The notes under the pieces: model-generated
Seen by the model: only the letters and a program-made list of their open reading frames with translations
The model's database searches: none
Told to the model about the DNA's origin: nothing
DNA from: Candidatus Brennerbacteria bacterium
Lineage (GTDB): Bacteria; Patescibacteriota; Minisyncoccia; UBA6257; GWB1-50-10
DNA: 64,000 bases
Assembly: GCA_016183535.1 (NCBI GenBank)
Contig: JACPEK010000003.1
Span: forward strand, 327 to 64,326
Reading direction: 5' to 3'
In this document: positions 1 through 64,000 of the stretch, piece after piece
Layout of the letters: the number at the start of each line of letters is the position of its first letter
Numbering within the stretch: position 1 is the stretch's first letter
Program-made: the position numbers and the translations under genes

Positions 1-1439
1 AAATGCGGCGCCATGAGCTGGAAAGCGATCGGCAATCCGCCAGCCGGCGAACCGCTCTCTCCGCCAACTGGCGAATTATACTTCTCAACCGGAATGGAGA
101 TCGCGGGGATGCCCGCGAGGTTTGCCGGGATGGTGAAAATGTCCGAGAGGTACATCTGGACAGGATCCTGCGTTTTCTCCCCGAACTTGAACGCAGGTGT
201 GGGCGTCGTGGGACCGAGTATTACATCCACCTCCTTGAAAGCGTTATCGAAATCGCGCGCGATGAGCGTACGCACCTTCTGCGCCTTCGCATAATAGGCA
301 TCATAGTAACCAGCCGAGAGCACGAACGTGCCGAGGAGAATACGCCGCTGTGCCTCCGCGCCAAAACCATACCCTCGCTGAAGTTCGTAGATGTCACGAA
401 GCGTCTTTGCCTCCTGCGCTTCGGGGATTCGCGCGTAGCGGACGCCGTCGAACCGCGCGAGATTCGCCGAAACCTCGGCGGGCATCACGAGGTAGTAGAC
501 CGAGAGCGCGTATTTCGTGTGGGGAAGCGATATTTCTTTAGTCTTGAATCCCAATTCCTCAAAGCGCGTGATGACGGTGTCCATCGCTTTTGTGACCTCT
601 GGCGCAAGCCCTTCGCCGAAATATTCCCTCGGTATACCGATGCATAACACTTTCTCATTTTTTAACTTGTCATCAGTAACTCGTAACTGGTCGCTCATAC
701 CTACCTGTCCGGCAGGCAGGCTCGTCGCATCCAAGGGGTCTCCGCCGTGGATCACGTTGAAAACCGCCTCGATATCCTCCACTGTTTTCCCGAAAGGTCC
801 GATCTGATCCAAGCTCGACGCCATGGCGATAAGTCCATGACGCGATACCGCCCCATAGGTAGGTTTCAACCCCACCACACCGCAGAACGCGGCGGGCTGG
901 CGGATCGAACCGCCGGTGTCTGATCCCAAAGCCACAAGCGCCATATCGGCCGCCACAGCGACCGCGGAACCGCCCGATGAACCGCCCGGGACGCGCGAAA
1001 TGTCGTGCGGATTCTTTGTCGGGCCAAACGCCGAGTTCTCCGTGGAAGAACCCATCGCGAACTCGTCTAAGTTTGTTTTCCCCATAATCACAGCGCCGGC
1101 ATCGCGCAATTTCTTCACCACCGTCGCGTCATAGCTCGCGGTATAGGACGCTAGGATCTTCGACCCCGCGGTGGTACGATGCCCCGCGACCAACATATTG
1201 TCTTTGAGCGCCACCGGCACACCGAGAAGAGGTTTTGGGTTGTTCCGTTCCCGAGCTTCTTCATCGACGCGAGCGGCCGCGGCGCACGCCTCTTCGCCGT
1301 ACGTTTCAAGATACGCGTGAAGTACTTCATCGCGCGCGCTAATGTTTGCGAGATACGTTTCGACCGCCTCGACCGCGGAGCACGCGCCGGCGCGGAGACC
1401 CTCGATATAGGTTTTAACCGTTATACTCTTGAAATCCAT
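1..1439 (-). CDS. gatA: Glutamyl-tRNA(Gln)/Asp-tRNA(Asn) amidotransferase subunit A (GatA), C-terminus truncated by window edge
   Basis: Minus-strand translation from ATG at 1439 gives MDFKSITVKTYIEGL... with the amidase signature GGSSGGSAVAVAA; runs to position 1 without a stop; lies immediately downstream of gatC. Confidence 0.85.
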   Translation of the reverse strand, partial: MDFKSITVKTYIEGLRAGACSAVEAVETYLANISARDEVLHAYLETYGEEACAAAARVDEEARERNNPKPLLGVPVALKDNMLVAGHRTTAGSKILASYTASYDATVVKKLRDAGAVIMGKTNLDEFAMGSSTENSAFGPTKNPHDISRVPGGSSGGSAVAVAADMALVALGSDTGGSIRQPAAFCGVVGLKPTYGAVSRHGLIAMASSLDQIGPFGKTVEDIEAVFNVIHGGDPLDATSLPAGQVGMSDQLRVTDDKLKNEKVLCIGIPREYFGEGLAPEVTKAMDTVITRFEELGFKTKEISLPHTKYALSVYYLVMPAEVSANLARFDGVRYARIPEAQEAKTLRDIYELQRGYGFGAEAQRRILLGTFVLSAGYYDAYYAKAQKVRTLIARDFDNAFKEVDVILGPTTPTPAFKFGEKTQDPVQMYLSDIFTIPANLAGIPAISIPVEKYNSPVGGESGSPAGGLPIAFQLMAPH

Positions 1440-1459
1440 AGAGAAAGATTTGTATTCTC

Positions 1460-1774
1460 CTATTCAAAAACAGGGGGCACCTTCAAAAATCCATTCTCGG
1501 ATTCGGGAAATGCCTCACGCGCTATATCGCCCGCAAGCGGTACGCCTCCGTCATTAGCCCGAATCGCATTCGTGAGTGTAGCGCTTCCCCTCGGCCGTAA
1601 CATATCCACGGGCGAGGCGGCCATAGGAAACACACCATCGGTCTTCACCTCGTTCAACTCCGCGACGTACGCGAGTATTTTTTCGAGGTCGTCTAAAAAT
1701 TTTTTCTCCTCGCCTTTCGCGAGCCGTATCCGCGAAAGCTCCGCAAGATTTTCGAGATTTTTTTCGGACAGCAT
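1460..1774 (-). CDS. gatC: Asp/Glu-tRNA amidotransferase subunit C (GatC)
   Basis: 104-aa ORF MLSEKNLENLAELSRIRL... typical GatC size and sequence; abuts ligA stop and precedes gatA. Confidence 0.8.
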   Translation of the reverse strand: MLSEKNLENLAELSRIRLAKGEEKKFLDDLEKILAYVAELNEVKTDGVFPMAASPVDMLRPRGSATLTNAIRANDGGVPLAGDIAREAFPESENGFLKVPPVFE

Positions 1775-3874
<2,100 letters not shown>

Positions 3875-4308
3875 TCAATAAGACTTGAGGAGAAAACTCG
3901 TCTCGAGCGCACGAATGGTGCGGCGGCCGGCATCTTTTCCGTTTGCCGATATCACCGCGATACCGTTCACATCCAAAGGATCGGGAATCACGAGACGGAT
4001 ATTTTCCGCGGTCGCGCCGTTTACCAACGAAGGCGCGGGCGCGGACGCCGTGCATGGATAGCTCGCGCACCCACTGGGGGTATGCTCAAAAAAATAGTAA
4101 TAGAGCGCGCGTTCGATGCCCGCATCGGCCGCAAAAATGGCGACGGTGGAATTCGCCGCGTCGTTCGACTGCTGAAGTTGATAGTACATGAGGAGTCCCG
4201 CCACCGCGGTCACGGTAAAAAGAATCCCTCCCATCATCACGACGATCAGGATGAGCGCCTGTCCCCCGCGGGGAAATGTATGAATGCCGGTGGAAATTAA
4301 AGACCGCA
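3875..4308 (-). CDS. PilX-like minor pilin / pilus assembly protein (N-terminal hydrophobic segment)
   Basis: ORF 3875..4447; best start MRSLISTGIHTFPRGGQALILIVVMMGGILF... (ATG at 4308) resembles a PilX N-terminal domain; last gene of the pseudopilin series. Confidence 0.45.
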
Positions 4309-4923
4309 TGCTCGAATAATGCTTTCGGGCGCTTTCGGCGCCTCCCGCGGCAAGACCCGCGAGCTCACGGTGGTCTGGAGTTTTGTTTCGCGATCCGCGA
4401 GCGCCGCGTTCCGCGGGCGTACCCCCATCGCGATGGTAATGCGCCACGGATTGCAGACATCATCGTTTGACAGGCCGTTTTGATTCTTCTGCGCCACCGT
4501 GAACGAAACGTACGCGATGGAGGTATTTTCGGCGGTGAGCGCGCGCGCGCCACCGCTCCCGCCCTGCCTTGTGAGTATTCCGCGAACGGCGTCATACGCA
4601 TACACGACCTTCTCCCCATCATGATTAGTAAACGCAACCGAGGAACCGGAGGTTCCGCAGGCGTTCCCCGGATTTTGCCCCTCACAGAAGCGGTATCCAG
4701 TCCTCATCTCCCGCGCCATCTGCTCCAGCACGCCTCCCGCATTGTTGTTCACCGCCATAAGTTCCGTGAGGAGACGTTGATCCCGCACCGCGTTCACAAA
4801 CACGCCCACCGCGATCGTGACGAGTATCGCAAACACCCCCATCGCCACCACGAGCTCAATAAGCGTGAATCCCCCACGTTGGCGATTGAAAATTGAAAAT
4901 TGAAAATTGAAAATGCTTCTCAT
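4297..4923 (-). CDS. Type IV prepilin-like pseudopilin (minor pilin) with class III signal peptide
   Basis: MRSIFNFQFSIFNRQRGG|FTLIELVVAMGVFAIL has the canonical G-FTLIE prepilin cleavage motif; the leader is encoded by a 4x heptanucleotide tandem repeat. Confidence 0.65.
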   Translation of the reverse strand: MRSIFNFQFSIFNRQRGGFTLIELVVAMGVFAILVTIAVGVFVNAVRDQRLLTELMAVNNNAGGVLEQMAREMRTGYRFCEGQNPGNACGTSGSSVAFTNHDGEKVVYAYDAVRGILTRQGGSGGARALTAENTSIAYVSFTVAQKNQNGLSNDDVCNPWRITIAMGVRPRNAALADRETKLQTTVSSRVLPREAPKAPESIIRACGL

Positions 4924-4924
4924 A

Positions 4925-5419
4925 TTAGCGCCTCCAGTTGAAGAAATGATCCTCGACATCAATCAATTCCACTTCTCCGCGTTCGTCCCACTCGACCGTC
5001 GCGCCGACTCTTACTTCACGCTCCGACGGGAACGCGATTGTAACGCGTCTCTTAAAAATAGTTTCGGCGCCCCCGCCCGCGAGGGCGTATAAGCCGCTTC
5101 CTTCGTTCAGGCGGAGCCGCGCGCCAGAAGCGGGAAACAACACCGCGCCAGCCACGGATCCATAATCGACCGTGAACGACCCTTCGGTGAGAAATTCCGT
5201 CCACTGACCGCTTCCCCGCTCCGCCACATTCGTATCAATGATGTTCTTTACCACCTCAATCCCCTCCGCGGCGAGTCCCGCCGCGATCGTGCGATTCATC
5301 ACGCCGCGGTTCAAGGCGAAAGAGCGAGTGAAAAGTGCCACAACCCCCAAGAGCCCCACCACCACGAGCCCGAGCGCCACCATGGATTCGGCGAGCGAAC
5401 TCCCCTCCCGATGATTCAT
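4925..5419 (-). CDS. Prepilin-type minor pilin (PilV/GspI-like, degenerate N-terminal motif)
   Basis: MNHREGSSLAESMVALGLVVVGLLGVVALF... has a hydrophobic pilin-like N-terminus; translationally coupled to neighbours. Confidence 0.5.
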   Translation of the reverse strand: MNHREGSSLAESMVALGLVVVGLLGVVALFTRSFALNRGVMNRTIAAGLAAEGIEVVKNIIDTNVAERGSGQWTEFLTEGSFTVDYGSVAGAVLFPASGARLRLNEGSGLYALAGGGAETIFKRRVTIAFPSEREVRVGATVEWDERGEVELIDVEDHFFNWRR

Positions 5420-5439
5420 ACGCCGATGTCGCGCGCCGT

Positions 5440-6006
5440 TCATTGTCGTGTGGTAACTTCGCCTCCCGCGCCGACCGCGACGGCGCTGGTTTTTTCGGTA
5501 CCGACAAGGCGCAGTGTTACTGTAATGCCCGGAGGATTCGTCACGAGATAGGGCGATTGGAAAAACACGTCGGGAGCCTCACTCCCCGCATCCGACACGA
5601 ACGACTCGAGCGCGACCCGATCGTTCAGCGTCACTTCTTCGATCAGCTCCCCCGCGCCGTCGTACCGCATGTTTTTCGTGGCGCAATCATCGTTTTGCGC
5701 GGGGAGATCTTCAAATAAAACGAGACGGTTTGGCTTCGTGAAGCGAACTCCGAAACCACAGGCCGCCGCGTTTCCTTTCATGATGTTCTTCTGTAGGGCG
5801 AAGGATCGCGCGCGATAGAGCACACCCGCCACCCGCGCCGTTTCCGCGGCGAGGACCACCTGGCTGTCGGTTGAACGATTATAAGAAAGCAGGAGTCCCG
5901 CAAGAAAGGCGGTGATGGCAGTTACCACAAGCACCTCAATGAGGGTAAATCCTGCGCTGTTTTTCACAAAACGGAGAAAATGGCGCCGGGCAAATCCGTC
6001 TTTCAT
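5440..6006 (-). CDS. Type IV pseudopilin (GspH/FimT-like)
   Basis: KNSAG|FTLIEVLVVTAITAFLAGLL prepilin N-terminal motif; 4-nt overlap with downstream gene. Confidence 0.65.
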   Translation of the reverse strand: MKDGFARRHFLRFVKNSAGFTLIEVLVVTAITAFLAGLLLSYNRSTDSQVVLAAETARVAGVLYRARSFALQKNIMKGNAAACGFGVRFTKPNRLVLFEDLPAQNDDCATKNMRYDGAGELIEEVTLNDRVALESFVSDAGSEAPDVFFQSPYLVTNPPGITVTLRLVGTEKTSAVAVGAGGEVTTRQ

Positions 6007-6042
6007 TGCGTCTATTATACCGCAGAGGCACGGTTTTTCGAA

Positions 6043-7062
6043 CTAAAAATTCAAGAGCTCGAAATACCACGAAAGAATCGGAAACCCAAGCGTAATGGTC
6101 GCTACAAATCCCAGTACGAGAAATGGTGCAAACGGCAGCTTGTCCCCTATTTTTTTTCTTCCAGTGGCCATGAGAAACCCCCCTCCCGCGCCGCCCGCGA
6201 TAAACGCAAACATGGCGGCAAGGGCGATGTCGGGAAATCCAAGAATAAATCCCGACGCGAGCGCAAGCTTTACATCGCCAAGCCCCATGGCGTTCCCGCG
6301 CGCAAGGAGACTCAAGAACCAGAAAAACATCCCGCCCGCGACGGCGCCTGCGAGATGCATAGCCAACGTTCCCTGAAGGAACGAGGGCGAAAAAAGAAGC
6401 GCGTAATGTTTCAGAAACGACGCGCGGAACGGAGGAAGCGCTCCGCCGTACGCGGCGAGAAGCGCCACAATCCCGACGCCGAGCGCGAGAAGCGCAACAT
6501 TCAACTCGTCGGGGACAAGGTAGTGCCGAATATCAATAACGACGATCGCGAGCCACGCGAGCGCCGCAAGATACCATAAGAAGAGAAAACCGTAGTACCA
6601 CCCGGGCGCCTCGAACGTCGCAATACCGCTCCACCAGCCGGCGGACCCGTACCACGCGCTAAAGAAAATTGGGATGCCGACCGCGAGCGCCGCGGCGGCA
6701 AGTTCGATCGCGGGGTACTGCCACGACAGGCGCGCGCCGCAGGAACGGCACCTCCCGCGTTGGAGCATAAAACTCACGAGCGGAATGAGCTCATACCATC
6801 GGAGTCTTGCGCGGCATTGCATACAATGCGAGCGCCTGCCCGCGCGGTCGGGAGATAAACCAAGCGAGATGCAGGAAAAAAAATTCCGCTCCGGAGAATA
6901 GCGAAGCGTGAGCGCATTCAAAAAACTGCCTGCGGCAAGACCAAAGAGGAAAAGTGAGGCGTAGAAGATGATGCTCATCGCGGTTAGTTGATTAGTTACG
7001 CTACGCTTTAGTTGATTAGTTTTCCCAAACTCACAGAGCGCGGAGCGAACGGAACTAATCAA
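6043..7062 (-). CDS. pilD: Prepilin peptidase PilD (A24 family)
   Basis: N-terminal zinc motif CMQCRARLRWYELIPLVSFMLQRGRCRSCGARL followed by a multi-TM peptidase body; true start may be the internal Met near 6978. Confidence 0.85.
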   Translation of the reverse strand: MISSVRSALCEFGKTNQLKRSVTNQLTAMSIIFYASLFLFGLAAGSFLNALTLRYSPERNFFSCISLGLSPDRAGRRSHCMQCRARLRWYELIPLVSFMLQRGRCRSCGARLSWQYPAIELAAAALAVGIPIFFSAWYGSAGWWSGIATFEAPGWYYGFLFLWYLAALAWLAIVVIDIRHYLVPDELNVALLALGVGIVALLAAYGGALPPFRASFLKHYALLFSPSFLQGTLAMHLAGAVAGGMFFWFLSLLARGNAMGLGDVKLALASGFILGFPDIALAAMFAFIAGGAGGGFLMATGRKKIGDKLPFAPFLVLGFVATITLGFPILSWYFELLNF

Positions 7063-7070
7063 CTATTTAA

Positions 7071-7535
7071 CTACGCGTAACTCTTCACGCAATACACCCT
7101 GTTCCCAATGTCGTCGCAGTTGCATCCCTCGCCGTAGTTTGAAATGCCGTTCCGGATATTTTCGTTCACATGACTCACGCCCGCCTGCCGCTCGCCCTCA
7201 AGACACACCCCGAGAAGATAGCTATTCGACGAGAGCCGTTGGTAGCCGTACTTCAATACACTCCCCGTAACCGCGTCGATGACGGGATCGTAGGGAGGCG
7301 CCTCAAGTGATTGATAGATGTCCGCAGGATAGCTCTGGTTCGCGGTGTAGTAAATCTCGAGCCGATTCTGTATCTGGCGAATATCCGAAATGCGACGCGT
7401 GTCGCGTGCATCGCGACGCACGTCGCCAAGTCCCACCAAAATGACGGAAGAAAGGACGCCGATGATGGCGACCACCACGAGCATTTCAACGAGCGTGAAT
7501 CCCCCGTTGCGCTGGCGTGCCATAAGAAAAATCAT
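7071..7535 (-). CDS. Type IV pilin (candidate major pilin, paralog 1)
   Basis: RNGG|FTLVEMLVVVAIIGVLSSVIL class III signal; 154 aa; Cys pair near the C-terminus. Confidence 0.8.
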   Translation of the reverse strand: MIFLMARQRNGGFTLVEMLVVVAIIGVLSSVILVGLGDVRRDARDTRRISDIRQIQNRLEIYYTANQSYPADIYQSLEAPPYDPVIDAVTGSVLKYGYQRLSSNSYLLGVCLEGERQAGVSHVNENIRNGISNYGEGCNCDDIGNRVYCVKSYA

Positions 7536-7540
7536 GCCCG

Positions 7541-7957
7541 TTAGGGAGTCACGCAGTAGATGTCCGCCGATGAACAGTTCATCGAGAGCGTGCAGGTGGA
7601 TGCGGTGGCGCCTCCGTTCGGTTTGTTGGCCGCATCTTCAAGATCGGTGCCAATCGTATAGGTCTGTCCCGAAGTGCAGTATGCATACCCGGGGTTCGTC
7701 TCGGTGCCGGTCGAGGGATCGCGCGGGAGCATGCTCGGCCACGGACTCAAGACGGGATAGCCTCCCACCGCATAGTTCGCCTCGAGATAGGTTTGTATCT
7801 GGCGCAAATCCGCCACGCGTTTCGTATCACGCGCCTTCTGCCGCGCACCGCCCACGCCGATCACCACCACCGAAGAAAGGAGTCCAATGATCGCCACCAC
7901 CACGAGCATTTCGATGAGGGTGAAACCACTTTGCTTATTTTTCATAGGAATTTTCAT
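7541..7957 (-). CDS. Type IV pilin (paralog 2)
   Basis: KQSG|FTLIEMLVVVAIIGLLSSVVV; 138 aa; shares an N-terminal ~45 aa near-identity with the adjacent pilin and diverges at the C-terminus. Confidence 0.8.
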   Translation of the reverse strand: MKIPMKNKQSGFTLIEMLVVVAIIGLLSSVVVIGVGGARQKARDTKRVADLRQIQTYLEANYAVGGYPVLSPWPSMLPRDPSTGTETNPGYAYCTSGQTYTIGTDLEDAANKPNGGATASTCTLSMNCSSADIYCVTP

Positions 7958-8055
7958 TAAAATTCACGAATAGTTCTGCGACCTTTCCATGTGCGGTAAT
8001 TGTAGCATATTCGTCAGAGTGTTATTCGTGAAATTCGCATTCCCGCTCGTGCCCC

Positions 8056-9261
8056 TTAAAATGATTTCGTGAGGTTGTAAAGCGGCAGAAGAATCGCGGC
8101 GAAGAGCCCCGCCACCATGAGCCCGATTACGACAAGAAGCGCGGGCTGGATGAGCTCGACGAGATTCGATACCGTATCGTCCACCTGCCGGTTATAGAAA
8201 GATGATACGCGCTCGAGCATAGTTTCGAGACGTCCGGTGGACTCCCCCACCGCAACGAGCTGGGCGACCAAGGGAGGAAAATAAGGCGCGCCTTTCAATG
8301 CCTGCGAGAGAAGCAAGCCCTTCCTGATCGCCTGCGCCACTTCATGGAGCACGTCTTCGTAGACGTAGTTCCCGATGGTGTGCGAGGAAATTTCGATCGC
8401 CTGCGGAATAGTGAGTCCCCCCTTAATGAGCACGCGCGCGGATTCCGCGAAACGCGCGATGTACACCTTCTGGAGGAGAGAGCCAACGAGCGGAAGCCGC
8501 AGACTCACCTCGTTCATCACCACGCGTCCCTCCGCGGTCTGGAGGTAATCGATCGCGAGCGCCGCGAGAATGCCGACCGCGATCAGAATCGCCCACCACC
8601 ACTCCGAAACGAGCGTCCCCGAGAAAAGCAGAATCTTCGTGAACGTCGGGAGTTCGACATTCACTTCAGTGAAAACGGGCGCGATCTGCGGGAGCACCAT
8701 AGTGACCATAATCACCACCACCACAATAAAAAGGCCGATCACGAACGCGGGATATACCAGCGCGTTTCGAAGTTTTCCGATGAGAATGGATTGTTTCTCG
8801 AGGTAGTCCGCGAGGAAGTCCAGTACTTCCGAAAGGCGGCCCGTCACTTCGGCGGATTTCACCATATTCACGTAAAATTCATTGAAGACGCCCGGGTGAC
8901 GCGAGAGCGCCTGCGAGAGGGAGAATCCTGATTCAATGTCCGAAGCGACCTCCGCGATAACCTCCTTCAAGACCGGCTTGGTTGCTTGTTCGTAGAGCGA
9001 CCGGAGGGAGTCGCCGATCGGCACCTGCGAGGCGATGAGGGTGGCAAACTGCCGCGTGAAGATCATGAGATCCGTCCCTTTCACTCGTTCGAAAAAATCA
9101 GTGATCCGCGTCCACCACCCCTGCTCCTTCATGGGTTCGAGAGAAAGCACATAGAGCTCGTGCGAAAGCAAAATGGCGACCGCCGCATCGCGTGAGGCCG
9201 CTTCGACGTTCCCCACCTGGAGCTCACCCTGTTTCGTTCGCGCTTTATAATTAAATTTCAT
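8056..9261 (-). CDS. pilC: Type IV pilus assembly platform protein PilC (GspF family)
   Basis: 401 aa with two GspF-type repeats and three TM segments; sits between pilT and the pilins. Confidence 0.85.
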   Translation of the reverse strand: MKFNYKARTKQGELQVGNVEAASRDAAVAILLSHELYVLSLEPMKEQGWWTRITDFFERVKGTDLMIFTRQFATLIASQVPIGDSLRSLYEQATKPVLKEVIAEVASDIESGFSLSQALSRHPGVFNEFYVNMVKSAEVTGRLSEVLDFLADYLEKQSILIGKLRNALVYPAFVIGLFIVVVVIMVTMVLPQIAPVFTEVNVELPTFTKILLFSGTLVSEWWWAILIAVGILAALAIDYLQTAEGRVVMNEVSLRLPLVGSLLQKVYIARFAESARVLIKGGLTIPQAIEISSHTIGNYVYEDVLHEVAQAIRKGLLLSQALKGAPYFPPLVAQLVAVGESTGRLETMLERVSSFYNRQVDDTVSNLVELIQPALLVVIGLMVAGLFAAILLPLYNLTKSF

Positions 9262-9284
9262 GTGAAGATAATAATAATTGGAAA

Positions 9285-10355
9285 TTAGGTTCTCTCGAGG
9301 AGTATCCTCAATTCCGCCGGGTTCAAAGAAAACGACTCCGCAGCTTCAAGCGAGATTTCTTTCCGCTTGATGAGATTCACGAGCGAGCGGTTTAAGGAAA
9401 TCATCCCCTCCTGCACGCTCGTTTCGATGACGAGATCAATCTGATAAATTTTCCGCTCGCGGATAAGATTCCGGATCGCCGAATTCGTGAGCATGATCTC
9501 CGCCGCCGGTATCCGGCCGCCGCCGATGCGCGGCACGAGCCGCTCGGAAATGATGCCGACCAAGGTCGAGGCGAGCTGGGACACCACCTGGCCTTGCTGT
9601 TCCGGCGGGAAACTGTCAATAATGCGGTCTATTGTTTGCGACGCGGAGTTCGTGTGGAGCGTGGAAAATACGAGATGTCCGGTTTCAGCGGCCGTCATCG
9701 CAGTCGCGATGGTCTCCGGATCACGCATCTCGCCGATCATGATAACGTCGGGATCCTGCCGCAAAACCGCGCGGAGCGCCTCGTGGAACGACACCGCGTC
9801 GCTCCCCACTTCACGCTGGGACACAATGCACCGATCTTGTGAAAAAAGATATTCGATAGGATCTTCGACGGTTATCACGTGTTCGGTGCGGGTGTGGTTC
9901 ACTTCATCAAGCATGGCGGCAAGGGTGGTTGATTTGCCGTGGCCGGCGGGACCCACGATAAGAACAAAACCTTGATGGAGCTTCACAAAATCGTGCAGGA
10001 GCGGAGGAAGGTTCAATTCGTCGACGGTGTGAATCTGCGCGGGGATAAGGCGGAGCGCCGCCGCCATGAAACCGCGCTGGAGATACACGTTCACGCGAAA
10101 CCGCGCTTTGTCCTCGTAGTTAAAGGAAAAGTCTATCTGCTTGATCTTCAAAAAACGTTCCTTCTGTTCAGGTGTGAGGAGTGCACTGATGAGCCCCTCG
10201 GCGTCTTCTTTCGTGAGAATGGGCTCGTTCATAAGCGGCACGAGTATGCTGTCCACGCGGAGTGTAGGCTTCCGCCCCACCGCGATATGGAGATCCGACG
10301 CCGCCTGCCGCGCCGTCACAAGGAGAAGTTCGTTTAATTTTTTTACGTAATCCAT
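9285..10355 (-). CDS. pilT: Twitching-motility retraction ATPase PilT
   Basis: 356 aa; Walker A GPAGHGKSTT; PilT-type N-terminal domain and Asp/His boxes. Confidence 0.88.
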   Translation of the reverse strand: MDYVKKLNELLLVTARQAASDLHIAVGRKPTLRVDSILVPLMNEPILTKEDAEGLISALLTPEQKERFLKIKQIDFSFNYEDKARFRVNVYLQRGFMAAALRLIPAQIHTVDELNLPPLLHDFVKLHQGFVLIVGPAGHGKSTTLAAMLDEVNHTRTEHVITVEDPIEYLFSQDRCIVSQREVGSDAVSFHEALRAVLRQDPDVIMIGEMRDPETIATAMTAAETGHLVFSTLHTNSASQTIDRIIDSFPPEQQGQVVSQLASTLVGIISERLVPRIGGGRIPAAEIMLTNSAIRNLIRERKIYQIDLVIETSVQEGMISLNRSLVNLIKRKEISLEAAESFSLNPAELRILLERT

Positions 10356-10363
10356 TTGATCCG

Positions 10364-12091
10364 CTACGCCGTCTCTTGTATCACTTCTTCAATCGACACC
10401 AGCCCCGCGAGCGCTTTCAACACGCCGTCCTGACGTAAGGTTACCATATCTTGCCGCCGCGCCTCATCCGCAAGTTTTCCCTCGGTGAACGGGCCCGTGA
10501 CGAGATCCGCAACCTCACGCGTCATTTGAAACAATTCAAAGAGCGCGACGCGCCCCACCACGCCTTTCCCCTTGCAGAGCGGACAGGTTTCTTTTGGCTC
10601 CGCCGCCCATACGGTGAAAGGAGTTTTTATTTTCGCACGCTCTTTTACTGTTTCCGGTAACTCCGCGAGCGTTTCTTCAATGATGCGTTCGATTTCTTTC
10701 GAGGGTTTCGTCTCGCGCCTGCATTGCGGGCACAGACGGAGCACGAGGCGCTGGGCCAGCATGAGATTCAAAGCCGAAGATAGCAGGAACGCCGGCACTT
10801 CAAGATCAATGAGCCGCGGGATAACCCCGATCGAGTTGTTGGTATGGATGGTGGAAAGCACCACGTGTCCCGTGAGCGCGGCGTTCACCGCAAGATTCGC
10901 CGTCTCCGCATCGCGGATCTCACCGACCATGATCACATCGGGATCTTGCCGGAGAATCTGGCGGAGTCCCGAGGCGAACGTGTAGCCGATCTCGGGCCGC
11001 ACCTGCGATTGGTTCATCCCTTCCATAAAATATTCGACGGGGTCTTCCAAGCTCACCGTGTTGACCGCTTCGCGGTTCAATTTTTGCATCATCCCGTAAA
11101 GCGTGGTGGTTTTTCCCGAGCCGGTGGGACCCGAAATAAGCACCATACCGTACGGCCGCGCGAGCGCGCGCTCCACGATCGGCAAATGGTACGCTTCGAG
11201 ACCGATCTGATCCAAACCTTTCATGCCAGTCGCGGGGTCGAGCACGCGAATCGCCACCTTTTCTCCGGTCGGCGTCGGAAACGTCGATACGCGATAATCA
11301 ATATCTCTTCCCTGCACGATGGTGCGGAACCGTCCGTCCTGCGGGATGCGAATCTCGTCGAGTTTGAGGCGCGCGAGTACCTTCACGCGCGATACGATCG
11401 GTTGGGCAAGCGCGGAAGGAAGCGAGCTTACCTCTTCGAGTTTTCCGTCGGTACGCATACGGATACGGAGCCGCGTGCGCTGTGGTTCGATATGGATGTC
11501 TGAAGCGCCTTCTTCGACTGCGTGCCGAAGCGTCGCCGCCACAATGGTGATGATGGGAGCGTCTTCGCCGGCGGTCGCCTCTTCAAGAAACACCACTTCA
11601 CTCCCGTCGCCAGGGAGTTTTCCAATTTCCTTCACCGCGGCCTCGACTTCACTCCGGTACGGCGCATAGCGGCGCCACGCGGCCCGGAGCGCGGAGGGGG
11701 TAACGAGATACACCCCGAGACTCATCCGCTCCCGCTTCGCGATGAAGCGAAGCGCTTCCTGCGCGCGGGGATCGTCGGGACGGAGCATGCCAACGACGAG
11801 CATCCCCTGTTCGCGCCCGATGGGTATCACCCGATAAGTGAGCGAGGTTTCCCGCGGGACTGTTTTGAAAAGATCTTCGGGGATGGCCGCAACCTCAACC
11901 GCCCGGTACGGAACCCCCATAAGCTCGGCTTTCACTTTTGCCACCGCTTCCTCCGAAACCTTCTTCCGTTCGTAGAGTAAATCTTCAAACGGCGCGCCGC
12001 CAAAACGCGTGGATTTTTCTATCTCCGCGCGTTCCTCCTCCGTCAGTATTTTTTGTGCGACGAGCGCATCGCCTAATGTTCGATCAGTCAT
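10364..12091 (-). CDS. pilB: Type IV pilus extension ATPase PilB (GspE family)
   Basis: T2SS-E N-terminal domain; Walker A GPTGSGKTTTLY; C-terminal tetracysteine CPQC...CPLCKG; the ORF-track start at 12214 is probably an artefact, and the Met at about 12091 fits the upstream gene stop. Confidence 0.88.
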   Translation of the reverse strand: MTDRTLGDALVAQKILTEEERAEIEKSTRFGGAPFEDLLYERKKVSEEAVAKVKAELMGVPYRAVEVAAIPEDLFKTVPRETSLTYRVIPIGREQGMLVVGMLRPDDPRAQEALRFIAKRERMSLGVYLVTPSALRAAWRRYAPYRSEVEAAVKEIGKLPGDGSEVVFLEEATAGEDAPIITIVAATLRHAVEEGASDIHIEPQRTRLRIRMRTDGKLEEVSSLPSALAQPIVSRVKVLARLKLDEIRIPQDGRFRTIVQGRDIDYRVSTFPTPTGEKVAIRVLDPATGMKGLDQIGLEAYHLPIVERALARPYGMVLISGPTGSGKTTTLYGMMQKLNREAVNTVSLEDPVEYFMEGMNQSQVRPEIGYTFASGLRQILRQDPDVIMVGEIRDAETANLAVNAALTGHVVLSTIHTNNSIGVIPRLIDLEVPAFLLSSALNLMLAQRLVLRLCPQCRRETKPSKEIERIIEETLAELPETVKERAKIKTPFTVWAAEPKETCPLCKGKGVVGRVALFELFQMTREVADLVTGPFTEGKLADEARRQDMVTLRQDGVLKALAGLVSIEEVIQETA

Positions 12092-12107
12092 GCCATTCCC
12101 TCTTGCC

Positions 12108-12395
12108 TTATGGCGCAAACGGATTCGCTTTCCCGGTGCGAGGCGCGGAGAGTGTTCCCGAAAAATCGCGGAGTCCCTGAAAGGACGGTGCATCCACCAC
12201 TTCGCGCGGATCAAACCGCACTTCGGAAATCACGCGGAGCCGCTCCAAATCCGCCGGCACCACCACGTCGATAAGCTCGGGCTGTTTGAAAAAGAGGTAG
12301 TAGGCGCCCGCGAACACCGCGATGAGTCCGATGCTCACCGAGAGCACGGTAATCCAGTTCGCTCCTTTCTTTTCTTCTTCGACGACGATCGCCAT
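12108..12395 (-). CDS. Small single-TM hypothetical protein in the PilP position
   Basis: 95-aa ORF with one N-terminal TM helix; positioned and translationally coupled between pilO and pilB. Confidence 0.4.
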   Translation of the reverse strand: MAIVVEEEKKGANWITVLSVSIGLIAVFAGAYYLFFKQPELIDVVVPADLERLRVISEVRFDPREVVDAPSFQGLRDFSGTLSAPRTGKANPFAP

Positions 12396-12397
12396 AA

Positions 12398-12964
12398 TTA
12401 TTCTTGATAGTACATCTCGACCTCAAGTTCGACCGCATCGCCCGATCCACCCGTGCCGCCTGGCACATAATGGAATGCTTTCACATTCGCTACGCGGACG
12501 CTCGTTTCGATGAGTTTCACAAACTGTTTCAGATTTTCATAGGAACCCTCCGCTTTAGCTTTCACCTCAAGCACGCGAAGCCGTTTTATCACCGAACCCG
12601 TTTCTTTTTTTGTCGCCGCGACGCTCGGCGTCGCGAAATCCAAACTCGTGATGATCGCTCCGGCGGCGCGCGCCACCGCTTCGATCTGTCGAAGCGCTTG
12701 AATCGCCGAAACGCCGTTCGGAATGGCGCGGCCCACCGTTTCCTCGAGCCGCGACGAGTTTTTGAATTCGGCGATAAGATTTTTTACCTGTGACACCGCT
12801 TGTTCCTGGTCGGCAAAGAGCGCGTCCTTTGACGCGAGGAGCGCGCGCGTATCCCCCACCACCGCCGCCTCGCCGCGAATAAGTCCCGCATACACACCAA
12901 GCGTCCCCGCGAGAAATGCGAGACCGGCAAGGATGGAGAGAATTCGTTTGGTGGAAATGCGCAT
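12398..12964 (-). CDS. pilO: Type IV pilus inner-membrane component PilO-like
   Basis: 188 aa; N-terminal TM, coiled coil and PilO-like C-terminal domain; position after pilN. Confidence 0.6.
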   Translation of the reverse strand: MRISTKRILSILAGLAFLAGTLGVYAGLIRGEAAVVGDTRALLASKDALFADQEQAVSQVKNLIAEFKNSSRLEETVGRAIPNGVSAIQALRQIEAVARAAGAIITSLDFATPSVAATKKETGSVIKRLRVLEVKAKAEGSYENLKQFVKLIETSVRVANVKAFHYVPGGTGGSGDAVELEVEMYYQE

Positions 12965-13099
12965 CTTTCTTAAAACTCTAATATCTAAACTCCAAACAAG
13001 TTCGAAACCCCAAGTTCAAATGTTTCAAGCGGTTTGGAATTTCGAATTTTAGTCATTGGAGTTTGTTTTGGATTTAGTGGTTAGGATTTGGAATTTTAC

Positions 13100-13690
13100 T
13101 TATAAGAGCGGGCGTGAGAAAAACGCATCCTTGAAAAACACGGTCACGCTGAACGACACGCCTCCTTCCACGCTCACGTCGCGCAGGAGCACCTCTTCCA
13201 CCTCCGGCGCGCTTTCGAACGCCGTAAATTGCTGTCCCGCGGCGTCGATTGATGGCGCGGCACCTTTCACGGTGAGCGCACGATCTTCCACCTGGAGTTC
13301 AGCCTCGGTGTAGCGGATTTCCGGAACCGTATAACGCTCAAGGAATACAAGCGTATTCCCGCCATAGGGATGCCGATCAAGCACGCCTTTCAAATTCACG
13401 ATCTGGGAATAGAAACTCACAAAGCGTTCCTGGTCGTCGGGTGAAATTTCTCCGGTAAGCGAGGCGAGCCGATCATCGACACTCGCAATGCGCCCTTCAA
13501 GGTACGCGGCATATCCGAATTTCAAACCGAAATAGACGAGAATGGAAAGCCCGAAGAGGGCTCCCGAGAACACGAGCAGGCGCCAGGGCCACCCTACCGG
13601 AAGATGCTCGGAAACAAACTGGTCGGCGCCCACGCTTGCCGGCGCGGAACCCATGCCGCCATTACCGTTCATGGAATTTAAATTTATCAT
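13100..13690 (-). CDS. pilN: Type IV pilus inner-membrane component PilN-like
   Basis: 196 aa; short cytoplasmic N-terminus, one TM and a periplasmic domain; 4-nt overlap with pilM. Confidence 0.6.
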   Translation of the reverse strand: MINLNSMNGNGGMGSAPASVGADQFVSEHLPVGWPWRLLVFSGALFGLSILVYFGLKFGYAAYLEGRIASVDDRLASLTGEISPDDQERFVSFYSQIVNLKGVLDRHPYGGNTLVFLERYTVPEIRYTEAELQVEDRALTVKGAAPSIDAAGQQFTAFESAPEVEEVLLRDVSVEGGVSFSVTVFFKDAFFSRPLL

Positions 13691-14817
13691 GTTGAAGAAT
13701 CGGGGTACGCCTTGAACGCGAGGCCGAGCGCGAGCGCCAGTTCGTGATTTAGTGTCCGCATCGCTGGCTCAAGCACCGGATCGTACCGCACTGCCGCAAA
13801 TGGTCGCGCCGGTTCATGTGGAATGCCGAACGCCTCGGCAAAATACCGCTCAATACCGAGAAGGTTAGCGCCCCCGCCGGTGAGCGTAAAACGCTCAAGG
13901 GAAACACCGAACGTTTTCTCATAGAGCGTTCTTACCCGCTGGCACTCTCGTATTATAACATCCAAAAAGGGAAGTAGTGAGGTGGACAACTCGTACTCTC
14001 CTTCGCGTACGAGAAGGCCGCGGCGGCGCTTCAACTCCTCCGCACGCGCTTCCGAGATGCCGAGCGCGTGGGCGAGGGCGCGCGTGAGCATGACTGCGCC
14101 GTAGTCCGCCTGGCCCAGCGCCTTCACGCGCCCGCCGTCCGTGATGGTCATACTCGCGGACTCGGCGCCGATATCCACAATCATCGTGCGGCGCGAAACT
14201 GCCCCGGAACGGCCGAGAGGCGCCGCGAGGGCGCGGGCGAGGGCAGTATGCTCGGCCTCAACCGACGAGAGAGATAACCCGACAGCGCGGAACAGTTCGC
14301 GGTAGGTCCGCACCAGTTCGTGAGGCACTGCCGTGAGGAGAATTCGTTGGAATTTTTTTCCCTCCGCGTTTTCATATTCGCCGACCCTTTCCCACTCAAG
14401 CGCCGTTTCTTCAACCGGCATGGGGATGAACGCTTTCGCTTGAAACGCGATGGATTGTTCCGTTTCTTCCTTGGTCATGAGCGGCATTTCAATAGGTACC
14501 GCAAATGACGCAAACGACGGCGCCGAGACGAACACGTGCTTCGCCGCCGGCTTCGTTTCGCGAAGCAATGCGCGGAGAAGCGGCAGGGCGTCGGATACCG
14601 AGAGTTTGAGGGAGCTTGATTGGATGAGCGCGTTCGGACGCCTGAAATACTCTCTCGTCGAGAGCATTCCATAATTCTGAAGAGTGATTGTGTCTCCCTT
14701 CCGCGCAAGCTCCACTAATTTTATCGAGACGGTCCCGATATCCACACCAAGCACGCGCCCGAAAGAGAAAAAATTCTTGATGTCGGTGAAAAAATCTTTG
14801 ATAAAGCGGAAATCCAT
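13687..14817 (-). CDS. pilM: Type IV pilus assembly ATPase-like protein PilM (actin fold)
   Basis: 376 aa; LGVDIGTVSIKLVEL phosphate-1 motif of the actin/HSP70 fold; first gene of the cluster. Confidence 0.85.
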   Translation of the reverse strand: MDFRFIKDFFTDIKNFFSFGRVLGVDIGTVSIKLVELARKGDTITLQNYGMLSTREYFRRPNALIQSSSLKLSVSDALPLLRALLRETKPAAKHVFVSAPSFASFAVPIEMPLMTKEETEQSIAFQAKAFIPMPVEETALEWERVGEYENAEGKKFQRILLTAVPHELVRTYRELFRAVGLSLSSVEAEHTALARALAAPLGRSGAVSRRTMIVDIGAESASMTITDGGRVKALGQADYGAVMLTRALAHALGISEARAEELKRRRGLLVREGEYELSTSLLPFLDVIIRECQRVRTLYEKTFGVSLERFTLTGGGANLLGIERYFAEAFGIPHEPARPFAAVRYDPVLEPAMRTLNHELALALGLAFKAYPDSST

Positions 14818-14843
14818 ATCTGTATTCTACTATATATAGTATC

Positions 14844-15587
14844 GTGGCGTCCCACCCCTTTATCCGCGCACTCCTCGACATCCTTTTCCCTCCGCTCTGC
14901 GTCGCCTGCGGCACACATCTCGCGGACGAGCGCGAAACGGTCTGCGCAAATTGTCTCGCGCGCATCCCCCGTTTCGGATGGCGCCTTTGCCCTGTCTGCG
15001 ATGCTCGTATCCCGGACGGGCAGATGGAAACCGTCGGAGAAACACCCGCATGTCACCCCGACGCGCGCTACACGCTTATCGCGGTCACTTCTTACGCCAC
15101 GCCCGAAACGCAAGCACTCGTGAAAGCATTGAAGTACGAGGGGATGCGCCGGGTCGCGCTCACACTCGCGCTCCTCACTGTCGTCGCGACGCGGGATACG
15201 CTCGGGCGGGCACCCATCGCCGGAGCACCATGGCGGATAGTGCCGGTTCCGCTCCACGCGAAACGCGAGCGTGAGCGCGGATTCAACCAAAGCGCACTCT
15301 TCGCGGAGGCACTCCAGCACCACGAGCCGTTCCGCAATGCTACCGTCATCCATGCGCTCCGGAGAACTCGACACACCGAAACGCAAACGGAAAAACCGGA
15401 TTACCATGCGCGTCGCGCCAATGTCGCGGGGTGCTTCGAAATTGCCGATACCGGTGCGATTCGCGGGAGTAACATTCTATTGATAGACGACGTCACAACC
15501 TCCGGCGCCACGCTTGAGGAAGCCGCACGCGTGTTAAAATCCGCCGGCGCGAAAAACATTATTGCCCTTGTCTTCGCGAGAGCCTAA
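14844..15587 (+). CDS. comFC: ComF family competence protein (ComFC) phosphoribosyltransferase
   Basis: N-terminal double zinc finger (CVACG...CANC...CPVCD) plus PRTase motif ILLIDDVTTSGATL; divergent from pilM. Confidence 0.85.
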   Translation: MASHPFIRALLDILFPPLCVACGTHLADERETVCANCLARIPRFGWRLCPVCDARIPDGQMETVGETPACHPDARYTLIAVTSYATPETQALVKALKYEGMRRVALTLALLTVVATRDTLGRAPIAGAPWRIVPVPLHAKRERERGFNQSALFAEALQHHEPFRNATVIHALRRTRHTETQTEKPDYHARRANVAGCFEIADTGAIRGSNILLIDDVTTSGATLEEAARVLKSAGAKNIIALVFARA

Positions 15588-15616
15588 GAAAACATTCGCG
15601 TCCGCATGCGTTGTTT

Positions 15617-15645
15617 TTGATGAACGAAGAAAAACGGTGTATTAT
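15617..15645 (+). promoter_or_regulatory. Sigma70-like promoter (TTGATG-17-TATTAT) upstream of the HExxH gene
   Basis: -35 at 15617-15622, 17-nt spacer, -10 at 15640-15645; AGAGGAGG RBS before the ATG at 15687. Confidence 0.5.
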
Positions 15646-15686
15646 TTTTTTGGAAAATTAAAAATAAGAAAATAGAGGAGGTTTTC

Positions 15687-16613
15687 ATGCTTAATAACGA
15701 TGGAGCGCCGCGGAAAGGCGTGATCCTCGAAGAGGCACAAAGCTTAAGGCGCAGAAAAGATCAAATTCGTTCCGATATCCGCGATCTCAAACTAAAACAC
15801 AAAAGTCTCAAAGAGCGGCACCAACCAGAAATCAACCAGCTCTCTGCGGAAGCCGATCGACTCGCGATACAATTCCGCGAGCGATATGAGGAAGCGAGCA
15901 ATGCATACGCCAATGATGAAAAAGCGCGCGCAAAAAGCCTTTCTATGGAAGGGCGCGCGGCACAAGACGCGTGCGAAGCGTTGAACCGCAAAGCAAAGCG
16001 GATGCGCGAGGAACTCGGCGGTATCTTGCGCGACATACAGGAAAAACGACGCGAGTCGGATTCGATACGGGAAAAACTCAACTCGTATGCGGCGATCCTC
16101 ATATCATGCAAACGGCCGCGACTCGAAGGATTCTCAAAAGAAAAGAACCTTGACCTTGCATTGGAAAAATTCCTCGACCGACTGCCGCAAACGGTTCTTC
16201 GAGAAATCGAGGAGGTGAGATTTATCTCCGAAATGCCGATTAGTAAAGAAGGTAATAGGAAACTAGGCGACGCCAATTGGAATCCAAAAACGAAGAAAGC
16301 TCATGTCCGGGTGTATCATCACGCGCCCGAACAAAACCATATCTTGGAAGAAACAATCGCGCACGAGATTGCCCATGAGATTTTCTTCAAATACATCACG
16401 TCTGAAGAAAAACGCGAATGGGAAAAGCTCTATCTTGCTACCGGCGATTGGTTTACTTCCAAAAGGGCTATACGAAGTCATGAGGAAGATTTTTGCGAAT
16501 GTTTCGCAAAATTTTTTCTTGACGCTTCCTTCCTTGAAAAAGGTGATTTTCGGAAGTATGCTTTCATTAAATTGATCACTAAACGACTAGAGGACCAATA
16601 TGAAAAAACTTAA
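15687..16613 (+). CDS. Hypothetical protein: long charged coiled-coil N-terminus plus C-terminal HExxH (HEIAHE) putative zinc-metallopeptidase-like domain
   Basis: 308 aa; TIAHEIAHEIFF motif; not recognisable as a known family; GC lower than neighbours. Confidence 0.5.
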   Translation: MLNNDGAPRKGVILEEAQSLRRRKDQIRSDIRDLKLKHKSLKERHQPEINQLSAEADRLAIQFRERYEEASNAYANDEKARAKSLSMEGRAAQDACEALNRKAKRMREELGGILRDIQEKRRESDSIREKLNSYAAILISCKRPRLEGFSKEKNLDLALEKFLDRLPQTVLREIEEVRFISEMPISKEGNRKLGDANWNPKTKKAHVRVYHHAPEQNHILEETIAHEIAHEIFFKYITSEEKREWEKLYLATGDWFTSKRAIRSHEEDFCECFAKFFLDASFLEKGDFRKYAFIKLITKRLEDQYEKT

Positions 16614-16920
16614 GCTTCTCGGAATTAAAAAGGGACTGTTTGATATCCGCATTAAGAAAACGGTAGCAATCATCTATGTGGAAAATGGACGCGTGGTGAT
16701 TGAGTCGAAGCTGTCTTCCCTCCTCGCGCTTCGGGATAGAATTCAAAAGATCGGAGACGAGGACGGATTCGTACTTTGGCATACGCGCGAATATGGGGAA
16801 CGGCCGCGCAAAATAAATGATCCCGACTTCCTCGAAGCTCTGGCAAGCGGCGACTTTCTTTACCGAGAATTCGACGGTTGGAGTATAGGCGCAACGAGAG
16901 ACCAAATCACGGAAGAATAA
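16600..16920 (+). CDS. Small hypothetical protein, translationally coupled partner of the HExxH protein
   Basis: 106 aa; ATG overlaps the upstream gene by 14 nt; followed by a strong terminator. Confidence 0.45.
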   Translation: MKKLKLLGIKKGLFDIRIKKTVAIIYVENGRVVIESKLSSLLALRDRIQKIGDEDGFVLWHTREYGERPRKINDPDFLEALASGDFLYREFDGWSIGATRDQITEE

Positions 16921-16924
16921 CACT

Positions 16925-16959
16925 CGGGACAACGAAAATGTTGTCCCGTTTTTATTTTT
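16925..16959. terminator. Rho-independent terminator (cgggacaac-gaaaat-gttgtcccg plus T-run); serves convergent genes
   Basis: Perfect 9-bp stem and 6-nt loop followed by TTTTTATTTTT. Confidence 0.8.
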
Positions 16960-16992
16960 GAGGCAACGATCCTCCTACGCGACGGTATAAAT

Positions 16993-19728
16993 TTACCTCG
17001 GCGTCTCTTCGAAGAACTGGCGCGAGGTGCCGACGTCGCGGCACTGATTGTTGTTCACGCACTGCGCCTCGGACGCGCGCCCGTTTTGAGCGGGTATCTT
17101 GTAGTTTTCTTTCTGCCCGCAAAAGCTGTTCTTGAGGCAGACGTTCACCTTCGCGGCTCCCTCCCGCACGGCACCCGCGGGGAGTGTTTTCCCCGCTCCT
17201 TCTTCGGCGGCATAGGGAGTACAATCGTTCGCGCTGTAGCACGCCCGCACGCGGTAGAGGTATGCCGTATCCGGCTCAAGTCCGATATCTTCCAATACGG
17301 AATTGTTGAGTTCAGAGCCTCCGCGCTGGAACTGTTTGAAATAAACCTCGAGTTTTTCTTTCTCGAGCGTCACGCCGTCCACCGGCGGATATTCGATGGC
17401 GGCGAACGCGGCGTTGAGCCACGTTTTTACGCGGCCCCACGCGCGCTCCGCAAATCCAAGAGTCGCGGCGGCGAATTCGCGCGCGCCGCCCACCGCCGTT
17501 TCGATTGTCTCACGCAGGTTCGCCGTAAATTTCCCGGCGGGTTCAAGTAACGTTCCCGTCTGCGTGAAGTACACGCGATACTCGAGCCACCCGCCTTGCT
17601 CGCCAACAAAGCCGGTGCCGGTTGTCGTGAGTCCCTCGGACGGCCGCCCCTGCGAACCCGACGAGTTGTCCCATTCTATTTTTTGAAACGCGGTGCCGGG
17701 GGACGGCGTACCGCCGACATAGGAAAATGTGAATCGCTGATCCGACCCTGTCGGATAGTCGGCGAGTTTAGTGAAAGGCACCGCCGTAACACCCGAAACG
17801 ACCGTAGTCCGTCCGGAATCAAGGAGCGAGAAATCAATGTTGCCGGAAGTTTCGACTCCGTTTACAAACGCCTTCACGCGCAGGGTTTCGTTCACAACCG
17901 AGGTCGGCGTGAAGAGCGCGCTCACGTCCGCGTTCGCGGTAAGCGTCCAGGCGCAAGTCGCGCTCGTCGAATTGTTGCACGGCCCGCTCGTCCACCGCGT
18001 GAAAGCGTATCCCGCGGCGGGTGTTGCGGTGAGCGTAACGGGAGTGGCGTATTCGAAGGAGCACGTCCGGCCGCTCGAACAATCTCCGCTTATTGTGCCG
18101 CCCGTGGGCGAAGCCACCGCCACTTCCGGATCCGTGGTCGCGTTCCCCGTTGCGGCGGCTTTCGAGGTGGTGCGTCCCCACGGTCCGTCGCGAAAACTCC
18201 GAACTGAAACCGCATACTCGGTACCCGCCTGAAGACCGGTGACGCTGAACGTAGAAACGAACGAGTACCCTTGGGTATTCGACGCCGCGCCATTCTTCGG
18301 CGCCTCGCAGGCGCCCGTGGCGCAGTTCCCCGCGCCCGGCGCGGGCGCGACCGTCACCGCGAAACCGTCTTCGCGCCGCGAGTAATCCCTCCACTGAATC
18401 GAGAGTTTATTGTTGTCCACCGTCACAAATCGCATATCGGACGGCGCGGCGGGCAGGGTCGAGGTACCAACATAGCCGATGTCGCCATATTTCCCGCACG
18501 CCTCGGCGGGTATGTCGTTCTGCCCCGCGGTCGGCGCTGCGCGCGTGTAGTCCGCCCTAATGAGCGAGCATCCGCGCGCGCGGTAATAGTAATCGGTGCC
18601 TTCGCGGAGGCCGTCATCAATTTTTTCGTACGAGGTTTTCGTCTTCGCCCAATCCGCGTCGTCCGCAAACGCGAAGGGACGCAGAGTAAACGACGGGTCG
18701 CACAGCGTGGTATTCACATATTTGCATTCCTGGCTGTTGTCCTTGCGATCGGCGAAGGGGTTGCTCGAGGTGCTCCGCTCGAACGCGTGGTAGTAGGGAC
18801 CCTTCAGTTGCTTTCGCGCCCCGTTCGCGTCCGCGTTCGTGAAGTTTTTCCATGAGAGTTTGATCTCGGTGTCACTCACGGTAACGACACCCGCCACATC
18901 GGTGGAGGGGAAGACGGGTTTCTCCGGCGTGAGCTTGATGCGCTGGAGCTCGAAAGTGTGGGGCTTCACCGCGTTATCCTTCCAGTTCACAAGGAGCGAG
19001 GAGGGCGAGAGCGCCCATGCGTAGAGCTTCGACGGCGTGTCGGGAGAAGTGGCGAGCGTTTTACAAGATACGTTGGGTGTACTCGTTGAAACATTCCCCA
19101 CCGTCCACGCAAGGAAATAGATATGCTCCTCGCCTTTTTCAAAATCGCCGCCGTCTTCGTACGAGCCACTGCCGGTCGGGAGAGGCGGCGGGGGCGCGAT
19201 CTTTTTATTGTCGCGGAAAAGTGTGAGCGTGTGCGGTTTCGTCACGTTCCCGTTCCAGTTGACGGTGAGTTTTGACTCGGTCGAAATACCGCACTTGAGA
19301 TAGTATTCCTCCGCAACGGCCGGCCCACCCTTCTCCGTTTTCACGATCACGATATTCGAATCCTCGGACATAATAGATACGTCGAGATTGCCCGTCTGTG
19401 TCTCCCCCGCCTTCGCAGTCTGGAGCTGGTACTTGTAAACGCCACTCTCGAACGGCTGGCCGCCGTTCGTGTCGAGGAATGATTTGTCGCCGGCAGTGCG
19501 GTCAAGATTTGGATTTAGAACCCTAGGCTCCGTTCCTGGTCCGCTGACTTTCCTTAACGTCTGCTGGCTATAGCCCTCGACATTCTGCCACTTCAGTTCG
19601 ATAACATTCTGATCCGGCTTGTAGCCACCGCTGAAATCTTTGGGCCAATTCGTCGCCGCGAACCCGCTCGCGGGAAAGATAAGGGAGAGAATCGCAAGGG
19701 CAGAGAACAAGGAGCTGACGCGTTTCAT
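16993..19728 (-). CDS. Large secreted surface protein with FN3-like repeats and a divergent InlB B-repeat module
   Basis: 911 aa; signal peptide MKRVSSLFSALAILSLIFPASGFA; repeated LSWKN/LSIQWRD FN3 signatures; segment ATPVTLTATPAAGYAFTRWTSGPC...CAWTLTANADVSALF matches the InlB-B-repeat pattern. Confidence 0.75.
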   Translation of the reverse strand: MKRVSSLFSALAILSLIFPASGFAATNWPKDFSGGYKPDQNVIELKWQNVEGYSQQTLRKVSGPGTEPRVLNPNLDRTAGDKSFLDTNGGQPFESGVYKYQLQTAKAGETQTGNLDVSIMSEDSNIVIVKTEKGGPAVAEEYYLKCGISTESKLTVNWNGNVTKPHTLTLFRDNKKIAPPPPLPTGSGSYEDGGDFEKGEEHIYFLAWTVGNVSTSTPNVSCKTLATSPDTPSKLYAWALSPSSLLVNWKDNAVKPHTFELQRIKLTPEKPVFPSTDVAGVVTVSDTEIKLSWKNFTNADANGARKQLKGPYYHAFERSTSSNPFADRKDNSQECKYVNTTLCDPSFTLRPFAFADDADWAKTKTSYEKIDDGLREGTDYYYRARGCSLIRADYTRAAPTAGQNDIPAEACGKYGDIGYVGTSTLPAAPSDMRFVTVDNNKLSIQWRDYSRREDGFAVTVAPAPGAGNCATGACEAPKNGAASNTQGYSFVSTFSVTGLQAGTEYAVSVRSFRDGPWGRTTSKAAATGNATTDPEVAVASPTGGTISGDCSSGRTCSFEYATPVTLTATPAAGYAFTRWTSGPCNNSTSATCAWTLTANADVSALFTPTSVVNETLRVKAFVNGVETSGNIDFSLLDSGRTTVVSGVTAVPFTKLADYPTGSDQRFTFSYVGGTPSPGTAFQKIEWDNSSGSQGRPSEGLTTTGTGFVGEQGGWLEYRVYFTQTGTLLEPAGKFTANLRETIETAVGGAREFAAATLGFAERAWGRVKTWLNAAFAAIEYPPVDGVTLEKEKLEVYFKQFQRGGSELNNSVLEDIGLEPDTAYLYRVRACYSANDCTPYAAEEGAGKTLPAGAVREGAAKVNVCLKNSFCGQKENYKIPAQNGRASEAQCVNNNQCRDVGTSRQFFEETPR

Positions 19729-19795
19729 TGTTTCAATTATATCAAATTGGCTTCCTTGCTTGCTTTTTGGTACTCCGCTTATCCACCCTTTTTCA

Positions 19796-19824
19796 TTGAC
19801 TTTTTCATAGTTTTCATGTATAAT
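19796..19824 (+). promoter_or_regulatory. Consensus sigma70 promoter TTGACT-17-TATAAT for the BNR/T9SS cargo gene
   Basis: -35 at 19796-19801, exact 17-nt spacer, -10 TATAAT at 19819-19824; AAAGGAGAT RBS at 19852-19860. Confidence 0.7.
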
Positions 19825-19865
19825 TGAGGGCAGAAATAATTAATAATCATTAAAGGAGATTAGCC

Positions 19866-21164
19866 ATGAAACGGATATGGATGTATCTAGCAATGGCGTT
19901 GGTCATTGCGACTGCGTCCATTCCGAATGCGGGATGGGCGCAGGCGGTGTCGGCGGACATCACCATCAGTCGAAACCTTCTGCCGGACAGTTTAAGAAAT
20001 TATATTTATTCTCTCTGGGTAGACGGGAACGGTGATATTTTCACGACGATGCCATGGAAGGCGTTGCTCCGTTCGACGGATGACGGGGTGACGTGGAAGC
20101 AGATCTTCAAGAGAGATTTTCTCTCTAATTTCGGGTTTGCGGTCATGCGCGATCAGAAAACCAATGCACTCCTCTTTGGAAACGGGGGGGGGTTGTACCG
20201 GTCAAGCGACGATGGCGCAAGCTGGACCTTTGTATGGGAAAAGGGAGCGGGATGTTTCCTTGTGAAGCCAGACGGCTCTATTCTCGCCGGCACCGGTAAA
20301 CATATCGGCCATTCCGAAGATGGAGGCGTGTCGTGGAAAACGGTACTCTACCGCGACGACCACTATTTCAACGTGGAAGCGCTCGCGATGAGTCCAAAGA
20401 CGGGTTCTCTCTTTGCGGGCACCGCGGACACTATCGGTTTGGGCGTGCTCCGCTCAACTGATGATGGCACAACGTGGCACCAGTCGAACAGCGGTCTTGG
20501 GGATCTTCATGTGTGGGCGCTCGCCACGGACAATAACGGAACCATTTACGCGGGGGTCGAGAGAAAAGGTCTTTACCGTTCCACTGACGATGGAGTCACG
20601 TGGGAGAAAGTACCAGGATTCAACGCTTCACCGAGAAACGCCATCGCAATTCTCGTGCTGAAGCCCGATCTTATCTGCGTCGGTTTTGGCTGGAAGGGTG
20701 GCGGCGATCCCGTGGGAAAGGGTGGCGGCTTCAAATATGACGGCAAGGCGTGGACGCAATTTATTGCGGACTCCATAGATGTAACCTCGTTCGCAGTGAA
20801 GGGCAAATCGCTCCTTGTCGGCTCGTTAGACGCTATCTACCGCGTGGACGGGGCGATCGATACGCCGGTGTCCGTGGAAGAGGAACCTGATGTAATCCCC
20901 TCCTCGTTCGTTCTGCATCAGAACTTCCCCAATCCCTTCAATCCGAGTACCACGATAACCTTCTCGCTTCCCGATCGAAGCCATGTACGCCTCGCGGTGT
21001 GGAACGTGATCGGCGAGGAAGTCGCAACGTTGGTCGAGGAAGAACGGTCGGCTGGGATCCATCGGATTGTTTGGAACGCCAAGGGTCTCCCGAGCGGTAT
21101 TTATCTATACCGGATGCAAACAGAAACATCAGTACAGGCAAAGCGGATGATGCTGCTGAAATGA
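19866..21164 (+). CDS. Secreted BNR/Asp-box repeat beta-propeller protein with T9SS-type C-terminal sorting domain
   Basis: Signal peptide; about six S-x-D-x-G-x-T-W Asp-box repeats (STDDGVTW, SSDDGASW, HSEDGGVSW...); C-terminal 80 aa NFPNPFNPSTTITFSLPDRSHVRLAVWN...GLPSGIYLYRM...KRMMLLK matches Por_Secre_tail. Confidence 0.85.
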   Translation: MKRIWMYLAMALVIATASIPNAGWAQAVSADITISRNLLPDSLRNYIYSLWVDGNGDIFTTMPWKALLRSTDDGVTWKQIFKRDFLSNFGFAVMRDQKTNALLFGNGGGLYRSSDDGASWTFVWEKGAGCFLVKPDGSILAGTGKHIGHSEDGGVSWKTVLYRDDHYFNVEALAMSPKTGSLFAGTADTIGLGVLRSTDDGTTWHQSNSGLGDLHVWALATDNNGTIYAGVERKGLYRSTDDGVTWEKVPGFNASPRNAIAILVLKPDLICVGFGWKGGGDPVGKGGGFKYDGKAWTQFIADSIDVTSFAVKGKSLLVGSLDAIYRVDGAIDTPVSVEEEPDVIPSSFVLHQNFPNPFNPSTTITFSLPDRSHVRLAVWNVIGEEVATLVEEERSAGIHRIVWNAKGLPSGIYLYRMQTETSVQAKRMMLLK

Positions 21165-21182
21165 TATTCAAAGGGCTTGATA

Positions 21183-21218
21183 CATAAGTATCAAGCCCTT
21201 TTGCTTTTCTAATTCGTT
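21183..21218 (+). terminator. Rho-independent terminator, copy 1 of a repeated hairpin (gggcttgatac...gtatcaagccc plus T-run)
   Basis: 11-bp perfect stem; near-identical copies at 28738 and 31540, each right after a CTD-encoding 3' end. Confidence 0.8.
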
Positions 21219-21312
21219 GGTTTCAAAGTAATAAGCCATATTATTAAATTTTACATTTCCCAAACTTCATGATAAAACATTCTTAGAATCTAAATAATTT
21301 AAGGAGAAAACA

Positions 21313-21819
21313 ATGAAACCATTACTGATTCTTATCTATGGTCCTAACGGCGCCGGTAAAACTACCCTAGCTAGAGCTCTTGCCACAAAATATCGCGGGC
21401 TTCAAATCCAGATCGATACATTCTCAAGTATGGCCCGAGGTAGGTTTTGGCATACACGCCAGAATAATAAAGACAAAATGGTGCTTGTGCTGGGAGTTTT
21501 GGATGCCGCAATGAAAAGTACGAGTCACCGGCGGTTTTTCCTTGAGGGGGTATTAATTTATCCATTTATGTTCAAACTACTCGAGGCCTGGTGTAAGAAA
21601 AATTTCGTGAAGTTTGTTCCAATTTATCTGACCGGAAATCTTGTTGATCTCGATTTCAGAATCAGACACCGGAAAATCTTGAAGAAAAATTGGAATGAGC
21701 ACCTCCCAGAATTTTTCGAGAACTTTCATTATAAGAAAGCTCGAAAAATATCTAGCTCAGGCAAGACATCTCAAGTTGTATTGAAAGAAATTCAAGCAGT
21801 AATTGGAGAAAGGGGGTAG
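21313..21819 (+). CDS. Small P-loop NTPase/kinase-like protein
   Basis: 168 aa; Walker A GPNGAGKTT near the N-terminus; low-GC; first gene of the island operon. Confidence 0.55.
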   Translation: MKPLLILIYGPNGAGKTTLARALATKYRGLQIQIDTFSSMARGRFWHTRQNNKDKMVLVLGVLDAAMKSTSHRRFFLEGVLIYPFMFKLLEAWCKKNFVKFVPIYLTGNLVDLDFRIRHRKILKKNWNEHLPEFFENFHYKKARKISSSGKTSQVVLKEIQAVIGERG

Positions 21820-21822
21820 GCC

Positions 21823-22257
21823 GTGGAATATTCTATGAGCATTCTTAAGCCAGATTGCATCGAGAGAAACATGGAGGGCACCGTGCGAAGAATGTTAACC
21901 GAACACGGCTTCCTCGTTCTCTTAGAAAAGAGGACTAGACTTTCGTTGGACGATGTATCGTTTATCTATGAGAGATGTGTCGGCGAAGATTTTTTTAAGG
22001 ATTTTGCGGCATTTCTCACGTCTGGCGACGTAGTCGTGTTGGTTCTTTCAAATCCTACGTCCAAAAACGTGATAAAAGATTTGAATAGCCTTGTTGGTCA
22101 TACTAATCCTCAGCTTGCAAAAGACTATACCATCAGAAAGCTTGGAGAAAGCGTTCGCCGGAACCTCGTCCACTCATCAGCAGATCCCCCATCTTTTTGG
22201 AGAGAAGCTTCACGGATGTTTTCTGAGAAGGAGATGTGCGATGCGGGTCTTGAATAA
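21823..22257 (+). CDS. Nucleoside diphosphate kinase-like protein (divergent)
   Basis: ILKPD near the N-terminus and NLVHSSAD (NDK His-active-site region NxxHxSD) near the C-terminus; possible alternative start ATG at 21835. Confidence 0.6.
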   Translation: MEYSMSILKPDCIERNMEGTVRRMLTEHGFLVLLEKRTRLSLDDVSFIYERCVGEDFFKDFAAFLTSGDVVVLVLSNPTSKNVIKDLNSLVGHTNPQLAKDYTIRKLGESVRRNLVHSSADPPSFWREASRMFSEKEMCDAGLE

Positions 22258-22291
22258 AAATTCTTGACCCGCTTTTGTTATAATTTTCCAT

Positions 22292-22570
22292 ATGGATCTA
22301 GAAAGATTTGAAAAAGATTTTCAGAAAAAGTTGAAAAGTTATCCGAAAGTGTGGGGTAAAGAGGAACGTATCCTTCACCTCGTGGAGGAGATTGGAGAAT
22401 TTGCTGAAATCACTCTCCAATATAACGGAAGGAAGGAGCCAAAAAGGAACCTTACTGATGTTAAAATTGCCCTTGCCGACGTTCTTGAAGATGTCCTCGC
22501 CCTTTCAGTCCTCTATGATTTAAAGTTTGAAAAGCTTCTAGAGGAGATTATTAATGAAAAAAATAACTAG
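22292..22570 (+). CDS. MazG-like all-alpha nucleoside triphosphate pyrophosphohydrolase (small)
   Basis: 92 aa; EEIGEFAE metal-binding EExxE motif typical of MazG-like NTP-PPases. Confidence 0.6.
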   Translation: MDLERFEKDFQKKLKSYPKVWGKEERILHLVEEIGEFAEITLQYNGRKEPKRNLTDVKIALADVLEDVLALSVLYDLKFEKLLEEIINEKNN

Positions 22571-23342
22571 AGCCACTTACGCTCTAACACTTACTGAAGC
22601 ATTGCGCCTTCTAAGGAAGGAAACGAGCGTTTTGAGAAATTTAGAGTTCATCGCGTTACTTGGTAGCGTAAAGATCAAAGAACACGTTCCGGGATATAGC
22701 GATTTGGATTTGCTTCTTATACTCAAATCTGACGCTAGTGGAGCTTTAGACGAAAAACTTCTTTTAGAGTTGCAAAAAATATGCGCAGATTTGTCGAAAA
22801 CTTATCGAATAAATATCTCGTTTTTGACTCATACAGAAAAAGAATTGGTCGAGTATGTCGACTACGAATATTTGAAACATTATTCATCGGGTAAATTGCT
22901 TTATGGGAAACCAGAATTATTTTCGAAACTTTTTAAAAGGATAATTTCTAGAAAGAAATCCTATGGTAAGAAGCTAGTGAGAGAAATGTTCAAAAGCATT
23001 GTCCATGCCCGCTTTAATCTTATAAGAAAGTTTGTATCTCTAAACAAATTCAATACTAGAAACTATCGGGATGGTTTACTGAAATTATTTATCGATAATT
23101 TGTTTGAAATAGCTGACTGGAGACTCATCGCCGATGAAATCTGGTGCGTTTCTAAAAAAGAAATTGTGAGTAGAATATTTTCGATCTCAAAAAGTCCACA
23201 CAGGGAAATATTGGAAAGCGCGTATAAATATCGCAGAGACTGGAATCATTTGGTTGTTTCCAGTAAACAAGCCAGATCTTTTTTTATTAGTGGGATTAAA
23301 TTTATCAATGACTGCGTTCGTGATCTAGAGAGACGAACATGA
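22554..23342 (+). CDS. Nucleotidyltransferase (Pol-beta superfamily minimal NTase) domain protein
   Basis: GS-x11-DLD motif (LLGSVKIKEHVPGYSDLDLLLIL) followed by a helical C-terminal domain; overlaps MazG by 17 nt and GT4 by 4 nt. Confidence 0.6.
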   Translation: MKKITRATYALTLTEALRLLRKETSVLRNLEFIALLGSVKIKEHVPGYSDLDLLLILKSDASGALDEKLLLELQKICADLSKTYRINISFLTHTEKELVEYVDYEYLKHYSSGKLLYGKPELFSKLFKRIISRKKSYGKKLVREMFKSIVHARFNLIRKFVSLNKFNTRNYRDGLLKLFIDNLFEIADWRLIADEIWCVSKKEIVSRIFSISKSPHREILESAYKYRRDWNHLVVSSKQARSFFISGIKFINDCVRDLERRT

Positions 23343-24442
23343 GAATTGTCTTTGTTTCAAGGTCGCTCCCATATCTTGGAGGGAGGGAGGTTATAGTGGA
23401 GCGATTAATGGAAAAATTAAAATATAGACATCATATTTTATTACTGACGCCGGATGCCGGACTGAAAAGAAGAGGCATTAAAGTCGTTAACATAAATAAA
23501 AACCTAAAAAGAATAGTTGGGGGGTTTAGGCCTGATATTATAAGTTGCCACACGTTTTATTTTTTTAACCTCGCATATAAGCTATCCCGCGCTCTAGATG
23601 TTCCCCTTATTACAACGTTCCATGGAATGTTTTTGAGACTTTATGGCAAAGATTATCGCTCAATAATCAGAAATATTTGTGAAAAAAGCTTCGTCGTTAC
23701 TGTGGTCTCTAGAAACTATAAGGAGGAGCTCATTCGCGCCCTACGAGTCAGCAGGGCAAAAATTTCTGTAATTAAGAATGGTATACCAAAAGGCGAGGTT
23801 TCTCGGATCAATAAAAATATTTTCAAGTTAAAAAATTATATTCCTTTGGACAAAACTCTCGTCGTTGTCCCAGCTCGAACCGATAAGATTAAAGGACTTG
23901 AGTATCTTATTGGAGTTGCAAAAAAAATAAAGAATGGGGGCTTTTTCTTTTTAGTGTGTTCTCCAATCGGACGCCATAACAATTGGGAGAAGTTATTTAT
24001 GAAAAAACTAGTAGAACTCGCCCCTCCTAAAGATGTAATTGACTTCAGAGAATATGCTCATTCAGATTTACAGAAGCTCTTTCACGTCTGCGATATCTGC
24101 CTTCTCCCCTCGCTGATGGAAGGCGTGTCGATTTCAATTCTTGAAGCAATGGAGAAAGGTTGCATTGTAATCACAACCAATGTTGGAGGAAGCCCAGAAG
24201 TCATAAAGAATGGAGTGAACGGATACTTAATTGAACCGAGAAATGTTAAGGAAATTGTGCATGCACTTGAAAGGTGTACTAAACTCACAAAGTTTACTAG
24301 AGAGAAAATAAAAAACAACGCGAGGAAAACTGTACAAACTAGATTTTCCGAGGAAAAGATGTTAAAATCCTACGAAGATTTATTCCTTAAAGTAATCAAG
24401 AGGCATGAAAATAAGCAACGACGCACAAGCGGTAGTTTATAA
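23339..24442 (+). CDS. Glycosyltransferase family 4 (GT-B, group 1)
   Basis: C-terminal EGVSISILEAMEKGCIVITTNVGGSPEVIKNGVNGYL matches the GT1/GT4 EX7E region. Confidence 0.75.
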   Translation: MRIVFVSRSLPYLGGREVIVERLMEKLKYRHHILLLTPDAGLKRRGIKVVNINKNLKRIVGGFRPDIISCHTFYFFNLAYKLSRALDVPLITTFHGMFLRLYGKDYRSIIRNICEKSFVVTVVSRNYKEELIRALRVSRAKISVIKNGIPKGEVSRINKNIFKLKNYIPLDKTLVVVPARTDKIKGLEYLIGVAKKIKNGGFFFLVCSPIGRHNNWEKLFMKKLVELAPPKDVIDFREYAHSDLQKLFHVCDICLLPSLMEGVSISILEAMEKGCIVITTNVGGSPEVIKNGVNGYLIEPRNVKEIVHALERCTKLTKFTREKIKNNARKTVQTRFSEEKMLKSYEDLFLKVIKRHENKQRRTSGSL

Positions 24443-24839
24443 GCAAGGAGATCAGGGGTTGTTGTTTCTTGTGTTGAAGCGTTTTGATCCGGATAAGAAT
24501 GAGACTCATTATCGACTGATAAAGGGAAGGATTAAAGAAAAAGAAGGTGAAACTTCCGAAGTAGCGGTTTTGAGAGAAATAAAGGAAGAAGCTGGACTTA
24601 CTAAGTTGAGAATCGTTTCAAAAATTCCTAGTTATTCTTATGAAGCGGGCGATGTCAGACATGAAGTAAGCGTCTTTCTAGTAGAAAACACTGCGGAAGA
24701 GTTGGTAAGTGTTGACTCCAGCGAAGAAGGTGCGTTTACCATAGAAGGCGCAACGTGGTTTAGGGTGGAGGATATAGCAACGAAGTTAAACTTCGAGGTA
24801 GAGCGAGCGGCGATTCGGGAGGGATTAAAGCTCGTTTAG
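24405..24839 (+). CDS. Nudix hydrolase
   Basis: Nudix box GRIKEKEGETSEVAVLREIKEEAGL (G-x5-E-x7-REVxEExGU); start overlaps GT4 by 38 nt. Confidence 0.7.
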   Translation: MKISNDAQAVVYKQGDQGLLFLVLKRFDPDKNETHYRLIKGRIKEKEGETSEVAVLREIKEEAGLTKLRIVSKIPSYSYEAGDVRHEVSVFLVENTAEELVSVDSSEEGAFTIEGATWFRVEDIATKLNFEVERAAIREGLKLV

Positions 24840-25859
24840 AATATTTTTAATGGCGTTTTCGCTCGACTGCGAGCGGAATAATTTCACATTCTTTAAGAAA
24901 TTTGGGTGAGAGTTTTCCTCGAATCTTCCCTCGAAATCTATAACAAAAACCCTCTTTAGTAAGCTACTTGCTATCTGTATCAAGCTTCCTTCCGCGCCAA
25001 CTGCGGTGTGACAACTTGCAAGCTCAATTAGTGTTTCTCGATAGCTTAGCCTATTCACAAAGTTTATAACCTTAGGGGAAACCCTGATGGCTCCATTCCC
25101 TTTTCCTAAGAGTGCAACGGCGTTCCTTCTTTTGTTGATTTTATGAACCAAACTCTCTGTTTTCTCAAAACTTTTTGAGGTATCTTCGACACCGGCGATT
25201 ACCCCGATCCTCTTGTGCTTCCTTTTTGAATATATCAACTCCTTTTCATTGGTGGAAAAAAATATTTTTGGCTCGTATTCGTAAAACTTAGTTCCAAGGT
25301 AATGTTCGGAAAGTTTTTGCCACGCTAAAGTATTTCCAAATTTACCAAAGATATCTCGCCACGCTTTAAGATCCCTATCAAACACGATCACTGCCGCTCT
25401 TAAAGAAAAAAGCATCAGCAACGTTTCTCTTAATGTATCTCTTCCAAGGCCAACAAGAATACAGTTCCCCCTTATAAATTGGAATCTACTTCGAAACGAC
25501 CAAATGTGAATCGAATCAATGTTGGGATTATTCTCTAGTATTTGCGCATGTCCTCGAGTAGTTAAAATAGAAACCCGATACCCATCCCTTTTCCAATTTT
25601 CAAAAAGACCTGTCTGGAAAAAAATATCCCCATATCCCTGCTTCAACGGTTCCACAAATAATATGTTCTTTATGCCTCGTAAATTACTCTTTTTGGGGAT
25701 AAACCATATGAACGCGGTGAGTATAATATCCCTTAATACAAAGAACAGCATGAAGATCAAAGCATAGAAAAACCCTTTCTTTTTCCTGATCTTATGGTAC
25801 TTTCTCCTGATCCTTTCCAGATACGTTATGTGCATATGTTCGGTAATATTATCCGACAT
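24825..25859 (-). CDS. Glycosyltransferase family 9-like (heptosyltransferase-like)
   Basis: 344 aa; N-terminal ILFVEPLKQGYGDIFFQTGLFENWKR...NNPNIDSI resembles GT9 ADP-heptose:LPS heptosyltransferases; low-GC. Confidence 0.55.
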   Translation of the reverse strand: MSDNITEHMHITYLERIRRKYHKIRKKKGFFYALIFMLFFVLRDIILTAFIWFIPKKSNLRGIKNILFVEPLKQGYGDIFFQTGLFENWKRDGYRVSILTTRGHAQILENNPNIDSIHIWSFRSRFQFIRGNCILVGLGRDTLRETLLMLFSLRAAVIVFDRDLKAWRDIFGKFGNTLAWQKLSEHYLGTKFYEYEPKIFFSTNEKELIYSKRKHKRIGVIAGVEDTSKSFEKTESLVHKINKRRNAVALLGKGNGAIRVSPKVINFVNRLSYRETLIELASCHTAVGAEGSLIQIASSLLKRVFVIDFEGRFEENSHPNFLKNVKLFRSQSSENAIKNILNEL

Positions 25860-25861
25860 GC

Positions 25862-26134
25862 ATGCTACTTACTCAACATGAATATTCGCAGAACTACCCG
25901 AACCCGTTCAATCCAACGACGACCATCGCCTTCTCGCTTCCCGACCGAAGCCATGTACGCCTCGCGGTGTACAATGCGCTCGGCGAGGAAGTCGCGGCCT
26001 TGGTGGACGAGGAAATCGCGGCCGGCACCCACAAGACCACGTGGGACGCCTCCGGACTCCCGAGCGGCATCTACTTTGTGCGAATGAATGCTCACACATT
26101 CACCGCCACGAAGAAGATGGTGTTACTGAAGTAG
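25862..26134 (+). pseudogene. Orphan T9SS C-terminal sorting domain fragment (5'-truncated cargo gene)
   Basis: 90-aa ORF is essentially only NYPNPFNPTTTIAFSLPDRSHVRLAVYN...GLPSGIYFVRM...KKMVLLK; high-GC, abutting a low-GC gene with a junction near 25885. Confidence 0.7.
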
Positions 26135-26144
26135 ATTTATTTAA

Positions 26145-26178
26145 AGAGCCGATTGCACATGCAATTGGCTCTTTTTTG
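26145..26178 (+). terminator. Rho-independent terminator after the orphan CTD fragment
   Basis: agagccgattgca / tgcaattggctct hairpin followed by TTTTTTG. Confidence 0.65.
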
Positions 26179-26196
26179 CGGGGCACTAATTTTTTA

Positions 26197-26916
26197 TTAT
26201 TCCTCTAAAAACCACCTTGCCGGCAATGGCCCACCGGATTTTTTATAGATATGCTTTACCAAACCAGAAAGAATCATTTTTTTAATCTCAATACTGCTCG
26301 CTTTATAAAAATGTTCAACTTGGTTAGAAAATTTTCTATCCGTTCTTTTTAAAATCTTCCGCATCTCGTTCGGTTGTCTTAAAAACTCTCCGCTTAACTT
26401 AAGGAACAATTCCACAATGTTGGTGATCAATAAATGGCTGTCGATGCCAAATGCCAAATAATCTTTGCCTTTAATGTCACGTTGAACCTCCCCCCAAAAA
26501 TCATCAATGGAGTATTTGTGCATTAAAACCTCTCCATTTTTATATTTAGCTTTTAACTTCAGATTGTCTCTAGCAACTATTTGGATTCTCTCTAAGCTCC
26601 GCCGTCTTTGAAAGAGAATCCTGCCGTGCGCCAGCATATGTGAGGTTATTCTTCTCAGGCCATTTCTATCCTCCTTAAGATATTTTTTAGCTTCCGCCCA
26701 TGTATTAAAAATAATGTCCACACGAACCCCGTTTTTGATAAAATTACTTCTGGAAAATTTACCACTTTGGCTCAAGAGGATATATATGTCAACGTCCGAA
26801 TATGTATCAAATTTATTTCTTGCCACAGATCCGAATAGTAAAATACCCAAGACATTTTTGTCCGGTTTATATTGATCTACTACTTCGCTGCAAATTTTTT
26901 GGATGAACTTCTCCAT
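26197..26916 (-). CDS. Nucleotidyltransferase domain protein (Pol-beta superfamily, paralogous class to 22554..23342)
   Basis: LFGSVARNKFDTYSDVDIYILL GS-x9-DVD NTase motif; 239 aa; low-GC. Confidence 0.65.
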   Translation of the reverse strand: MEKFIQKICSEVVDQYKPDKNVLGILLFGSVARNKFDTYSDVDIYILLSQSGKFSRSNFIKNGVRVDIIFNTWAEAKKYLKEDRNGLRRITSHMLAHGRILFQRRRSLERIQIVARDNLKLKAKYKNGEVLMHKYSIDDFWGEVQRDIKGKDYLAFGIDSHLLITNIVELFLKLSGEFLRQPNEMRKILKRTDRKFSNQVEHFYKASSIEIKKMILSGLVKHIYKKSGGPLPARWFLEE

Positions 26917-26978
26917 AAATAAAAATAGGGCTAAGGTAAGTATAAAACTTTTCCTTAGCCCCGCGAAGTCGTCACCCT

Positions 26979-27080
26979 CTAGTGGCAGTTGCTGGGGCTT
27001 TGACAGGTGCAGAACACCTTTAGCTTCGGCAGTGCCTTGACTTTGAGGATCGGCTGCTGTTTGAGCTTCGTCTTCTGCAT
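26979..27080 (-). CDS. Putative RiPP precursor peptide (33 aa, Lys-rich leader, C-terminal C-x-C-x6-C)
   Basis: GGAAAGGAGG RBS, then ATG 5 nt after the rSAM stop codon; MQKTKLKQQPILKVKALPKLKVFCTCQSPSNCH; same strand and immediately downstream of the rSAM/SPASM enzyme. Confidence 0.55.
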   Translation of the reverse strand: MQKTKLKQQPILKVKALPKLKVFCTCQSPSNCH

Positions 27081-27085
27081 AGCAT

Positions 27086-28525
27086 TCACCTCCTTTCCGT
27101 TGCAGGTTGGAGAAGTTCCGGCCCTGACGCCGTCGCTTCCCGCAGTTGTTCTCGAAGAATCTCGTGGGTCATACGGCGGTAGAAGTCGCACATTCGTTCG
27201 ATCTTGACGGTTTTCGTCGCCCGAGCGAACTCTTGCGTAATGTTGCAACCACCACCGCACTGCCCTTCGATCATGCACCCTTTACACATTTCCATTACTC
27301 CGGTGAGATGATCTCTCACAAAGCGATGATAGGCGGTGCCTGACGCATGAAACGACTGGATTTCCGAGAGACTCCCGAGTTGGGTCGTGCTGTAGCCACA
27401 TCCGTAGATGTTTCCGGACGGGCCTACGCACATGCTGTTGCCGCGGACTGCGCCGCAGAACGCGACACGGCTTTCGAGCGTTGATCCGTTAAGATTCTCG
27501 GCTGGCCGTGACCAGAAGCCGGGAACATCAACGCCTCGTGCCGCCGCGTAGCGCCGAATCCGCATCAGCTTTGCGACGACATCTTCAATCGGAATTTCCA
27601 CCATATCGACAACGTCGATATCAATCCTGACGTTCTTCATGCCGCGGGTTACTGCCCAGTCGACAATCGACTCGTCAAGTTCGTGAAAATTCTTTTCGGT
27701 GACTGTCACCGCGATGCCATCGAGTGGATACCCCGCTTGCGCCAACGCATCGAATCCACGCATTATTTGGGAGAATGTACCGCCCCCAGACTTCGTCAAG
27801 CGGACGTGATCATTTCCCTCGCGCAAGCCGTCGAGACTAGAAGCAATCTCGACGCGATGTTCTTTGAGAATCGCGGCGATATCTGGCGTAATGAGTGACG
27901 CGTTCGTGTTGATCGAGAAGTGAAACTCGAATTCCGAACCATAGGCGATACGGCAGTATTCAAACATCTGCTTGATGACTGGCCACGCCAACAGCGGTTC
28001 GCCTCCACCAAAGTTGATCTCGGCGACACGCTTTCCATGACCGCGAAGAATCTCGAGATACCGATCCACCGTTTCCTTGGCTGTGTCATACCGCATAAAC
28101 TTTTTGGGGTTGTTGATGCGGTCAGAAGTTTCCAAGTTGTTAAAGTGGATGCAATAGGTGCAACGGAAGTTGCACGCCTCACTCATGATGAGCTCGAGAT
28201 AATCAATCAGCGAACCGCTGATAATTTCCTTTTCCCCTTCTCGCATCCGCTCTTCGAGAAATGCTCGGTCATCGAAACCCTCTGGAACAAGGAAATGACA
28301 CTGCAAAAATTCCTCAATTGCTTCCCGATTTTCGTCGGTCAACTCATTGCCGACCTGTGAACGAACCGTTATCGGCTCGGAGAACGACTCAAGAAATTCG
28401 AGCGTCTCAACGGGAACAACTCTTGGGTATCCAAACAGTGAGTGCCAAATCACCGCAGAGTCGCCATCTAGAACGGCCTGCACGAACGGCGACTTCGTGT
28501 AAGCGACATTAAGGTTAAGTGCCAT
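27086..28525 (-). CDS. Radical SAM / SPASM-domain peptide-modifying enzyme
   Basis: CNFRCTYC (CxxxCxxC) radical-SAM cluster motif near residue 125; Cys-rich SPASM region CGAVRGNSMCVGPSGNIYGCGYS...CKGCMIEGQCGGGCN; about 100-aa N-terminal extension that could be an RRE-like domain. Confidence 0.8.
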   Translation of the reverse strand: MALNLNVAYTKSPFVQAVLDGDSAVIWHSLFGYPRVVPVETLEFLESFSEPITVRSQVGNELTDENREAIEEFLQCHFLVPEGFDDRAFLEERMREGEKEIISGSLIDYLELIMSEACNFRCTYCIHFNNLETSDRINNPKKFMRYDTAKETVDRYLEILRGHGKRVAEINFGGGEPLLAWPVIKQMFEYCRIAYGSEFEFHFSINTNASLITPDIAAILKEHRVEIASSLDGLREGNDHVRLTKSGGGTFSQIMRGFDALAQAGYPLDGIAVTVTEKNFHELDESIVDWAVTRGMKNVRIDIDVVDMVEIPIEDVVAKLMRIRRYAAARGVDVPGFWSRPAENLNGSTLESRVAFCGAVRGNSMCVGPSGNIYGCGYSTTQLGSLSEIQSFHASGTAYHRFVRDHLTGVMEMCKGCMIEGQCGGGCNITQEFARATKTVKIERMCDFYRRMTHEILREQLREATASGPELLQPATERR

Positions 28526-28648
28526 TGCAGGCTCCTTTCTTTGTTTTTTAAACGATTCAACAGATTTCTTTGTTATCTACAGAATGACAATTATTATAAT
28601 ACTTGTCAAATCGCATAATGTTTCTCCATTATCAAGATATCTTTACGG

Positions 28649-28727
28649 CATCTACTTCTATCGCTTGGAGACCGATTCGCCAGCTGGCGGATTCACGGCC
28701 GTAAAGAAGATGATCCTACTAAAGTAG
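28649..28727 (+). pseudogene. Remnant of a T9SS CTD 3' end (..GIYFYRLETDSPAGGFTAVKKMILLK*)
   Basis: In-frame match to the last about 25 aa of CTD copies, with an extra SPAGG coded by the palindrome CGCCAGCTGGCG; followed by terminator copy 2. Confidence 0.6.
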
Positions 28728-28737
28728 CTTTATTAAA

Positions 28738-28776
28738 GGGCTTGATACAAATGTATCAAGCCCTTTTGCGTTTTGT
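28738..28776 (+). terminator. Rho-independent terminator, repeat copy 2
   Basis: gggcttgatacaaatgtatcaagccc plus TTTTGCGTTTTG; near-identical to copies 1 and 3. Confidence 0.8.
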
Positions 28777-28801
28777 TTGGATGTAGTACTATGAAATCGA
28801 A

Positions 28802-28993
28802 ATGGCCACCGCAACTTTTCTCCAAAAGCTGAATACGGAATTGAAACGCATCGTTGCGCACGCGGTGCTTGATACCCTTACTGACCCCGATCTCGGCGCA
28901 GAACTCACCCTGCATGCCAAGCGACGTCTGCGCGCGGCCGCTCGCGGACGAAGCGTTGCCACGCTCGCGGAGATAAAAAAGAAACATTACTGA
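28802..28993 (+). CDS. Putative type II antitoxin (addiction-module component, TIGR02574-like) paired with the RelE/ParE toxin
   Basis: 63 aa; stop overlaps the toxin start (ATGA); position and size typical of an antitoxin. Confidence 0.5.
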   Translation: MATATFLQKLNTELKRIVAHAVLDTLTDPDLGAELTLHAKRRLRAAARGRSVATLAEIKKKHY

Positions 28994-29265
28994 TGGGCAG
29001 ATGGTCGCTCGGGTTCACGCGGAGTGCTGAGGAGGACCTCGCGCAATTGGATCGGCCGGTCCGTCGCCGCATTATCGACAAACTCGAATGGCTATCGGCA
29101 CACTTCGATGGAATTATCCCCTCGGCGCTACATGCGGAGTTCCGCGAGTTCTACAAACTTCGGGTGGGCGACTGGCGTGTCGTTTATAAAATCGAGTGGC
29201 GCAAATACTCCATCATGATTTGCTACATTGACCGCCGCGACCGGGTATACAAAAAAGGAAGGTAG
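28993..29265 (+). CDS. RelE/ParE family type II toxin
   Basis: 90 aa; YKLRVGDWRVVYKIE...IMICYIDRRDRVY matches the RelE/ParE core. Confidence 0.7.
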   Translation: MGRWSLGFTRSAEEDLAQLDRPVRRRIIDKLEWLSAHFDGIIPSALHAEFREFYKLRVGDWRVVYKIEWRKYSIMICYIDRRDRVYKKGR

Positions 29266-29267
29266 TT

Positions 29268-29597
29268 ATAGACACCGCTCTCAAACGGCTTGCCACCGTT
29301 CGTGTCGAGGAGGGTGACTTCTCGCCGCTTCCTACCCACTACTCACTGGGACAAAACTACCCGAACCCATTCAATCCCACGACCACGATCACCTTCTCAC
29401 TTCCCGACCGAAGCCACGTACGCCTCACGGTGTACAATGCGATTGGTCAGGAAGTCGTGAAGTTGGTTGACGAGGAGGTCTCCGCAGGCACCCACAAAAC
29501 AACGTGGGACGCCTCCGGCCTCCCGAGCGGCATCTATTTCTATCGTTTGGAAACGAAGCAATTCATCCAAACGAGGAAGACTATGTTCATGAAGTAG
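29268..29597 (+). pseudogene. 5'-truncated T9SS cargo gene fragment (linker plus complete CTD)
   Basis: Reading frame open from 29268 with no start codon; ..HYSLGQNYPNPFNPTTTITFSLPDRSHVRLTVYNAIGQEVVKLVDEEVSAGTHKTTWDASGLPSGIYFYRLETKQFIQTRKTMFMK*; followed by a hairpin terminator at 29611-29645. Confidence 0.65.
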
Positions 29598-29746
29598 ATT
29601 TATTGATTCGAAAGCCCTGTACAATACGCATGGGGCTTTTTGTGGCGCTGTTCGATAACTGTTGAAAAGCTTTGATTATGCGAGCACGGGCAAATCAGGG
29701 AATCAAGTAAAATGGAGGGTTATCGAACGGCCCCTTTTTGATTGAT

Positions 29747-29775
29747 TTGACAAACTGGCACCCGCACACTTTAAT
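29747..29775 (+). promoter_or_regulatory. Sigma70-like promoter TTGACA-17-TTTAAT upstream of the DUF397 gene
   Basis: -35 at 29747-29752, 17-nt spacer, -10 at 29770-29775; AAGGAGGTG RBS at about 29817. Confidence 0.45.
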
Positions 29776-29834
29776 GTAACTAGGTTATTTCCGAGAGGAA
29801 AATTTAAAATCTAGATAAGGAGGTGAGAAAGACG

Positions 29835-30065
29835 ATGGTTCAAGCTGATGACAAAAAAAAGCTCCGGCAAATCAAATTCAGGGATAGCGATTTTCACAAA
29901 GCTAGCGGTACCCTGATGAGGAGAATCTGCGTTATGGTCGCACATAAAAAAGGCGCCATAGCAGTGCGCGATTCAAAAGATGCATTGAAGAAAACGCTCA
30001 TTTTCAACGAAGCAGAATGGAGCGTTTTCATCAAGGGCGTCAAGGCCGGCGAGTTTGATATATAA
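29835..30065 (+). CDS. DUF397 domain protein
   Basis: CVMVAHKKGAIAVRDSKDALKKTLIFNEAEWSVFIKGVKAGEFD closely matches the DUF397 consensus (..VRDSKDP.GP.L.F...EW.AF...VKAGEFD); alternative GTG start at 29823. Confidence 0.7.
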   Translation: MVQADDKKKLRQIKFRDSDFHKASGTLMRRICVMVAHKKGAIAVRDSKDALKKTLIFNEAEWSVFIKGVKAGEFDI

Positions 30066-30147
30066 AGCGAACTCGTGAAAAGTAAGTCGAGAAGAGGGTA
30101 ATATAGTCTTGTTACCCTCTTTTTTATGTTAAAATTATTAAATATTC

Positions 30148-30903
30148 ATGGAAAAAAATCTAAAAATAAAACTTTCAAAAGAGTTTTCACTATACGGGAA
30201 ATTTAGTGGTTCTTTTAATCAGCCATTATTTATTATTGCACACGGGTTTTCGGGGAATATGGATGAAGAATTTTATCGTTTAGCTACTTATTGGTTTGGA
30301 AAGCATGGGTTTTCAACATTCCGGTTTAATTTTTATGGTCATCAAAAAGATGCTCGGCAGCTTATGAATTGTACTCTTAAAACACATAGCACTGACTTTG
30401 ACACAATTGTTCGTTATTTTAGAAAGCGTGGGGTGAGGAAAGTATTTGTTGTAGGACACAGTTTTGGTGGATTGGTAATTTTTTGTTCTCGCAATCAAGA
30501 TTTTGACGGTGCGGTGCTCTGGGATCCATCTTACAAAATTTCATTTACAAAGACGATGTTTGGTTTTCCGGGCGGGAAATATATAAAAGAGATAAATGGT
30601 TATCTTATGAAATGGGGGGTAAATTTGATTATTGGAAAAGTAATGGCAAAAGAAATTGATTCACTTCAATGGGATTCAATAGCAAAAAATTTTAAAGTGC
30701 CTTTTAAAATAATTCTTGCTGGAAAAGGTGCGCTTAAAGGCACAAAAAAATATCTAAATAATGCAAAGGTGGAGAAAGATTTGATGATTGTAGAAGGAGC
30801 AACACATTATTTTAATGATCGAGATGGGATGCAAGAGAAAGTTTTTAAATCTTCTGAAGAATGGTTTAGAAAATTTATAAAAATTCGTCGTCATTATAAT
30901 TAG
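30148..30903 (+). CDS. Alpha/beta-fold hydrolase (serine esterase-like)
   Basis: 251 aa; nucleophile elbow VVGHSFGG; low-GC. Confidence 0.65.
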   Translation: MEKNLKIKLSKEFSLYGKFSGSFNQPLFIIAHGFSGNMDEEFYRLATYWFGKHGFSTFRFNFYGHQKDARQLMNCTLKTHSTDFDTIVRYFRKRGVRKVFVVGHSFGGLVIFCSRNQDFDGAVLWDPSYKISFTKTMFGFPGGKYIKEINGYLMKWGVNLIIGKVMAKEIDSLQWDSIAKNFKVPFKIILAGKGALKGTKKYLNNAKVEKDLMIVEGATHYFNDRDGMQEKVFKSSEEWFRKFIKIRRHYN

Positions 30904-31065
30904 GTAATTAGGGAGTTTTGTAACCATATGGTAGTAAAATACCCATATGGCACAAGACGAAAGAATGTTTTCGGTTGCGCGGCCAACTTTTTGAGGGGGA
31001 GAAAGTGTATTTTCTGTGGGTCGTTCAAGGTATGCAAGACGAAGCGCGACTATGCGCGGCGCCGC

Positions 31066-31529
31066 CACAAGACCTGTGGAAAACTATATTCTACCGCGAC
31101 GACCACTACTTTAATGACGAGAAGGAATGGACGCAAATCGTCGCCGATACCGCCTACACAGTGAAGGGAGAGTCTCTTCTCGTTGGTACTTCAAGCGCCC
31201 TCTACCGCGTGGATGGGGCGATCGATACGCCGGTGTCGGTCGAGGAGGATCCTGGCATAATCCCCTTCTCGTTTGGGTTGTCGCAAAACTACCCGAACCC
31301 GTTCAATCCGAGTACCACGATCACCTTCTCACTTCCCGACCGAAGCCACGTACGCCTCACGGTGTACAATGCGATTGGTCAGGAAGTCGTGAAGTTGGTT
31401 GACGAGGAGGTCTCCGCAGGCACCCACAAAACAACGTGGGACGCCACTGGATTCCCGAGCGGCGTCTACTTCGCCCGCCTCGAAACCAAAAGTTTCGTCG
31501 CCACGAGGAAGATGATCCTACTAAAGTAG
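31066..31529 (+). pseudogene. Internally deleted paralog fragment of the BNR/T9SS cargo gene (C-terminal propeller piece, linker, CTD)
   Basis: ..LWKTIFYRDDHYFNDEKEWTQIVADTAYTVKGESLLVGTSSALYRVDGAIDTPVSVEEDPGIIPFSF..CTD aligns to residues about 165-175 and about 290-432 of the 19866..21164 product; no plausible N-terminus or signal peptide. Confidence 0.65.
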
Positions 31530-31539
31530 CTTTATCAAA

Positions 31540-31574
31540 GGGCTTGATACATTCGTATCAAGCCCTTTTGCGTT
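31540..31574 (+). terminator. Rho-independent terminator, repeat copy 3
   Basis: gggcttgatacattcgtatcaagccc plus TTTTGCGTT. Confidence 0.8.
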
Positions 31575-31593
31575 AGAATCGCCTCGTTTGATT

Positions 31594-31833
31594 TCATCTA
31601 TAAGTTTTCTCCGATCGCCTCTCCACCGCGAGAACAAATATTTTTTTATCGTCCAAAAGTCGGAAAATAACCCGAAGGTCTCCCGACCTCACGCGAAACA
31701 AGTCCTGCCGGCCCTTGAGCTTCTTTATGTCCAACCAAATAATTTTCCCCTCTTTCAGAGAGTTTAAAATCGTTGCTATTTTCTTTCTTTCTTTTTCCGA
31801 AAGCTTTTCAAGCTGTTTGGAAACGCGATCCAT
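31594..31833 (-). CDS. RelE/ParE family type II toxin
   Basis: 79 aa; LFRVRSGDLRVIFRLLDDKKIFVLAVERRSEKTYR RelE-fold core; 4 nt downstream of the antitoxin. Confidence 0.7.
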   Translation of the reverse strand: MDRVSKQLEKLSEKERKKIATILNSLKEGKIIWLDIKKLKGRQDLFRVRSGDLRVIFRLLDDKKIFVLAVERRSEKTYR

Positions 31834-31836
31834 ACC

Positions 31837-32049
31837 CTAAAGGCGGGAAAGTAAATCGTTTATATTCACTCCCCCTTTGCTTATTTTGGTGAAATCAATA
31901 ACCTCCTCCCAATGGTCGTCTTCGACTTGAGAAACGCGGAAGATCGGCTTGGAGCGACGCATCACCACAATGGGGATGCCTCTCCGCGCCGCCCGCGCGT
32001 ATTTTTCCAGATTCATCCTGAATTCCTTTAGACCAATGACGCTTTCCAT
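31837..32049 (-). CDS. Phd/YefM family type II antitoxin
   Basis: 70 aa; IGLKEFRMNLEKYARAARRGIPIVVMRRSKPIF matches the Phd/YefM N-terminal fold. Confidence 0.7.
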   Translation of the reverse strand: MESVIGLKEFRMNLEKYARAARRGIPIVVMRRSKPIFRVSQVEDDHWEEVIDFTKISKGGVNINDLLSRL

Positions 32050-32085
32050 GCTTTAAAAGATAATCTAAAGATAATCTAAAGTCAA

Positions 32086-32268
32086 GCAATATTCGAATCC
32101 TCGGACATAATAGATACGTCGAGGTCGGCTGTCTGCGTCTCCCCCGCCTTCGCAGTCTGGAGCTCATATTTATAGACACCACTCTCGAACGGCCGGCCGC
32201 CGTTCGTGTCGAAAAAAAATTTGTCACCGGCAGTGCGGTCAAGATTTGGATTTAAAACACCCCCCTAT
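32086..32268. repeat. About 180-bp relic copy (about 90% identical) of an internal segment of the large FN3 surface-protein gene (matches 19349-19533)
   Basis: Direct sequence comparison: aatcctcggacataatagatacgtcgag...cagtgcggtcaagatttggattta shared by both loci; the copy has no intact ORF context. Confidence 0.75.
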
Positions 32269-32283
32269 CCGAACCCACACAAA

Positions 32284-33303
32284 CTACCGGGCCGCGAGAG
32301 CGCGGACAACATGACGGAGGAGCATTGCCGCATACCCATACTCGTTGTCGTACCACGAGAGTATCTTCACTAAATCACCGTCCACCACTTTGGTGAACGA
32401 GAGATCCACAATCGCGCCGTAGGGTTCGCCGACGATATCGGACGACACGAGCTGTTCTTCCGACACCCCAAGAATTCCTTTCCACCGCGGCAACTTGGCG
32501 GCGCGCCGGAAAATGCTGTTTACCTCTTCCACGGAGGTTTTCCGTGTCGCGAGAAACGTGATATCGGCGAGGGAACCAGACACGACCGGTACCCGCATCG
32601 CGATACCGTCGAATTTCCCGGCAAGCGGCGGAAACGCGCGGGTCACCGCGATCGCCGCACCGGTCGTCGAGGGCGTGATATTCGCCGCCGCCGCCCGCCC
32701 GCGACGAAAATCTTTTCCTTTCACGGGGCCATCCACTAAATTCTGGGTGGCGGTGTAGCCATGAACCGTGTTCAGAACGGCTTTCCTGATGCCTGGCTTT
32801 TCCGCCATCACGGCAATGACCGGCGCGGCGGCGTTCGTGGTGCACGAACCGTTCGAAGTTAAAATCACTTTCTTCAACTCGCCCTCGTTCACCCCTACCA
32901 AAACCGTTTTCCCCTCGACGCCATCCTCGTCTTTCGCCGGCGCGGTAATAACCACGCGCTTCGCGCCTGCCGCGAGATGTTCTTTTGCTTTCTCGTACGA
33001 TTCAAAAACACCCGTCGCTTCCACCACGAGATCCACTTTCATTTTCTTCCATGGTAATTTCGCCGGATCTTTTTCCTGCAACAATTTGATCCGTTTCCCG
33101 GCGACCACAAGCACCCCTTGATTCGCTTTGACCTCGCGCGTATAACGGCCATAGACCGTGTCGTACCGCAAGAGGTAGGAAAGGTTCGCGGCGTCGCCGA
33201 GATCGTTGATCGCCACGATCTCAAACTCCTTCGCACCAAATCCGAGGCGAAAGAACAATCTCCCTATCCTCCCAAAACCGTTGATGGCGATCTTTTTCTT
33301 CAT
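32284..33303 (-). CDS. gap: Glyceraldehyde-3-phosphate dehydrogenase, type I
   Basis: INGFGRIGR NAD-binding motif and catalytic SNGSCTTN; start taken at MKKKIAINGFGRIGR (ATG at 33303), with a possibly spurious upstream extension to 33372. Confidence 0.9.
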   Translation of the reverse strand: MKKKIAINGFGRIGRLFFRLGFGAKEFEIVAINDLGDAANLSYLLRYDTVYGRYTREVKANQGVLVVAGKRIKLLQEKDPAKLPWKKMKVDLVVEATGVFESYEKAKEHLAAGAKRVVITAPAKDEDGVEGKTVLVGVNEGELKKVILTSNGSCTTNAAAPVIAVMAEKPGIRKAVLNTVHGYTATQNLVDGPVKGKDFRRGRAAAANITPSTTGAAIAVTRAFPPLAGKFDGIAMRVPVVSGSLADITFLATRKTSVEEVNSIFRRAAKLPRWKGILGVSEEQLVSSDIVGEPYGAIVDLSFTKVVDGDLVKILSWYDNEYGYAAMLLRHVVRALAAR

Positions 33304-33316
33304 ATCCTCTATTATA

Positions 33317-33874
33317 TTACCTTCCGCCGCGATATTGCGCACCCCACTCGTGAACCGTTTCCGAAATCTCATCGAAAGAAAGCAGGCGCGCGCCGCCGGC
33401 GATAAGCCGCCGCACCTTCACCACATCTCCCGCCTTGGCGCGGAGAAGCCTCGCGCGCCCCGCCGCAAGTTCGAGCACCTTGTCCACCGGCGCCGGCGGC
33501 ACATAATTTTTCAGATCGTGCTCGGACACGCCCGGTTCCGGCGGCACTCGTTCTTCCACCCCGACAATCTCGTTTCCGGAAATCCAGACGATATCAATCG
33601 GAAATGAAACTCCTTTCATCCAAAATGGATATCGCGCGGCTTCGTCGAAGAGAAAGAGCATCCCCTCGTTCACGCCCAGCCCGGCGCGGCCCGCAAGCCC
33701 TTTGGCGCGCGTGTCCGCGTCGCGCACGATATCCACCACGATAATCTGCTCATTGATCTTCACCTCGCCCTTGTTTTCAAGCGAGAAGAGTGATGAAAAA
33801 TAGGGCGCGCCGACGAGCGCGATGCCGAGTGCCATCCCAAAGAGCACCATGAAAAATTTTATGAGGGCCGACAT
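33317..33874 (-). CDS. DUF192 domain protein (COG1430-like) with N-terminal TM
   Basis: 185 aa; ..FPIDIVWISGNEIVGVE.. pattern consistent with DUF192. Confidence 0.5.
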   Translation of the reverse strand: MSALIKFFMVLFGMALGIALVGAPYFSSLFSLENKGEVKINEQIIVVDIVRDADTRAKGLAGRAGLGVNEGMLFLFDEAARYPFWMKGVSFPIDIVWISGNEIVGVEERVPPEPGVSEHDLKNYVPPAPVDKVLELAAGRARLLRAKAGDVVKVRRLIAGGARLLSFDEISETVHEWGAQYRGGR

Positions 33875-33902
33875 CCGCTTCTCTAGTATACCTCAAACGC
33901 CG

Positions 33903-35159
33903 TCAGGGTTCGTAACTTTGACCTTTTGGAATCTCCGCCCAGGAAATTTCGCTCGCCTTCGCGCCGTCCGGATCGTAAAGCATCACGGCGTTATTTACAT
34001 ATGCGAGCGTGTACGATTTCGGCCACACCACGTCCGCCGGCGGCGAACCCGCATAGTCGGGGTGCGCGAGGAGAAGGGAGCCTCCCGCGGAAATTGTTTT
34101 CCCTTCCAAGCGGCTCGCCGCGACGAGCGCCGACTCGGCGCCGGAGGACGATCTCTTTCTCACGCTCCAACCCGTAAGATCAGCCGTGCGCGATCCGGTG
34201 TTGTAAAGTTTTACGAAATCCCAGTTCGCGGCGCCGTCTTTTCCCGCCATCACCTCACTTATCACGATTGTGCCTTGCGCGGACGGCAGAGGCGTCGGCG
34301 CTTCTGAAGCGGTAGAGGTTGGAGTGTCAGTCGCCGCCGAAGAAGTCATAGTTGTTGCGGTGAGTGGGGGCGCGGGAACCACAGGAGGCGCCGAGTTCTC
34401 TGCCTTCGGTGTTCCGCCGACCTTAGATGACGTGTACCACCCGCGCGTCGCGAGGTTCCGCTCCATCGTGCGGCGCGCGGCGTTATTTCCTGCCGGCCAT
34501 CCGCCAGCTGGCGGAGGCAACGTCAAAACTTCATCCATCACCTCGCACTTTTCATCGAAGAGCCTAAGGCCTTCGTTCTCATTCTTCAAATTTCCCGCGT
34601 ACTGGAAATCCGCGCGCACCTTTCGGACGCTATCCGCATTTCTTGCAAGAAGCAGAAATTGGTTTGCGAGAATCGCCGCACCTTTCGGAAAGGTAAATTG
34701 TATCTGCTCGTCCTTATCCACCAAGCTCCGCCCTTCCATACTCGCCGCCATCTTTCCTATATTGGCAATTTCTATCCATTCATACTGCGCACCTTCTTCC
34801 GTGCCCATCCATGCGATTTCACTGATCAACACCGTGTCTCCCTTTGCTGTTTTGCCACTTTCATATTCACACGCCGTGGGATGATCGATATTCCCATTCG
34901 TGTTATTCGCGCCTTTCGTATTCCAAAGCGGAAATGTCTCTCCGCCAGCTGGCGGATTATTCTCACGTGCGCCTCCGAAAAGCGACGCGGTGATTGATGC
35001 GCCGCTCCCGCCAAAGCGCCCAAACGCATACGCGCCCCCTATCAATACAAACACCGCGGCAATCGCGGCCGCGCTCCACACGACCGACCTCCGCGTCGGA
35101 TCGTTTCGCTTTTCGTACGTTTCTACCTCCTTGTCAGAGATAAAAACTTCTTCCATCAC
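33903..35159 (-). CDS. Membrane-anchored protein with two lamin-tail-domain (LTD) repeats
   Basis: 418 aa; N-terminal TM; LISEIAWMGTEE..EWIEIANIG and VISEVMAGKDGAANWDFVKLYNTG..GWSV LTD signatures; contains two copies of the CCGCCAGCTGGCGG palindrome coding PPAGG. Confidence 0.6.
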   Translation of the reverse strand: MMEEVFISDKEVETYEKRNDPTRRSVVWSAAAIAAVFVLIGGAYAFGRFGGSGASITASLFGGARENNPPAGGETFPLWNTKGANNTNGNIDHPTACEYESGKTAKGDTVLISEIAWMGTEEGAQYEWIEIANIGKMAASMEGRSLVDKDEQIQFTFPKGAAILANQFLLLARNADSVRKVRADFQYAGNLKNENEGLRLFDEKCEVMDEVLTLPPPAGGWPAGNNAARRTMERNLATRGWYTSSKVGGTPKAENSAPPVVPAPPLTATTMTSSAATDTPTSTASEAPTPLPSAQGTIVISEVMAGKDGAANWDFVKLYNTGSRTADLTGWSVRKRSSSGAESALVAASRLEGKTISAGGSLLLAHPDYAGSPPADVVWPKSYTLAYVNNAVMLYDPDGAKASEISWAEIPKGQSYEP

Positions 35160-35166
35160 AAACTTA

Positions 35167-37776
35167 TTATAGGACTTTCTTCAAATACTGGCCCGTAAAA
35201 CTTTTTCCTTTCTTTGCGATGTCCTCGGGCGTCCCCACCGCGACCACCTCGCCGCCGCGCGCTCCTCCCTCCGGGCCGAGATCAATCACCCAATCAGCCG
35301 TTTTTATGACGTCAAGGTTGTGCTCGATTACCACCACCGTATTCCCCCGCTCCACCAAACGGTGGAGCACTTTCAATAATTGATCCACGTCGGCGAAGTG
35401 GAGTCCGGTCGTGGGCTCGTCCAAGAGATACAAAGTGTTGCGCGTGTCGCGCTTTCCAAGCTCTGCCGCGAGTTTAATGCGCTGGGCCTCGCCGCCCGAG
35501 AGTGTGGTTGCCGACTGCCCGAGTGTGATGTACCCCAGCCCCACTTCTTCCAAAATTTTCAACCGGTCATAGAGCCATGGGATATCATCAAAAAATCCAA
35601 CCGCTTCCTCCACCGTCATTTGGAGTACCTCGTAGATGTTCTTATTTTTATACTCCACCTCCAGAGTTTCGCGGTCGAAGCGCTTTCCCTTGCAGACGTC
35701 GCACGACACATAGACCGTCGGGAGAAAGTGCATCTCGATCGCAATCACGCCGTGCCCCTCGCAGTTCTCGCACCGTCCACCTTTCACATTAAAAGAAAAC
35801 CGGCCCGGCTTGTACCCCCGCACCCGGGCGTCTTCCGTCGCGGCAAAGAGGTCGCGGATGTAGGTCCATGCTCCCACATAGGTCGCGGGATTTGAGCGCG
35901 GCGTCCGCCCGATCGGCGATTGATCCACGTTCACAATACGATTCAAGTGTTCCGTCCCCGTCATCTTCTCATGCGCGCCCACCTTGTACGCCGCGCCGTT
36001 CCACTGGTTCGCCAAAGTCTTGTAGAGCACATCGTAGACGAGTGAGGATTTCCCCGATCCCGAAACACCGGTCACCGCCACGAAACGCCGGAGCGGTATC
36101 TCGATATTAATATCTTTCAGATTGTTCTCGCGCGCGCGGACGATGCGGAGATGCTCATGGTCCCTTGTGACCCGCCGGCGCGCCTTCGGCACCTCGATAA
36201 ACTTCTTTCCGCGCAGATAATCAAGAGTCGGCGAGTGGATTTTTTCGTTCGCGAGGAGCGGGGGTCCCGCTGTTTCAAAAACAGCGGGATTGCGCCCCGT
36301 AACTTCCCGCTTCGCGGATCGGGATGTGGGCGGAAACATTGGCCCTTCTTGAAGAATGTCCGGAATTGATCCTGCCGCTACCACATATCCCCCGTGAACC
36401 CCCGCGCCAGGTCCAATATCAACCAAATAGTCCGCGGTGCGGATCGTTTCCTCATCGTGCTCGACAACAAGAACAGAATTCCCGAGATCGCGAAGTTCGA
36501 GAAGTGTCGCGAGAAGTTTCGCGTTGTCCCGCTGGTGAAGTCCAATCGTGGGTTCATCGAGGACGTAGAGCGTGCCGGTGAGACGCGAACCGATTTGAGA
36601 CGCCAAGCGGATGCGCTGGGCCTCGCCGCCCGAGAGTGTTCCCGCCTTGCGATCAAGCGTGAGATACTCGAGCCCCACGTCCGCGAGAAAACGCAGACGA
36701 CTCCTTATCTCGCGAAGCGGCGCCTCAATAATGGTTTTTGAGGAATCGCTCTTTGCGCTCAGTGTTTTAAAAAATTTCTCGGCATCTTCCACCGCGAAGG
36801 CCGCAACGTGCGCGATATTCTTTTCCCCCACAAGCACATTCAGGGCCTCGGGTCGAAGTCGCCGTCCCTCGCACGCAGGACAAATTTTCTCTGAAAAGAG
36901 TGATTCAGTGCCAAGTCCGTTGCACGCCTCGCACGCTCCGTACGGACTGTTGAAGGAAAAGAGGCGCGGCTCAATTTCAGGAAACGAGAATCCGTCGTGG
37001 GGGCAGGTGAACTGCGCGGAGAGCGACGTTTCCTTATCAGTTACCACCGTCACGACGTGGCCGCCGTATTTCAAGGCGGTCTCGATCGCTTCGGAGAGCC
37101 GGAGCCGGTTATCTTTGTCGCTAAAATTTATCCGCGCGGGGATACGATCCACAAGAAGTTCGATAGTGTGTTGTTTATAACGCGAGAGCTCAATCCTTTC
37201 CCGAAGGGGAAGAAGCTTGCCGTCCACGCGCACCTCGGAAAACCCGGCGTTTAGAAAATCATAGAGGAGCTGGTAGTATTCCCCTTTCCGGCCGCGTACC
37301 ACCGGGGCAAGGATTACGATATTTTTATCGGACGTGTTTTCCTTCGCGAGTTGGACGACCACATCCACAATTTCCTCGTTCGTGAGCTTCTTTATCTCAC
37401 GCCCGCACTTCGGGCAGAACGGCGTTCCGGCGCGCGCGAAGAGTACCCGCAGGTAATCATAAATCTCGGTAATAGTCGCGACCGTCGAGCGCGGATTCGC
37501 GCTATGGCTCTTCTGATCAATCGCGATCGCGGGCGAGAGTCCTTCAATCTCGTCCACGTCCGGCTTGTCGAAGCGGCCCAAGAACTGGCGCGCGTAGGCG
37601 GAGAGCGACTCGATGTAGCGACGCTGACCCTCGGCAAAAATAGTGTCGAAGACAAGCGAAGACTTCCCCGAACCCGAAACGCCGGTGAAGACCACAAGCT
37701 TCCCGCGAGGGATCTCGAGCGAGATATTTTTCAAATTATGTTCACGAGCCCCGCGAATGACTATTTTTTCACGCAT
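35167..37776 (-). CDS. uvrA: Excinuclease ABC subunit A (UvrA)
   Basis: Starts [22 protein letters not shown] (ATG at 37776), so the ORF-track upstream extension to 38127 is probably not coding; two ABC ATPase modules ([10 protein letters not shown] x2) and zinc fingers. Confidence 0.92.
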
Positions 37777-37879
37777 ACCAGAAGTGTCCCTGAACCACGT
37801 TGTTGTTTTGAACGACATCAAGCCCAAGGTTTGATTCCTTAGGGTACACCGGCGAGGATACGCGCCCGCGGGCGGGGTG

Positions 37880-39850
37880 TCAATCGAAACGAAGCCGCCG
37901 GCGGAAAGCGAGATAAACAAAGAACAAGACCACCACCAGGACGAAAATCGCCGTCGCGTTGCCGTCATTCCCGATTGTGAGAAGATTTGCGAGGAGCAGT
38001 GCGGGTTCCGCGGGGCGCGCCTCCGCCACGATACGACCAAGAAATGTTTCGTCGGTAAGCGTATTGCCGCCCGCGGCGGTGAGCGCGAAACTTTCACTCC
38101 GACGCACGAGGAGTCCCTCGCCGTCATTCTTCATGCGGAAACGTGCCACGCCAAAAAGCTTATCGTTCGAGAATCCGCCCGGGTAGCCGGCGGTTTTCAC
38201 GAGTCCGCCTTCGGTAGAATCGTCCGCATCGAATCCTTCTCGCATCACCGGCACCCAACCAGAGCCATAGGTGAAGGAGATGAGTTCCGCCACATCGCGC
38301 GGAAAAACGAGCGATACCTGCGCGGTATAGGCCCGCGCCGAGCCGGGACGCGCCACGAGCACCACCTCCACAATCTCACCTTCCACCGTCCGCACCTCGC
38401 GAGGCGCAACCAATATCGAGGCTCCTCCACGCGGATCCGCCGCAAAAGTCGCGGAAAATATTTTTCCCTCCCGCGCGAGAAACGTGCGCGCATCCGCGCC
38501 GTCAACGATGAAATTTCTATCGAGATCACCCGCCACAATTGCGGCACGGCTCCCCCAGTTCACCATAAGCGTATTGAAATCGAGAATATCGAACGAAACG
38601 GGAGAAGAAGCCGCGGCGAAGCCCGTCGGCGAAATCGGCGAACGCGGCGTCTGCGGAGCGGGAGAGGGCAATTCGGCAAGCGGCGCAAAAACAGGAGAGG
38701 TTGCCGCCGCGGCTTCGAACACAATGGAATCCTGGGTGGAACCAATTGTCTCGTACGCTCCCGCGCCAAACCGCTCAAGGTCGCGCGCGAAATCACCGTA
38801 CACCATTTTCACTCCATTCCCCGGCGCAAGCTCCCACCCTAAGGAGGCCGCATACGGAACCCACACCGCATTCGCGAAATCATTTCCGTTCGCAAACCGC
38901 ATCCTTGTGGCGCGAGGCGCATAGACAGCGAGCGTTACCGTAGTCGTAGAGGTTTTCAAATCTCCGGCATTTATCACGAAGGAAATAGGCAAGCCACTCC
39001 CTCCGCTTCCACTTCCGGAACCGCCACTGGTTCCGCCGCCCGTACCGGTACCTCCCGTACCACCTCCGCCGGTGCCACCACCACCGCCGGTGCCGCCGCC
39101 GCCACCCGACGGCGCCGCGGTGACCGCCGAAACCGCGGCGATCGGCGATTCATTTCCCACCGTATCAAGCGCCTTCACGGCAAAATAATACGTAGTCGAA
39201 GGCGCAAGCCCCGCTACCGTCATGTTTTGCGAAGTGTTCGGAACGGGAAGTGGGGCGCCACCCACCGCGGTGGCGGACGAAAAATTCGCGCTTGTGATCG
39301 GGGAGAAGCTACGGCGTACGTCGTAGTTCGCGAGATCCACATCCGAAGGCGCAATCCACGAGAGGACGATAGCGTCCGCTCCCGCGACGGCGGCCATAAG
39401 ATTCGTTACGGCCCCGGGCGCGAAAATATCGGCGGGCGCAGTGCTCGATGATTCTGTGGTCGCGGAAACAGTCGCGAGTCCCGTCTCACCCACTGTCGTC
39501 ACGTACCGGTAACCAAAATAGTAGGTGGTGCCGTTCGCGAGCCCTGCCACCGTCACACTTTGGGAAACATTCGGTATCGGTGCGGGCATTCCGGCAACCG
39601 GTGTCGCGGAGTTCCACGACGATTCGCTCACGGGAGCGGTGGAAAAACGAAGATCGTGAGACGACACATCGCCGCGCGTGGTCCATGAAAGCGTGATTGA
39701 ATCTCCCGCGACCGACGCCGAGAGTGTTACCGGTTCGGCAACCTGCGCGCGCGCGAGGTGCGGCGCAAAGCCTACGTAAAAAACCGACGCGAGGAGTACG
39801 CCGGCGAACGCGAGCGCAACCATCCTGATGAAATTCTTTCCGTGCATCAT
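37880..39850 (-). CDS. Secreted FN3-repeat surface protein with Gly/Thr-rich linker and C-terminal hydrophobic anchor plus basic tail
   Basis: Signal peptide; two FN3-like modules (TTYYFGYRY, TTYYFAVKA); GGGGTGGGGGTGGGG low-complexity linker; C-terminus AIFVLVVVLFFVYLAFRRRLRFD. Confidence 0.65.
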   Translation of the reverse strand: MMHGKNFIRMVALAFAGVLLASVFYVGFAPHLARAQVAEPVTLSASVAGDSITLSWTTRGDVSSHDLRFSTAPVSESSWNSATPVAGMPAPIPNVSQSVTVAGLANGTTYYFGYRYVTTVGETGLATVSATTESSSTAPADIFAPGAVTNLMAAVAGADAIVLSWIAPSDVDLANYDVRRSFSPITSANFSSATAVGGAPLPVPNTSQNMTVAGLAPSTTYYFAVKALDTVGNESPIAAVSAVTAAPSGGGGGTGGGGGTGGGGTGGTGTGGGTSGGSGSGSGGSGLPISFVINAGDLKTSTTTVTLAVYAPRATRMRFANGNDFANAVWVPYAASLGWELAPGNGVKMVYGDFARDLERFGAGAYETIGSTQDSIVFEAAAATSPVFAPLAELPSPAPQTPRSPISPTGFAAASSPVSFDILDFNTLMVNWGSRAAIVAGDLDRNFIVDGADARTFLAREGKIFSATFAADPRGGASILVAPREVRTVEGEIVEVVLVARPGSARAYTAQVSLVFPRDVAELISFTYGSGWVPVMREGFDADDSTEGGLVKTAGYPGGFSNDKLFGVARFRMKNDGEGLLVRRSESFALTAAGGNTLTDETFLGRIVAEARPAEPALLLANLLTIGNDGNATAIFVLVVVLFFVYLAFRRRLRFD

Positions 39851-39938
39851 GGGAACTATACTATCCTATACTATCAAAAATGTCAAATTTATGTCATACA
39901 TAAAGAAAGAGCTGATACTTTGGTATCAGCTCTTCGAA

Positions 39939-41690
39939 TTATTTCACCAACATCATCTTCCTCGTTTGGAAGAATTGCTTCGTTTCCAAGCGAGAGAAGT
40001 AGATGCCGGAGGGGAGGCCGGAGGCATCCCACGTGGTTTTATAGGTGCCGGCCGAGACCTCCTCGTCAACTAACTTTGCAACTTCCTGACCAATCGCGTT
40101 GTACACCGTGAGACGTACATAGTTTCGTTCGGGGAGCGCAAACTCAATTGTGGTCGAGGGATTGAACGGGTTGGGGTAATTTTGCTTGAGGACAAATTCG
40201 GTTGGAACCGAATTGTCTTCAACCCCCGTCGCGACATCGAATGTCCGCGCGGTATCAACATTCGACGACGCCGATTCGTTTCCGTTCCGATCAGTAAGAC
40301 GCGCCTCGAACCAGTAGACGGTACCGGGCAAGAGACCTGAAATTTCTACCGAGGATACGCCGGGCGCCACTCCGACGGTCCGCGCCCAATACGTCAAAAA
40401 ATTCGACGATTTGCTCCACCGCACGGTGCCGGTCATCGCGTCGCTTGATGTGGGAATCGTAAACCTCACCTTTACCTGGGTCCGTGAAATCGCGGTGGCC
40501 ACCAAATCGGTAATCGCCTGCGGGGATGTCGCATCAGGATACGTCCGCGCCGTCATGGTGCCGGTGTAGACAGATGTGCCCCTTGTGTTGATTGAGCGCG
40601 CGCGTCCCGCGTAGACTGTTCCGGCACGCAAGCCGCTGAACACCGCTTCTCCCCTTCCTGAAAAGCCCGAAACGGGGACGATGATAGCGGCATAGCGGTC
40701 AAGAAAAACACTGCCTTCGGCAATTTGCACTTCGGTCTGGGTCGCCCCGCCGCCGTGCGCGAAGGTCGCGACAATCATTGACTCCGACGTGGCGGTGAAA
40801 GAGAAATCACGCGGAACTTCTGGAGTCCCGGTCGGTTCCGCAAGAGTGCGCGCGGTATCAGGAACCGAAAACGCGGATTGATTGCCCGCAGAATCCCGCG
40901 CCGCGGCACGCAGATAGTAGACGGTGCCCGGTGCAAGATTCAAAAACACGGCTCCCGCCGTGCCGCCCGGAGTTGCCGGCACTACCACTTGTTGTGCCGT
41001 GTCAGAAAACGCGGCGCTCATCCCCAATTGGAAGAGGATGCTCGCGGCATCAAGGTCGCTCGGCGCTTTTGCCTGCGCCTCGGCGGAAGCACTCGACACC
41101 GCGGTCAGTACCACATCCGTCGGAACCGCAGGAGCAGTGACATCAGCTCCCGTTTCACCGTCTTCGAGTACCACCCCGCCGGCGATCAGTTGATCGAAGA
41201 ATACCGCGAGCGTTCCCCGCTCGCTGGTCAGGTAGGAAAACCACAACACTACCTGATTCACCTCGCCCGCCACAGACGGAAATCGCAGAGTGTAGGTTTG
41301 ATAACCTCCGCTCGCGGACACCGTGTCGAGATTAGAGTTCACGACCGGCGCGCCATCCTTGAAAAAACTCGCCGCCACGCGCGCGCGGCGCGGAGCAATC
41401 CATAAAGGTACCCGCAGATCAATACTTATGCTTGCGGGCGCTTGCATGGACGCGATGCTCTTGATCACCACGAGGTACCGGCTCACGCCGTCTTTCGTGG
41501 TTGTCATCTGAACCCGCCACGCGCCGTTTCCCGCCGAGGCGGAGTCGGTACGGGCAAGCGCGTATCCATCAAGGAACGATGCGGTAATTACGGTCGGAAC
41601 CGGATAGACAGAATCCGCCACCGCGAATTTCTGCGGATAGCTCTCCCGCGCCAGAACGGCGAGGAGAAGCAACGGTAATAACCTCTTCAT
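39939..41690 (-). CDS. Secreted FN3-repeat protein with T9SS-type C-terminal sorting domain
   Basis: Start MKRLLPLLLLAVLA (ATG at 41690 with AGGAGGAAAAATG RBS); FN3 signatures; C-terminal NYPNPFNPSTTIEFALPERNYVRLTVYN..GLPSGIYFSRLETKQFFQTRKMMLVK. Confidence 0.8.
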   Translation of the reverse strand: MKRLLPLLLLAVLARESYPQKFAVADSVYPVPTVITASFLDGYALARTDSASAGNGAWRVQMTTTKDGVSRYLVVIKSIASMQAPASISIDLRVPLWIAPRRARVAASFFKDGAPVVNSNLDTVSASGGYQTYTLRFPSVAGEVNQVVLWFSYLTSERGTLAVFFDQLIAGGVVLEDGETGADVTAPAVPTDVVLTAVSSASAEAQAKAPSDLDAASILFQLGMSAAFSDTAQQVVVPATPGGTAGAVFLNLAPGTVYYLRAAARDSAGNQSAFSVPDTARTLAEPTGTPEVPRDFSFTATSESMIVATFAHGGGATQTEVQIAEGSVFLDRYAAIIVPVSGFSGRGEAVFSGLRAGTVYAGRARSINTRGTSVYTGTMTARTYPDATSPQAITDLVATAISRTQVKVRFTIPTSSDAMTGTVRWSKSSNFLTYWARTVGVAPGVSSVEISGLLPGTVYWFEARLTDRNGNESASSNVDTARTFDVATGVEDNSVPTEFVLKQNYPNPFNPSTTIEFALPERNYVRLTVYNAIGQEVAKLVDEEVSAGTYKTTWDASGLPSGIYFSRLETKQFFQTRKMMLVK

Positions 41691-41760
41691 TTTTCCTCCT
41701 TTTTGTTTTGTGAATGTTATAACTAGGCATGACCATGCCACATTTTGGCGAATCTTGTCA

Positions 41761-41792
41761 ACAAAAAGCTCCGCGCGAGGAAAGGCGCGGAG
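41761..41792 (-). terminator. Rho-independent terminator (ctccgcgc-gaggaaag-gcgcggag) downstream of the 276-aa hypothetical gene
   Basis: 8-bp GC stem; T-run CTTTTTGT on the minus strand. Confidence 0.7.
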
Positions 41793-41814
41793 CGAAAAAG
41801 AAAATGAAAAAGTT

Positions 41815-42645
41815 CTAACGAGAAACCGCAATTCCCATCCGAGAATAAGCATTGTCTCCCCAGCGGTATGAGACGTACACTTTGCCGCCATTTAGACAAA
41901 TCGCGACACGATAGCCATCGACGTCCACAGAAGAAGATCTCCCCCAACAACCATCCCAATATCCGAGGAATGGATGGTCGCGTCCGAGCACAACCTCGAG
42001 CGCGAGGGAAAATGCCCACGTAACCGCATTCATGATCTCGTAGCCGGGTAGAATCAACTTCATCTGCTCTTCGTACGATTTTCCGACTGATGCGGGAGTG
42101 GCTTCGCGCGGTATGAGTCGCCACCCAAGCGATGTCGTCTCAAGATGTCCGAACGTATCCGTGCCGTCCTCCGCCCACCGATACCACAAATTGTTCCTAT
42201 ACATGACATCAGGTATGGCGAGCGATAAATCAATTAGGTTAATGGGAAACTCGGGGCGGAGCAGGTGCGTCTCGCGACATTCCTCGAGTGTTTCCTCGGA
42301 ATAGGGAATGGTCGTGAGCGCATTGAAATCTCGCTCGGTCAGTTTGCGGTTCAGCGCCGCGAAAACTTCTTCGACCGAGCGGAAATTGGGACCCATGATG
42401 AGGCGGGCGATTTTCTGCGACGTCGGCTCGCCGTTTCCTCCCCGCGCCACAAACTCGACGGTTTTACGGAATAATCGTTCATTGTGGGCGAGCGCGGCCC
42501 AAAATTTCTTGCCGGCGCCGACCTTACGGCCGGTTACAATCGCCTCATGGATGACTCCCTCGTCTTTCCCGAAGATTCCCTCTTCATCTTCCCGGGAAAG
42601 ACTCGGGGAAATGGAACAGCCAGACGCGCCATGATGTTGGTTCAT
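41815..42645 (-). CDS. Hypothetical protein (no recognisable family)
   Basis: 276-aa ORF, high-GC, with its own terminator; between uvrB and the T9SS cargo gene. Confidence 0.45.
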   Translation of the reverse strand: MNQHHGASGCSISPSLSREDEEGIFGKDEGVIHEAIVTGRKVGAGKKFWAALAHNERLFRKTVEFVARGGNGEPTSQKIARLIMGPNFRSVEEVFAALNRKLTERDFNALTTIPYSEETLEECRETHLLRPEFPINLIDLSLAIPDVMYRNNLWYRWAEDGTDTFGHLETTSLGWRLIPREATPASVGKSYEEQMKLILPGYEIMNAVTWAFSLALEVVLGRDHPFLGYWDGCWGRSSSVDVDGYRVAICLNGGKVYVSYRWGDNAYSRMGIAVSR

Positions 42646-42713
42646 GACACACCCCTCTCTTTTTTTATGAAAGAACTGTTGATTTTATTTTAACAAAAAC
42701 AAACCGAACATCC

Positions 42714-44723
42714 CTACGGCGCGATGTGGGTATCTTTCCGGAGGGCGCGGAGTTCGTCCCGTAAGAGCGCGGCGAGCTCAAAATTGAGCTCTTCCGCCGC
42801 TTCCTTCATCGCCTGTTCTTTTTCCTTGACGAGCGCCGCGCGCGCCGCGCCGGATTTCGGCACCGGCTTCGCTTCGAGCGCGAGAATTTTCTCCGCGTCC
42901 GCCGGGAGAATATCGCGGATTTCCTTTTCCACCGACTTCGGGGTGATGTGGTGTGTTTTGTTGTAAGCAAGCTGAAGTTCCCGCCGCCGCGCGGTTTCAC
43001 TGATCGCGCGCTTCAAGGATCCCGTCTCCGCATCCGCGTAGAGAAGCACCTCCCCGCGAATATGCCGCGCGGCGCGCCCGATGGTCTGTACAAGCGAGGT
43101 TTCCGAACGAAGGAATCCCTCCTTGTCGGCATCGAGGATGGCGACTAAGGACACCTCGGGGAGATCGAGTCCCTCACGCAGAAGATTTACGCCTACCAGC
43201 ACGTCGTAGATCCCTTTCCGCAGGTTCGTGAGAATACGGATGCGATCCAAGGTTTTCACATCGCTATGCAAATAAGCAACCTTCGTCTTTTTCTCTTCGA
43301 GGTATGCCGCGAGATCCTCGGCCATTTTCTTTGTGAGCGTCGTAACGAGTACGCGCTCTTTTGCTTTCGCGCGTTCCTCGATGCGCGGGATAAGATCGGC
43401 GATTTGTCCGCGCGCGGGACGAAGCGTCACCTTCGGATCCACGAGGCCCGTCGGCCGGATAATTTGTTCAACCGTCTGCGCACTCATTTTCTTCTCGAAC
43501 GGCCCCGGCGTTGCAGAGGTGAAAATAACCTGCCCGATCCGTTTTTCAAATTCCTGGAATTTCAAGGGGCGATTGTCGGCGGCGGAAGGAAGGCGGAAAC
43601 CGTACTTGATTAAAGTTTTCTTTCGCGCCGCGTCGCCTTCGTACATGCCACCGATCTGCGGCACGGTGACATGGGATTCGTCGATGATGGTAATGAAGTC
43701 GGCCTGCCCGCCTGAATGCCCCTCGGGCTTTCGGCGGGGGAAATAATCGAGAAGCGTGTCGGGCGGCTCCCCCGCCGCGCGCCCCGAGAGATGCCGCGAA
43801 TAGTTTTCGATGCCGTGGCAGTAGCCCACCTCACGAATCATGGCAAGATCGAACTTTGTTCGGCGCTCCAGGCGTTCCGCTTCCAGAAGTTTTCCTTCTT
43901 TCTCAAATTTCTTGAGTTGGCTTTTCAACTCCTCCTTGATCGCTTTTATCGCGCGCTCCCTCTCTTCTTTCGGGGTAAGAAAATGCTTTGCGGGCGCCAT
44001 AATAACCTCCGCTACCTCCGGCGTCACCCCGGGCACAAATCCTTCCGCGGGTCGAATCTCGTACATTTTTTGAATCGCGCCGCGTTTCACTTCCAAGGCG
44101 TAGATCAGTTCGCGATCCGGCGGCATAATCTCCCACTGATCCCCGCGAATGCGGAAAGTGCCGCGCGTGAGATCCGAGTTGGTGCGCGTGTAATGAAGCT
44201 CGATGAGTTTCCGCGAGAATGTCGCGCGGTCGATCAGCGCACCGCGTTTCAAATGAAAGATATTTTCCGCGTAAACCTCCGGCGCGCCCAAGCCGTAGAT
44301 GCAGGAGACTGACGCCACCACGATCACGTCGCGCCGCGTGAGAAGCGCCGCGGTCGCCGCGTGGCGCAACCGGTCAATCTCCTCGTTGATCATCGCCTCC
44401 TTCCCGATGTAGGTGTCGGTAGTCGGCATATAGGCCTCCGGCTGGTAATAGTCGTAGTAAGAGACAAAATAGTGCACTGCGTTTTTCGGAAAAAGCGCGC
44501 GGAACTCGTTCGTAAGCTGGGCCGCGAGCGTTTTGTTGTGCGCGATGACAAGCGCGGGTTTCTGGGCCTGCGCAATCACGTGCGCCGCGGTGAAAGTTTT
44601 TCCGGATCCCGTCACGCCGAGGAGCGTCTGGTAGCGGTCGCCGCGCGCGAGTCCTCCCGCAAGTTCCTTGATCGCCTTCGGTTGGTCGCCCGCCGGATCG
44701 AATTTCGATGTGATTTCGAACAC
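42714..44723 (-). CDS. uvrB: Excinuclease ABC subunit B (UvrB)
   Basis: 669 aa; helicase motif I GVTGSGKTFT; beta-hairpin and C-terminal UvrC-interaction coiled coil. Confidence 0.92.
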   Translation of the reverse strand: MFEITSKFDPAGDQPKAIKELAGGLARGDRYQTLLGVTGSGKTFTAAHVIAQAQKPALVIAHNKTLAAQLTNEFRALFPKNAVHYFVSYYDYYQPEAYMPTTDTYIGKEAMINEEIDRLRHAATAALLTRRDVIVVASVSCIYGLGAPEVYAENIFHLKRGALIDRATFSRKLIELHYTRTNSDLTRGTFRIRGDQWEIMPPDRELIYALEVKRGAIQKMYEIRPAEGFVPGVTPEVAEVIMAPAKHFLTPKEERERAIKAIKEELKSQLKKFEKEGKLLEAERLERRTKFDLAMIREVGYCHGIENYSRHLSGRAAGEPPDTLLDYFPRRKPEGHSGGQADFITIIDESHVTVPQIGGMYEGDAARKKTLIKYGFRLPSAADNRPLKFQEFEKRIGQVIFTSATPGPFEKKMSAQTVEQIIRPTGLVDPKVTLRPARGQIADLIPRIEERAKAKERVLVTTLTKKMAEDLAAYLEEKKTKVAYLHSDVKTLDRIRILTNLRKGIYDVLVGVNLLREGLDLPEVSLVAILDADKEGFLRSETSLVQTIGRAARHIRGEVLLYADAETGSLKRAISETARRRELQLAYNKTHHITPKSVEKEIRDILPADAEKILALEAKPVPKSGAARAALVKEKEQAMKEAAEELNFELAALLRDELRALRKDTHIAP

Positions 44724-44737
44724 GCCCCTATCCTACC

Positions 44738-45688
44738 TCACCGCGAAGGGAGACGGTAGAGATCGGGATCAATGGTGCGAGCAAAGCAGGCGCGCCCCTC
44801 GGGATGAATCCAGCTCTCACCTTCTTCGTATGCATCGGAGTAGACGAACGGCTTTGGCGCGCGCGCGTTTCCGCCGTCTTCGCTGGCGCGCGCGAATACC
44901 GCACAAAGCTCGAACGACAGGTCGCCGGTTACGCGGTATTCGTAGGACACGCGCGTTTCCGGATCACGGGGAATCGTAACGCCGCGAATGCGATCCGTGA
45001 GCGTTTCAAAATTTTCGGGGAGCGCGGCTTTTCTCTGCCAATGATTGATAATTTCGCCCTGAATCATCTGAAGATCCTGGACCCTCTGGACATCCACGCG
45101 GCGGAAACGTTCCGCGGAGGGGCTCCCCGCGGAAGCAAATCCGGCAACTACGCCCACCGCAAGAACGAGAAGAATGCCGGAAACGGCGATTTTTGCGCCG
45201 CGTGTGACGGAACGCCCCGAGAGCGCCCAAAGATAGTACGCGCCGACCGCACCCGCAACAAAGGCAACCGCGGCGATTTTCAAAATAAACCTTGCGGTAA
45301 GCTCGCCTTCCAAGAAATGAGAGAGGAGCGACACAAGATCGGAAATGAGCGTCACCGCCACCGCAAAGAGGGTGAACGATACGAGCCACTTTCGCACCTT
45401 AAGCTCGCGCTTCTCCGGTATCGCCTCGTATTCCTTCCGCAGGAAGCGCGCCACGAAAACATAGACTGGAAACACGATCACGAAAGATGCGAGCGCCCAA
45501 CGCAAGGCATTCCGCGCGCCGTCAAACGCATAATATCCCCTTCCTTCCAAAATGTCGGGGAACCGGAGATTCACGAGTTGGAACGCGACCGTGAGAAACG
45601 CGGTTGCCGCGGCATAGAGCGCGACGAACGCGAGGAGATGAAGAAATACGTCGCGCGGGGCACTTCTTATTTTTTGGTTGATATCCAT
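44738..45688 (-). CDS. Polytopic membrane protein (hypothetical)
   Basis: 316 aa with about 6 predicted TM helices; 15 nt upstream of uvrB, so probably co-transcribed. Confidence 0.45.
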   Translation of the reverse strand: MDINQKIRSAPRDVFLHLLAFVALYAAATAFLTVAFQLVNLRFPDILEGRGYYAFDGARNALRWALASFVIVFPVYVFVARFLRKEYEAIPEKRELKVRKWLVSFTLFAVAVTLISDLVSLLSHFLEGELTARFILKIAAVAFVAGAVGAYYLWALSGRSVTRGAKIAVSGILLVLAVGVVAGFASAGSPSAERFRRVDVQRVQDLQMIQGEIINHWQRKAALPENFETLTDRIRGVTIPRDPETRVSYEYRVTGDLSFELCAVFARASEDGGNARAPKPFVYSDAYEEGESWIHPEGRACFARTIDPDLYRLPSR

Positions 45689-45798
45689 ATCGTGTAAAAA
45701 TTATCAATTACCGATTTTCAATTATCAATGAATTCTCAATTCCTCAATTTCCAACTGGTCATTGAAAATCAGAATTCATGCCTTCGGTATGTTTCATG

Positions 45799-46122
45799 CT
45801 AACGTACCTTCGCACCCGGCGTCACGCTCTTGCTTGGCGCAAGCAGTACCGGCCCCTCATCGCTCTCCACCGCGAGGAGCATACCGTTGCTTTCCATCCC
45901 CATGAGTTTCCGCGGTTCTAAATTCGCGACCACGACTATTTGCCGTCCCACAAGCGCCTCGGGCACGTACGCTATCGCGACCCCCGCCAAGACTTGACGA
46001 GGCGATTCTTCTCCAAGATCGACGGAGAGTTTCACCAACTTCTCCGACCCCTCAACCCGTTCCGCGGCGAGAACGTTCCCGATTTTAAGCTCGATTTTTT
46101 TAAAATCTTCTATGGAAATCAT
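45799..46122 (-). CDS. tRNA-binding domain protein (CsaA/Myf-like)
   Basis: IELKIGNVLAAERVEGSEKLVKLSVDLGEE..QIVVVANLEPRKLMGMESNGMLLA matches the OB-fold tRNA-binding (EMAP/CsaA) domain; start at MISIEDF (about 46122). Confidence 0.7.
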   Translation of the reverse strand: MISIEDFKKIELKIGNVLAAERVEGSEKLVKLSVDLGEESPRQVLAGVAIAYVPEALVGRQIVVVANLEPRKLMGMESNGMLLAVESDEGPVLLAPSKSVTPGAKVR

Positions 46123-46532
46123 GCCGCAGGAGCACCGAGGTCGGAATGGATTGAACACTTTCCCGTCGCGTATTTTCCCGGACCCGCAAACGCGATGCCC
46201 AAGGCCGCGAGGAGGAGCACGAGATCAAAATCATATCCTCCGAAGAAACCTCCTTTAAATTTCACGAGCGCGATCGCACCCACCATGACGATCGCGAGTA
46301 AGATGCCCGCGAGATCCGTAAAAACTCCGAGCGCGAGGGCGATGCCCGCGAGAAGCTCCGTCGCCGGAACAAGGTATGCAAAAAACGAGGGGAGGCCAAG
46401 GCCGGCAAAAAATGCCGCCGTGGCGCCGAGATTTCCGAACTTCATCCATCCCGCACCGATGAACACCGCCGCGAGCGCGAGACGAATCAATAAGAGTCCC
46501 GCGTCCACGTTCGTTTTCTTGATTATTCTCAT
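46119..46532 (-). CDS. DoxX family membrane protein
   Basis: Start MRIIKK (ATG at 46532); LLLIRLALAAVFIGAGWMKF DoxX signature; 4 TM. Confidence 0.65.
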   Translation of the reverse strand: MRIIKKTNVDAGLLLIRLALAAVFIGAGWMKFGNLGATAAFFAGLGLPSFFAYLVPATELLAGIALALGVFTDLAGILLAIVMVGAIALVKFKGGFFGGYDFDLVLLLAALGIAFAGPGKYATGKCSIHSDLGAPAA

Positions 46533-46636
46533 GCGACCATTATACCAAACCGTGAAACTATTCGTAACAACTCCACGGAGCCATTCTGCGTTTTCCGGCG
46601 ACACAGCCGGTTTTCATTCCGGGGCATAGCAACACC

Positions 46637-47875
46637 TTATTCATACCGCAACGCCTCGATGGGACTTTTCTTCGATGCGACGCGGGCGGGGTAGAGGCCG
46701 AAGACGAGCCCCACCGCCGCCGCAACGCCGATACCAAGAAACGCCGCGCCGACCGGAAACACAAATTCCCAATCCACCGCGAGCGTGCGGCCGAGGATAA
46801 GCGAGATGGCGAACGAGAAGAAGGCGCCGAGCGCCACGCCGACGAGGCCACCCGCGACCGTGAGAATCACCGCCTCAAGAAGAAACTGAAGCATAATGTC
46901 GGACCCTTTCGCTCCCACCGCCTTCCGGAGGCCGATCTCGCGCGTCCGCTCCGTCACCGACACCAGCATGATGTTCATAATGCCGACGCCGCCCACAATG
47001 AGCGAGATCGCCGCCACCGCGGCGAGGAAGAGCGTCAAGACGTCGGTGATGGTGGAAACGGTTTTCATGGCATCCGCCTGCGTCTCGAGGAAAAAATCGT
47101 CCTTCTCGGGATCCGTGATGTTATGCGAGGCACGGAGTGTGGTATTCACATCCTCGATGGTTTCCGCCACGTGATCCTCGGTGTCCGCCTCGATCACAAT
47201 ACGGTTGAAATATTTTATACCGAAGAGATACTGCTGGGCGGTCGTATACGGCACGATTACCGCGCTGTCGAAATTCAGGAAAAACGACTGACCCGTCGTT
47301 TCAAGCACTCCGACCACCCGGAAACTTTTTTCTTTTATCTTCACCCGCTTTCCAAGCGCCTCTTCATTCCCAAAAAGTTCCTCGACCACCTTCGACCCGA
47401 TCACCGCGGTGTCGGCGTACCCCCGCACCTCATCGTCGCTGAAAAGACGTCCCGTCTTCGGATGCACGTCGTATATCTCGCCGAACAACGGTGTCGCGCC
47501 GTAAATGGTGGGACGGTATGTTTCACTGCCATACGAGACGCTGTAGCTCCCGAAAACGATCGGCATGATCTTGCCGAGATGCGGCACATTGGTGGAGCGC
47601 GAGAGCGCATCGAGATCTTTCTGCTTCAGTGAATCGGTAAACGTGCTCAAGAAGTCCGACGGCCCCTTCGGTTCGCGCCCCGGCACGATCGCGATCACCT
47701 TCGCGCCGATCGATTGTACCTCGCCGAGAATAAGGGCCTGCGCGCCTTCGCCGAGGGACACAATGAGAATGATCGCGGTCACCCCGATCACGATGCCGAG
47801 CATGGTCAACGCCGATCGCGTGCGATGAGTGTTCAAGCCGCGAAGCGCCGAGGTGAATGCGCGCCGGATAAACAT
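46637..47875 (-). CDS. ABC transporter permease, MacB/FtsX family
   Basis: 412 aa; N-terminal TM, large periplasmic domain, C-terminal FtsX 3-TM bundle. Confidence 0.8.
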   Translation of the reverse strand: MFIRRAFTSALRGLNTHRTRSALTMLGIVIGVTAIILIVSLGEGAQALILGEVQSIGAKVIAIVPGREPKGPSDFLSTFTDSLKQKDLDALSRSTNVPHLGKIMPIVFGSYSVSYGSETYRPTIYGATPLFGEIYDVHPKTGRLFSDDEVRGYADTAVIGSKVVEELFGNEEALGKRVKIKEKSFRVVGVLETTGQSFFLNFDSAVIVPYTTAQQYLFGIKYFNRIVIEADTEDHVAETIEDVNTTLRASHNITDPEKDDFFLETQADAMKTVSTITDVLTLFLAAVAAISLIVGGVGIMNIMLVSVTERTREIGLRKAVGAKGSDIMLQFLLEAVILTVAGGLVGVALGAFFSFAISLILGRTLAVDWEFVFPVGAAFLGIGVAAAVGLVFGLYPARVASKKSPIEALRYE

Positions 47876-47883
47876 GGAATAGG

Positions 47884-48600
47884 TTATTTGATAAAATGAT
47901 CGCTCGTGCGGCGCGCCTTTACCTTTTCGTCGTTCGCAATTTCGCCGTCCATAAGATGGATGATGCGTTCGGCTTGTTCCGCGGTGTAGGTTTCATGCGT
48001 GATGAGCACGATGGTATGTCCGCGCGTCCGATTCAAATCCTCAAGGATCGCCATGACCGCCTTACCAGATTTTGAATCAAGATTTCCCGTCGGTTCATCC
48101 GCAAAAATAATCTCGGGGCGCAACACCAACGCCCGCGCGATCGCGACCCGCTGGCGCTCCCCTCCCGAAAGCTGGGAGGATTCGTGCGAAAGACGGTGCG
48201 AGAGTCCCACCGCTTCGATCGCCTCTTCTGCCATGCGATTCCACCGCTTCTCGGGAATCCCGGAGTAGAGAAGGGGGAGTTTCACATTCTCGAGCACATC
48301 CGTGCGCGGGAGTAAATTGAACGTCTGGAACACAAACCCCATTTTACGGTTCCGTACTTCGGCGAGTTCATGGTCGGTATATTCGTCAATGCCCCGGCCG
48401 TCGAAGCGATACGTGCCGCCCGTCGGGCGATCTAAAAATCCGAGAAGATGGAGTAGGGTTGATTTCCCCGACCCTGAAGGCCCCATAATGGCGACAAACT
48501 CACCCCTCCCGATATCAAACGAAACTCCCCGAAGTGCGGGGGTTGAAACACCGTCGTCCGCGTACGTTTTGGAAAGCTCGCGTACTTCGATGAGCGTCAT
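47884..48600 (-). CDS. ABC transporter ATP-binding protein (MacB/LolD-type)
   Basis: Walker A GPSGSGKST, signature LSGGERQRVAIARAL, Walker B IIFADEPTGNLD. Confidence 0.9.
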   Translation of the reverse strand: MTLIEVRELSKTYADDGVSTPALRGVSFDIGRGEFVAIMGPSGSGKSTLLHLLGFLDRPTGGTYRFDGRGIDEYTDHELAEVRNRKMGFVFQTFNLLPRTDVLENVKLPLLYSGIPEKRWNRMAEEAIEAVGLSHRLSHESSQLSGGERQRVAIARALVLRPEIIFADEPTGNLDSKSGKAVMAILEDLNRTRGHTIVLITHETYTAEQAERIIHLMDGEIANDEKVKARRTSDHFIK

Positions 48601-48609
48601 GTCGCGGAG

Positions 48610-50220
48610 TTATTCTCTCGGCGGCGTCGCCACGATGCGATCTCCTTCATCGAGTCCTCTCGTTATTTCCACCTCGCCGTTCGTGCCGCGCAACCCTATT
48701 GTTACCGCGCGCTCCGTAAGCGCGCCGCTCCGATCAGCCGCGTACGCCGCCCACCCTCCATTCCGCTCGCGGAGAGAGCGGAATGGAACCGCGACGACAT
48801 TCTCCCGCCGATCGGTTTCGATCTCAAGGTTCGCCGTCATGCCGGATTTCACGAGACTCTTTGCGTCGCGCACGTCTGTGACGCCCGAATTCGCAAAATG
48901 AAAAATAGTTTTGTAGGTCGCGACGCCTTCTATCACCGTTTCGGCCGGTTCCATGCGCGCCACGCGCACGGAAAAAATCTCATCGGGACCGTAGGCGTCA
49001 AACGTGACCGCGGCAAAGTCGCCCGCCGTCACTTTTCCCACGTCCACCTCGGGAATGTAGGCTTCGAGTTCGAGTGATTCCTCCGCGATCAAAGACACCA
49101 ATGTTTCGTTCGCCGCCACAATTTCTCCCACGTTCGCTTCCTGCTTCGTCACGAGCCCCGCGAAAGGCGCGGTGATGACGGTTTTCGCAAGCGCGGCGGA
49201 CGCGGCGTCGCGACGCGCTTCCACTTGAAGTAATTTTGCCTCGGCCGCGGCCAGTTCTTCCACAGTCGCTCCAGCCTTCGTGAGGGCGAGATCGGACTTT
49301 GATTTCGCCACCACCAATGCTTGCGCGGCGAGATTCTGCGTGGCACCCGACACGTTCGTGGTCGCCGTCGCCACATTCGCGCGTCCGGTGCCGATCGAGG
49401 TTTTATAGGTATCTGCGGTTGAAGCCGAAATCCCCACCGACGCGTTCACCGCGTCCAAGGCGCGCGCGAGAAAGTCGCGCGCGAGCGCAAGATAGATTTC
49501 AGAATCTGCGAGAAGCGTGCGGATCGCCGACGGCGTGCTTGACGCGCGCACCGCGCGAAGCTCCACGCTCCATGCAACGAGCTGTTTCCCCGCGCGGCGG
49601 CGGAGCTCCACTACATCCACCTGCGCCTGCGAGTCAGAAGCGGTGAACGTGAGCGTCGGGGTATCAGTGTCGTCGTTCGTGAAAAGTTGATCGGTTTTCG
49701 CGCGCACCGCGTCGTCGGCTTTCGCGTAGGCGTCTTCCACCGTAACAAGCGCGGCGGTGTAGTAGTTCGCAAAATCCTGTTCCGCTTTCGCAAGCTCGGC
49801 CTCTTTCACGGCGATTTCTTCCGGGCGCGCGCCGCGCCGAAGTTCTTCGAGGTTTGCGCGCTCCGTCGCCACCTGCGCCTCTGTTTCGCGGAGATCGGCG
49901 CGGAGATCGCTCGCGTCAAGCTCGAGGAGTGGGGCGCGGGCGGCCACGCGATCGCCGACTTTGACAAGCGTGCGGTTCACCTTCCCGCTTCGCTCAAACG
50001 CGAGATCAACATCCGACGCCGGCTTCACCCGCCCCGTCACCGAGACGGTTTCGACGATCGTCGCCCGTGCGACGGTAACTTCCTCCGGACGAATTTTGCT
50101 TTTCCCGAACGCAAACCACGCGACCGCGGCGGCTACCAAAAACGCCGCGAGTCCGATAAAAAGCCATTTTTTCCGCGCGCGGCGCGGAGCGTGCGCGTGC
50201 GGAGACGCTTGATGTGTCAT
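48610..50220 (-). CDS. Periplasmic adaptor / membrane fusion protein (HlyD/MacA family)
   Basis: Start MTHQASP (ATG at 50220); N-terminal TM, long coiled coil and beta-barrel/MPD domains; upstream of the ABC pair. Confidence 0.75.
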   Translation of the reverse strand: MTHQASPHAHAPRRARKKWLFIGLAAFLVAAAVAWFAFGKSKIRPEEVTVARATIVETVSVTGRVKPASDVDLAFERSGKVNRTLVKVGDRVAARAPLLELDASDLRADLRETEAQVATERANLEELRRGARPEEIAVKEAELAKAEQDFANYYTAALVTVEDAYAKADDAVRAKTDQLFTNDDTDTPTLTFTASDSQAQVDVVELRRRAGKQLVAWSVELRAVRASSTPSAIRTLLADSEIYLALARDFLARALDAVNASVGISASTADTYKTSIGTGRANVATATTNVSGATQNLAAQALVVAKSKSDLALTKAGATVEELAAAEAKLLQVEARRDAASAALAKTVITAPFAGLVTKQEANVGEIVAANETLVSLIAEESLELEAYIPEVDVGKVTAGDFAAVTFDAYGPDEIFSVRVARMEPAETVIEGVATYKTIFHFANSGVTDVRDAKSLVKSGMTANLEIETDRRENVVAVPFRSLRERNGGWAAYAADRSGALTERAVTIGLRGTNGEVEITRGLDEGDRIVATPPRE

Positions 50221-50321
50221 AAAAAAATCAGCCGGCGATCTCGACGTACCCCCAATATGCGACAAGCAGTCCCCCGACGACGAATGCCCAAAATTCGAGA
50301 TTCAGAAACATAGTGTCCTGA

Positions 50322-52493
50322 TTATACCGCGACCCGCGCGCGCCGCAAGAGAAGCGCGTTCACCGCGACAATCACCGTCGAGAGCGACATAAAAACCGCG
50401 GCGACGGCGGGCGCGAGAAGAATCCCCTGCGTCGCGAGCACGCCGGCCGCCAAAGGGAGCGCGACGATATTGTACCCCGTCGCCCACCATAAATTCTGCA
50501 CCATTTTCCGATAGGTCGCGCGGGAAAGTTCGATGATGTTCGGAATGTCGCGCGGATCGTTCCGGACAAGAATGATGCCGGCGGACTCCACCGCCACGTT
50601 CGTGCCCGCGCCGATCGCGATACCGAGGTCGGCTTGTGTCAGCGCCGGTGCATCGTTCACGCCATCCCCCACGAAGGCAACTTTCTTCCCCTGCGTCTGG
50701 AGCATTTTTACCTTCTCGGCCTTCTCGGCCGGCAAAACACGCGCGAAGACGGTCGCAATATTTAGCTCGCGTGCAACCCAGCGCGCCACCCCTTCGGTGT
50801 CTCCCGTCACCATCGCGACCTCGACATCTCCCGCGCGGAGCGCGGCAATCGCCGCCCGCGACTCGTCGCGGATCAAATCCGCGAGCGCGAAAGCGCCGAA
50901 AAGTTTGTTCTCGCGCACCGCGTAAATGACGGTTTTCCCCTTTTCCCCTTCTTCCGCCACGGACCTCCGGAGCGTATCCGGCACGGCCGCAACTCTACCC
51001 TCGAGAATTTTCTCGCCGCCGACCGCCACCATCACACCATTTACCTTCCCCTCTACGCCGCGTCCGGGAAGACGCGTGAAGTCGCGCACCTCCGGCACCG
51101 CGAGGTTTCTCCGCTTCGCCTCGCTCACGATCGCGCGGGATATGAAGTGCTCGGAGTGCGCATCCACCGCCGCGGCGAGTGCGAGAAGTTCATCCTCGTC
51201 TTTCGCCCCCGCGGGCCAGATTTCCGTAATGCCGTATTCGCCTTTCGTGAGCGTCCCCGTTTTGTCGAAAAGCACCACATCGATGTTGCGCGCCGCTTCG
51301 AGCGCGAGTCGCTGTTTCACTAAAAATCCCTGACGCGCGGCGATGGTGGTCGAAAGTGATGCGACCAAAGGCACCGCGAGTCCCAAAGCGTGCGGGCATG
51401 CGATCACGAGAACCGCGACGAGCCGCTCCACCGCAAACCCCGCGGGCGCGCCTGCGGCGAGCCACGAGGCAAGCGTAACGCCGCCGCCGCCGACCGCCAC
51501 GTACGTAAGGTAGAGCGCCGCGCGATCGGAGAGGAGCTGGAGGCGCGACTTCGAAGCCTGCGCTTCTCTCACTAGCCGCATCACGCCCGCGAGGAAGGTG
51601 TGGTTTCCCACCTTGGCGACCGAGATGCGGAGCGCGCCGTCTCCGTTCACCGTCCCCGCAATCACCGTGGCGCCCGCGATCTTCAATACCGGCGCCGATT
51701 CACCTGTCACCATAGATTCGTTCACCTCCGCGCGCCCCTCCTTCACCACGCCGTCCGCAGGAATACGCCCGCCGGGACGCACGAACACGAGATCGCCTTC
51801 CTTAAGTTCGGAAATTGGAACGATTTTAGTGTTGAGTTTTGAATCTCGGATTTGAGATTCGTCATTAATAATGATGACTTCCGCCGTGTCGGGAAGCAGT
51901 TTTGAGAGTTCCTTCAGGGCCGCCGATGCGCCTTTGACCGCCCGCATCTCGAGCCAGTGCCCGAGAAGCATGATGGTAACGAGGGTCGAGAGTTCCCACC
52001 AGAGCGGCGCACCGAGACCCGAGATCAGCGTGTAAACGCTCCAGAGATACGCCGCCGAAGTCGCGATCGCGATCAAGGTCATCATCCCGGGGAGCCGCGC
52101 GCGGAGCTCGCGCCACGCCGAGGAAAGAAACACCCACCCGCCGTAGAAGAAAATGAGCGAGGCGAGCGCGAAAGTGACGTACGGCGCGCCGGGAAAGGGG
52201 CCGGGCGTTACCTTGAGAAATGTCGCCGCGATGTCCGAGAAGAGTACGACCGGCACCGTAAGAACGGCGCTGATGACGAATTTCTTCAAAAAATCCTCCG
52301 TGTGATGCCCCGCATGCCGGTCGATATCTCCTTCATGCCCTGCATGTTCCGTGTGCACTTTCTTCTCGGGTATCAGGTCCATTCCGCACTCCGGACACCG
52401 TCCCGGTTGCGATTCGCGGACCGAGGGGTGCATCGGACAAGTGTAGTGAGCACTCCCTTTTTCCTCTGAACTTGCGTGATGATGGAAACACAT
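50322..52493 (-). CDS. Copper-translocating P1B-type ATPase (CopB-like, CPH motif, His-rich N-terminus)
   Basis: N-terminal YTCPMHP...CPECGMDL metal-binding module and His-rich HAGHEGDIDRHAGHH; TM CPH motif (ACPHALGLA); DKTGTLT phosphorylation site; GDGVNDAPAL hinge. Confidence 0.88.
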   Translation of the reverse strand: MCFHHHASSEEKGSAHYTCPMHPSVRESQPGRCPECGMDLIPEKKVHTEHAGHEGDIDRHAGHHTEDFLKKFVISAVLTVPVVLFSDIAATFLKVTPGPFPGAPYVTFALASLIFFYGGWVFLSSAWRELRARLPGMMTLIAIATSAAYLWSVYTLISGLGAPLWWELSTLVTIMLLGHWLEMRAVKGASAALKELSKLLPDTAEVIIINDESQIRDSKLNTKIVPISELKEGDLVFVRPGGRIPADGVVKEGRAEVNESMVTGESAPVLKIAGATVIAGTVNGDGALRISVAKVGNHTFLAGVMRLVREAQASKSRLQLLSDRAALYLTYVAVGGGGVTLASWLAAGAPAGFAVERLVAVLVIACPHALGLAVPLVASLSTTIAARQGFLVKQRLALEAARNIDVVLFDKTGTLTKGEYGITEIWPAGAKDEDELLALAAAVDAHSEHFISRAIVSEAKRRNLAVPEVRDFTRLPGRGVEGKVNGVMVAVGGEKILEGRVAAVPDTLRRSVAEEGEKGKTVIYAVRENKLFGAFALADLIRDESRAAIAALRAGDVEVAMVTGDTEGVARWVARELNIATVFARVLPAEKAEKVKMLQTQGKKVAFVGDGVNDAPALTQADLGIAIGAGTNVAVESAGIILVRNDPRDIPNIIELSRATYRKMVQNLWWATGYNIVALPLAAGVLATQGILLAPAVAAVFMSLSTVIVAVNALLLRRARVAV

Positions 52494-52496
52494 AAA

Positions 52497-52697
52497 TTAT
52501 TGATTCTTGTTATCGATGCGGAACGCGGTGTGGAGCCAGCACCATCCCGTGAAACTTTCTATGAGCGCGATCCACCCGACGACCGCAATAACGATGGCAA
52601 GCCATGGGGTCTCATACTGCGGCGCCCACGGCCCCAACCACCAAAACGCGAGTAAGAAGCGAAGAATACGGTCCAATTTTCCTAAGTTTTGATTCAT
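52497..52697 (-). CDS. DUF2892 (YgaP-like) small membrane protein
   Basis: 66 aa; LGKLDRILRFLLAFWWLGPW..LIESFTGWC matches DUF2892. Confidence 0.6.
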   Translation of the reverse strand: MNQNLGKLDRILRFLLAFWWLGPWAPQYETPWLAIVIAVVGWIALIESFTGWCWLHTAFRIDNKNQ

Positions 52698-52724
52698 AGT
52701 ATCGGCGTGATTTCCTTCGACCTT

Positions 52725-52994
52725 TTATTTCCTGCGCGAAAGCTTATAGATGGTGGCGAGTTCCCGCACCGCTTTCGCGCTTTCTCCTTTCTGTATCTGG
52801 TGAACGGCGTGCGTTTTCAGGTGGTTCTCCAGTATCACGTCCTCGAATGCCGAAAGCGCGGCTTTGACCGCAAGCGATTGGTGGATGATCTTCACGCAGT
52901 ACGTTCCTTTCTCCACCATGCGCCCTAATCCTTGTACCTGTCCCGCCGCTCTCCGGAGCCGTTTGATGGCGTTTGTTTTTATGTTCTGGTGCAT
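52725..52994 (-). CDS. csoR: CsoR/RcnR family metal-sensing transcriptional repressor
   Basis: RLRRAAGQVQGLGRMVEKGTYCVKIIHQSLAVKAALSAFEDVILENHLKTH has the DUF156 fold with Cys/His ligands. Confidence 0.8.
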   Translation of the reverse strand: MHQNIKTNAIKRLRRAAGQVQGLGRMVEKGTYCVKIIHQSLAVKAALSAFEDVILENHLKTHAVHQIQKGESAKAVRELATIYKLSRRK

Positions 52995-53014
52995 AAGAAT
53001 AATTGATAATCATA

Positions 53015-53776
53015 CTAAACCCCGCAACTCCCTCCTCCCCGCGACGGGAGTGGCTCCACCTCCGCAAGTACGCGCGCGTATCCTGTAGCGCTTGAGAAAT
53101 CCGCCCCAAGCGCAATTTTCGGATCGATGTCTTTGCGTGCCACGCCCCGTGCCTCGAAATATCGCCCGATGGCATCGTAGGTATCAGGGAACCATTCCGC
53201 ATTCATCGCGAGCGCCGCGCGGTACATTCCGCTTTCATCAACGCCCTGCGCGGCAAGGAGTTCCAAGAGGCCCAACATCGCCATACCGTGATTGCAATCA
53301 GGAAAGTAGGTCGAGTTTCCACAACACGGGCGGTAAATATTTTTTGAAACACGCTCCACCAGTTCCTGCTCACCTTCGGTGAGTGTCACGAACCGGTGCA
53401 TGGCATAGTGGTCCATCGCGCTCCCTTTCGCCAAGGTCCACCCACCTGTGGACGCAAAGTTCCCCGCACCGCCGTAGCGCACATCCATCATCGGTCCTTC
53501 GGTGAGTATCGGGTTCTCGTTCGCGAGACCGAACGCCCAGAGGACGTTGAGCTTTGTGCGGACGCCCGCGTCGAATTTCGTTGGATTTATGACACCCGTG
53601 GCGGTGAGTTCGCGTTCAAGCGCGTCGAAATCGATCGGGAGATCCTCTGTCGCCGCAAAAGAAGCGGGGGGTGGCATCGCGGGCGCGGAAGCGCCAAGTT
53701 GATAAACCCAGGCGAGCGCCACCAATAAAATCGAAAGCGCGACCGAAGCGGGCACGATCCATTTTCCTTGCACCAT
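53015..53776 (-). CDS. Hypothetical membrane-anchored protein with CC and C-x2-H motifs; first gene of the putative copper operon
   Basis: 253 aa; N-terminal TM; motifs RPCCGNS and DCNHG; immediately downstream of the CsoR-type operator. Confidence 0.45.
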   Translation of the reverse strand: MVQGKWIVPASVALSILLVALAWVYQLGASAPAMPPPASFAATEDLPIDFDALERELTATGVINPTKFDAGVRTKLNVLWAFGLANENPILTEGPMMDVRYGGAGNFASTGGWTLAKGSAMDHYAMHRFVTLTEGEQELVERVSKNIYRPCCGNSTYFPDCNHGMAMLGLLELLAAQGVDESGMYRAALAMNAEWFPDTYDAIGRYFEARGVARKDIDPKIALGADFSSATGYARVLAEVEPLPSRGGGSCGV

Positions 53777-53785
53777 GCCGTCATT

Positions 53786-53802
53786 ATACCCCTACGGGGT
53801 AT
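53786..53802. promoter_or_regulatory. CsoR-type operator-like palindrome ATACCCC-TAC-GGGGTAT
   Basis: Perfect 7-3-7 GC-rich inverted repeat 10 nt upstream of the 53776 start; resembles described CsoR operators (ATACCC-N-GGGTAT type). Confidence 0.6.
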
Positions 53803-53898
53803 ATCGTCAAGAAGATGCCATAGAACGAAAAATTGACGAAAAACAGAATCACTAGTACTAGTAGTATTAGTAAATTCCATTCATAACAAGGAGGAAGT

Positions 53899-54546
53899 AT
53901 GAAAGCGATGATAGTTGTCATCGCCTTTTTGGTAGTCTGCGCGATCCCTCTCTTCGCGCAAGAACATGAAGAAATGAGAGGAGGGATGGTAGAGTTCCGT
54001 GCCTATTTCGACTCGTCGGATGTTGCGACCTATGCGGTCGCTTACCTGCGGCGGCATTTCGTCGTCGACGAGGAGCGGATCAGTTGGTTTGTGTTCGCAC
54101 GCGCGAACAACAATCCCCGGCCCCCAAGCGCGCTCGTGGTCGGCCTCTCCTATGCCCCCTCGCGATCGTTCGGTATGGAAGCGGGCGGCGGCCTGAACGG
54201 CAACCCCCTCGACCACCATCCCTCGCACTACGTGCGGGGAAGATTATGGATCGGAAGGGATATGACGGGGTTCGGCACGGTCGATCTCTACTACTTCGAG
54301 TGCGCGATCGAGGCGTCGCGGCACATCGTAAACTGGGAAGCACGCCTCAAAATGCGGGTGCTCCCGTGGTTTGCCTGCGGGTTCTACGGCGAGCGCGCGA
54401 AAGGTTTCGGCCCCCGTATCGACATTCAACCGAAGGGAATCCCGCTCGCAATCTCCGTCGCGGCGCTCATCGCGCGGTGGGATACGGAAAAACCGATCCG
54501 CGCGAACGACGGAAATTTCGTCCTGTTCTCCCGCCTGAATTTATAA
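53899..54546 (+). CDS. Secreted hypothetical protein
   Basis: 215 aa; signal peptide MKAMIVVIAFLVVCAIPLFAQ; followed by a terminator. Confidence 0.45.
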   Translation: MKAMIVVIAFLVVCAIPLFAQEHEEMRGGMVEFRAYFDSSDVATYAVAYLRRHFVVDEERISWFVFARANNNPRPPSALVVGLSYAPSRSFGMEAGGGLNGNPLDHHPSHYVRGRLWIGRDMTGFGTVDLYYFECAIEASRHIVNWEARLKMRVLPWFACGFYGERAKGFGPRIDIQPKGIPLAISVAALIARWDTEKPIRANDGNFVLFSRLNL

Positions 54547-54554
54547 ATAGTCAC

Positions 54555-54591
54555 AAAAAAACCACGGACTCTTCGTCTGTGGTTTTTTATT
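54555..54591 (+). terminator. Rho-independent terminator for 53899..54546
   Basis: aaccacgga..tctgtggtt hairpin plus TTTTTTATT. Confidence 0.65.
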
Positions 54592-54603
54592 CCGCATACC
54601 GAC

Positions 54604-54630
54604 AAAAAAGGAGCGGTGGATACCGCTCCT
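54604..54630 (-). terminator. Rho-independent terminator for nrdJ (ggagcggt-ggat-accgctcc)
   Basis: Perfect 8-bp stem; on the minus strand followed by TTTTTTGTCGG. Confidence 0.75.
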
Positions 54631-54644
54631 TAAACTGGTTGGTT

Positions 54645-57308
54645 TTATCCGCAACCGGTATTGGAAAAGCATTGCGGACACGTGTAGCACGTGCCGGCCC
54701 TCTTCATGAGAGAGCCGCACTCAAGACAGGTTTTGCCGTCGTGTTCGCTCGCCTCTTCTGGCGAGAAGATTTTTACGGTGCCGTTTTCCAAAGGAGAATA
54801 TTCTTCCTCCTTTTTTATAACGCCGAGTTCTTCCTGATCCTCCTTGGAAAGGAAGTCCAACGCTAACCGCCGGAAAACGTAATCCACAATAGAGGTTGCC
54901 ATGTGGATATCCGGATCAAGCGGAGTGAAACCCGCCGGCTCAAAACGCTGGTTCATGAATTGCTTCACGAACGCCTTGAGCGGCGCGCCGTATTGGAGAC
55001 CAATCGACACCGCGATAGAAAAACACCGCGTCATGCCGTAGAGGGTCGAGCCGCCCTTTGCGATCTCGATGAACATTTCTCCGAGATCACCGTCTTCGTA
55101 TTTGCCGGGGGTGAGATATCCTTCCTGGCCCCCGATCTCGATTTTAATGTTCTCGGCCGGTCTCCGCCACGCAAGCCGACGACGTGCGGGTTTTGCCCCT
55201 TTCGATAGAGAAGATTTTTTGGTCGAAAGTACTTCCGTAACTTTCGACCCTTCTCGGTACAGCGCCACCGCTTTGAGGCCGAGTTCCCACGCTTTAAGGT
55301 AGGTTTTCTCGAAGTCCTCCACGGTCGCACTGTGAGGGAGGTTTACCGTCTTCGAGATCGCACCGGAGATGAAGGGTTGCGCGGCCGCCATCATTTTGAG
55401 GTGGCCCATATAATGAATAAAGCGTGTGCCTTTCTCCGGCTTGTACGAACAGTCGAACACGGGGAGATGTTCTTCCTTCAGTCCTGGCGCGCCTTCGACG
55501 GTACCGTTCTCGCGGAGATATTGCAGGATGGCCCCAATTTGGGTTTCAGAGTAACCGATTCGCTTGAGCGCCGGCTCAACTTGTTGATTCTCTATCGCGA
55601 GCTGGCCGCCGCCCACAAGGTTCTTATATTTTATGAGCGCAAGGTCCGGCTCGATGCCGGTCGTGTCGCACGCCATAAGAAACGAGATGGTGCCGGTCGG
55701 CGCAAGCACCGTTGCTTGCGTGTTGCGCACGCCATATCGCTCGGCAAGCTCGCACGTCTCGATCCACGCGCGTTCGGCTTCGTGGACTAACGCTTCGAAT
55801 CCCACACCGTTCAGCGTGAGACTATGCGCTTCCATACGGTGCATCTGGAGAACCTTTTGCATTGGTTCCTTATTCTCAAAAAACCCCTCGCAGGGGCCGA
55901 TGGCGGCGGCGATCTCCGCTGATTCGTGGTACGCCTCTGCCGTCATGAGTGCGGTGATAGCGCCTGTGAGCGTACGTGCCTCGTCGGAGTCGTACGGAAG
56001 CCCGAGCGCCATAAGAAGCGCGCCGAGGTTCGCGTAGCCGAGGCCGATTTCGCGGAACTTCCGGGCGTTCTCGGTTATTTTTTGTGTCGGATAACTCGAG
56101 AACCCGATGATGATCTCCTGTGCCAAGAAGGTGGCGTGAACCGCCTTCCGGAAAAATTCCACATCGATTGATCCGTCCTCTCGCAGAAATTTCAGAAGGT
56201 TCAAGGACGCGAGATTGCACGCGGAGTCATCAAGATGCATGTACTCACTGCAAGGATTCGAGCCATTAATGCGCCCGGAGTTGGGACAGGTGTGCCAGTC
56301 GTTGATAGTGGTATCAAACTGCATCCCCGGGTCGCCGGAAAACCATGCCGCGGCCGCTATTTCCCGAAGAATTTCTTTGGCGCTTACCGTTTCAAGCGTC
56401 TTACCGCTCGTGACGGCTTTAAGCGCCCACTCTTGATCGTGCACGACGGCTTCCATAAACTCGTTAGTCGCGCGAACCGCATTATTCGCGTTTTGATACG
56501 GCAAGGTGGTGTAGATGGAAAATAGTTTTCCATTAAGCGAGGTGTCAAACCCCGCTTCCGCGAGGACGCGCGCCATTTTTTCCATCTCCGCTTTACAACG
56601 GATGAAATCACGAATATCCGGATGGTCCACATTCATAGTGACCATCTTTGCCGCGCGGCGCGTGGCGCCGCCAGAGCGGATCACGTTCGCCACGGAATCC
56701 GCGCCATGCATGAAAGATACCGGACCCGATGCTATGCCGCCGCGCGACAGTTCTTCCTTCGAGGAGCGAATATTCGAAACGTTCGCTCCCGAACCAGAAC
56801 CTTGCTTAAAAATCATTCCTTCGGTTTCGTACCACTTGAGAATGGAACGCATATTGTCCTCGACCGAGAGAATGAAGCATGCAGAGCACTGCGGGGTGTC
56901 TTCGATGCCCACGTTAAACCATACGGGACTGTTGAAAGCCATGTACTGGTGGAGCGTGAGCCACACGATGTCGCGCTCAAAATTCTTGCGCGACTCTTCG
57001 CTGTCGAAGTATCCGAGCTCAAGTCCTTTCGTCGCGATGGTTCTTGCCACACGCTCAAGCATCTGTTTCACGGAGTGCTCCCGTGTGCCGCCGTCTGGAA
57101 CCCGGAAATACTTCGAGGCGGCGTTCCGGCGAGAGTCTTCACGCCAAATCTCCGGAACCTCCACGCGCTTTTGTTCAAAAACGACTTTTTTCCCATCTTT
57201 ATCCAAGATGGAAACGTCGCATAAGACCCATTGCAGGTCCTCGAACGGGTGCGTGGTGGGATTTCCGAAGAGCCTCTCCCATTGAATGCCTTTCTTTGTG
57301 GTTTCCAT
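54645..57308 (-). CDS. nrdJ: Class II (adenosylcobalamin-dependent) ribonucleotide reductase NrdJ
   Basis: Start METTKKGIQWERLFG (ATG at 57308, AAAGGAGG RBS); long monomeric RNR core; C-terminal zinc ribbon CLECGSLMKRAGTCYTCPQC. Confidence 0.88.
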   Translation of the reverse strand: METTKKGIQWERLFGNPTTHPFEDLQWVLCDVSILDKDGKKVVFEQKRVEVPEIWREDSRRNAASKYFRVPDGGTREHSVKQMLERVARTIATKGLELGYFDSEESRKNFERDIVWLTLHQYMAFNSPVWFNVGIEDTPQCSACFILSVEDNMRSILKWYETEGMIFKQGSGSGANVSNIRSSKEELSRGGIASGPVSFMHGADSVANVIRSGGATRRAAKMVTMNVDHPDIRDFIRCKAEMEKMARVLAEAGFDTSLNGKLFSIYTTLPYQNANNAVRATNEFMEAVVHDQEWALKAVTSGKTLETVSAKEILREIAAAAWFSGDPGMQFDTTINDWHTCPNSGRINGSNPCSEYMHLDDSACNLASLNLLKFLREDGSIDVEFFRKAVHATFLAQEIIIGFSSYPTQKITENARKFREIGLGYANLGALLMALGLPYDSDEARTLTGAITALMTAEAYHESAEIAAAIGPCEGFFENKEPMQKVLQMHRMEAHSLTLNGVGFEALVHEAERAWIETCELAERYGVRNTQATVLAPTGTISFLMACDTTGIEPDLALIKYKNLVGGGQLAIENQQVEPALKRIGYSETQIGAILQYLRENGTVEGAPGLKEEHLPVFDCSYKPEKGTRFIHYMGHLKMMAAAQPFISGAISKTVNLPHSATVEDFEKTYLKAWELGLKAVALYREGSKVTEVLSTKKSSLSKGAKPARRRLAWRRPAENIKIEIGGQEGYLTPGKYEDGDLGEMFIEIAKGGSTLYGMTRCFSIAVSIGLQYGAPLKAFVKQFMNQRFEPAGFTPLDPDIHMATSIVDYVFRRLALDFLSKEDQEELGVIKKEEEYSPLENGTVKIFSPEEASEHDGKTCLECGSLMKRAGTCYTCPQCFSNTGCG

Positions 57309-57478
57309 AGGAAACCTCCTTTCTCTTTTAGTGATTGTTAAATTACGTGGGTACACCCTATCGCCGCCCCCGATATACCGTCAACGGTGTATAACAAAAA
57401 ATTCCGCGACGTTTGGGCGCCACGGTCAACTTTTCTGGCCATCCGCGTTGATCCGCTTCTATTACCTCGCTATCCGCG

Positions 57479-57982
57479 TCAGTTCAGCGTTGCCATGCCG
57501 AACGGCACCGCGAACGCCCGACACCATACCCACACCTCGTCGTATTGCGTGGGGTCTATCCCCTCCGGAACCTCATAGTTCTGGCCCCCAACGTTCCCCT
57601 TCAGGGCTCCGAGGCGCGCCTCGACGGCATACGCGTCGTTTTTCCCGAAGTGGACAAAAAGGTCGGGTCCGTTTGTCATCCGAAAGTCGTTCTCGAACCG
57701 CACATAGTGCTTCTCCCCTATTTTCACCAAGGTTGCGGTACCTTCCGCGGAGTGCCCCGCAAGCGACACGAAAGTTCCCCGACGTATAACTTCGAGCGCC
57801 GGCGCTTGTGCTTGTTCCGATCCGCGCTGATCCGCGCCCTCTAATCCGCGTCCATCCATCTCTCTATATATATCACCCAACGATTCACTCACCTGAACGT
57901 CAATAAAGAGCGGCGCAATAAGCCAATACGCCGTACCGATCGCAACCGCGATACCGAGAGATATGAGAGCTTTCTTCAACAT
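57479..57982 (-). CDS. DM13 domain protein with N-terminal TM
   Basis: Start MLKKALISLGIAVAIG (ATG at 57982); C-terminal region ..GPDLFVHFGKNDAYAVEARLGALKGNVGGQNYEVP..YDEVWVWCRAF fits the DM13 pattern. Confidence 0.55.
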   Translation of the reverse strand: MLKKALISLGIAVAIGTAYWLIAPLFIDVQVSESLGDIYREMDGRGLEGADQRGSEQAQAPALEVIRRGTFVSLAGHSAEGTATLVKIGEKHYVRFENDFRMTNGPDLFVHFGKNDAYAVEARLGALKGNVGGQNYEVPEGIDPTQYDEVWVWCRAFAVPFGMATLN

Positions 57983-58029
57983 AGAAACAGTATAGCAAGA
58001 CCCGTGCGCGGCGCGCGGGCGGTGGTATA

Positions 58030-58326
58030 ATGGGGACGATGGAGAGAGAACGTGGCGAGTTTCTTCCGGCGATCGAAGAAAAACCGCCGGAAGAGGAAGC
58101 AAAAGATAAAAAAGAAGGTTTGGAAATCGACGCCGAGGGAACGATACGGACAACGGAACGATATCCGCTGAACGGAACGCTCCAGAACATCGTGCGCGGT
58201 TATTTCGAAACGCGCGGGTTTTCGATCGTCGAAATTTCTGACACGCACGTGAAAGTCGTAGCCCCCGACGGCAAGAGGATGGCGATCCCGAACAAAACCG
58301 CGGTCGAAACGGCGACCGCCCGCTAG
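58030..58326 (+). CDS. Small acidic hypothetical protein
   Basis: 98-aa ORF, no recognised family. Confidence 0.35.
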   Translation: MGTMERERGEFLPAIEEKPPEEEAKDKKEGLEIDAEGTIRTTERYPLNGTLQNIVRGYFETRGFSIVEISDTHVKVVAPDGKRMAIPNKTAVETATAR

Positions 58327-58380
58327 CGGACGGTGGTACGCGCGCGCTTATTTTTTTCCGTCCGTGCGGGGCGTGTGTGT

Positions 58381-59022
58381 TTATCGCAACACCACGCTTT
58401 GCGCCATGCGATCCACCACGCCGTCAAGATCAAACGATGACCGTTCATTCTCGCAGGCGGTGCGCTGCGGTTCGTCATAATGGTCGCATCTCACAGCCTG
58501 CAGACTAAACGTGAAGATGACCAACTTGTCGTTTTTCTCCGTGGCGTATACATATTGCGTGATAACGCTTCCTAGTCCCATATTGCTTTCCATCGTCACG
58601 CAATACGTGCGATCGTCCACCATCCGTTGTACCGTCCGGCCGGCCTGCGAATATTCGTCTCCAGTCGGTGTACAGATGAACGACTGAACAAGCGCGGCGG
58701 CTTTCGGTGGCCAGTCGATCGGAACGGTATATTGAGTTGTTAACGTTGTCGGATACGAGAAGGTGATGCCTTGTTTGTCGTCCGTGAATGATTTCCAAGC
58801 CGCATCGGCATTTTCACCTAAACAAGCAGTAAATTCACATTGAGGTCCGGAACGACCAACATACGAACCATCCGGACACTGTTTAACTTCCTGTGTGCAA
58901 AAAACCGGCGCGGGCGCCAAAACGGGATTTGAGCGGGCGGTGTAAAAAATCCCGCCGGCCAATATTGCGGCGAGCGCGATAAGAAAAATTTCCTTGTTTT
59001 TTGACCGGTCTTCCGAAGTCAT
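58381..59022 (-). CDS. Hypothetical membrane-anchored Cys-rich protein
   Basis: 213 aa; N-terminal TM; 8 Cys in the periplasmic part. Confidence 0.4.
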   Translation of the reverse strand: MTSEDRSKNKEIFLIALAAILAGGIFYTARSNPVLAPAPVFCTQEVKQCPDGSYVGRSGPQCEFTACLGENADAAWKSFTDDKQGITFSYPTTLTTQYTVPIDWPPKAAALVQSFICTPTGDEYSQAGRTVQRMVDDRTYCVTMESNMGLGSVITQYVYATEKNDKLVIFTFSLQAVRCDHYDEPQRTACENERSSFDLDGVVDRMAQSVVLR

Positions 59023-59069
59023 ACCTACGTCTATTATACGTCATTACACACAACCCTATGTCTCCTCGC

Positions 59070-59295
59070 GGAAAACTGCGCCGTCTTTCAATTTCACGAT
59101 GCGCTTGCTGAACCGCGCGAACTCCGCTTCGTGCGTCACCATCACAACGGTCTATCCGTGGCGGTTCAGCTCCGCAAATATTTCCATAATCTCAAGAGAA
59201 CGCTCCGAATCGAGACTCGCGGTTGGCTCGTCGGCGAAAATGATTTTCGGATTATGGACGATGGCGCGAGCAATTGAGACCCGTTGACCTGACCC
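59070..59295 (-). pseudogene. Relic of an ABC transporter ATP-binding protein (C-terminal about 75 codons with an in-frame TAG)
   Basis: Minus-strand frame reads QRVSIARAIVHNPKIIFADEPTASLDSERSLEIMEIFAELNRHG*TVVMVTHEAEFARFSKRIVKLKDGAVFREET; the 5' part is absent (abrupt switch to AT-rich DNA at about 59296). Confidence 0.6.
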
Positions 59296-59402
59296 CTATA
59301 TATTGAACACAAAGGTTGAAGTGAACATACCCTTGTGTCATAAAGAAAACATACAAAAGCCCATCGATTGATGGGCTTTAAGGTATGAAATCAGACATAC
59401 GA

Positions 59403-59954
59403 TCAAAAGAGCATAAGAACCAAGTAAAGAACGGCGCCTGCATATACGGCCGCGACAAGATCGTCGAGCATCACACCGAACACGTTCTTCATATTATCGA
59501 AGAACCTCGCGGGCGGAACCTTGACGATATCGAAAAGGCGAAACAAGGCAAAAGCGAGCCCTAAATTGAGCCAATGTGGGCGAACGCCCATAAGGATCAA
59601 TGGGTAGCACGTGACCAACATACCGAACATTTCATCTATCACGATCTGATTCTGGTCTCGAACCTTCGTTTTCCCTCGCCAGTCTGTTCTCGGGCCTAAA
59701 GCGAACTCAGCTCTCGGCACGCTCCAAAGACCGAGGAGAAAAATGGTTCCGACAGTAAGGTAGTACGGAACTACTACTCCTTGCGAAGCAACCACCAACA
59801 ACACATAACACAGCGGCACGCTGAACAGACTTCCGTAAGTCCCTGCCATACCGGTAAGAACTACTGGAGGTATGAGACCTGAATAAAACCAGGTCCCTAA
59901 TAGCACTGCGAGTCTATTTTTCATAGACAGCTCCTTAAAAGTTGAAGAAAGCAA
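59403..59954 (-). CDS. pgpA: Phosphatidylglycerophosphatase A (PgpA)
   Basis: WFYSGLIPPVVLTGMAGTYGSLFSVPL matches the PgpA GSG...PGT.GSL motif region; hairpin terminator at 59355-59379. Confidence 0.7.
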   Translation of the reverse strand: MLSSTFKELSMKNRLAVLLGTWFYSGLIPPVVLTGMAGTYGSLFSVPLCYVLLVVASQGVVVPYYLTVGTIFLLGLWSVPRAEFALGPRTDWRGKTKVRDQNQIVIDEMFGMLVTCYPLILMGVRPHWLNLGLAFALFRLFDIVKVPPARFFDNMKNVFGVMLDDLVAAVYAGAVLYLVLMLF

Positions 59955-60099
59955 CTAAAACGAAGGTACCACTTCACGATCCTGGTGTCTATAACGGAAG
60001 AGACGGATCCCGTAACCTATCTACGCCTTGGATTTGCTATCCCCCTCCCATTTGCTACCCTTATCTAAAGGTCACCACAATACATTTATCGATAAACAC

Positions 60100-60357
60100 A
60101 TGGCAGGAAAAGCGAATTCCGCGTTCATGAAGCCGATGCAGGTAGATGAAGTGCTTGCGGCAGTGGTCGGTGAGGGCCCGATGCCTCGCTCCGAGGTGGT
60201 AAAGAAGCTCTGGGAGTACATCAAGAAGCACAACCTCCAGGACCCCTCGAACAAGCGGAACATCAACGCCGACGCGAAGCTGAAGGAGGTGTTCGGCGGG
60301 AAGGCAACGGTCAACATGTTCGAGATGACCAAGTTGGTCTCGAACCACCTTTCCTAG
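60100..60357 (+). CDS. SWIB/MDM2 domain protein
   Basis: LAAVVGEGPMPRSEVVKKLWEYIKKHNLQDPSNKRNINADAKLKEVFGGKATVNMFEMTKLVSNHL is a near-consensus SWIB domain; start at MAGKANS (ATG at 60100). Confidence 0.8.
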   Translation: MAGKANSAFMKPMQVDEVLAAVVGEGPMPRSEVVKKLWEYIKKHNLQDPSNKRNINADAKLKEVFGGKATVNMFEMTKLVSNHLS

Positions 60358-60365
60358 CGAACAAC

Positions 60366-60398
60366 GTCTGGAAACAAAAACAGTCGCCTGAGGCGACT
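60366..60398. terminator. Bidirectional rho-independent terminator (aacagtcgcc-tgag-ggcgactgtt flanked by A/T runs)
   Basis: Perfect 10-bp stem, with AAAAA upstream and TTTTTTG downstream. Confidence 0.8.
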
Positions 60399-60411
60399 GT
60401 TTTTTGTTCGG

Positions 60412-60678
60412 TCACTTGTCTTTCTTCGGCGGCCCCCAATTCCAGTACGGTTTTTCTCCCTTCCAGTAACCGAAAGTGAATATAAGCGCGATCATGAGGA
60501 GAAAGCCCAAGAGTGCCGCGCCGGGAGCGTCATCGGTGTCTCCAATGTAAATACCAGCGATAAGAATGGTGATGCCGATGGCCACCACAAGCCAGCCCTG
60601 CCACCTCACCGGCACCCACCCCTGCCTGCCGGCAGGCAGGCCCAGCCCGTACCACCGCGCCTTAAACCAAAACCCCAA
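60412..60678 (-). CDS. Small membrane protein (2 TM)
   Basis: 88 aa; contains the 20-bp palindrome CCTGCCTGCCGGCAGGCAGG. Confidence 0.4.
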   Translation of the reverse strand: MGFWFKARWYGLGLPAGRQGWVPVRWQGWLVVAIGITILIAGIYIGDTDDAPGAALLGFLLMIALIFTFGYWKGEKPYWNWGPPKKDK

Positions 60679-60815
60679 CTTCGAGTTCAGTATGGGCGGG
60701 AGGCGACGCTCAAGAAAGCGGGGTGAACGTCTTTGTAGAATGGCCCATTCATAACTTAATTTTATAAAACGAAACCCCCTTGATTGAAGGGGGTTCGCCT
60801 GCGGTTGGCTCGGAA

Positions 60816-61640
60816 CTATATGGCATTCGTTCCCTTTCTCATTTTCCTTACCGCGAACAGAGCCGCCACAATAACGACCACGACGGCAGCGATGGTTCCT
60901 GCGGTCGTGAAAGACCCCGCTCCGCTCTGTTTCCCCAACACCTTGGCCAATATTGCCTTGTCGACGAGTCCCTGCACCGCCTGTTTCACCTTGAGCGGCT
61001 GGCCATTCGAAAGGCGCACGTTCGGCATATCGAGGATGAGACCATACGACGTCGTGTACTCACCGGTGAGCAGATCGATTTCACCGACGACGGGATCTTC
61101 CGGATCTATGGTGATCGTAATGGGACCCGTTTCGGCCTGTCCGTTCAAAATATCGAAAGACGGCAGCTTGATAGTCGACTGCGTAGCCGTGAAAGTGGCC
61201 TTGCGGGGAGCGTCCCAATCGTCGACCTTCAGGTCGGAGGTAAACTGTATGTCTTCGGGAAGCGTGACGCTTTGCACGCCGAACGCTTCACGCGCCGGAG
61301 ACAAGAAGGTCAAGCCGACCGTATTTGTCCGAGGATCTATCGCGCCGGTCGTCTGCAGAACGCCCGTGGACGGGATCTTCTTCACATCCACTTTTATGGT
61401 GCCCTTTTCATCGTTTTTAACGCTGTAAGAAACGGCGGCGCCGGCCTCGACGTGAAGTCTATAGATGGTCCCGTCTTTCTTGGTGATCTCGATATCCGCC
61501 GGTCCGGTGACGGTGATGCTCTCTTCGCTCTTGCTTTCAATCCCACCCACTACGGAGACGTTGGTACTTTGCGCAAACACGCCCTGGGCGGGGAATAAAA
61601 GCGCCGCGCAGAGGACAAAAACCATAAAACGAATTTTCAT
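60816..61640 (-). CDS. Secreted protein with C-terminal hydrophobic anchor plus basic tail
   Basis: Signal peptide MKIRFMVFVLCAALLFPAQGVFA; C-terminus TIAAVVVVIVAALFAVRKMRKGTNAI. Confidence 0.55.
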   Translation of the reverse strand: MKIRFMVFVLCAALLFPAQGVFAQSTNVSVVGGIESKSEESITVTGPADIEITKKDGTIYRLHVEAGAAVSYSVKNDEKGTIKVDVKKIPSTGVLQTTGAIDPRTNTVGLTFLSPAREAFGVQSVTLPEDIQFTSDLKVDDWDAPRKATFTATQSTIKLPSFDILNGQAETGPITITIDPEDPVVGEIDLLTGEYTTSYGLILDMPNVRLSNGQPLKVKQAVQGLVDKAILAKVLGKQSGAGSFTTAGTIAAVVVVIVAALFAVRKMRKGTNAI

Positions 61641-61840
61641 CGTATTATCATTTACTCTTTAACGTTCGACCTTTTATGCTCTCAACACTACTTTTGAAAG
61701 GTTTCCCATTCCCCGAGTCCGCGCATGACGCTGGAGTTCCTATTTATCTTCATCTTTTTCATTATATCATCCGCTTGCTCCCGAATTAAAACCTTCGCAA
61801 ACTTTTGAAATCATTTTGCCAAATCTGATACACAAATCCA

Positions 61841-61985
61841 AAAAGCGAAACCTGAAATGATGCGCCCCGCCACAATTTTTCTGGGGCAAAGGAGGCGGGG
61901 CGACGGTCTCGCCCGCGCGGAGGAGGGGTCTGGGGAGGAATCCGCGCGGGCTTCGGCTTTCTTTTTTGAAAAAATCGGCGGCTAC
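61841..61985 (+). repeat. Left copy of an about 145-bp inverted repeat bracketing the terminal low-GC cassette
   Basis: About 95% identical to the reverse complement of 63854-64000 (aaaagcgaaacctgaaatgatgcgccccgccacaatttttctggggcaaaggaggcggggcgacgg...); GC-rich with internal hairpins. Confidence 0.8.
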
Positions 61986-62551
61986 TGTGAAAGAATTGCT
62001 TCTAGGATAACTGGCAATTCTTTTACCTCATCACCTCCACTAAAGTGTCCTTTAGCGTGTTCCACTACAGTTTTCGCGCCAAGCCGTTCCTCAAAAAGTT
62101 TTTTGTTTTCCTGTGGTACAACATCGTCATTGTCAGAGAAAACCGCAAAAAACTTTTTGGCATGTTGCTTCACTTTGGCAAAATCAATCGGCGTTTCCAA
62201 CCACGGCTTGGCGATTTCTTTTTCTTCATCGGTTTTCAAGTTCATCAAAGTGAACCAGCCAGCCACAAAAGTCGCACCTCCAACTTTTTTGTCGGCGGGC
62301 AGACTTTCCAAATATCGAAGAATGGTTTGGCAACCGATACTATGCCCGACAAAATAAGTATTCTCATCAACTTCGCCGACAATTTTGGAAAGGTGCGAAA
62401 CCCATGCTTCAATTTTCGGCTCCGCCGATTCCGGCATAGCCGGAACATGAACTTGAAAACCTTTTTTCCCTAACTCGGTTTTGAGCCACGGAAACCAACC
62501 CTCATCGGGGTAGCCGTCCCAGCCGTGGATTATGAAAGCTCGTTTAGTCAT
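61982..62551 (-). CDS. Alpha/beta hydrolase, YdeN/RBBP9-like serine hydrolase
   Basis: 189 aa; FIIHGWDGYPDEGWFPWL and nucleophile motif VGHSIGC; low-GC. Confidence 0.65.
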   Translation of the reverse strand: MTKRAFIIHGWDGYPDEGWFPWLKTELGKKGFQVHVPAMPESAEPKIEAWVSHLSKIVGEVDENTYFVGHSIGCQTILRYLESLPADKKVGGATFVAGWFTLMNLKTDEEKEIAKPWLETPIDFAKVKQHAKKFFAVFSDNDDVVPQENKKLFEERLGAKTVVEHAKGHFSGGDEVKELPVILEAILSQ

Positions 62552-63009
62552 ATTTTTGAAAAATTACCATTTAGCATTATTGGCTTCATCCCCATAATTT
62601 CTTGCTTATAAGAAAGTTCAGAAGAAACGGAATTCAAAATATAAATCTTTTTCTTAAGATAAAATGCAACACCAATTTCAATCAAGGTATTTCCACCGAT
62701 ATATCCATCAATTCCTCTTTTTTCGTGATTGATAACTAAAATCCCGTCGCACCAATCAATCTTTTCATAATGATCATTGATTGCCCCCTCTTTCATATCC
62801 CAAATCTTGTGCTCTGCGGGGAAAGCGTCTATACCACCATTTTGTTCAATGTACTGACCAAAATAAACTTTTTTACCACCACCAAATTCTTGAGGCACCT
62901 CTAGGGCAAGTTCTGGTATTTTTACTTCATGCCCGTGTTTGACCAGTTCATCTCTGGCTGATTCCATTTCTTTATAAAACCCGATACTCCCGCAAATTGT
63001 TATTTTCAT
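62548..63009 (-). CDS. Rossmann-fold nucleoside 2-deoxyribosyltransferase-like protein (tentative)
   Basis: 153 aa; MKITICGSIGFY N-terminus and GGNTLIEIGVAF resemble the NDT/LOG-like fold; assignment tentative. Confidence 0.3.
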   Translation of the reverse strand: MKITICGSIGFYKEMESARDELVKHGHEVKIPELALEVPQEFGGGKKVYFGQYIEQNGGIDAFPAEHKIWDMKEGAINDHYEKIDWCDGILVINHEKRGIDGYIGGNTLIEIGVAFYLKKKIYILNSVSSELSYKQEIMGMKPIMLNGNFSKI

Positions 63010-63015
63010 ATAAAT

Positions 63016-63550
63016 TTAGTAATGCTCTGGATTAAGAAGGTGTATCAGGGCAGTTATGACTGCTTGCTTACTATAGCCCTTTCTATCTAGCCGTCCTTTC
63101 GTGAGAGCACCTATCATTCCTTCTCTTTCACCAATATTTTCATCGTGAGAAAACCCGGCTTCTTTCGCGGCTTCATCAATCTCATAATCTTTACTGAAAA
63201 CTAAATCAATCATTGCCTTCGGATACTCAAAAGCCGATGACCCTCCAAGGTGAAAATTTTTGCCGTCATAAATGGCACACATAGTAATATTCATATATCC
63301 ACTTTTTGTGTTTGGAACTTCTATAAGCCCACTCTCTAAATCCAAAAGAAAGGTCGCAGTCCTTGAAAGCATTTTTTGCTCTATTCATCGCACCTTGCAC
63401 AGTTTGCTCCATGCTTTTTGGCTGTTTATGTACTCCTGAATCAACTGCCATAGCAATAACTTCTGCCGAAGAAAATTCTGGAAAATCCGAAAGGGCTTCC
63501 TCTACTGCCTGTACCTTAGTTATATTTTTTGATCCAACATTTACTTTCAT
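63016..63550 (-). pseudogene. YjjX-family inosine/xanthosine triphosphatase gene split by a frameshift
   Basis: N-terminal ORF 63266..63550 (MKVNVGSKNITKVQAVEEALSDFPEFSSAEVIAMAVDSGVHKQPKSMEQTVQGAMNRAKNAF) and C-terminal ORF 63016..63372 (..EGMIGALTKGRLDRKGYSKQAVITALIHLLN) align to consecutive parts of YjjX-type NTPases but lie in different frames. Confidence 0.6.
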
Positions 63551-63557
63551 AAAAATT

Positions 63558-63776
63558 TTATTTAATCAAATCATCAATACTTATTCCTAATCCCTCGGCA
63601 ATCTTGGTTACGGTTTGGATTGACGGCTTCGTTATAACATTTGACTCAATCTTGGTAAGTGTTGTATAGGGAATATCGCATTTGCGAGCGAGTGCATCTT
63701 GTGTCAGCCCTTGCTTCATTCGCAATGCCTTTATTTTATCCCCTATTTCTTTTTCTTTACTTTGCTTGTTTTCCAT
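63558..63776 (-). CDS. XRE-family helix-turn-helix transcriptional regulator
   Basis: 72 aa; IKALRMKQGLTQDALARKCDIPYTTLTKIESN Cro/C1-type HTH. Confidence 0.8.
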   Translation of the reverse strand: MENKQSKEKEIGDKIKALRMKQGLTQDALARKCDIPYTTLTKIESNVITKPSIQTVTKIAEGLGISIDDLIK

Positions 63777-63853
63777 AGTATGATAGTATAAGTATGAGCG
63801 TTGAAACTAACCCTCACAACTATACTAACATGAATTTAATCTTTTCTCAATTT

Positions 63854-64000
63854 GTAGCCGCCGATTTTTTCAAAAAAGAAAGTCAAAGCCCGCGCGGATT
63901 CCTCCCCAGACCCCTCCTCCGCGCAGGCGAGTCCGTCGCCCCGCCTCCTTTGCCCCAGAAAAATTGTGGCGGGGCGCATCATTTCAGATTTCGCTTTTTG
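63854..64000 (-). repeat. Right (inverted) copy of the about 145-bp repeat; may extend beyond the window
   Basis: Reverse complement matches 61841-61985. Confidence 0.8.

Follow-up and report, generated by a model that had tools for sequence, protein, structure and literature searches.

Short heptanucleotide arrays in prepilin leaders of CPR bacteria, with a perfect (ATTTTCA)4 tract in a Brennerbacteria minor pilin gene

In the opa genes of Neisseria, CTCTT pentamer repeats lie in the signal-peptide coding region, and these tracts vary between and within strains, with many alleles out of frame. The heptanucleotide SSRs of Haemophilus influenzae (hmw1A/hmw2A) comprise 13-38 units, vary from strain to strain and mostly act from the promoter; in addition, an (AATTTTG)14 tract with an associated frameshift has been found within the ORF of an adhesin (PMC2651432). 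Many bacteria have an excess of heptameric SSRs, perhaps because 7 nt corresponds to the active-site footprint of the polymerase, and slippage of the polymerase tuned to this length was put forward as the mechanism; examples are GGGAATC in Xanthomonas, with a mode of 4 units, and GGGGA(C/T)T in Nostoc (PMC4692102). The TAACTGA repeats of marine Beggiatoaceae, Cyanobacteria and Bacteroidetes occur in 2-6 copies, mostly a few nucleotides from a start codon, and their unit is common to distant lineages without an evident transfer mechanism; for those in Beggiatoaceae, a role as the site of an RNA-binding regulator was proposed (PMC4679880). Their rare in-ORF copies are peripheral, including those in essential genes, and in-ORF heptamer repeats persist at protein peripheries (PMC4679880). 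The literature that we retrieved on CPR bacteria and type IV pili makes no mention of tandem repeats, phase variation or such arrays.

Here we describe a heptanucleotide tract in a minor pilin gene of a 64,000-nt stretch of DNA, referred to below as the window, together with similar arrays in other CPR genomes. As in the Neisseria opa genes, the repeat is coding, has a unit that is not a multiple of three and lies in the leader region of a surface protein, so that a single-unit change shifts the frame. However, the opa tracts are longer and variable, whereas the window tract has 4 units, no variation was seen and none of 25 alleles in pilin-like genes is out of frame. The AATTTTG unit of H. 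influenzae is almost identical to AATTTTC, but the H. influenzae tracts are far longer than the 4.29 units of the window. With the Xanthomonas and Nostoc SSRs and the cyanobacterial STRR heptamers, the tract shares 7-nt tandem units, a period-7-specific excess, a size of about four units and a patchy distribution. The Xanthomonas and Nostoc repeats are, in contrast, G-rich, overwhelmingly intergenic and studied as G-quadruplex formers, whereas the window tract is AT-rich, in-ORF, translated within a leader destined for cleavage and found in a CPR host. The TAACTGA repeats resemble it in being low-copy heptamers near the start codon with the same unit in distant lineages. Yet TAACTGA has forward stops in all three frames and is mostly non-coding, while AATTTTC is open in all three, and heptamers related to TAACTGA do not repeat in that system, while many different units do so in CPR loci. 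The window tract thus fits the class of over-represented short heptameric SSRs on every tested feature, namely the 7-nt unit, the period-7 excess, its length and its location.

The minor pilin gene and its heptanucleotide tract

The gene that carries the tract (4297-4923, minus strand) encodes a 208-aa minor type IV pilin in a PilW/GspJ-like cluster position, and its product is identical to an NCBI protein of a Candidatus Brennerbacteria MAG (CPR/Patescibacteria). The PF07963 N_methyl match (E = 3.2e-8) covers residues 14-38. The ATG start codon (4921-4923, minus strand) is preceded by a Shine-Dalgarno-like GGAGG 7 nt 5' of it (4931-4935, minus strand), and a single base separates it from the stop codon TAA of the preceding gene (4925-4927; TAATATG), an arrangement that recurs in the Saccharibacteria orthologue L007. 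The prepilin cleavage and methylation site G|FTLIE lies at 4855-4872 on the minus strand, with the G-1/F+1 codons GGATTC at 4867-4872 and the E+5 codon GAG at 4855-4857; this G-1, F+1, E+5 motif is followed by a hydrophobic helix (GG|FTLIELVVAMGVFAILV). Some orthologues also contain PF27121 PpdB. The cluster reads pilB, pilT, pilC, two pilins, pilD and four minor-pilin-like genes, of which the array gene is the third, and then the NAD-dependent ligase gene ligA, gatC and gatA; the order of the pilus cluster is the same in relatives. PilB, PilT and PilC were assigned by ORF sequence and by synteny with the annotated loci L001, L004 and L065. The prepilin peptidase PilD (A24 family; 6043-7062, minus strand) matches PF06750 (9.5e-24) and PF01478 (8e-10), its ORF start being a mechanical first-start call that may be over-extended. 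PilD would be expected to cleave off the leader together with the residues that the repeat encodes.

The original prediction, that four copies of ATTGAAA lie at 4885-4912 of the plus strand between the start codon and G|FTLIE, was borne out, and the perfect period-7 run extends to 4914, giving 30 nt. On the coding (minus) strand the tract at 4885-4914 reads (ATTTTCA)x4 + AT, i.e., 4.29 units, and TRF reports period 7, 4.3 copies and 100% matches. Its context is ATG AGA AGC (ATTTTCA)x4 AT CGC CAA CGT GGG GGA TTC ACG CTT ATT GAG, so the N-terminus as translated is MRSIFNFQFSIFNRQRGG|FTLIE, with the array as codons 4-13 of the leader. This reading also confirms the predicted leader segment IFNFQFSIFN as the part encoded by the array. 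The resulting leader of 18 aa contains an aromatic, hydrophobic 7-aa insert and keeps the basic RQR beside the cleavage site. All three frames of an AATTTTC array yield one cyclic peptide, NFQFSIF, because 7 and 3 have no common factor, while the reverse array has TGA in every frame, and ORFs therefore show the AATTTTC orientation only.

The exact 28-mer occurs once in the window, and no match to it was found in 100 dinucleotide-preserving shuffles of the window, even with 3 mismatches allowed. Within the 64 kb, just three perfect arrays reach both 3 copies and 15 nt, the pilin tract among them, and the GC content of the tract is 14% vs ~58% in the surrounding region. Chance and assembly artefact were ruled out by the zero expectation from shuffles together with the in-frame recurrence of the array in many independent assemblies. 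A structured RNA or known RNA family was likewise rejected, as the tract has no Rfam family match and neither 4 units nor 1 unit gives significant RNA structure.

Heptamer arrays in other CPR genes

We compared 82 orthologues of the window pilin, most of which have short leaders, such as MRNSRSG|FT. The repeat-encoded motif was found in four of them (the window protein, P0018, P0039 and P0070, with identities to the query of 100, 50, 41 and 40%), and a decayed copy was found in P0005 and possibly in P0008. The array is thus present in 4-6 of 82 orthologues, scattered across the family. At the DNA level the motif of the carriers is a heptamer repeat (3.43 units in L001, one substitution in L027, split by an insert in L028), and the peptide was never found among carriers to be encoded by non-repetitive codons. 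Orthologues with the identical peptide but without repetitive DNA, which had been named in advance as evidence against a switch, were accordingly not found.

A frame-blind DNA scan, for an AATTTTC array followed by GGATTCAC within 30 nt, detected the array in pilin leaders of Zambryskiibacteria, Saccharibacteria, Paceibacterota and one Microgenomates-type genome, as well as in ~11 further metagenomic pilin-like genes. The Saccharibacteria gene can be considered an orthologue, because the gene end EDHFFNW precedes it as in the window. In several loci two adjacent pilin genes both carry the array, and the array-bearing genes comprise at least four pilin types in our own grouping by N-terminal sequence (major-pilin-like, GspI/PilV-like, PilW-like and PilX-like). 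An exhaustive HMMER scan of 1.84 billion cluster representatives added the intact cases P0145, P0146, P0152 and P0185 and the decayed cases P0147, P0151 and P0167; decayed peptides read FHFFPFSIF, FNFQFLIF, FNFLFSLFHF and FNFTFLIL. A search with the pure repeat peptide returned only tiny spurious ORFs over long arrays in unrelated bacteria, because matches as short as those in pilins, ~10 aa, do not reach the E-value cut-off. Altogether, DNA or homology searches placed the AATTTTC array in 20 distinct pilin-like genes, all 20 in frame from a start 5' of the array. Five more pilin-like genes have other heptamer units, all in frame, for a total of ~25 from several CPR classes, and further carriers are known at the protein level only. 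The arrays in pilin leaders span 2.9-4.6 units. A 7-unit leader, 7 aa longer, was found by none of these searches, the exhaustive protein scan included. Two arrays without an in-frame start were considered as OFF alleles and rejected: one lies inside ligA, and the other shares the frame of another pilin-like gene.

These sequences bear on the idea that the repeat peptide FNFQFSIF, in which aromatic and polar residues alternate, extends the prepilin leader in a functional way and might modulate membrane insertion, PilD processing or the order of minor-pilin assembly. The peptide is always translated, always precedes both the basic residues and the G|F site, and varies little in length (about 9-11 residues) among many pilin families. 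However, it is never encoded by non-repetitive codons, it decays together with the DNA repeat, most orthologues lack it, the peptides that other heptamer units encode at this position are unrelated to it, and the same peptide is encoded in ligase linkers and also in viral intergenic DNA. We therefore regard a function of the peptide itself as highly improbable.

Heptamer arrays are not confined to pilin genes. The ligA gene of the window contains a sister array, (AATTTCC)x3, in frame in its HhH linker and encoding SNFQFP (2235-2255, minus strand), as well as a period-7/14 array of CCAAAAG/TCAAAAG in the HhH-BRCT linker, which encodes QKPKVKSQK (1996-2023, minus strand). Three of the window's four clearest heptamer arrays fall within 3.2 kb that include ligA and the pilin gene. 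In the Zambryskiibacteria locus L005, (AATTTTC)x4.29 occupies the ligase position that matches the 2235-2255 array, where relatives have KNF or DNF, which looks like a seed for the repeat, and the HhH-BRCT linker of the same ligase also carries an array, (AGAATCC)x3.3. Other sites are PilD, a large glycosyltransferase-like membrane protein, the gap between a stop codon and the start of enolase, and signal-peptide or membrane segments of Bacteroidales. A search without the pilin anchor found the array in 35 viral contigs with GC contents of 21 to 63%, mostly intergenic, with 3.3-5.9 units and one array of 11.

We sought to estimate how specific this pattern is to a period of seven. In 139 kb of non-redundant CPR loci, which represent pilus neighbourhoods rather than whole genomes and exclude the window, we counted every array that had 3 or more units and a self-identity of 90% or higher. 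For periods 4, 5, 6, 7, 8 and 9-12, the counts were 6, 7, 5, 39, 1 and 0, respectively, whereas shuffles of the loci gave 0 arrays; in the window, 2 arrays were found at period 7 and 0 at periods 8-12. Almost half of the period-7 arrays (18 of 39) have units outside the search selection, among them AAGCAGC, CCTGCCT, TTACCCC, AAAACTC, AAAATCC, GGTCAAA x7 and CTAGAGC. These lie in pilin leaders, the 5' UTRs of a major pilin and of ligA, PilD and ligase linkers. Even orthologous leaders differ in their units, with AATTTTC in L026 and AAGCAGC plus CCTGCCT in L008. Position and period are thus common to these arrays but the unit sequence is not, which argues against both a sequence-specific binding site and a functional peptide. 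The pattern instead suggests mutation in steps of 7 nt, the products of which persist wherever an in-frame insertion is harmless.

The same observations weigh on the suggestion that the array acts in cis, as a nucleic-acid element where translation starts, for which an AU-rich unstructured initiation region, the site of an RNA-binding regulator and an antisense sigma-70-like promoter are candidates. In pilin genes the arrays do fall among roughly the first twelve codons, and arrays are found just 5' of the start codons of an enolase (L011), a major pilin (L016) and ligA (L008). A regulator site was also proposed for other start-codon-proximal heptamer repeats (PMC4679880). On the plus strand, 4886-4914 scores 9/12 as a promoter, TTGAAA-N17-GAAAAT, built from four GAAAATT units, and ~4.1 units, near the modal size, is the minimum that holds both hexamers. 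At 45700-45728, 12 nt upstream of a DUF5671 gene (44738-45688), degenerate copies of this unit make up another promoter-like site (10/12). Such matches are a lead rather than evidence of function. In AT-rich DNA, consensus promoter matches are weak evidence. Against a cis element, orthologous positions carry the GC-rich, dissimilar units CCTGCCT, AAGCAGC and TTACCCC, which leaves AU-richness and sequence-specific binding alike unable to account for the class; moreover, arrays also lie deep within ligA, PilD and the large glycosyltransferase-like membrane protein, and most orthologues have none. We thus consider a cis-acting role unlikely.

Reading frame, copy number and phase variation

The original prediction held that slipped-strand mispairing would change the tract by one unit, shift the frame of the minor pilin and toggle its expression. 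The frame logic of this proposal stood up, whereas we found no evidence for the switching itself. In in-silico alleles with 0-8 units, the pilin ORF is intact with 1, 4 or 7 units, while in alleles with 2, 3, 5 or 6 units the ORF from the ATG at 4923 stops after 17-47 codons. Gain or loss of a single unit, giving 5 or 3, thus truncates the protein, as predicted. No alternative start that would rescue the mature pilin was found in the 2-, 3-, 5- and 6-unit alleles, and the stretch from the array to the cleavage site lacks any ATG, GTG or TTG in frame, which means that translation has to run through the array. With 1 unit, the predicted N-terminus is MRSIFNRQRGG|FTLIE, in which the leader is short, basic and unremarkable.

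As a contingency locus, the tract would toggle pilus composition or assembly, which could aid escape from pilus-specific phages or change host attachment, and selection for mutability would keep the tract perfect. Several features are consistent with such a role. The tract is an uninterrupted in-ORF repeat, perfect and far richer in AT than its surroundings, with 4 units ON and both 3 and 5 OFF without a rescuing start. Heptamer arrays occur at the 5' ends of many kinds of CPR pilin genes, the gene class in which contingency loci are expected. Unit and size are retained in orthologues despite diverged flanks: three orthologues whose flanks are ~66% identical have identical 30-nt arrays. Known contingency loci likewise retain their repeat units while their flanks diverge. 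Precedents exist in the heptamer tracts that drive phase variation in H. influenzae, including the in-ORF (AATTTTG)14 (PMC2651432).

Copy number could be followed in a thin sample of relatives. Exact-sequence look-ups of the window pilin in three gene calls returned no match, and the protein database holds no same-species relative, the best non-self match being 76% identical. Several loci are the same sequence and thus not independent (L001 = L003 = L009; L007 = L020), which leaves one distinct strain pair, L001 and L002, whose arrays are identical and which differ at 10 positions in 5,820 nt. The copy-number variation anticipated among relatives was therefore not seen in this one informative pair, and the polymorphism expected of a contingency locus was not found in the sequences sampled. 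Among viral relatives whose flanks are 2-6% diverged, a non-coding tract has 3.57 units in three lineages, a fourth having 4.57. A tract of about four units can therefore slip by one unit, as a contingency locus needs, but apparently at the pace of a few percent divergence and not per generation, which speaks against a switch.

The remaining evidence also argues against switching. Although the DNA pattern was blind to frame, none of the 25 pilin-like genes is out of frame; if 30% of consensus alleles were OFF, the probability of seeing none would be ~1e-4 (0.7^25). With 4.29 units, the window tract exceeds the permissive detection threshold of at least 3 units, but it and the other leader arrays, at 2.9-4.6 units throughout and none with 7, fall far below the 13-38 units of documented heptamer switches. 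AATTTTC or sister arrays are also in frame within PilD and the essential ligA, where switching would be lethal, and decayed arrays are common. The claim that the tract acts as a phase-variation switch is thus unsupported by the available sequences, and we view a contingency function, even at a low rate, as a possible but doubtful explanation. Sequence logic alone is insufficient to annotate the tract as a phase-variation switch.

Origin of the array and wider pattern

We favor a reading to which we would give an even chance of being correct, namely that the tract is a lineage-specific, slippage-type heptamer microsatellite, a tolerated by-product of heptamer-biased mutation that lengthens a cleaved leader by 7 residues. 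Its seed would have been a single ATTTTCAAT in a short canonical leader, MRSIFNRQRGG|FT, which then underwent a net gain of three units (21 nt, or 7 aa, FNFQFSI), presumably by replication slippage or template switching. The array may have persisted because the reading frame was kept and the added residues lie in a leader that PilD would remove, leaving the mature pilin unchanged. At about four units, further one-unit slippage would be expected on an evolutionary, not a per-generation, timescale.

Comparison with relatives is in line with this course of events. L064, the closest relative at 76% identity, lacks a heptamer array, and the insert in its leader is a different, palindromic one. L065, from another Brennerbacteria genome (59% identity), has the leader MKNDFRQG|FT and a ligase without arrays, and no heptamer array was found in its 16.6 kb. 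Since the nearest relatives lack the array, the window tract is best read as three units added to a ATTTTCAAT-like seed that was already present. Removal of 3 units restores canonical leaders in the window (MRSIFNRQRGG|FT) and, as read from the sequence, in L001 (MKMFNKKGG|FT). Furthermore, different units occur at the same kinds of site, which makes a sequence-specific function unlikely.

Four observations do not sit easily with a tolerated microsatellite. First, AATTTTC recurs in at least 20 pilin leaders of several CPR lineages (Brennerbacteria, Zambryskiibacteria, Saccharibacteria, Paceibacterota, Microgenomates-type and unassigned contigs) at local GC contents of 34 to 58%. A purely neutral origin needs a shared seed, such as K-N-F-Q or K-K-F-S codons, or ectopic copying to account for this recurrence, part of the uniformity being due to ascertainment, because the DNA patterns required the AATTTTC unit. 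Second, the identical 30-nt arrays between diverged flanks imply constraint, homogenisation or recurrent gains that each ended in the one in-frame state within reach. Third, a three-unit gain in the essential ligA cannot pass through out-of-frame intermediates, and simple stepwise slippage is thus not the whole mechanism. Fourth, the arrays of the window are more clustered than tolerance alone obviously predicts.

The wider pattern is the recurrence of short period-7 arrays, especially (AATTTTC)~4 in prepilin leaders, across several CPR classes. It is conceivable, though in our estimation improbable, that CPR bacteria have a heptamer-specific repeat system focused on type IV pilus genes, comprising either low-copy contingency loci throughout the radiation or a shared cis-regulatory code. 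Its sites would be the leaders of pilins, major as well as minor, together with 5' UTRs, PilD and the neighbouring ligA, most commonly in the form of (AATTTTC)4 within a prepilin leader. If it exists, such a system could vary the host-attachment and DNA-uptake pilus of CPR episymbionts. Given how central type IV pili are to CPR episymbiosis, any means of varying or co-regulating them would be important. Should the arrays prove neutral, as the microsatellite reading has it, they are a clean natural record of heptamer-biased mutation and show how far a cleaved leader tolerates insertions.

A transposon footprint with a 7-bp target duplication was considered for arrays split by an insert and set aside, the inserts having no obvious common sequence. 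The layout itself, an array followed by an insert of 30-42 nt and then a repeated unit, is seen in four arrays, those of L025, L026, L028 and the window ligA.

Heptamer repeats in the DNA ligase gene

Within ligA, the NAD-dependent DNA ligase gene near the pilus cluster, an (AATTTCC)x3 array followed by a 35-nt insert was found on the minus strand (2192-2255; insert at 2200-2234). The insert is bracketed by direct repeats of CAATTTCC (at 2248-2255 and 2192-2199). At this position the encoded ligase is 12 residues longer than that of locus L004, a difference explained by expansion of the array together with the insert. The same layout, an array followed by a 30-42 nt insert and a repeated unit, was also found in the pilin leaders of three compared loci (L025, L026 and L028). 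This recurrence of the ligA layout in pilin leaders suggests that heptamer arrays are sites of insertion or duplication.

A second ligA repeat lies on the minus strand in the HhH-BRCT linker (1996-2023), where a perfect 14-nt unit, composed of the two related heptamers CCAAAAG and TCAAAAG, is repeated 2.2 times. The length of this region is unchanged relative to orthologues. The corresponding linker of the Zambryskiibacteria ligase (L005) carries an (AGAATCC)x3.3 array.

Other inserts in pilin leaders, and GIY-YIG domains

CPR pilin leaders were also seen to accumulate in-frame inserts other than heptamer arrays (loci L001 and L064; proteins P0032, P0045, P0073, P0171 and P0179). In L001 (10037-10170), approximately 125 nt separate a pseudo-leader, KKGGFT, from the true G↓FTVTE cleavage site. 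In several orthologues, a pseudo-leader of the form GF(T/I)P(S/L)E is duplicated, with an insert after it. In the nearest relative, L064, the leader contains an imperfect CACGAAT/ATTCGTG palindromic element (~940-1030), translated as TNFTNN...IRATRG; this type of leader is apparent at the protein level in five more orthologues (P0003, P0004, P0006, P0009 and P0016).

In two relatives (L001, 5567-5851; L065, 3634-3918), pilT and pilC are separated by a small ORF with a GIY-YIG domain; the pilT-pilC interval of the window contains no such ORF. Two orthologues of the pilin that carries the array (P0021 and P0046) also have a GIY-YIG domain, as an N-terminal fusion.

AATTTTC-type tracts beyond CPR pilins

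On five viral contigs, a non-coding (AATTTTC) tract separates a stop codon from the ATG that follows it. The tract comprises 3.57 units in three lineages (L037, L040, L048 and L049) versus 4.57 in a fourth (L051), with downstream flanks that are 2-6% diverged. No other polymorphism of one unit in this repeat was seen among the sequences compared. Far longer arrays, of up to ~15 units, were found in unrelated bacteria (Moraxella lacunata, Desulfonema magnum and Symploca), where they are annotated as very small hypothetical proteins composed of NFQFSIF repeats (P0083, P0088, P0096 and P0103).

Within the window, a degenerate GAAAATT-type heptamer run (45699-45760; units AATTATC AATTACC GATTTTC AATTATC ... 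AATTTCC) occupies the intergenic region directly upstream of a minus-strand gene for a DUF5671 membrane protein (44738-45688). The run forms a promoter-like TTGATA-N17-GATAAT site, the end of which lies 12 nt upstream of this gene's ATG.

Base composition and RNA genes of the window

No tRNA genes, and no Rfam families at the gathering threshold, were found in the whole 64-kb window. GC content is 0.37-0.48 at ~21000-32000 and 62000-64000, compared to 0.55-0.60 elsewhere. The first of these stretches is a possible acquired island. It carries genes for a GT4 glycosyltransferase, two proteins with nucleotidyltransferase domains, a radical SAM protein and an alpha/beta hydrolase. A further protein encoded there has a Por_Secre_tail domain (T9SS C-terminal sorting; 30975-31529), which is unexpected in a CPR genome.

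Follow-up and report, generated by a model that had tools for sequence, protein, structure and literature searches.

The window analyzed here is a stretch of DNA of 64,000 nucleotides, within which positions 21313-26916 stand out by base composition: GC is 0.394 across this span and 0.35-0.44 in its single genes, compared with 0.56 in the flanks. An earlier note on this DNA had described a ~36% GC block in a ~60% GC chromosome; the block is present, but the figures are corrected to ~39% and ~56%. Open reading frames were found at the coordinates that it gave, and its description of a tightly coupled plus-strand operon followed by a convergent gene agrees with the spacing, as the coupled genes are separated by gaps of 3 and 34 nt or overlap by 17, 4, and 38 nt, and the convergent overlap is 15 nt. 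The left junction and AT-rich leader (21205..21312, plus strand; GC 27% over 21165-21312) start directly 3′ of the terminator hairpin of a host cargo gene (21170-21201), a host repeat with further copies at 28731-28773 and 31537-31568, and AAGGAG lies 7 nt 5′ of the ATG of the first gene.

The gene order and domain calls were likewise upheld, by Pfam for the NDK, GT4, Nudix, and nucleotidyltransferase (NTase) genes, by fold for the kinase, by profile for MazG, and, more tentatively, through five of seven orthologs for the GT9-like gene. The operon opens with a predicted P-loop small-molecule or nucleotide kinase (168 aa; 21313..21819, plus strand), in which Pfam matched only the P-loop; its Walker A motif is GPNGAGKT, and D35, R42, W46, R49, N52, K55, and R120 are invariant. 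The AF2 model has a small-kinase fold (pLDDT 79), for which Foldseek returned gluconate kinase (TM 0.70) and then UMP/CMP kinase, Fap7, APS kinase, and TmrB, so that the modeled fold appears somewhat nearer gluconate/sugar kinases, with NMP kinases close behind. The family is small, comprising 26 clusters, and all four of the named clusters are labeled CPR. The second gene (21823..22257, plus strand; NCBI start 21835) matches NDK (PF00334, 5e-27; score 94.7 bits, cut-off 27), can be aligned from end to end with solved NDKs at ~30% identity, and retains KPD, Y, TNP, R, and N..VH, with the catalytic His in NLVHSS; because it scores below every NCBIfam equivalog cut-off, it is read from its sequence as a divergent paralog, and only seven relatives were found. 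The third gene (22292..22570, plus strand) encodes a small, all-alpha, putative MazG-type NTP pyrophosphohydrolase of 92 aa; the single sequence gives only a weak match (0.013), but the family profile matches MazG-type structures at 2.5e-5 (2q73, 1vmg, 5ie9, RS21-C6/DCTPP1, and, weakly, YpjD), and the catalytic residues are kept, EExxE...D being invariant in the family alignment.

The next gene encodes NT1, a two-domain NTase of 262 aa (22554..23342, plus strand; PF01909, 3e-5) with the Pol-beta core GS...SDLDLL and a HEPN-like helical second domain carrying an invariant HARFN..R motif. AadA and ANT(9) enzymes adenylylate hydroxyl groups of aminoglycoside antibiotics, and aminoglycoside and spectinomycin adenylyltransferases are the best structural relatives of NT1, which by its model is AadA/ANT(9)-like and has both the ANT fold and the catalytic NTase motif; at the sequence level, no ANT model reaches its cut-off, and the NT1 family profile finds no ANT among PDB sequences. 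A second NTase gene, NT2 (26197..26916, minus strand), encodes a Lnu/KNTase-like two-domain protein of 239 aa (PF18765, Polbeta, 2.5e-7) with weak matches to LnuH, MntA, and HalB; NT1 and NT2 have only the NTase core in common. Neither is one of the “minimal” NTases of the earlier description, both being two-domain proteins of AadA/KNTase type with a HEPN-like helical domain. An MNT-HEPN toxin-antitoxin pair was considered and rejected, as such systems combine an MNT of ~100-130 aa with a separate HEPN protein bearing Rx4-6H, whereas the domains here are fused in proteins of 262 and 239 aa and NT1 has HARFN..R.

Downstream of NT1 lies a GT4 retaining glycosyltransferase with an EX7E motif (23339..24442, plus strand; PF00534, 1e-27). 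Its closest characterized relatives are BshA enzymes, which use UDP-GlcNAc (PDB matches 7mi0 and BshA 5d00/6d9t/2jjm); because it scores 114 bits against the TIGR03999 BshA cut-off of 274, its sequence indicates that it is not a BshA ortholog. In Bacillus subtilis, the ypjD...bshB1-bshA-cca operon includes the Pol-beta-fold NTase Cca, a tRNA enzyme, and resembles the present operon in its GT4, its MazG-like protein, and its Pol-beta-fold NTase; however, BshB and BshC are lacking here, and NT1 is related to Cca by fold only. The Nudix hydrolase (24405..24839, plus strand; PF00293, 1e-13) has the Nudix box ...REIKEEAGL and a conserved YSY downstream, and none of the Nudix subfamilies considered fits it. 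The convergent gene (24825..25859, minus strand) encodes a putative GT9-like GT-B glycosyltransferase; the window copy alone has no Pfam match and only a weak match to 1psw, but five of seven orthologs match PF01075 (best 5e-6), and the alignment contains invariant GD and GxEGSL motifs and an N-terminal hydrophobic segment, a putative membrane anchor, broken by a conserved R-D pair.

Between the GT9-like gene and NT2 lies an orphan T9SS sorting domain (25862..26134, plus strand; Por_Secre_tail, 5e-13), which divides the block into two low-GC pieces and is a host remnant. Its GC is 0.57, its DNA is 76-80% identical to 20919-21103, it retains its own terminator (~26144-26180), and by its sequence it is what is left of a truncated T9SS cargo paralog, namely the 3′ sorting domain. 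It is therefore inside the span and not the island edge that it had been taken for. The flanks of the window (56% GC) hold at least four T9SS sorting domains together with type IV pilus genes, a CusB/HlyD adaptor, UvrA/B, and RNR; searches around the insert revealed neither a tRNA nor an integrase nor flanking direct repeats.

To the extent that neighborhoods could be compared, the operon proved to be a conserved cassette of Patescibacteria (CPR), bacteria of ultra-small size and episymbiotic habit. The core order of P-loop kinase, NDK, MazG, NTase, GT4, and Nudix genes, with the convergent GT9-like gene, is kept in ~35 loci, which bears out the conservation that had been set beforehand as a test; all of these are on low-GC contigs (27-45% GC), with 37-68% identity to the window, and those with labels belong to the Patescibacteria group, Wolfebacteria, and Saccharibacteria, plus one Nanoarchaeota, with proteins of the kinase family additionally labeled Pacebacteria. 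The native neighbors are housekeeping genes (BipA, Obg, tRNA synthetases, ScpAB), and some loci are neighbored by RNR, dCMP deaminase, and CYTH. NT1 and GT4 form the invariant pair of the cassette, with overlapping genes; a GT4-Nudix fusion is present in four distinct loci (L018, L019/L033, L040, and L041); and rearranged variants draw on an unchanged repertoire of activities (among them a dTMP-kinase-like P-loop protein, MazG, Nudix, HD, GT2, an APH-type kinase, and a Nudix-pyrophosphatase fusion), all of which argues for a single functional unit. The GT9-like gene adjoins the cassette in most loci that reach beyond Nudix, variant loci also bring two rSAM/SPASM enzymes, a methyltransferase, and a VOC enzyme, and one locus (L009) is alone in adding GT2, GT1, and GT8 genes. 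Distribution is patchy and decay is frequent (L003, L020, L040/41), a pattern that also fits conflict systems.

NT2 is not part of this unit, although the earlier note had counted it in: no NT2 homolog was found in the homologous cassette loci, and it is a separate low-GC single-gene insert, also of CPR origin, whose nearest relative (74% identity) lies on CPR contigs beside GlmS and ~5 kb from a cassette-type Nudix gene. Location in capsule, LPS, or O-antigen loci, named beforehand as the mark of a routine polysaccharide module, was not seen, as no Wzx/Wzy, ABC exporters, initiating transferase, or ordinary NDP-sugar enzymes adjoin the cassette in the window and the loci examined. The claim that no described system is matched stands: no PADLOC, PHROGs, or NCBIfam model fits the cassette, PADLOC calls no system, and the literature search found no description of it. 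The operon is thus an undescribed accessory operon and one conserved syntenic unit.

Among the copies found, that in the window alone has high-GC surroundings with T9SS, type IV pilus, and CusB-type genes. In Logan contigs from two runs, window positions 19357-26068 and 26048-27416 are reproduced at 99.98-100%; since these independent assemblies reproduce the junctions and the high-GC T9SS context is the sole one, the locus is read as a recent transfer from CPR to a diderm. Very probably, an accessory operon native to Patescibacteria was transferred, intact and un-ameliorated, into the chromosome of an unrelated, T9SS-bearing diderm, where it took the place of the 5′ portion of a T9SS cargo paralog that was decaying. 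An assembly or binning artefact, in which a CPR fragment was joined in silico to the contig of another organism with no transfer, might be suggested by the deposition of the entire contig as Brennerbacteria, a CPR phylum, and by the fact that both Logan contigs end within the repeated sorting-domain sequence (26048-26068); it is nevertheless extremely improbable, as both low-GC/high-GC junctions of the cassette, and likewise both of NT2, lie within single Logan contigs of two different runs, host flank is present on every contig with these exact proteins, and the host terminators and cargo remnant abut the insert directly and cleanly. The 65-kb contig is instead probably mislabeled. The patescibacterial origin of the island had been missed in the earlier note, and its proposal of recombination between paralogous cargo genes is not borne out, CPR DNA having no homology to a T9SS sorting domain. 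The structure looks like an illegitimate replacement of the 5′ part of the cargo paralog, and later homologous exchange is plausible given the repeated sorting-domain remnants in the region; NT2 is separated from the cassette by the cargo remnant, and its source locus neighbors the cassette site in related CPR contigs.

As to function, our tentative proposal is a closed nucleotide-carrier cycle among the gene products, by which a sugar would be activated and then passed to an acceptor, either in the envelope or a small molecule. In such a cycle, NT1 would use NTP to nucleotidylate a sugar or sugar-phosphate, giving an NMP- or NDP-linked sugar and PPi; GT4 and the GT9-like enzyme, with its hydrophobic N-terminus, would pass the sugar on and release NDP or NMP; the P-loop kinase would re-phosphorylate NMP, or phosphorylate the sugar; NDK would regenerate NTP; and Nudix (NDP-X hydrolysis) and MazG (NTP to NMP and PPi) would trim or proof-read the pool. 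The substrates and products of the generic reactions would all fall within this one cycle, which would be well matched to a lifestyle of nucleotide salvage in place of synthesis, and the Nudix-inorganic pyrophosphatase fusion of one variant locus (L037) fits a PPi-releasing NTase step. The nucleotidylation itself is an extrapolation, because we know of no Pol-beta-fold NTase that makes sugar nucleotides. MazG and Nudix would oppose the synthetic direction, giving a futile cycle unless regulated. The same logic of a kinase and an adenylyltransferase making an ADP-sugar is found in the ADP-heptose/GT9 pathway of the LPS core, with a (here putative) GT9-like transferase bearing GD and G-x-(D/E)-(S/G)-G/S motifs as a further likeness; however, GmhA, HldE, GmhB, and HldD are lacking in the cassette, and its kinase and NTase have folds unlike HldE. 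To our knowledge, CPR are not known to have LPS.

Three other functions were weighed against the sugar-activation cycle. Phage T4 glucosylates hydroxymethylcytosine by means of the gp56 dCTPase, gp42, the gp1 dNMP kinase, the host NDK, and alpha/beta-glucosyltransferases, and in that pathway MazG, NMP-type kinase, and NDK activities bracket a modification at the NMP level. The cassette shares an NTP pyrophosphatase, a P-loop kinase, NDK, and GT-B glycosyltransferases with it, and by the same logic MazG could convert NTP to NMP, GT4 and/or NT1 could modify it, the kinase and NDK could re-charge the product for nucleic acid or as an antiviral or antibiotic analog, and Nudix could sanitize the pool. 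Such a modified-nucleotide pathway would account for the bracketing trio, for the HD phosphohydrolases, dTMP-kinase-like proteins, rSAM/SPASM enzymes, methyltransferase, and VOC enzyme of the variant loci, for the RNR, dCMP deaminase, and CYTH genes beside some cassettes, and for the patchy, decay-prone distribution. Though still a serious competitor, it is unlikely, and the phage DNA-hypermodification analogy of the earlier note was not supported: base-modifying enzymes (a thymidylate-synthase-like hydroxymethylase, DpdA, etc.) are absent from the window and all loci examined; no NT1 relatives were found in IMG/VR viral contigs, and PHROGs gave generic matches only; the glycosyltransferases are a BshA-like GT4, unlike the phage alpha/beta-glucosyltransferases, and a GT9-like enzyme whose hydrophobic N-terminal segment suggests the envelope; an AadA-like NTase and Nudix are integral; and the kinase fold is somewhat nearer sugar than NMP kinases.

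A nucleotide-signal defense related to Hailong or CBASS, in which NT1 would synthesize an oligonucleotide signal, with Nudix and MazG breaking down either that signal or its precursors and the glycosyltransferases serving as effectors or modifiers, is quite improbable. NT1 resembles the Hailong NTase HalB in fold, NT2 weakly matches NCBIfam HalB (3.8e-4), PADLOC gave weak candidate matches (PDC-S07, PDC-S09), and the cassette is an accessory element of patchy occurrence and horizontal mobility. However, AadA and AAD(9) fit NT1 better than HalB does; the gene set differs and includes neither a channel like the transmembrane effector HalA nor any other effector; no PADLOC or NCBIfam match exceeds its cut-off; the cassettes sit amid housekeeping genes, with no known defense context; and NDK, the kinase, and two glycosyltransferases are left without explanation. 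CD-NTase/CBASS was itself rejected, as CD-NTases match NT1 far more poorly than ANT and HalB (Foldseek probability 0.3-0.5, TM ~0.26), there is no effector, and PADLOC is negative; the earlier second-messenger reading is likewise not supported. Very improbable, too, is an inactivation or immunity cluster in which NTase, kinase, and glycosyltransferase each modify hydroxyls of a toxic, aminoglycoside-like glycoside from neighbors or hosts; the structural proximity of NT1 to aminoglycoside/spectinomycin adenylyltransferases, the similarity of the kinase to TmrB and other hydroxyl kinases, and the APH-family kinase in L037 fit it, but NT1 has negligible sequence similarity to AadA, ANT(3″)(9), and AAD(9) (13-19% identity), has its own HARFN..R motif, and is always coupled to GT4 in an operon with nucleotide enzymes and not in a resistance context. 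The strict coupling and the GT4-Nudix fusions suggest a pathway rather than parallel resistance genes, and NDK, MazG, Nudix, and the GT9-like enzyme would have no drug-inactivation role.

Patescibacterial origin and the sugar-activation cycle together form the best explanation of the locus as a whole, although we hold this combination at somewhat under even confidence. A bolder version, which we consider doubtful, is a CPR-specific route of sugar (or nucleotide) activation in which an AadA-type Pol-beta NTase, and not a classical pyrophosphorylase, makes the donor, the kinase, NDK, MazG, and Nudix recycle the carrier, and the diderm copy is an episymbiont-to-host footprint. Patescibacteria represent a large share of bacterial diversity, and their envelope and nucleotide biochemistry are almost unknown; the cassette may reveal a non-canonical making of activated sugars or modified nucleotides in nucleotide-salvaging organisms, and its compactness, with seven enzymes whose generic chemistries are predictable, should make reconstitution in vitro feasible. 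In reports of transfer involving Patescibacteria, genes are mostly exchanged among members or acquired by them (PMC12455944); the opposite direction is exemplified here by an un-ameliorated seven-gene CPR operon within a T9SS-bearing genome. The transfer may also hint at the hosts of these episymbionts, and if the footprint reading is true, the diderm copy could reveal which organism physically hosts an uncultured lineage of Patescibacteria.

The low-GC block that the earlier note had described at 21313–26916 exists, with a GC content of 39.4% across the span (35%–44% in single genes) compared with ∼56% in the window outside it, although the contrast of 36% against 60% proposed there was measured as 39% against 56%. 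The open reading frames were found where they had been placed. On the plus strand, these encode a P-loop kinase (21313–21819), an NDK (21823–22257), a MazG-like protein (22292–22570), the nucleotidyltransferase NT1 (22554–23342), a GT4 glycosyltransferase (23339–24442), and a Nudix protein (24405–24839), followed on the minus strand by a convergent 344-aa GT9-like gene (24825–25859) and, at the far end, a second nucleotidyltransferase, NT2 (26197–26916). The NDK, GT4, Nudix, and both nucleotidyltransferase cores were recognized by Pfam, the MazG-like protein by its family profile, and the GT9-like protein by orthologs matching Glyco_transf_9. Of the five junctions on the plus strand, three are overlapping (17, 4, and 38 nt) and two are gapped (3 and 34 nt), and the Nudix stop is overlapped by 15 nt by the GT9-like gene. 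Both nucleotidyltransferases are two-domain proteins rather than minimal ones, as had been supposed, and the orphan T9SS sorting domain (25862–26134) thought to flank the island instead sits within the described span, between the GT9-like gene and NT2; its host-like GC content of 0.57 therefore divides the span into two separate low-GC pieces, the cassette (kinase to GT9-like gene) and NT2.

The cassette families are small, with 7 NDK-like, 14 NT1, and 26 kinase clusters among 5.8 billion proteins, and the named clusters belong to the Patescibacteria group (CPR), Wolfebacteria, Pacebacteria, or a deposited “Brennerbacteria” record. From the DNA around these proteins and an NT1-profile scan of genome and metagenome collections, ∼35 loci (L003–L042) were obtained, all with 27–45% GC, and those long enough to show gene order carried, ORF by ORF, [P-loop kinase]-NDK-MazG-NT1-GT4-Nudix with the GT9-like gene convergent, at 37–68% identity to the window proteins. 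NT1 and GT4 formed an adjacent pair in every locus of sufficient length, and GT4 and Nudix were fused into a 503–504-aa protein with an intact Nudix box in L018, L019/L033, L040, and L041. Rearranged variants (L009, L028, L036, and L037) combined NT1-GT4 with similar activities in other orders, their companions being Nudix, dTMP-kinase-like P-loop, MazG, HD phosphohydrolase, GT2, and APH-family kinase proteins and a Nudix-inorganic pyrophosphatase fusion; L028 additionally encoded two rSAM/SPASM enzymes, a methyltransferase, and a VOC protein. The CPR copies neighbor housekeeping genes (BipA, Obg, ABC-F ATPase, tRNA synthetases, and ScpAB), and in the loci read they lay outside capsule and O-antigen loci and any evident mobile element; this context and the retained gene order uphold the earlier proposal of a single conserved system. 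The cassette is nonetheless accessory in CPR genomes: pseudogenized copies occur in L003, L020, and L040/41, and the BipA-ABC-F…Obg neighborhood of L046/L047 holds a cassette-type Nudix alone, so that closely related CPR genomes differ by loss or gain of the cassette. One full cassette (L016, DAISWR010000006.1, 6980–9852) lies in a MAG labeled Nanoarchaeota, beside TsaD/Kae1 and a weak TFIIE-like match, and reflects spread to DPANN archaea or else a binning error like the probable one in the window’s own contig.

The DNA surrounding the island is of a different kind. Its 56% GC flanks contain four or more T9SS type-A sorting domains and a set of type IV pilus genes, together with genes for a CusB/HlyD periplasmic adaptor, UvrA/B, LigA, GAPDH, and a class II RNR. 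The T9SS and the tripartite-pump adaptor imply a host with an outer membrane; the T9SS is characteristic of the FCB group and is not known from CPR bacteria. The whole 65.5-kb contig (proteins MBI2278650–MBI2278676) was deposited as “Candidatus Brennerbacteria,” and other Brennerbacteria records carry 41–44 in their names, which we take to be the GC percentage under the ggKbase naming convention. The label is thus probably a binning error, with CPR-like character confined to the two low-GC inserts, and the window cassette is, with good support, a horizontal transfer into a bacterium of a different kind. Window positions 19357–26068 (host flank, whole cassette, and into the orphan sorting domain) and 26048–27416 (orphan domain, NT2, and into the rSAM gene) were recovered at 99.98–100% identity in Logan contigs of two separate runs. 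An assembly chimera was rejected on this ground, and the caveat that both contigs end within repeated sorting-domain sequence is confined to one 21-nt join. Because the cassette is complete, with all reading frames intact and its GC un-ameliorated, the transfer was probably recent.

The foreign DNA begins directly past the terminator hairpin (21170–21201) of an intact BNR/sortilin-type cargo gene (19866–21164), that is, a gene for a T9SS-secreted protein with a C-terminal sorting domain, and ends at ∼25860–25870, where a host-like sorting-domain remnant begins abruptly, followed by its own terminator and sharing 76–80% DNA identity with its counterpart in the intact gene. The pattern recurs downstream, with copies of the hairpin at 28731–28773 and 31537–31568: another orphan sorting domain (29298–29594) follows a ParE toxin-antitoxin pair (28802–29265), and a 5′-truncated and internally deleted cargo copy (∼31040–31529) follows a DUF397 gene (29823–30065, plus strand) and an alpha/beta hydrolase gene (30148–30903, plus strand), a second low-GC insert (∼35%) that directly abuts it. 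In the pair, the ParE-family toxin (28993–29265, plus strand; PF05016, 1.6e-6) is preceded by a 63-aa ORF that is likely the antitoxin. Each remnant has accessory genes upstream, and the 21.2–31.6 kb region is therefore a decaying array of cargo paralogs whose 5′ parts were replaced by accessory genes, in which the sorting-domain and terminator repeats may be recurrent gene-replacement sites. Recombination between paralogous cargo genes, invoked in the earlier note to explain the insertion, was not demonstrated; because the CPR DNA has no homology to the sorting domain, the primary insertion was most likely illegitimate, and the repeats could have mediated later exchange. The island lacks a tRNA, an integrase, and flanking direct repeats, and an Rfam scan of 19–32 kb returned nothing at E ≤ 0.1. 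A 165-nt repeat (89% identity) links the 5′ region of a 911-aa surface protein gene (19357–19521) with a site just downstream of GAPDH (32094–32258). In host-GC DNA, the gene for a PapB-like radical SAM/SPASM maturase (27086–28525, minus strand; NF047865, 2.8e-41) is followed, 5 nt beyond its stop, by the start of a Cys-rich 33-aa ORF (MQKTKLKQQPILKVKALPKLKVFCTCQSPSNCH; 26979–27080, minus strand), and the two likely form a RiPP pair of ranthipeptide or sactipeptide type.

NT2 and NT1 have nothing but the catalytic core in common, and no homolog of NT2 was present in any cassette locus. Weak matches to LnuH, MntA, HalB, and LinB suggest that this two-domain enzyme is Lnu/KNTase-like. Its nearest relative (74% identity) occurs on Patescibacteria-type contigs as long as 593 kb, adjoining GlmS in four CPR loci (L045–L048; e.g., L046, 10001–12638). 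It lies ∼5 kb away from a cassette-type Nudix, in the relative orientation seen in the window and in a neighborhood where L006 has the complete cassette. It is therefore probable that one donor region supplied both low-GC pieces.

Among the cassette products, an AF2 model of the kinase (pLDDT 79) shows a small P-loop kinase closest to gluconate/sugar kinases (TM 0.70), with UMP/CMP kinase, Fap7, APS kinase, and TmrB little behind; the P-loop was the sole part matched in a family profile search, and the acceptor may be a sugar or an NMP. The NDK can be aligned end to end with NDKs of solved structure and retains the catalytic His, but it is divergent and does not reach NCBIfam equivalog cut-offs. 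MazG-like assignment was weak from the lone sequence, but the family profile matches 2q73, 1vmg, 5ie9, RS21-C6/DCTPP1, and YpjD, and the metal-binding EExxE…D residues are invariant. The GT4 has the EX7E motif and is most similar, among characterized relatives, to UDP-GlcNAc-dependent BshA enzymes, without being an ortholog of BshA. The Nudix box is retained, and PDB and NCBIfam searches were uninformative on the Nudix subfamily. The window copy of the GT9-like protein had no Pfam match; five of seven orthologs matched Glyco_transf_9 (best 5e-6), and GT9-style GD and GxEGSL motifs are invariant in the family. Neither the NT1 profile nor that of the GT9-like family gave a significant match among PDB sequences.

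No system-level or equivalog match emerged when all eight products were scanned against PADLOC, PHROGs, and NCBIfam, and literature searches for the gene combination found nothing relevant. The cassette does not show the defining features of T4-type hypermodification, CBASS, Hailong, MNT-HEPN, or ordinary polysaccharide loci, and it differs from ANT resistance enzymes at the sequence-family level. A CD-NTase/second-messenger system was accordingly rejected on the CBASS features, an MNT-HEPN toxin-antitoxin also on the two-domain nucleotidyltransferases, and a routine O-antigen/capsule module on the placement of CPR copies among housekeeping genes. Since all its domains fall in known superfamilies, the cassette is classed with nucleotide-dependent glycosylation clusters, although its activation chemistry has a fair chance of being genuinely new.

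Linkage among these enzymes is conserved, and the simplest pathway connecting every generic reaction, which we put forward tentatively, would be a nucleotide-carrier cycle. NT1 would convert NTP to an NMP- or NDP-linked sugar with release of PPi, GT4 and the GT9-like enzyme would carry out the sugar transfer, freeing NDP or NMP, the kinase and NDK would regenerate NTP (or the kinase might provide sugar-phosphate), and Nudix and MazG would hydrolyze surplus NDP-X and NTP. The GT4-Nudix and Nudix-pyrophosphatase fusions, the BshA-like glycosyltransferase, GlmS beside the NT2 relative, and the hydrophobic N-terminus of the GT9-like enzyme all fit such a cycle. The main rival, which is somewhat less probable, is a T4-like pathway with a modification step on the NMP, placed between the actions of MazG and those of the kinase and NDK. 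It explains the nucleotide enzymes well, but the base-modifying enzyme is missing and there is no phage link; a scan of IMG/VR with the NT1 profile found no relatives. Defense signaling, drug inactivation, and artifact are less likely. Published surveys have found transfer mostly within or into Patescibacteria (PMC12455944), and the evolutionary finding of a whole CPR operon in a genome that carries a T9SS is of interest in its own right.

Follow-up and report, generated by a model that had tools for sequence, protein, structure and literature searches.

The island at 19.35-32.26 kb of the window (the whole 64,000-nucleotide stretch of DNA that was analyzed) is probably, at a little better than an even chance in our judgment, the eroded leftover of an old tandem array built from a divergently transcribed, chromosomal surface-protein gene pair, and by the same joint reading it is a recombinase-free hotspot in which gene turnover is driven by homologous recombination. 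Repeats, mosaic exchange among the repeats, foreign inserts and variability between relatives are established here. The host belongs to the CPR: the BNR protein of the island matches, at 100%, an NCBI protein from a Candidatus Brennerbacteria MAG, and the GAPDH and DUF192 genes of the window lie in a synteny shared with other CPR genomes. The window also encodes type IV pilus genes, DUF5671 and LTD genes.

The repeat unit

The unit contains, in order, the 5' ~135 codons of a large FN3 gene on the minus strand (FN3'), a promoter region shared by both genes, a BNR propeller gene with a T9SS type-A sorting domain (CTD) on the plus strand, and an A/T-flanked hairpin. One unit is intact (16993-21207), and at least three more are present only in pieces. 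The first-pass annotation took the CTD and its terminator for the entire unit, which was too narrow, and it overlooked the copies of the FN3 5' part at 19352-19521, 29261-29327 and 32089-32258. The first and last of these are 89%-identical direct repeats that bracket the whole island.

16993..19728, minus strand: full-length 911-aa FN3/InlB-B-repeat surface protein, left gene of the intact unit (Pfam fn3 and Flg_new_2)
19866..21164, plus strand: intact 432-aa BNR/sortilin-type beta-propeller with signal peptide and T9SS type-A CTD (Pfam and NCBIfam matches)
29261..29327, minus strand: FN3 5' remnant (about aa 79-100 of the 911-aa protein), repeat
32089..32258, minus strand: FN3 gene 5' fragment (aa ~62-122, stop at the end), right array edge, direct repeat of 19352-19521

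The ortholog of the 911-aa gene is a 992-aa Jorgensenbacteria gene with ~50% amino acid identity and a syntenic type IV pilus flank.

Sorting-domain modules

Five CTD modules lie at 20.9-31.5 kb, in agreement with the first-pass count, and a sixth is found at 39.9 kb. The full CTDs of the array end at 21164, 26134, 29597 and 31529. The modules other than that of the intact BNR gene are as follows.

25886..26174, plus strand: orphan CTD without cargo (ORF 25862-26134), followed by a separate hairpin at 26143-26174
28646..28772, plus strand: CTD tail (last ~25 codons; ~28646-28727) and hairpin H2
29328..29640, plus strand: headless CTD (from ~29328) and a weaker hairpin
30975..31574, plus strand: BNR paralog pseudogene, internally deleted (ORF 30975-31529), and hairpin H3
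39905..41891, minus strand: sixth CTD module, an FN3-CTD protein (gene 39939-41891) in the backbone between uvrA and uvrB, with a related hairpin

The BNR pseudogene has lost ~156 codons at its start and ~125 internally, and its CTD is complete. The last 7 codons and hairpin of the CTD tail have 94% identity to 31508-31574. Two intact cargo genes had been placed between 21.2 and 32.3 kb. One adjoins the array (19866-21164); the second is the gene at 39939-41891, beyond that range, and its likely start gives the signal peptide MKRLLPLLLLAVLA.

All four full CTDs of the array pass the PF18962 and TIGR04183 cut-offs (five of five with the 40-kb copy), their sole PDB profile match is a Flavobacterium T9SS substrate CTD, and they sit at the extreme C-terminus of signal-peptide proteins. 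In scoring above the cut-offs and in their placement they resemble the type-A CTDs of the Bacteroidota/FCB group, although the host here is a CPR/Patescibacteria member. The presence of T9SS-type sorting domains in a CPR lineage that lacks an outer membrane is an unexpected side result of this analysis; to our knowledge, these bacteria have neither an outer membrane nor a T9SS.

Hairpins behind the sorting domains

There are exactly three copies of the sequence GGGCTTGATAC-N4-GTATCAAGCCC, starting at 21173, 28738 and 31540, where shuffled sequences lead one to expect none. The number of copies had been given correctly; the first had been placed at 21183, and its true start is 21173. Each of the three folds at -22 to -23 kcal/mol and has a U-tract.

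21170..21201, unstranded: hairpin H1, 14-bp stem, 4-nt loop, A-tract 5' and T-tract 3' (-22 kcal/mol, z = -7)
28735-28766: hairpin H2
31537-31568: hairpin H3

H1 is predicted to be a bidirectional intrinsic terminator. The orphan CTD and the headless CTD are each followed by a separate hairpin with a different stem, and a stable A/T-flanked stem-loop of common layout is found at 16 of 16 CTD ends in three genomes. Since every one of these ends carries a hairpin while the stem sequences vary, the hairpin is a terminator.

A dedicated cassette system, in which the CTD 3' end and hairpin act as an attC-like site and a site-specific recombinase captures and shuffles cassettes, is quite improbable. 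It would account for inserts bounded by three near-identical hairpins, for a hairpin region better conserved than the neighboring coding sequence, and for breakpoints that, in two genomes, recur ~7 codons ahead of the stop. However, a Pfam scan of a subset of the window ORFs (~40) found no integrase or transposase, no att-like site was found, and the sole Phage_integrase seen belongs to contig L091, which is donor-like and unrelated, and lies 5 kb away from the gene cluster there. The exact hairpin was absent from genome, metagenome and viral collections. The hairpins are also perfect palindromes that follow CTD genes only, with freely variable stems, and the inserts comprise multiple genes, in either orientation, and have their own promoters. 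The idea of a specific recombination site, and with it that of an integron-like system, was thus not upheld. Integron cassette arrays likewise hold foreign genes in series parted by hairpin-forming repeats, but here IntI and attI are missing (ORFs scanned) and the hairpins are perfect, variable terminators; none of the three integron-defining features tested was found at the array.

Inserts between the modules

The low-GC segments between the modules have a GC content of 0.30-0.44 versus ~0.56 in the backbone. This bears out most of the claim that the intervening DNA is low in GC; the exceptions are the rSAM gene (0.52-0.60) and the first TA pair (0.56-0.60).

21208..25885, unstranded: insert A, with P-loop kinase, NDK, MazG-like (92 aa), NTase (262 aa), GT4, NUDIX and, on the minus strand, GT9-like (344 aa) genes (GC 0.30-0.45; Pfam)
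26197..26916, minus strand: insert B part 1, low-GC Pol-beta-type nucleotidyltransferase (GC, Pfam)
26979..28525, minus strand: rSAM/SPASM peptide maturase (27086-28525) and a 33-aa Cys-containing ORF (27080-26979), a RiPP-type pair with backbone-like GC
28802..29265, plus strand: TA pair 1, a 63-aa antitoxin-like ORF and a 90-aa ParE-family toxin, between H2 and the FN3' fragment
29823..30903, plus strand: insert D, with genes for DUF397 (80 aa) and for an alpha/beta hydrolase (251 aa) of very low GC
31596..32090, minus strand: TA pair 2, a discrete module of 495 bp with ParE/RelE-like (79 aa) and Phd/YefM-like (70 aa) genes and a tandem operator repeat

The gene order of insert A also occurs in the groundwater CPR contig L091 at 48-60% amino acid identity, again at low GC. 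This largest insert is a portable, conserved nucleotide/glycosyl-transferase operon of six genes. Judged by their low GC and by the presence of the largest in another CPR genome, the inserts are foreign, as the first-pass annotation had supposed. TA pair 2 has 82% nucleotide identity to positions 8299-8793 of contig L090, where it also lies directly 3' of a BNR-CTD terminator, behind a BNR-CTD gene of only 46% amino acid identity. The slots that lie behind a terminator, ahead of the following unit, hold horizontally acquired DNA.

Integrity of the assembly

Mis-joining of contigs from different organisms at common CTD k-mers could produce a mosaic of high and low GC. The source is a metagenome MAG, and the repeats reach 132 identical nucleotides. 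However, per-run Logan contigs, made with a different assembler (k=31), tile 19357-31343 and 32094-37611 at 99.98-100% identity, reproduce every GC transition there and break at repeats only. Contig L001 spans both insert A junctions, L086/L087 span 26048-27416, L088/L089 span 27392-29411, and L003 spans 29382-31343; across the junction 31343-32094 no independent contig was found among the Logan contigs. The runs are probably from the same study as the MAG, and therefore test the assembler rather than the population. Direct repeats within one molecule leave the path A-R-B-R-C unambiguous, and two independent assemblies from other samples have a similar architecture, so that a chimera is highly improbable.

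Recombination between the copies

The proposed exchange among CTD copies was confirmed by mosaic tracts in the window and in one relative. Positions 29382-29513 and 31314-31445 share an identical 132-nt tract that takes in 55 variable sites (p=0.0002), with ~65% identity on the flanks. In its 3' third, the headless CTD has 94-96% identity to the CTD of the 40-kb FN3 gene, whose cargo is unrelated (p=0.02), and the sixth module takes part in the exchange. Across their hairpin regions, the BNR and BNR-deleted copies are homogenized (p=0.0004), and the Jorgensenbacteria CTDs are likewise mosaic (p=0.0002 to 0.008). Since the gene-conversion tracts are significant, recombination at the modules is real.

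Neisseria pilE/pilS and Borrelia vlsE are silent-cassette gene conversion systems, and the array is like them in having truncated paralogs near expressed surface-protein genes and mosaic conversion tracts. It is improbable that the truncated FN3' and CTD/BNR copies are such (semi-)silent donors, varying the expressed FN3 and BNR genes, even though the array architecture is kept across genera and the truncated FN3' ORFs of Jorgensenbacteria are equal in length and under purifying selection (dS 0.43, dN 0.06). The partial copies in the window are few, short and degenerate, and conversion is seen among them and has reached an unrelated cargo gene, with no sign of a directional flow toward an expression site. 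The FN3' copies retain their own start codons and promoters, and are therefore not silent.

Variability between relatives

The three comparators are all metagenome assemblies and quite diverged (BNR at 46-65% amino acid identity). The syntenic Jorgensenbacteria site has three intact units, each a 138-aa FN3' ORF and a BNR-CTD gene, with other low-GC genes between them (GC 0.38-0.45 versus 0.61), and in L090 equivalent modules hold yet another gene content. The predicted variability between related genomes was thus found. Every duplicated unit in Jorgensenbacteria begins with a 7-codon CTD tail and hairpin, tail-plus-hairpin remnants are stacked there, and a 9-kb low-GC segment is enclosed by a 171-nt repeat of CTD tail and hairpin with 94.7% identity.

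The role of the CTD and terminator as a recombination anchor was partly upheld, in that the CTDs recombine and tail-plus-hairpin remnants and direct repeats flank inserts. A decaying paralog array that gathered illegitimate insertions at harmless sites (behind terminators, between convergent gene ends), with the repeats uninvolved and CTD conversion incidental, is unlikely but a serious alternative. The fragments are clearly pseudogenes, with stops, lost heads and a degenerate terminal motif (KTMFMK), the scanned ORFs include no recombinase, several insert boundaries are not repeat-to-repeat, and passive build-up at a neutral convergent-terminator site would look similar. Against this, headless CTD remnants in two genomes begin at most ~40 nt from the domain boundary, and tail remnants concentrate within the final 4-33 codons instead of being scattered at random over the gene. 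Inserts are flanked by direct repeats of tail plus hairpin, and an equivalent type of slot carries different low-GC DNA in two genera. The tail plus hairpin is 84% identical between the genera, whereas the BNR genes are at ~69% nucleotide identity.

A possible route of gene turnover

If the locus is a hotspot driven by homologous recombination, ordinary RecA-type recombination among the scattered CTDs, hairpin regions and FN3' fragments would give gene conversion, duplication and deletion. The repeats may also serve as homology arms for insertion itself: DNA flanked by two such repeats, from a donor genome or alternatively an excised circle, would slot in after uptake. Entry of the DNA may be by natural transformation, and its capture may be mediated by recombination at the CTD. 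Selfish modules such as the TA pairs could settle in the transcriptionally neutral gap 3' of a bidirectional terminator. No step would need a dedicated recombinase.

Several observations weigh against this reading. No capture event by homologous recombination was directly observed, and the hairpin repeats make short homology arms, of 44-67 nt with 91-94% identity. A simple exchange from arm to arm would not explain some of the insert boundaries: insert A runs up to the 5' end of the orphan CTD, and L090 has four genes separating the FN3 gene from the BNR gene.

Polymorphic toxin loci (Rhs, CdiA-CT/CdiI) have orphan module arrays in which, as here, a full gene is followed by truncated copies with the conserved segment, displaced ends are stacked, and homologous recombination in that segment exchanges the attached part. 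Here, however, the conserved segment is a C-terminal sorting domain with a terminator rather than an N-proximal junction motif, and unrelated operons rather than toxin-immunity pairs lie between the modules. HGT hotspots without mobile-element genes were reportedly described by Oliveira, Touchon, Cury & Rocha in 2017, with turnover by homologous recombination in conserved flanks. The locus shares with them atypical, variable genes at a fixed position with conserved bounds, the lack of an integrase (ORFs scanned), a DNA-uptake machinery, and slot contents that differ among relatives. It differs in that its flanks are internally repeated modules (CTD plus terminator, FN3') rather than single-copy core genes, in its serial slots, and in that the Brennerbacteria array is itself eroding. 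We read the locus as a natural gene-gain hotspot rather than a dedicated cassette machine.

Organization of the array

Repeated FN3, BNR and CTD pieces define a unit consisting of the 5' part of the FN3 gene (FN3', minus strand), a promoter region, the beta-propeller cargo gene (BNR-CTD, plus strand) with its T9SS type-A C-terminal sorting domain (CTD), and a hairpin. FN3 itself encodes 911 aa (16993..19728, minus strand). One intact unit is followed by partial copies, with other genes between them, in the order below.

Order of elements in the array
16993-21207: unit 1, intact, with hairpin H1 at 21173
21823-25859: insert A cluster, with genes for NDK, a MazG-like protein (92 aa), an NTase (262 aa), GT4, NUDIX and a GT9-like protein
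25862-26134 (+): orphan CTD ORF
Insert B: NTase and rSAM pair
28646-28727 (approximate): CTD tail, with hairpin H2 at 28738
Toxin-antitoxin (TA) pair 1
29261-29597: FN3' fragment and headless CTD
Insert D: DUF397 and hydrolase genes
30975-31529 (+): BNR-deleted paralog, with hairpin H3 at 31540
31596-32090: TA pair 2
32089-32258: FN3' fragment
GAPDH gene

The FN3' repeat at 19352-19521 is 89% identical to 32089-32258, where the reading frame ends in VLNPNLDRTAGDKFFFDTNGGRPFESGVYKYELQTAKAGETQTADLDVSIMSEDSNIA and a stop codon, and a shorter FN3' piece (29261-29327) abuts the headless CTD. The 184-aa ORF at 30975-31529 is a BNR paralog that lacks the first approximately 156 codons and approximately 125 internal codons.

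The window backbone is typical of CPR bacteria, with a type IV pilus cluster (5-15 kb left of the array), LigA, UvrA/UvrB, DUF5671, an LTD protein and a class II ribonucleotide reductase. A Candidatus Brennerbacteria MAG encodes, on a 65.5-kb contig, a protein identical to BNR-CTD. GAPDH and DUF192 are syntenic with other Patescibacteria in a GAPDH-anchored genome scan, which found no relative near enough to show the island site. The longest UvrA ORF (35167-38127, minus strand) has an N-terminal extension of approximately 100 aa with no obvious homology, and the annotated start probably lies downstream of the start of this ORF. Within the gene, a repeat (35477-35547 and 36611-36681) corresponds to the duplicated ABC ATPase halves.

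A mosaic of this kind may be produced by chimeric assembly, an explanation that merits very little credence here. Per-run Logan contigs, generated by a different assembly method, are 99.98-100% identical to the window, span every GC transition and end solely at repeats, such as the 35-nt identical FN3' stretch and the 132-nt identical CTD tract, which makes a chimera unlikely. The sole stretch with no independent contig is 31343-32094, and look-ups of the rSAM protein and of both TA pair 2 proteins returned no record.

Window positions spanned by Logan contigs
19357-26068: L001
26048-27416: L086/L087
27392-29411: L088/L089
29382-31343: L003
32094-37611: L002

Sorting domains and their proteins

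The first-pass annotation had listed several sorting-domain modules, and a six-frame motif search bears this out with five complete CTDs, beside which there is one 25-codon tail; the minus-strand copy ending at 39939 is an addition to that list. All five full CTDs score above the curated cut-offs of TIGR04183 (27.8-50.1 bits against 23) and PF18962 (30-49.6 bits against 27).

Genes and copies with a full CTD
19866-21164 (+): BNR-CTD gene
25862-26134 (+): orphan CTD
29328-29597 (+): headless CTD
31278-31529 (+): CTD of the BNR-deleted paralog
39939-41891 (-): FN3-CTD gene

The CTD lies at the extreme C-terminus of the BNR and FN3-CTD proteins, both of which have an N-terminal Sec signal peptide; the BNR N-terminus is MKRIWMYLAMALVIATASIPNAGWAQA, and the likely start of the FN3-CTD protein gives MKRLLPLLLLAVLA. 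The orphan, headless and tail copies have no cargo and no signal peptide. An AlphaFold2 CTD model, built on a five-sequence, window-only alignment, is all-beta with a mean pLDDT of only 54.5, and a PDB profile search with the CTD gave a single match, 8glj_D, a Por sorting domain (E=0.006). The dN/dS of the orphan CTDs is 0.2-0.35, a value confounded by gene conversion and so unable to separate functional from recently dead copies.

No T9SS components, such as SprA, PorV, PorU or GldKLMN, are encoded among the approximately 40 window ORFs scanned, and we know of no outer membrane or T9SS in CPR bacteria. T9SS type-A CTDs recur in two further CPR assemblies (the Jorgensenbacteria locus contigs L084/L085, and a third relative, L090), making three assemblies in total. 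Outside CPR, the proteins nearest to the BNR cargo are Ignavibacteria/Bacteroidota homologs of approximately 700 aa (27-39% identity), and a homolog search with the 650-aa FN3-CTD protein gave one match (53%). In the library searched, no paper connects T9SS sorting domains with CPR/Patescibacteria. The presence of CTDs that are, by sequence, genuine T9SS type-A domains on several CPR proteins with signal peptides is unexpected, and may be more surprising than the array itself. Their role in a lineage not known to have an outer membrane raises the question of cell-surface anchoring versus interaction with an FCB-group host.

Hairpins behind the sorting domains

The three near-identical hairpins of the first-pass annotation are confirmed: the pattern GGGCTTGATAC-N4-GTATCAAGCCC occurs exactly three times in the window (21173, 28738 and 31540), with none expected from 100 shuffles. 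A relaxed form of the core finds a fourth copy behind the CTD gene at 39.9 kb. H1-H3 have a 13-14-bp stem and a 4-nt loop, preceded by an A-tract and followed by a T-tract. The CTD hairpins in general have perfect stems of 11-16 bp with A and T tracts, occur solely after CTD ends, and have predicted folds of -19 to -23 kcal/mol (z -4.5 to -7). A terminator scan lists H1 and H2; H3 is unlisted, though it has the same stem and a similar fold.

The layout is that of an intrinsic terminator, with a GC-containing stem-loop and then a U-tract right after the stop codon. In the three genomes, each of the 16 CTD ends (full, orphan and tail alike) is followed by a stable stem-loop with A/T flanks, and the spacing from the stop codon is similar throughout. 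The stems differ widely among these ends (GGGCTTGATAC, GAGCCGATTGC, GCCCGATAC, GGCCCGAG, GAGCCAACACG and others), and the GGGCT stem subfamily has compensatory changes. Since the structure is conserved and the sequence is not, the hairpin fits an intrinsic terminator, probably bidirectional, that would be part of the 3' end of the CTD gene. Shared ancestry plus gene conversion, rather than a sequence-specific site, best accounts for the near-identity of H1-H3.

Rfam has no family match anywhere in the window, and the exact and relaxed hairpin patterns have no match in the public genome, metagenome and viral contig collections searched. A DNA-uptake sequence was rejected, as there are only three to four copies in 64 kb, always behind CTD genes. 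A MITE/REP-type mobile element was rejected on the same copy number and position and on the variable stems.

Recombination among the modules

An alignment of the six CTD copies was tested for mosaic structure by permutation. The headless CTD (29382-29513) and the BNR-deleted CTD (31314-31445) share 132 nt at 100% identity, covering 55 variable sites (p=0.0002), and this tract is flanked by approximately 65% identity. Across its 3' third, the headless CTD has 94-96% identity to the CTD of an unrelated gene, the FN3 cargo gene at 40 kb (p=0.02). The tail at 28.7 kb and the end of the BNR-deleted copy (last seven codons and hairpin) have 90-96% identity. Between the BNR and BNR-deleted copies, the hairpin regions have been homogenised (p=0.0004), while the CTD bodies are approximately 70% identical. 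The Jorgensenbacteria CTDs are likewise mosaic (p 0.0002 to 0.008). By these alignments the modules do recombine. Between the two genera, the tail and hairpin segment has 84% identity, against approximately 69% nucleotide identity for the BNR genes, which suggests exchange between lineages.

Purely passive decay, which would account for the headless, tail and internally deleted copies, is a rather unlikely reading. Programmed surface variation, with the truncated copies acting as silent cassettes, would involve exchange of this kind, and we regard such a program as quite improbable.

Composition and content of the inserts

The first-pass annotation had placed low-GC segments between the modules. 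GC falls from approximately 0.56 in the backbone to 0.30-0.44 in three segments (21.2-25.88, 26.15-26.95 and 29.65-30.95 kb), but the rSAM gene and TA pair 1 have backbone-like GC. The gene content of the inserts is as that annotation described, by ORF and domain scan, with one to seven genes each on both strands. GC falls again, to 0.40-0.48, over the rightmost part of the window (62-64 kb, in the region 59000-64000), possibly another segment of atypical composition.

The gene order of the insert A cluster is kept in L091 (8490-12569), a groundwater CPR contig, with 48-60% amino acid identity and next to a dnaK operon. The L091 copy has a GC of 0.34, versus 0.44-0.50 in its surroundings. Insert A is a portable six-gene cluster, and the atypical composition combined with occurrence in another CPR lineage is as in HGT hotspots. 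Its product may be a nucleotide-sugar or nucleotide-derived compound that is made or modified. Several homologs of its GT4 carry the Pfam GT4-conflict domain. Insert A has no BLAST match among phages, the BNR protein has one weak, irrelevant match in a viral scan, and PADLOC found no known defence system among the island proteins, only weak P-loop/NTase matches to candidate families.

Window positions 26979-28525 (minus strand) encode a PapB-like rSAM/SPASM peptide maturase, and a 33-aa ORF, MQKTKLKQQPILKVKALPKLKVFCTCQSPSNCH, lies 6 nt downstream. This ORF is a candidate RiPP precursor, judging by its Cys-rich C-terminus.

The TA pairs have the type II arrangement of small adjacent toxin and antitoxin ORFs with family HMM matches. 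ParE_toxin scores are 29.0 and 24.0 bits (cut-off 23), the PhdYeFM match is below its cut-off (18.8 versus 29.8), and the antitoxin of TA pair 1 has no family match. TA pair 2 forms a discrete module of 495 bp (31596-32090). This ParE/RelE-Phd module, also found at L090 8299-8793, has a tandem operator-like repeat, AAAGATAATCTAAAGATAATCTAAAG.

Comparison with relatives

A single contig of a Candidatus Jorgensenbacteria MAG (GCA_043807585.1) carries the closest BNR-CTD homologs, three paralogs with 56-65% amino acid identity. Its left flank is syntenic with the window (type IV pilus genes, a 992-aa FN3 gene, BNR-CTD), and two more intact units follow, each a 138-aa FN3' ORF (minus strand) and a BNR-CTD gene (plus strand). 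Between the units lie rSAM and Peptidase_S66 genes, and Peptidase_M16 with a 62-aa ORF, at GC 0.38-0.45; the backbone has 0.61 and the units have 0.52-0.54. Each duplicated unit starts with a seven-codon CTD tail (KKMTLVK* or VKMLLVK*) and a hairpin of the H1-H3 family. Three CTD ends with hairpins are stacked behind the third BNR gene (L084 11290-11620, or 19900-20220 in the merged Jorgensenbacteria sequence), which looks like serial displacement of gene ends. Other perfect palindromes separate these remnants. CTD tail and hairpin also form a 171-nt repeat (94.7% identical) on either side of a 9-kb low-GC segment, within which lies an orphan CTD ORF.

The truncated FN3' ORFs of Jorgensenbacteria (L085 13822-14238 and 18043-18459, minus strand) are intact and of equal length, with dS 0.43, dN 0.06 and dN/dS 0.14. 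The equal length and the dS and dN values indicate that they are kept by purifying selection, and these copies are probably expressed small secreted proteins, not debris.

L090, from another sample, has four genes between its FN3 and BNR genes. Its TA module lies directly behind the BNR-CTD terminator, as in the window, and has 82% nucleotide identity to 31596-32090, while the BNR protein has only 46% amino acid identity. Its orphan CTD adjoins an rSAM gene.

The left flank is syntenic, the Jorgensenbacteria content differs and L090 differs again, the pattern of conserved flank and variable content seen in HGT hotspots; the right flank (GAPDH) has no synteny in either relative. The inter-module slots hold different genes of foreign composition in each of the three genomes, so the arrangement is not fixed, as the first-pass annotation had anticipated.

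An orphan CTD or CTD tail adjoins an rSAM/SPASM gene in all three genomes. The neighbours are divergent with a gap of approximately 60 bp in two of the three, and the rSAM genes are only 24-30% identical. The adjacency could reflect chance, a common preference in insertion or a functional connection.

Neighbouring CTD and rSAM genes
Window: 28584-28727 and 27086-28525
L090: 13389-13631 and 13693-14325
L084: 16521-16748 and 18419-19615

Model for the array

The array has repeats, mosaic exchange, foreign inserts and variability among relatives. We favour, with somewhat better than even confidence, the reading that a surface-protein gene pair formed an ancient tandem array, since eroded, which is now a hotspot of recombination-driven gene gain and loss. 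The inserts would have entered by homologous recombination with the repeats as arms, and the DNA may have arrived by natural transformation, with the type IV pilus cluster 5-15 kb away. Mobile-element-free HGT hotspots, in which homologous recombination occurs in conserved flanks, are closest to the locus in function, and the orphan-module arrays of polymorphic toxin loci are closest in form.

The first-pass annotation had proposed that the sorting domain and terminator act as a recombination anchor in the manner of a cassette system. The anchor is plausible and the evidence for recombination is real; the cassette system does not stand, all three integron hallmarks being absent from the hairpins, inserts and scanned ORFs. 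An integron has an adjacent IntI tyrosine recombinase and attI, whereas no integrase, transposase or recombinase domain is present among the approximately 40 window ORFs scanned. Its attC sites, which bound every cassette, are imperfect palindromes with conserved core sites, unlike the perfect stems of variable sequence found only at CTD ends, and its cassettes are single promoterless ORFs in one orientation, whereas the inserts hold one to seven genes on both strands. A dedicated hairpin-specific cassette system, for which the near-identity of H1-H3 might speak, seems very improbable.

A doubtful extension of the favoured reading is that the array is a selected, recombinase-free landing pad, with modules common to CPR bacteria serving as universal homology arms for DNA that enters through the adjacent type IV pilus/competence apparatus and is inserted between units. 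Such modules would comprise, again doubtfully, the CTD 3' end and terminator on one side and the FN3' fragment on the other. More speculatively, the CTDs may be kept because an FCB-group host has T9SS attachment machinery that they engage. If true, the landing pad would give genome-reduced CPR bacteria a reusable route of operon gain.

CPR/Patescibacteria have tiny genomes and few classical mobile elements and encode DNA-uptake machinery, and their gene gain is poorly understood. The locus is a concrete, comparable case in which repeated gene ends recombine and foreign low-GC operons lie between them, in at least two genera, and it thus makes recombination-driven gene turnover in CPR bacteria testable with read-level data.
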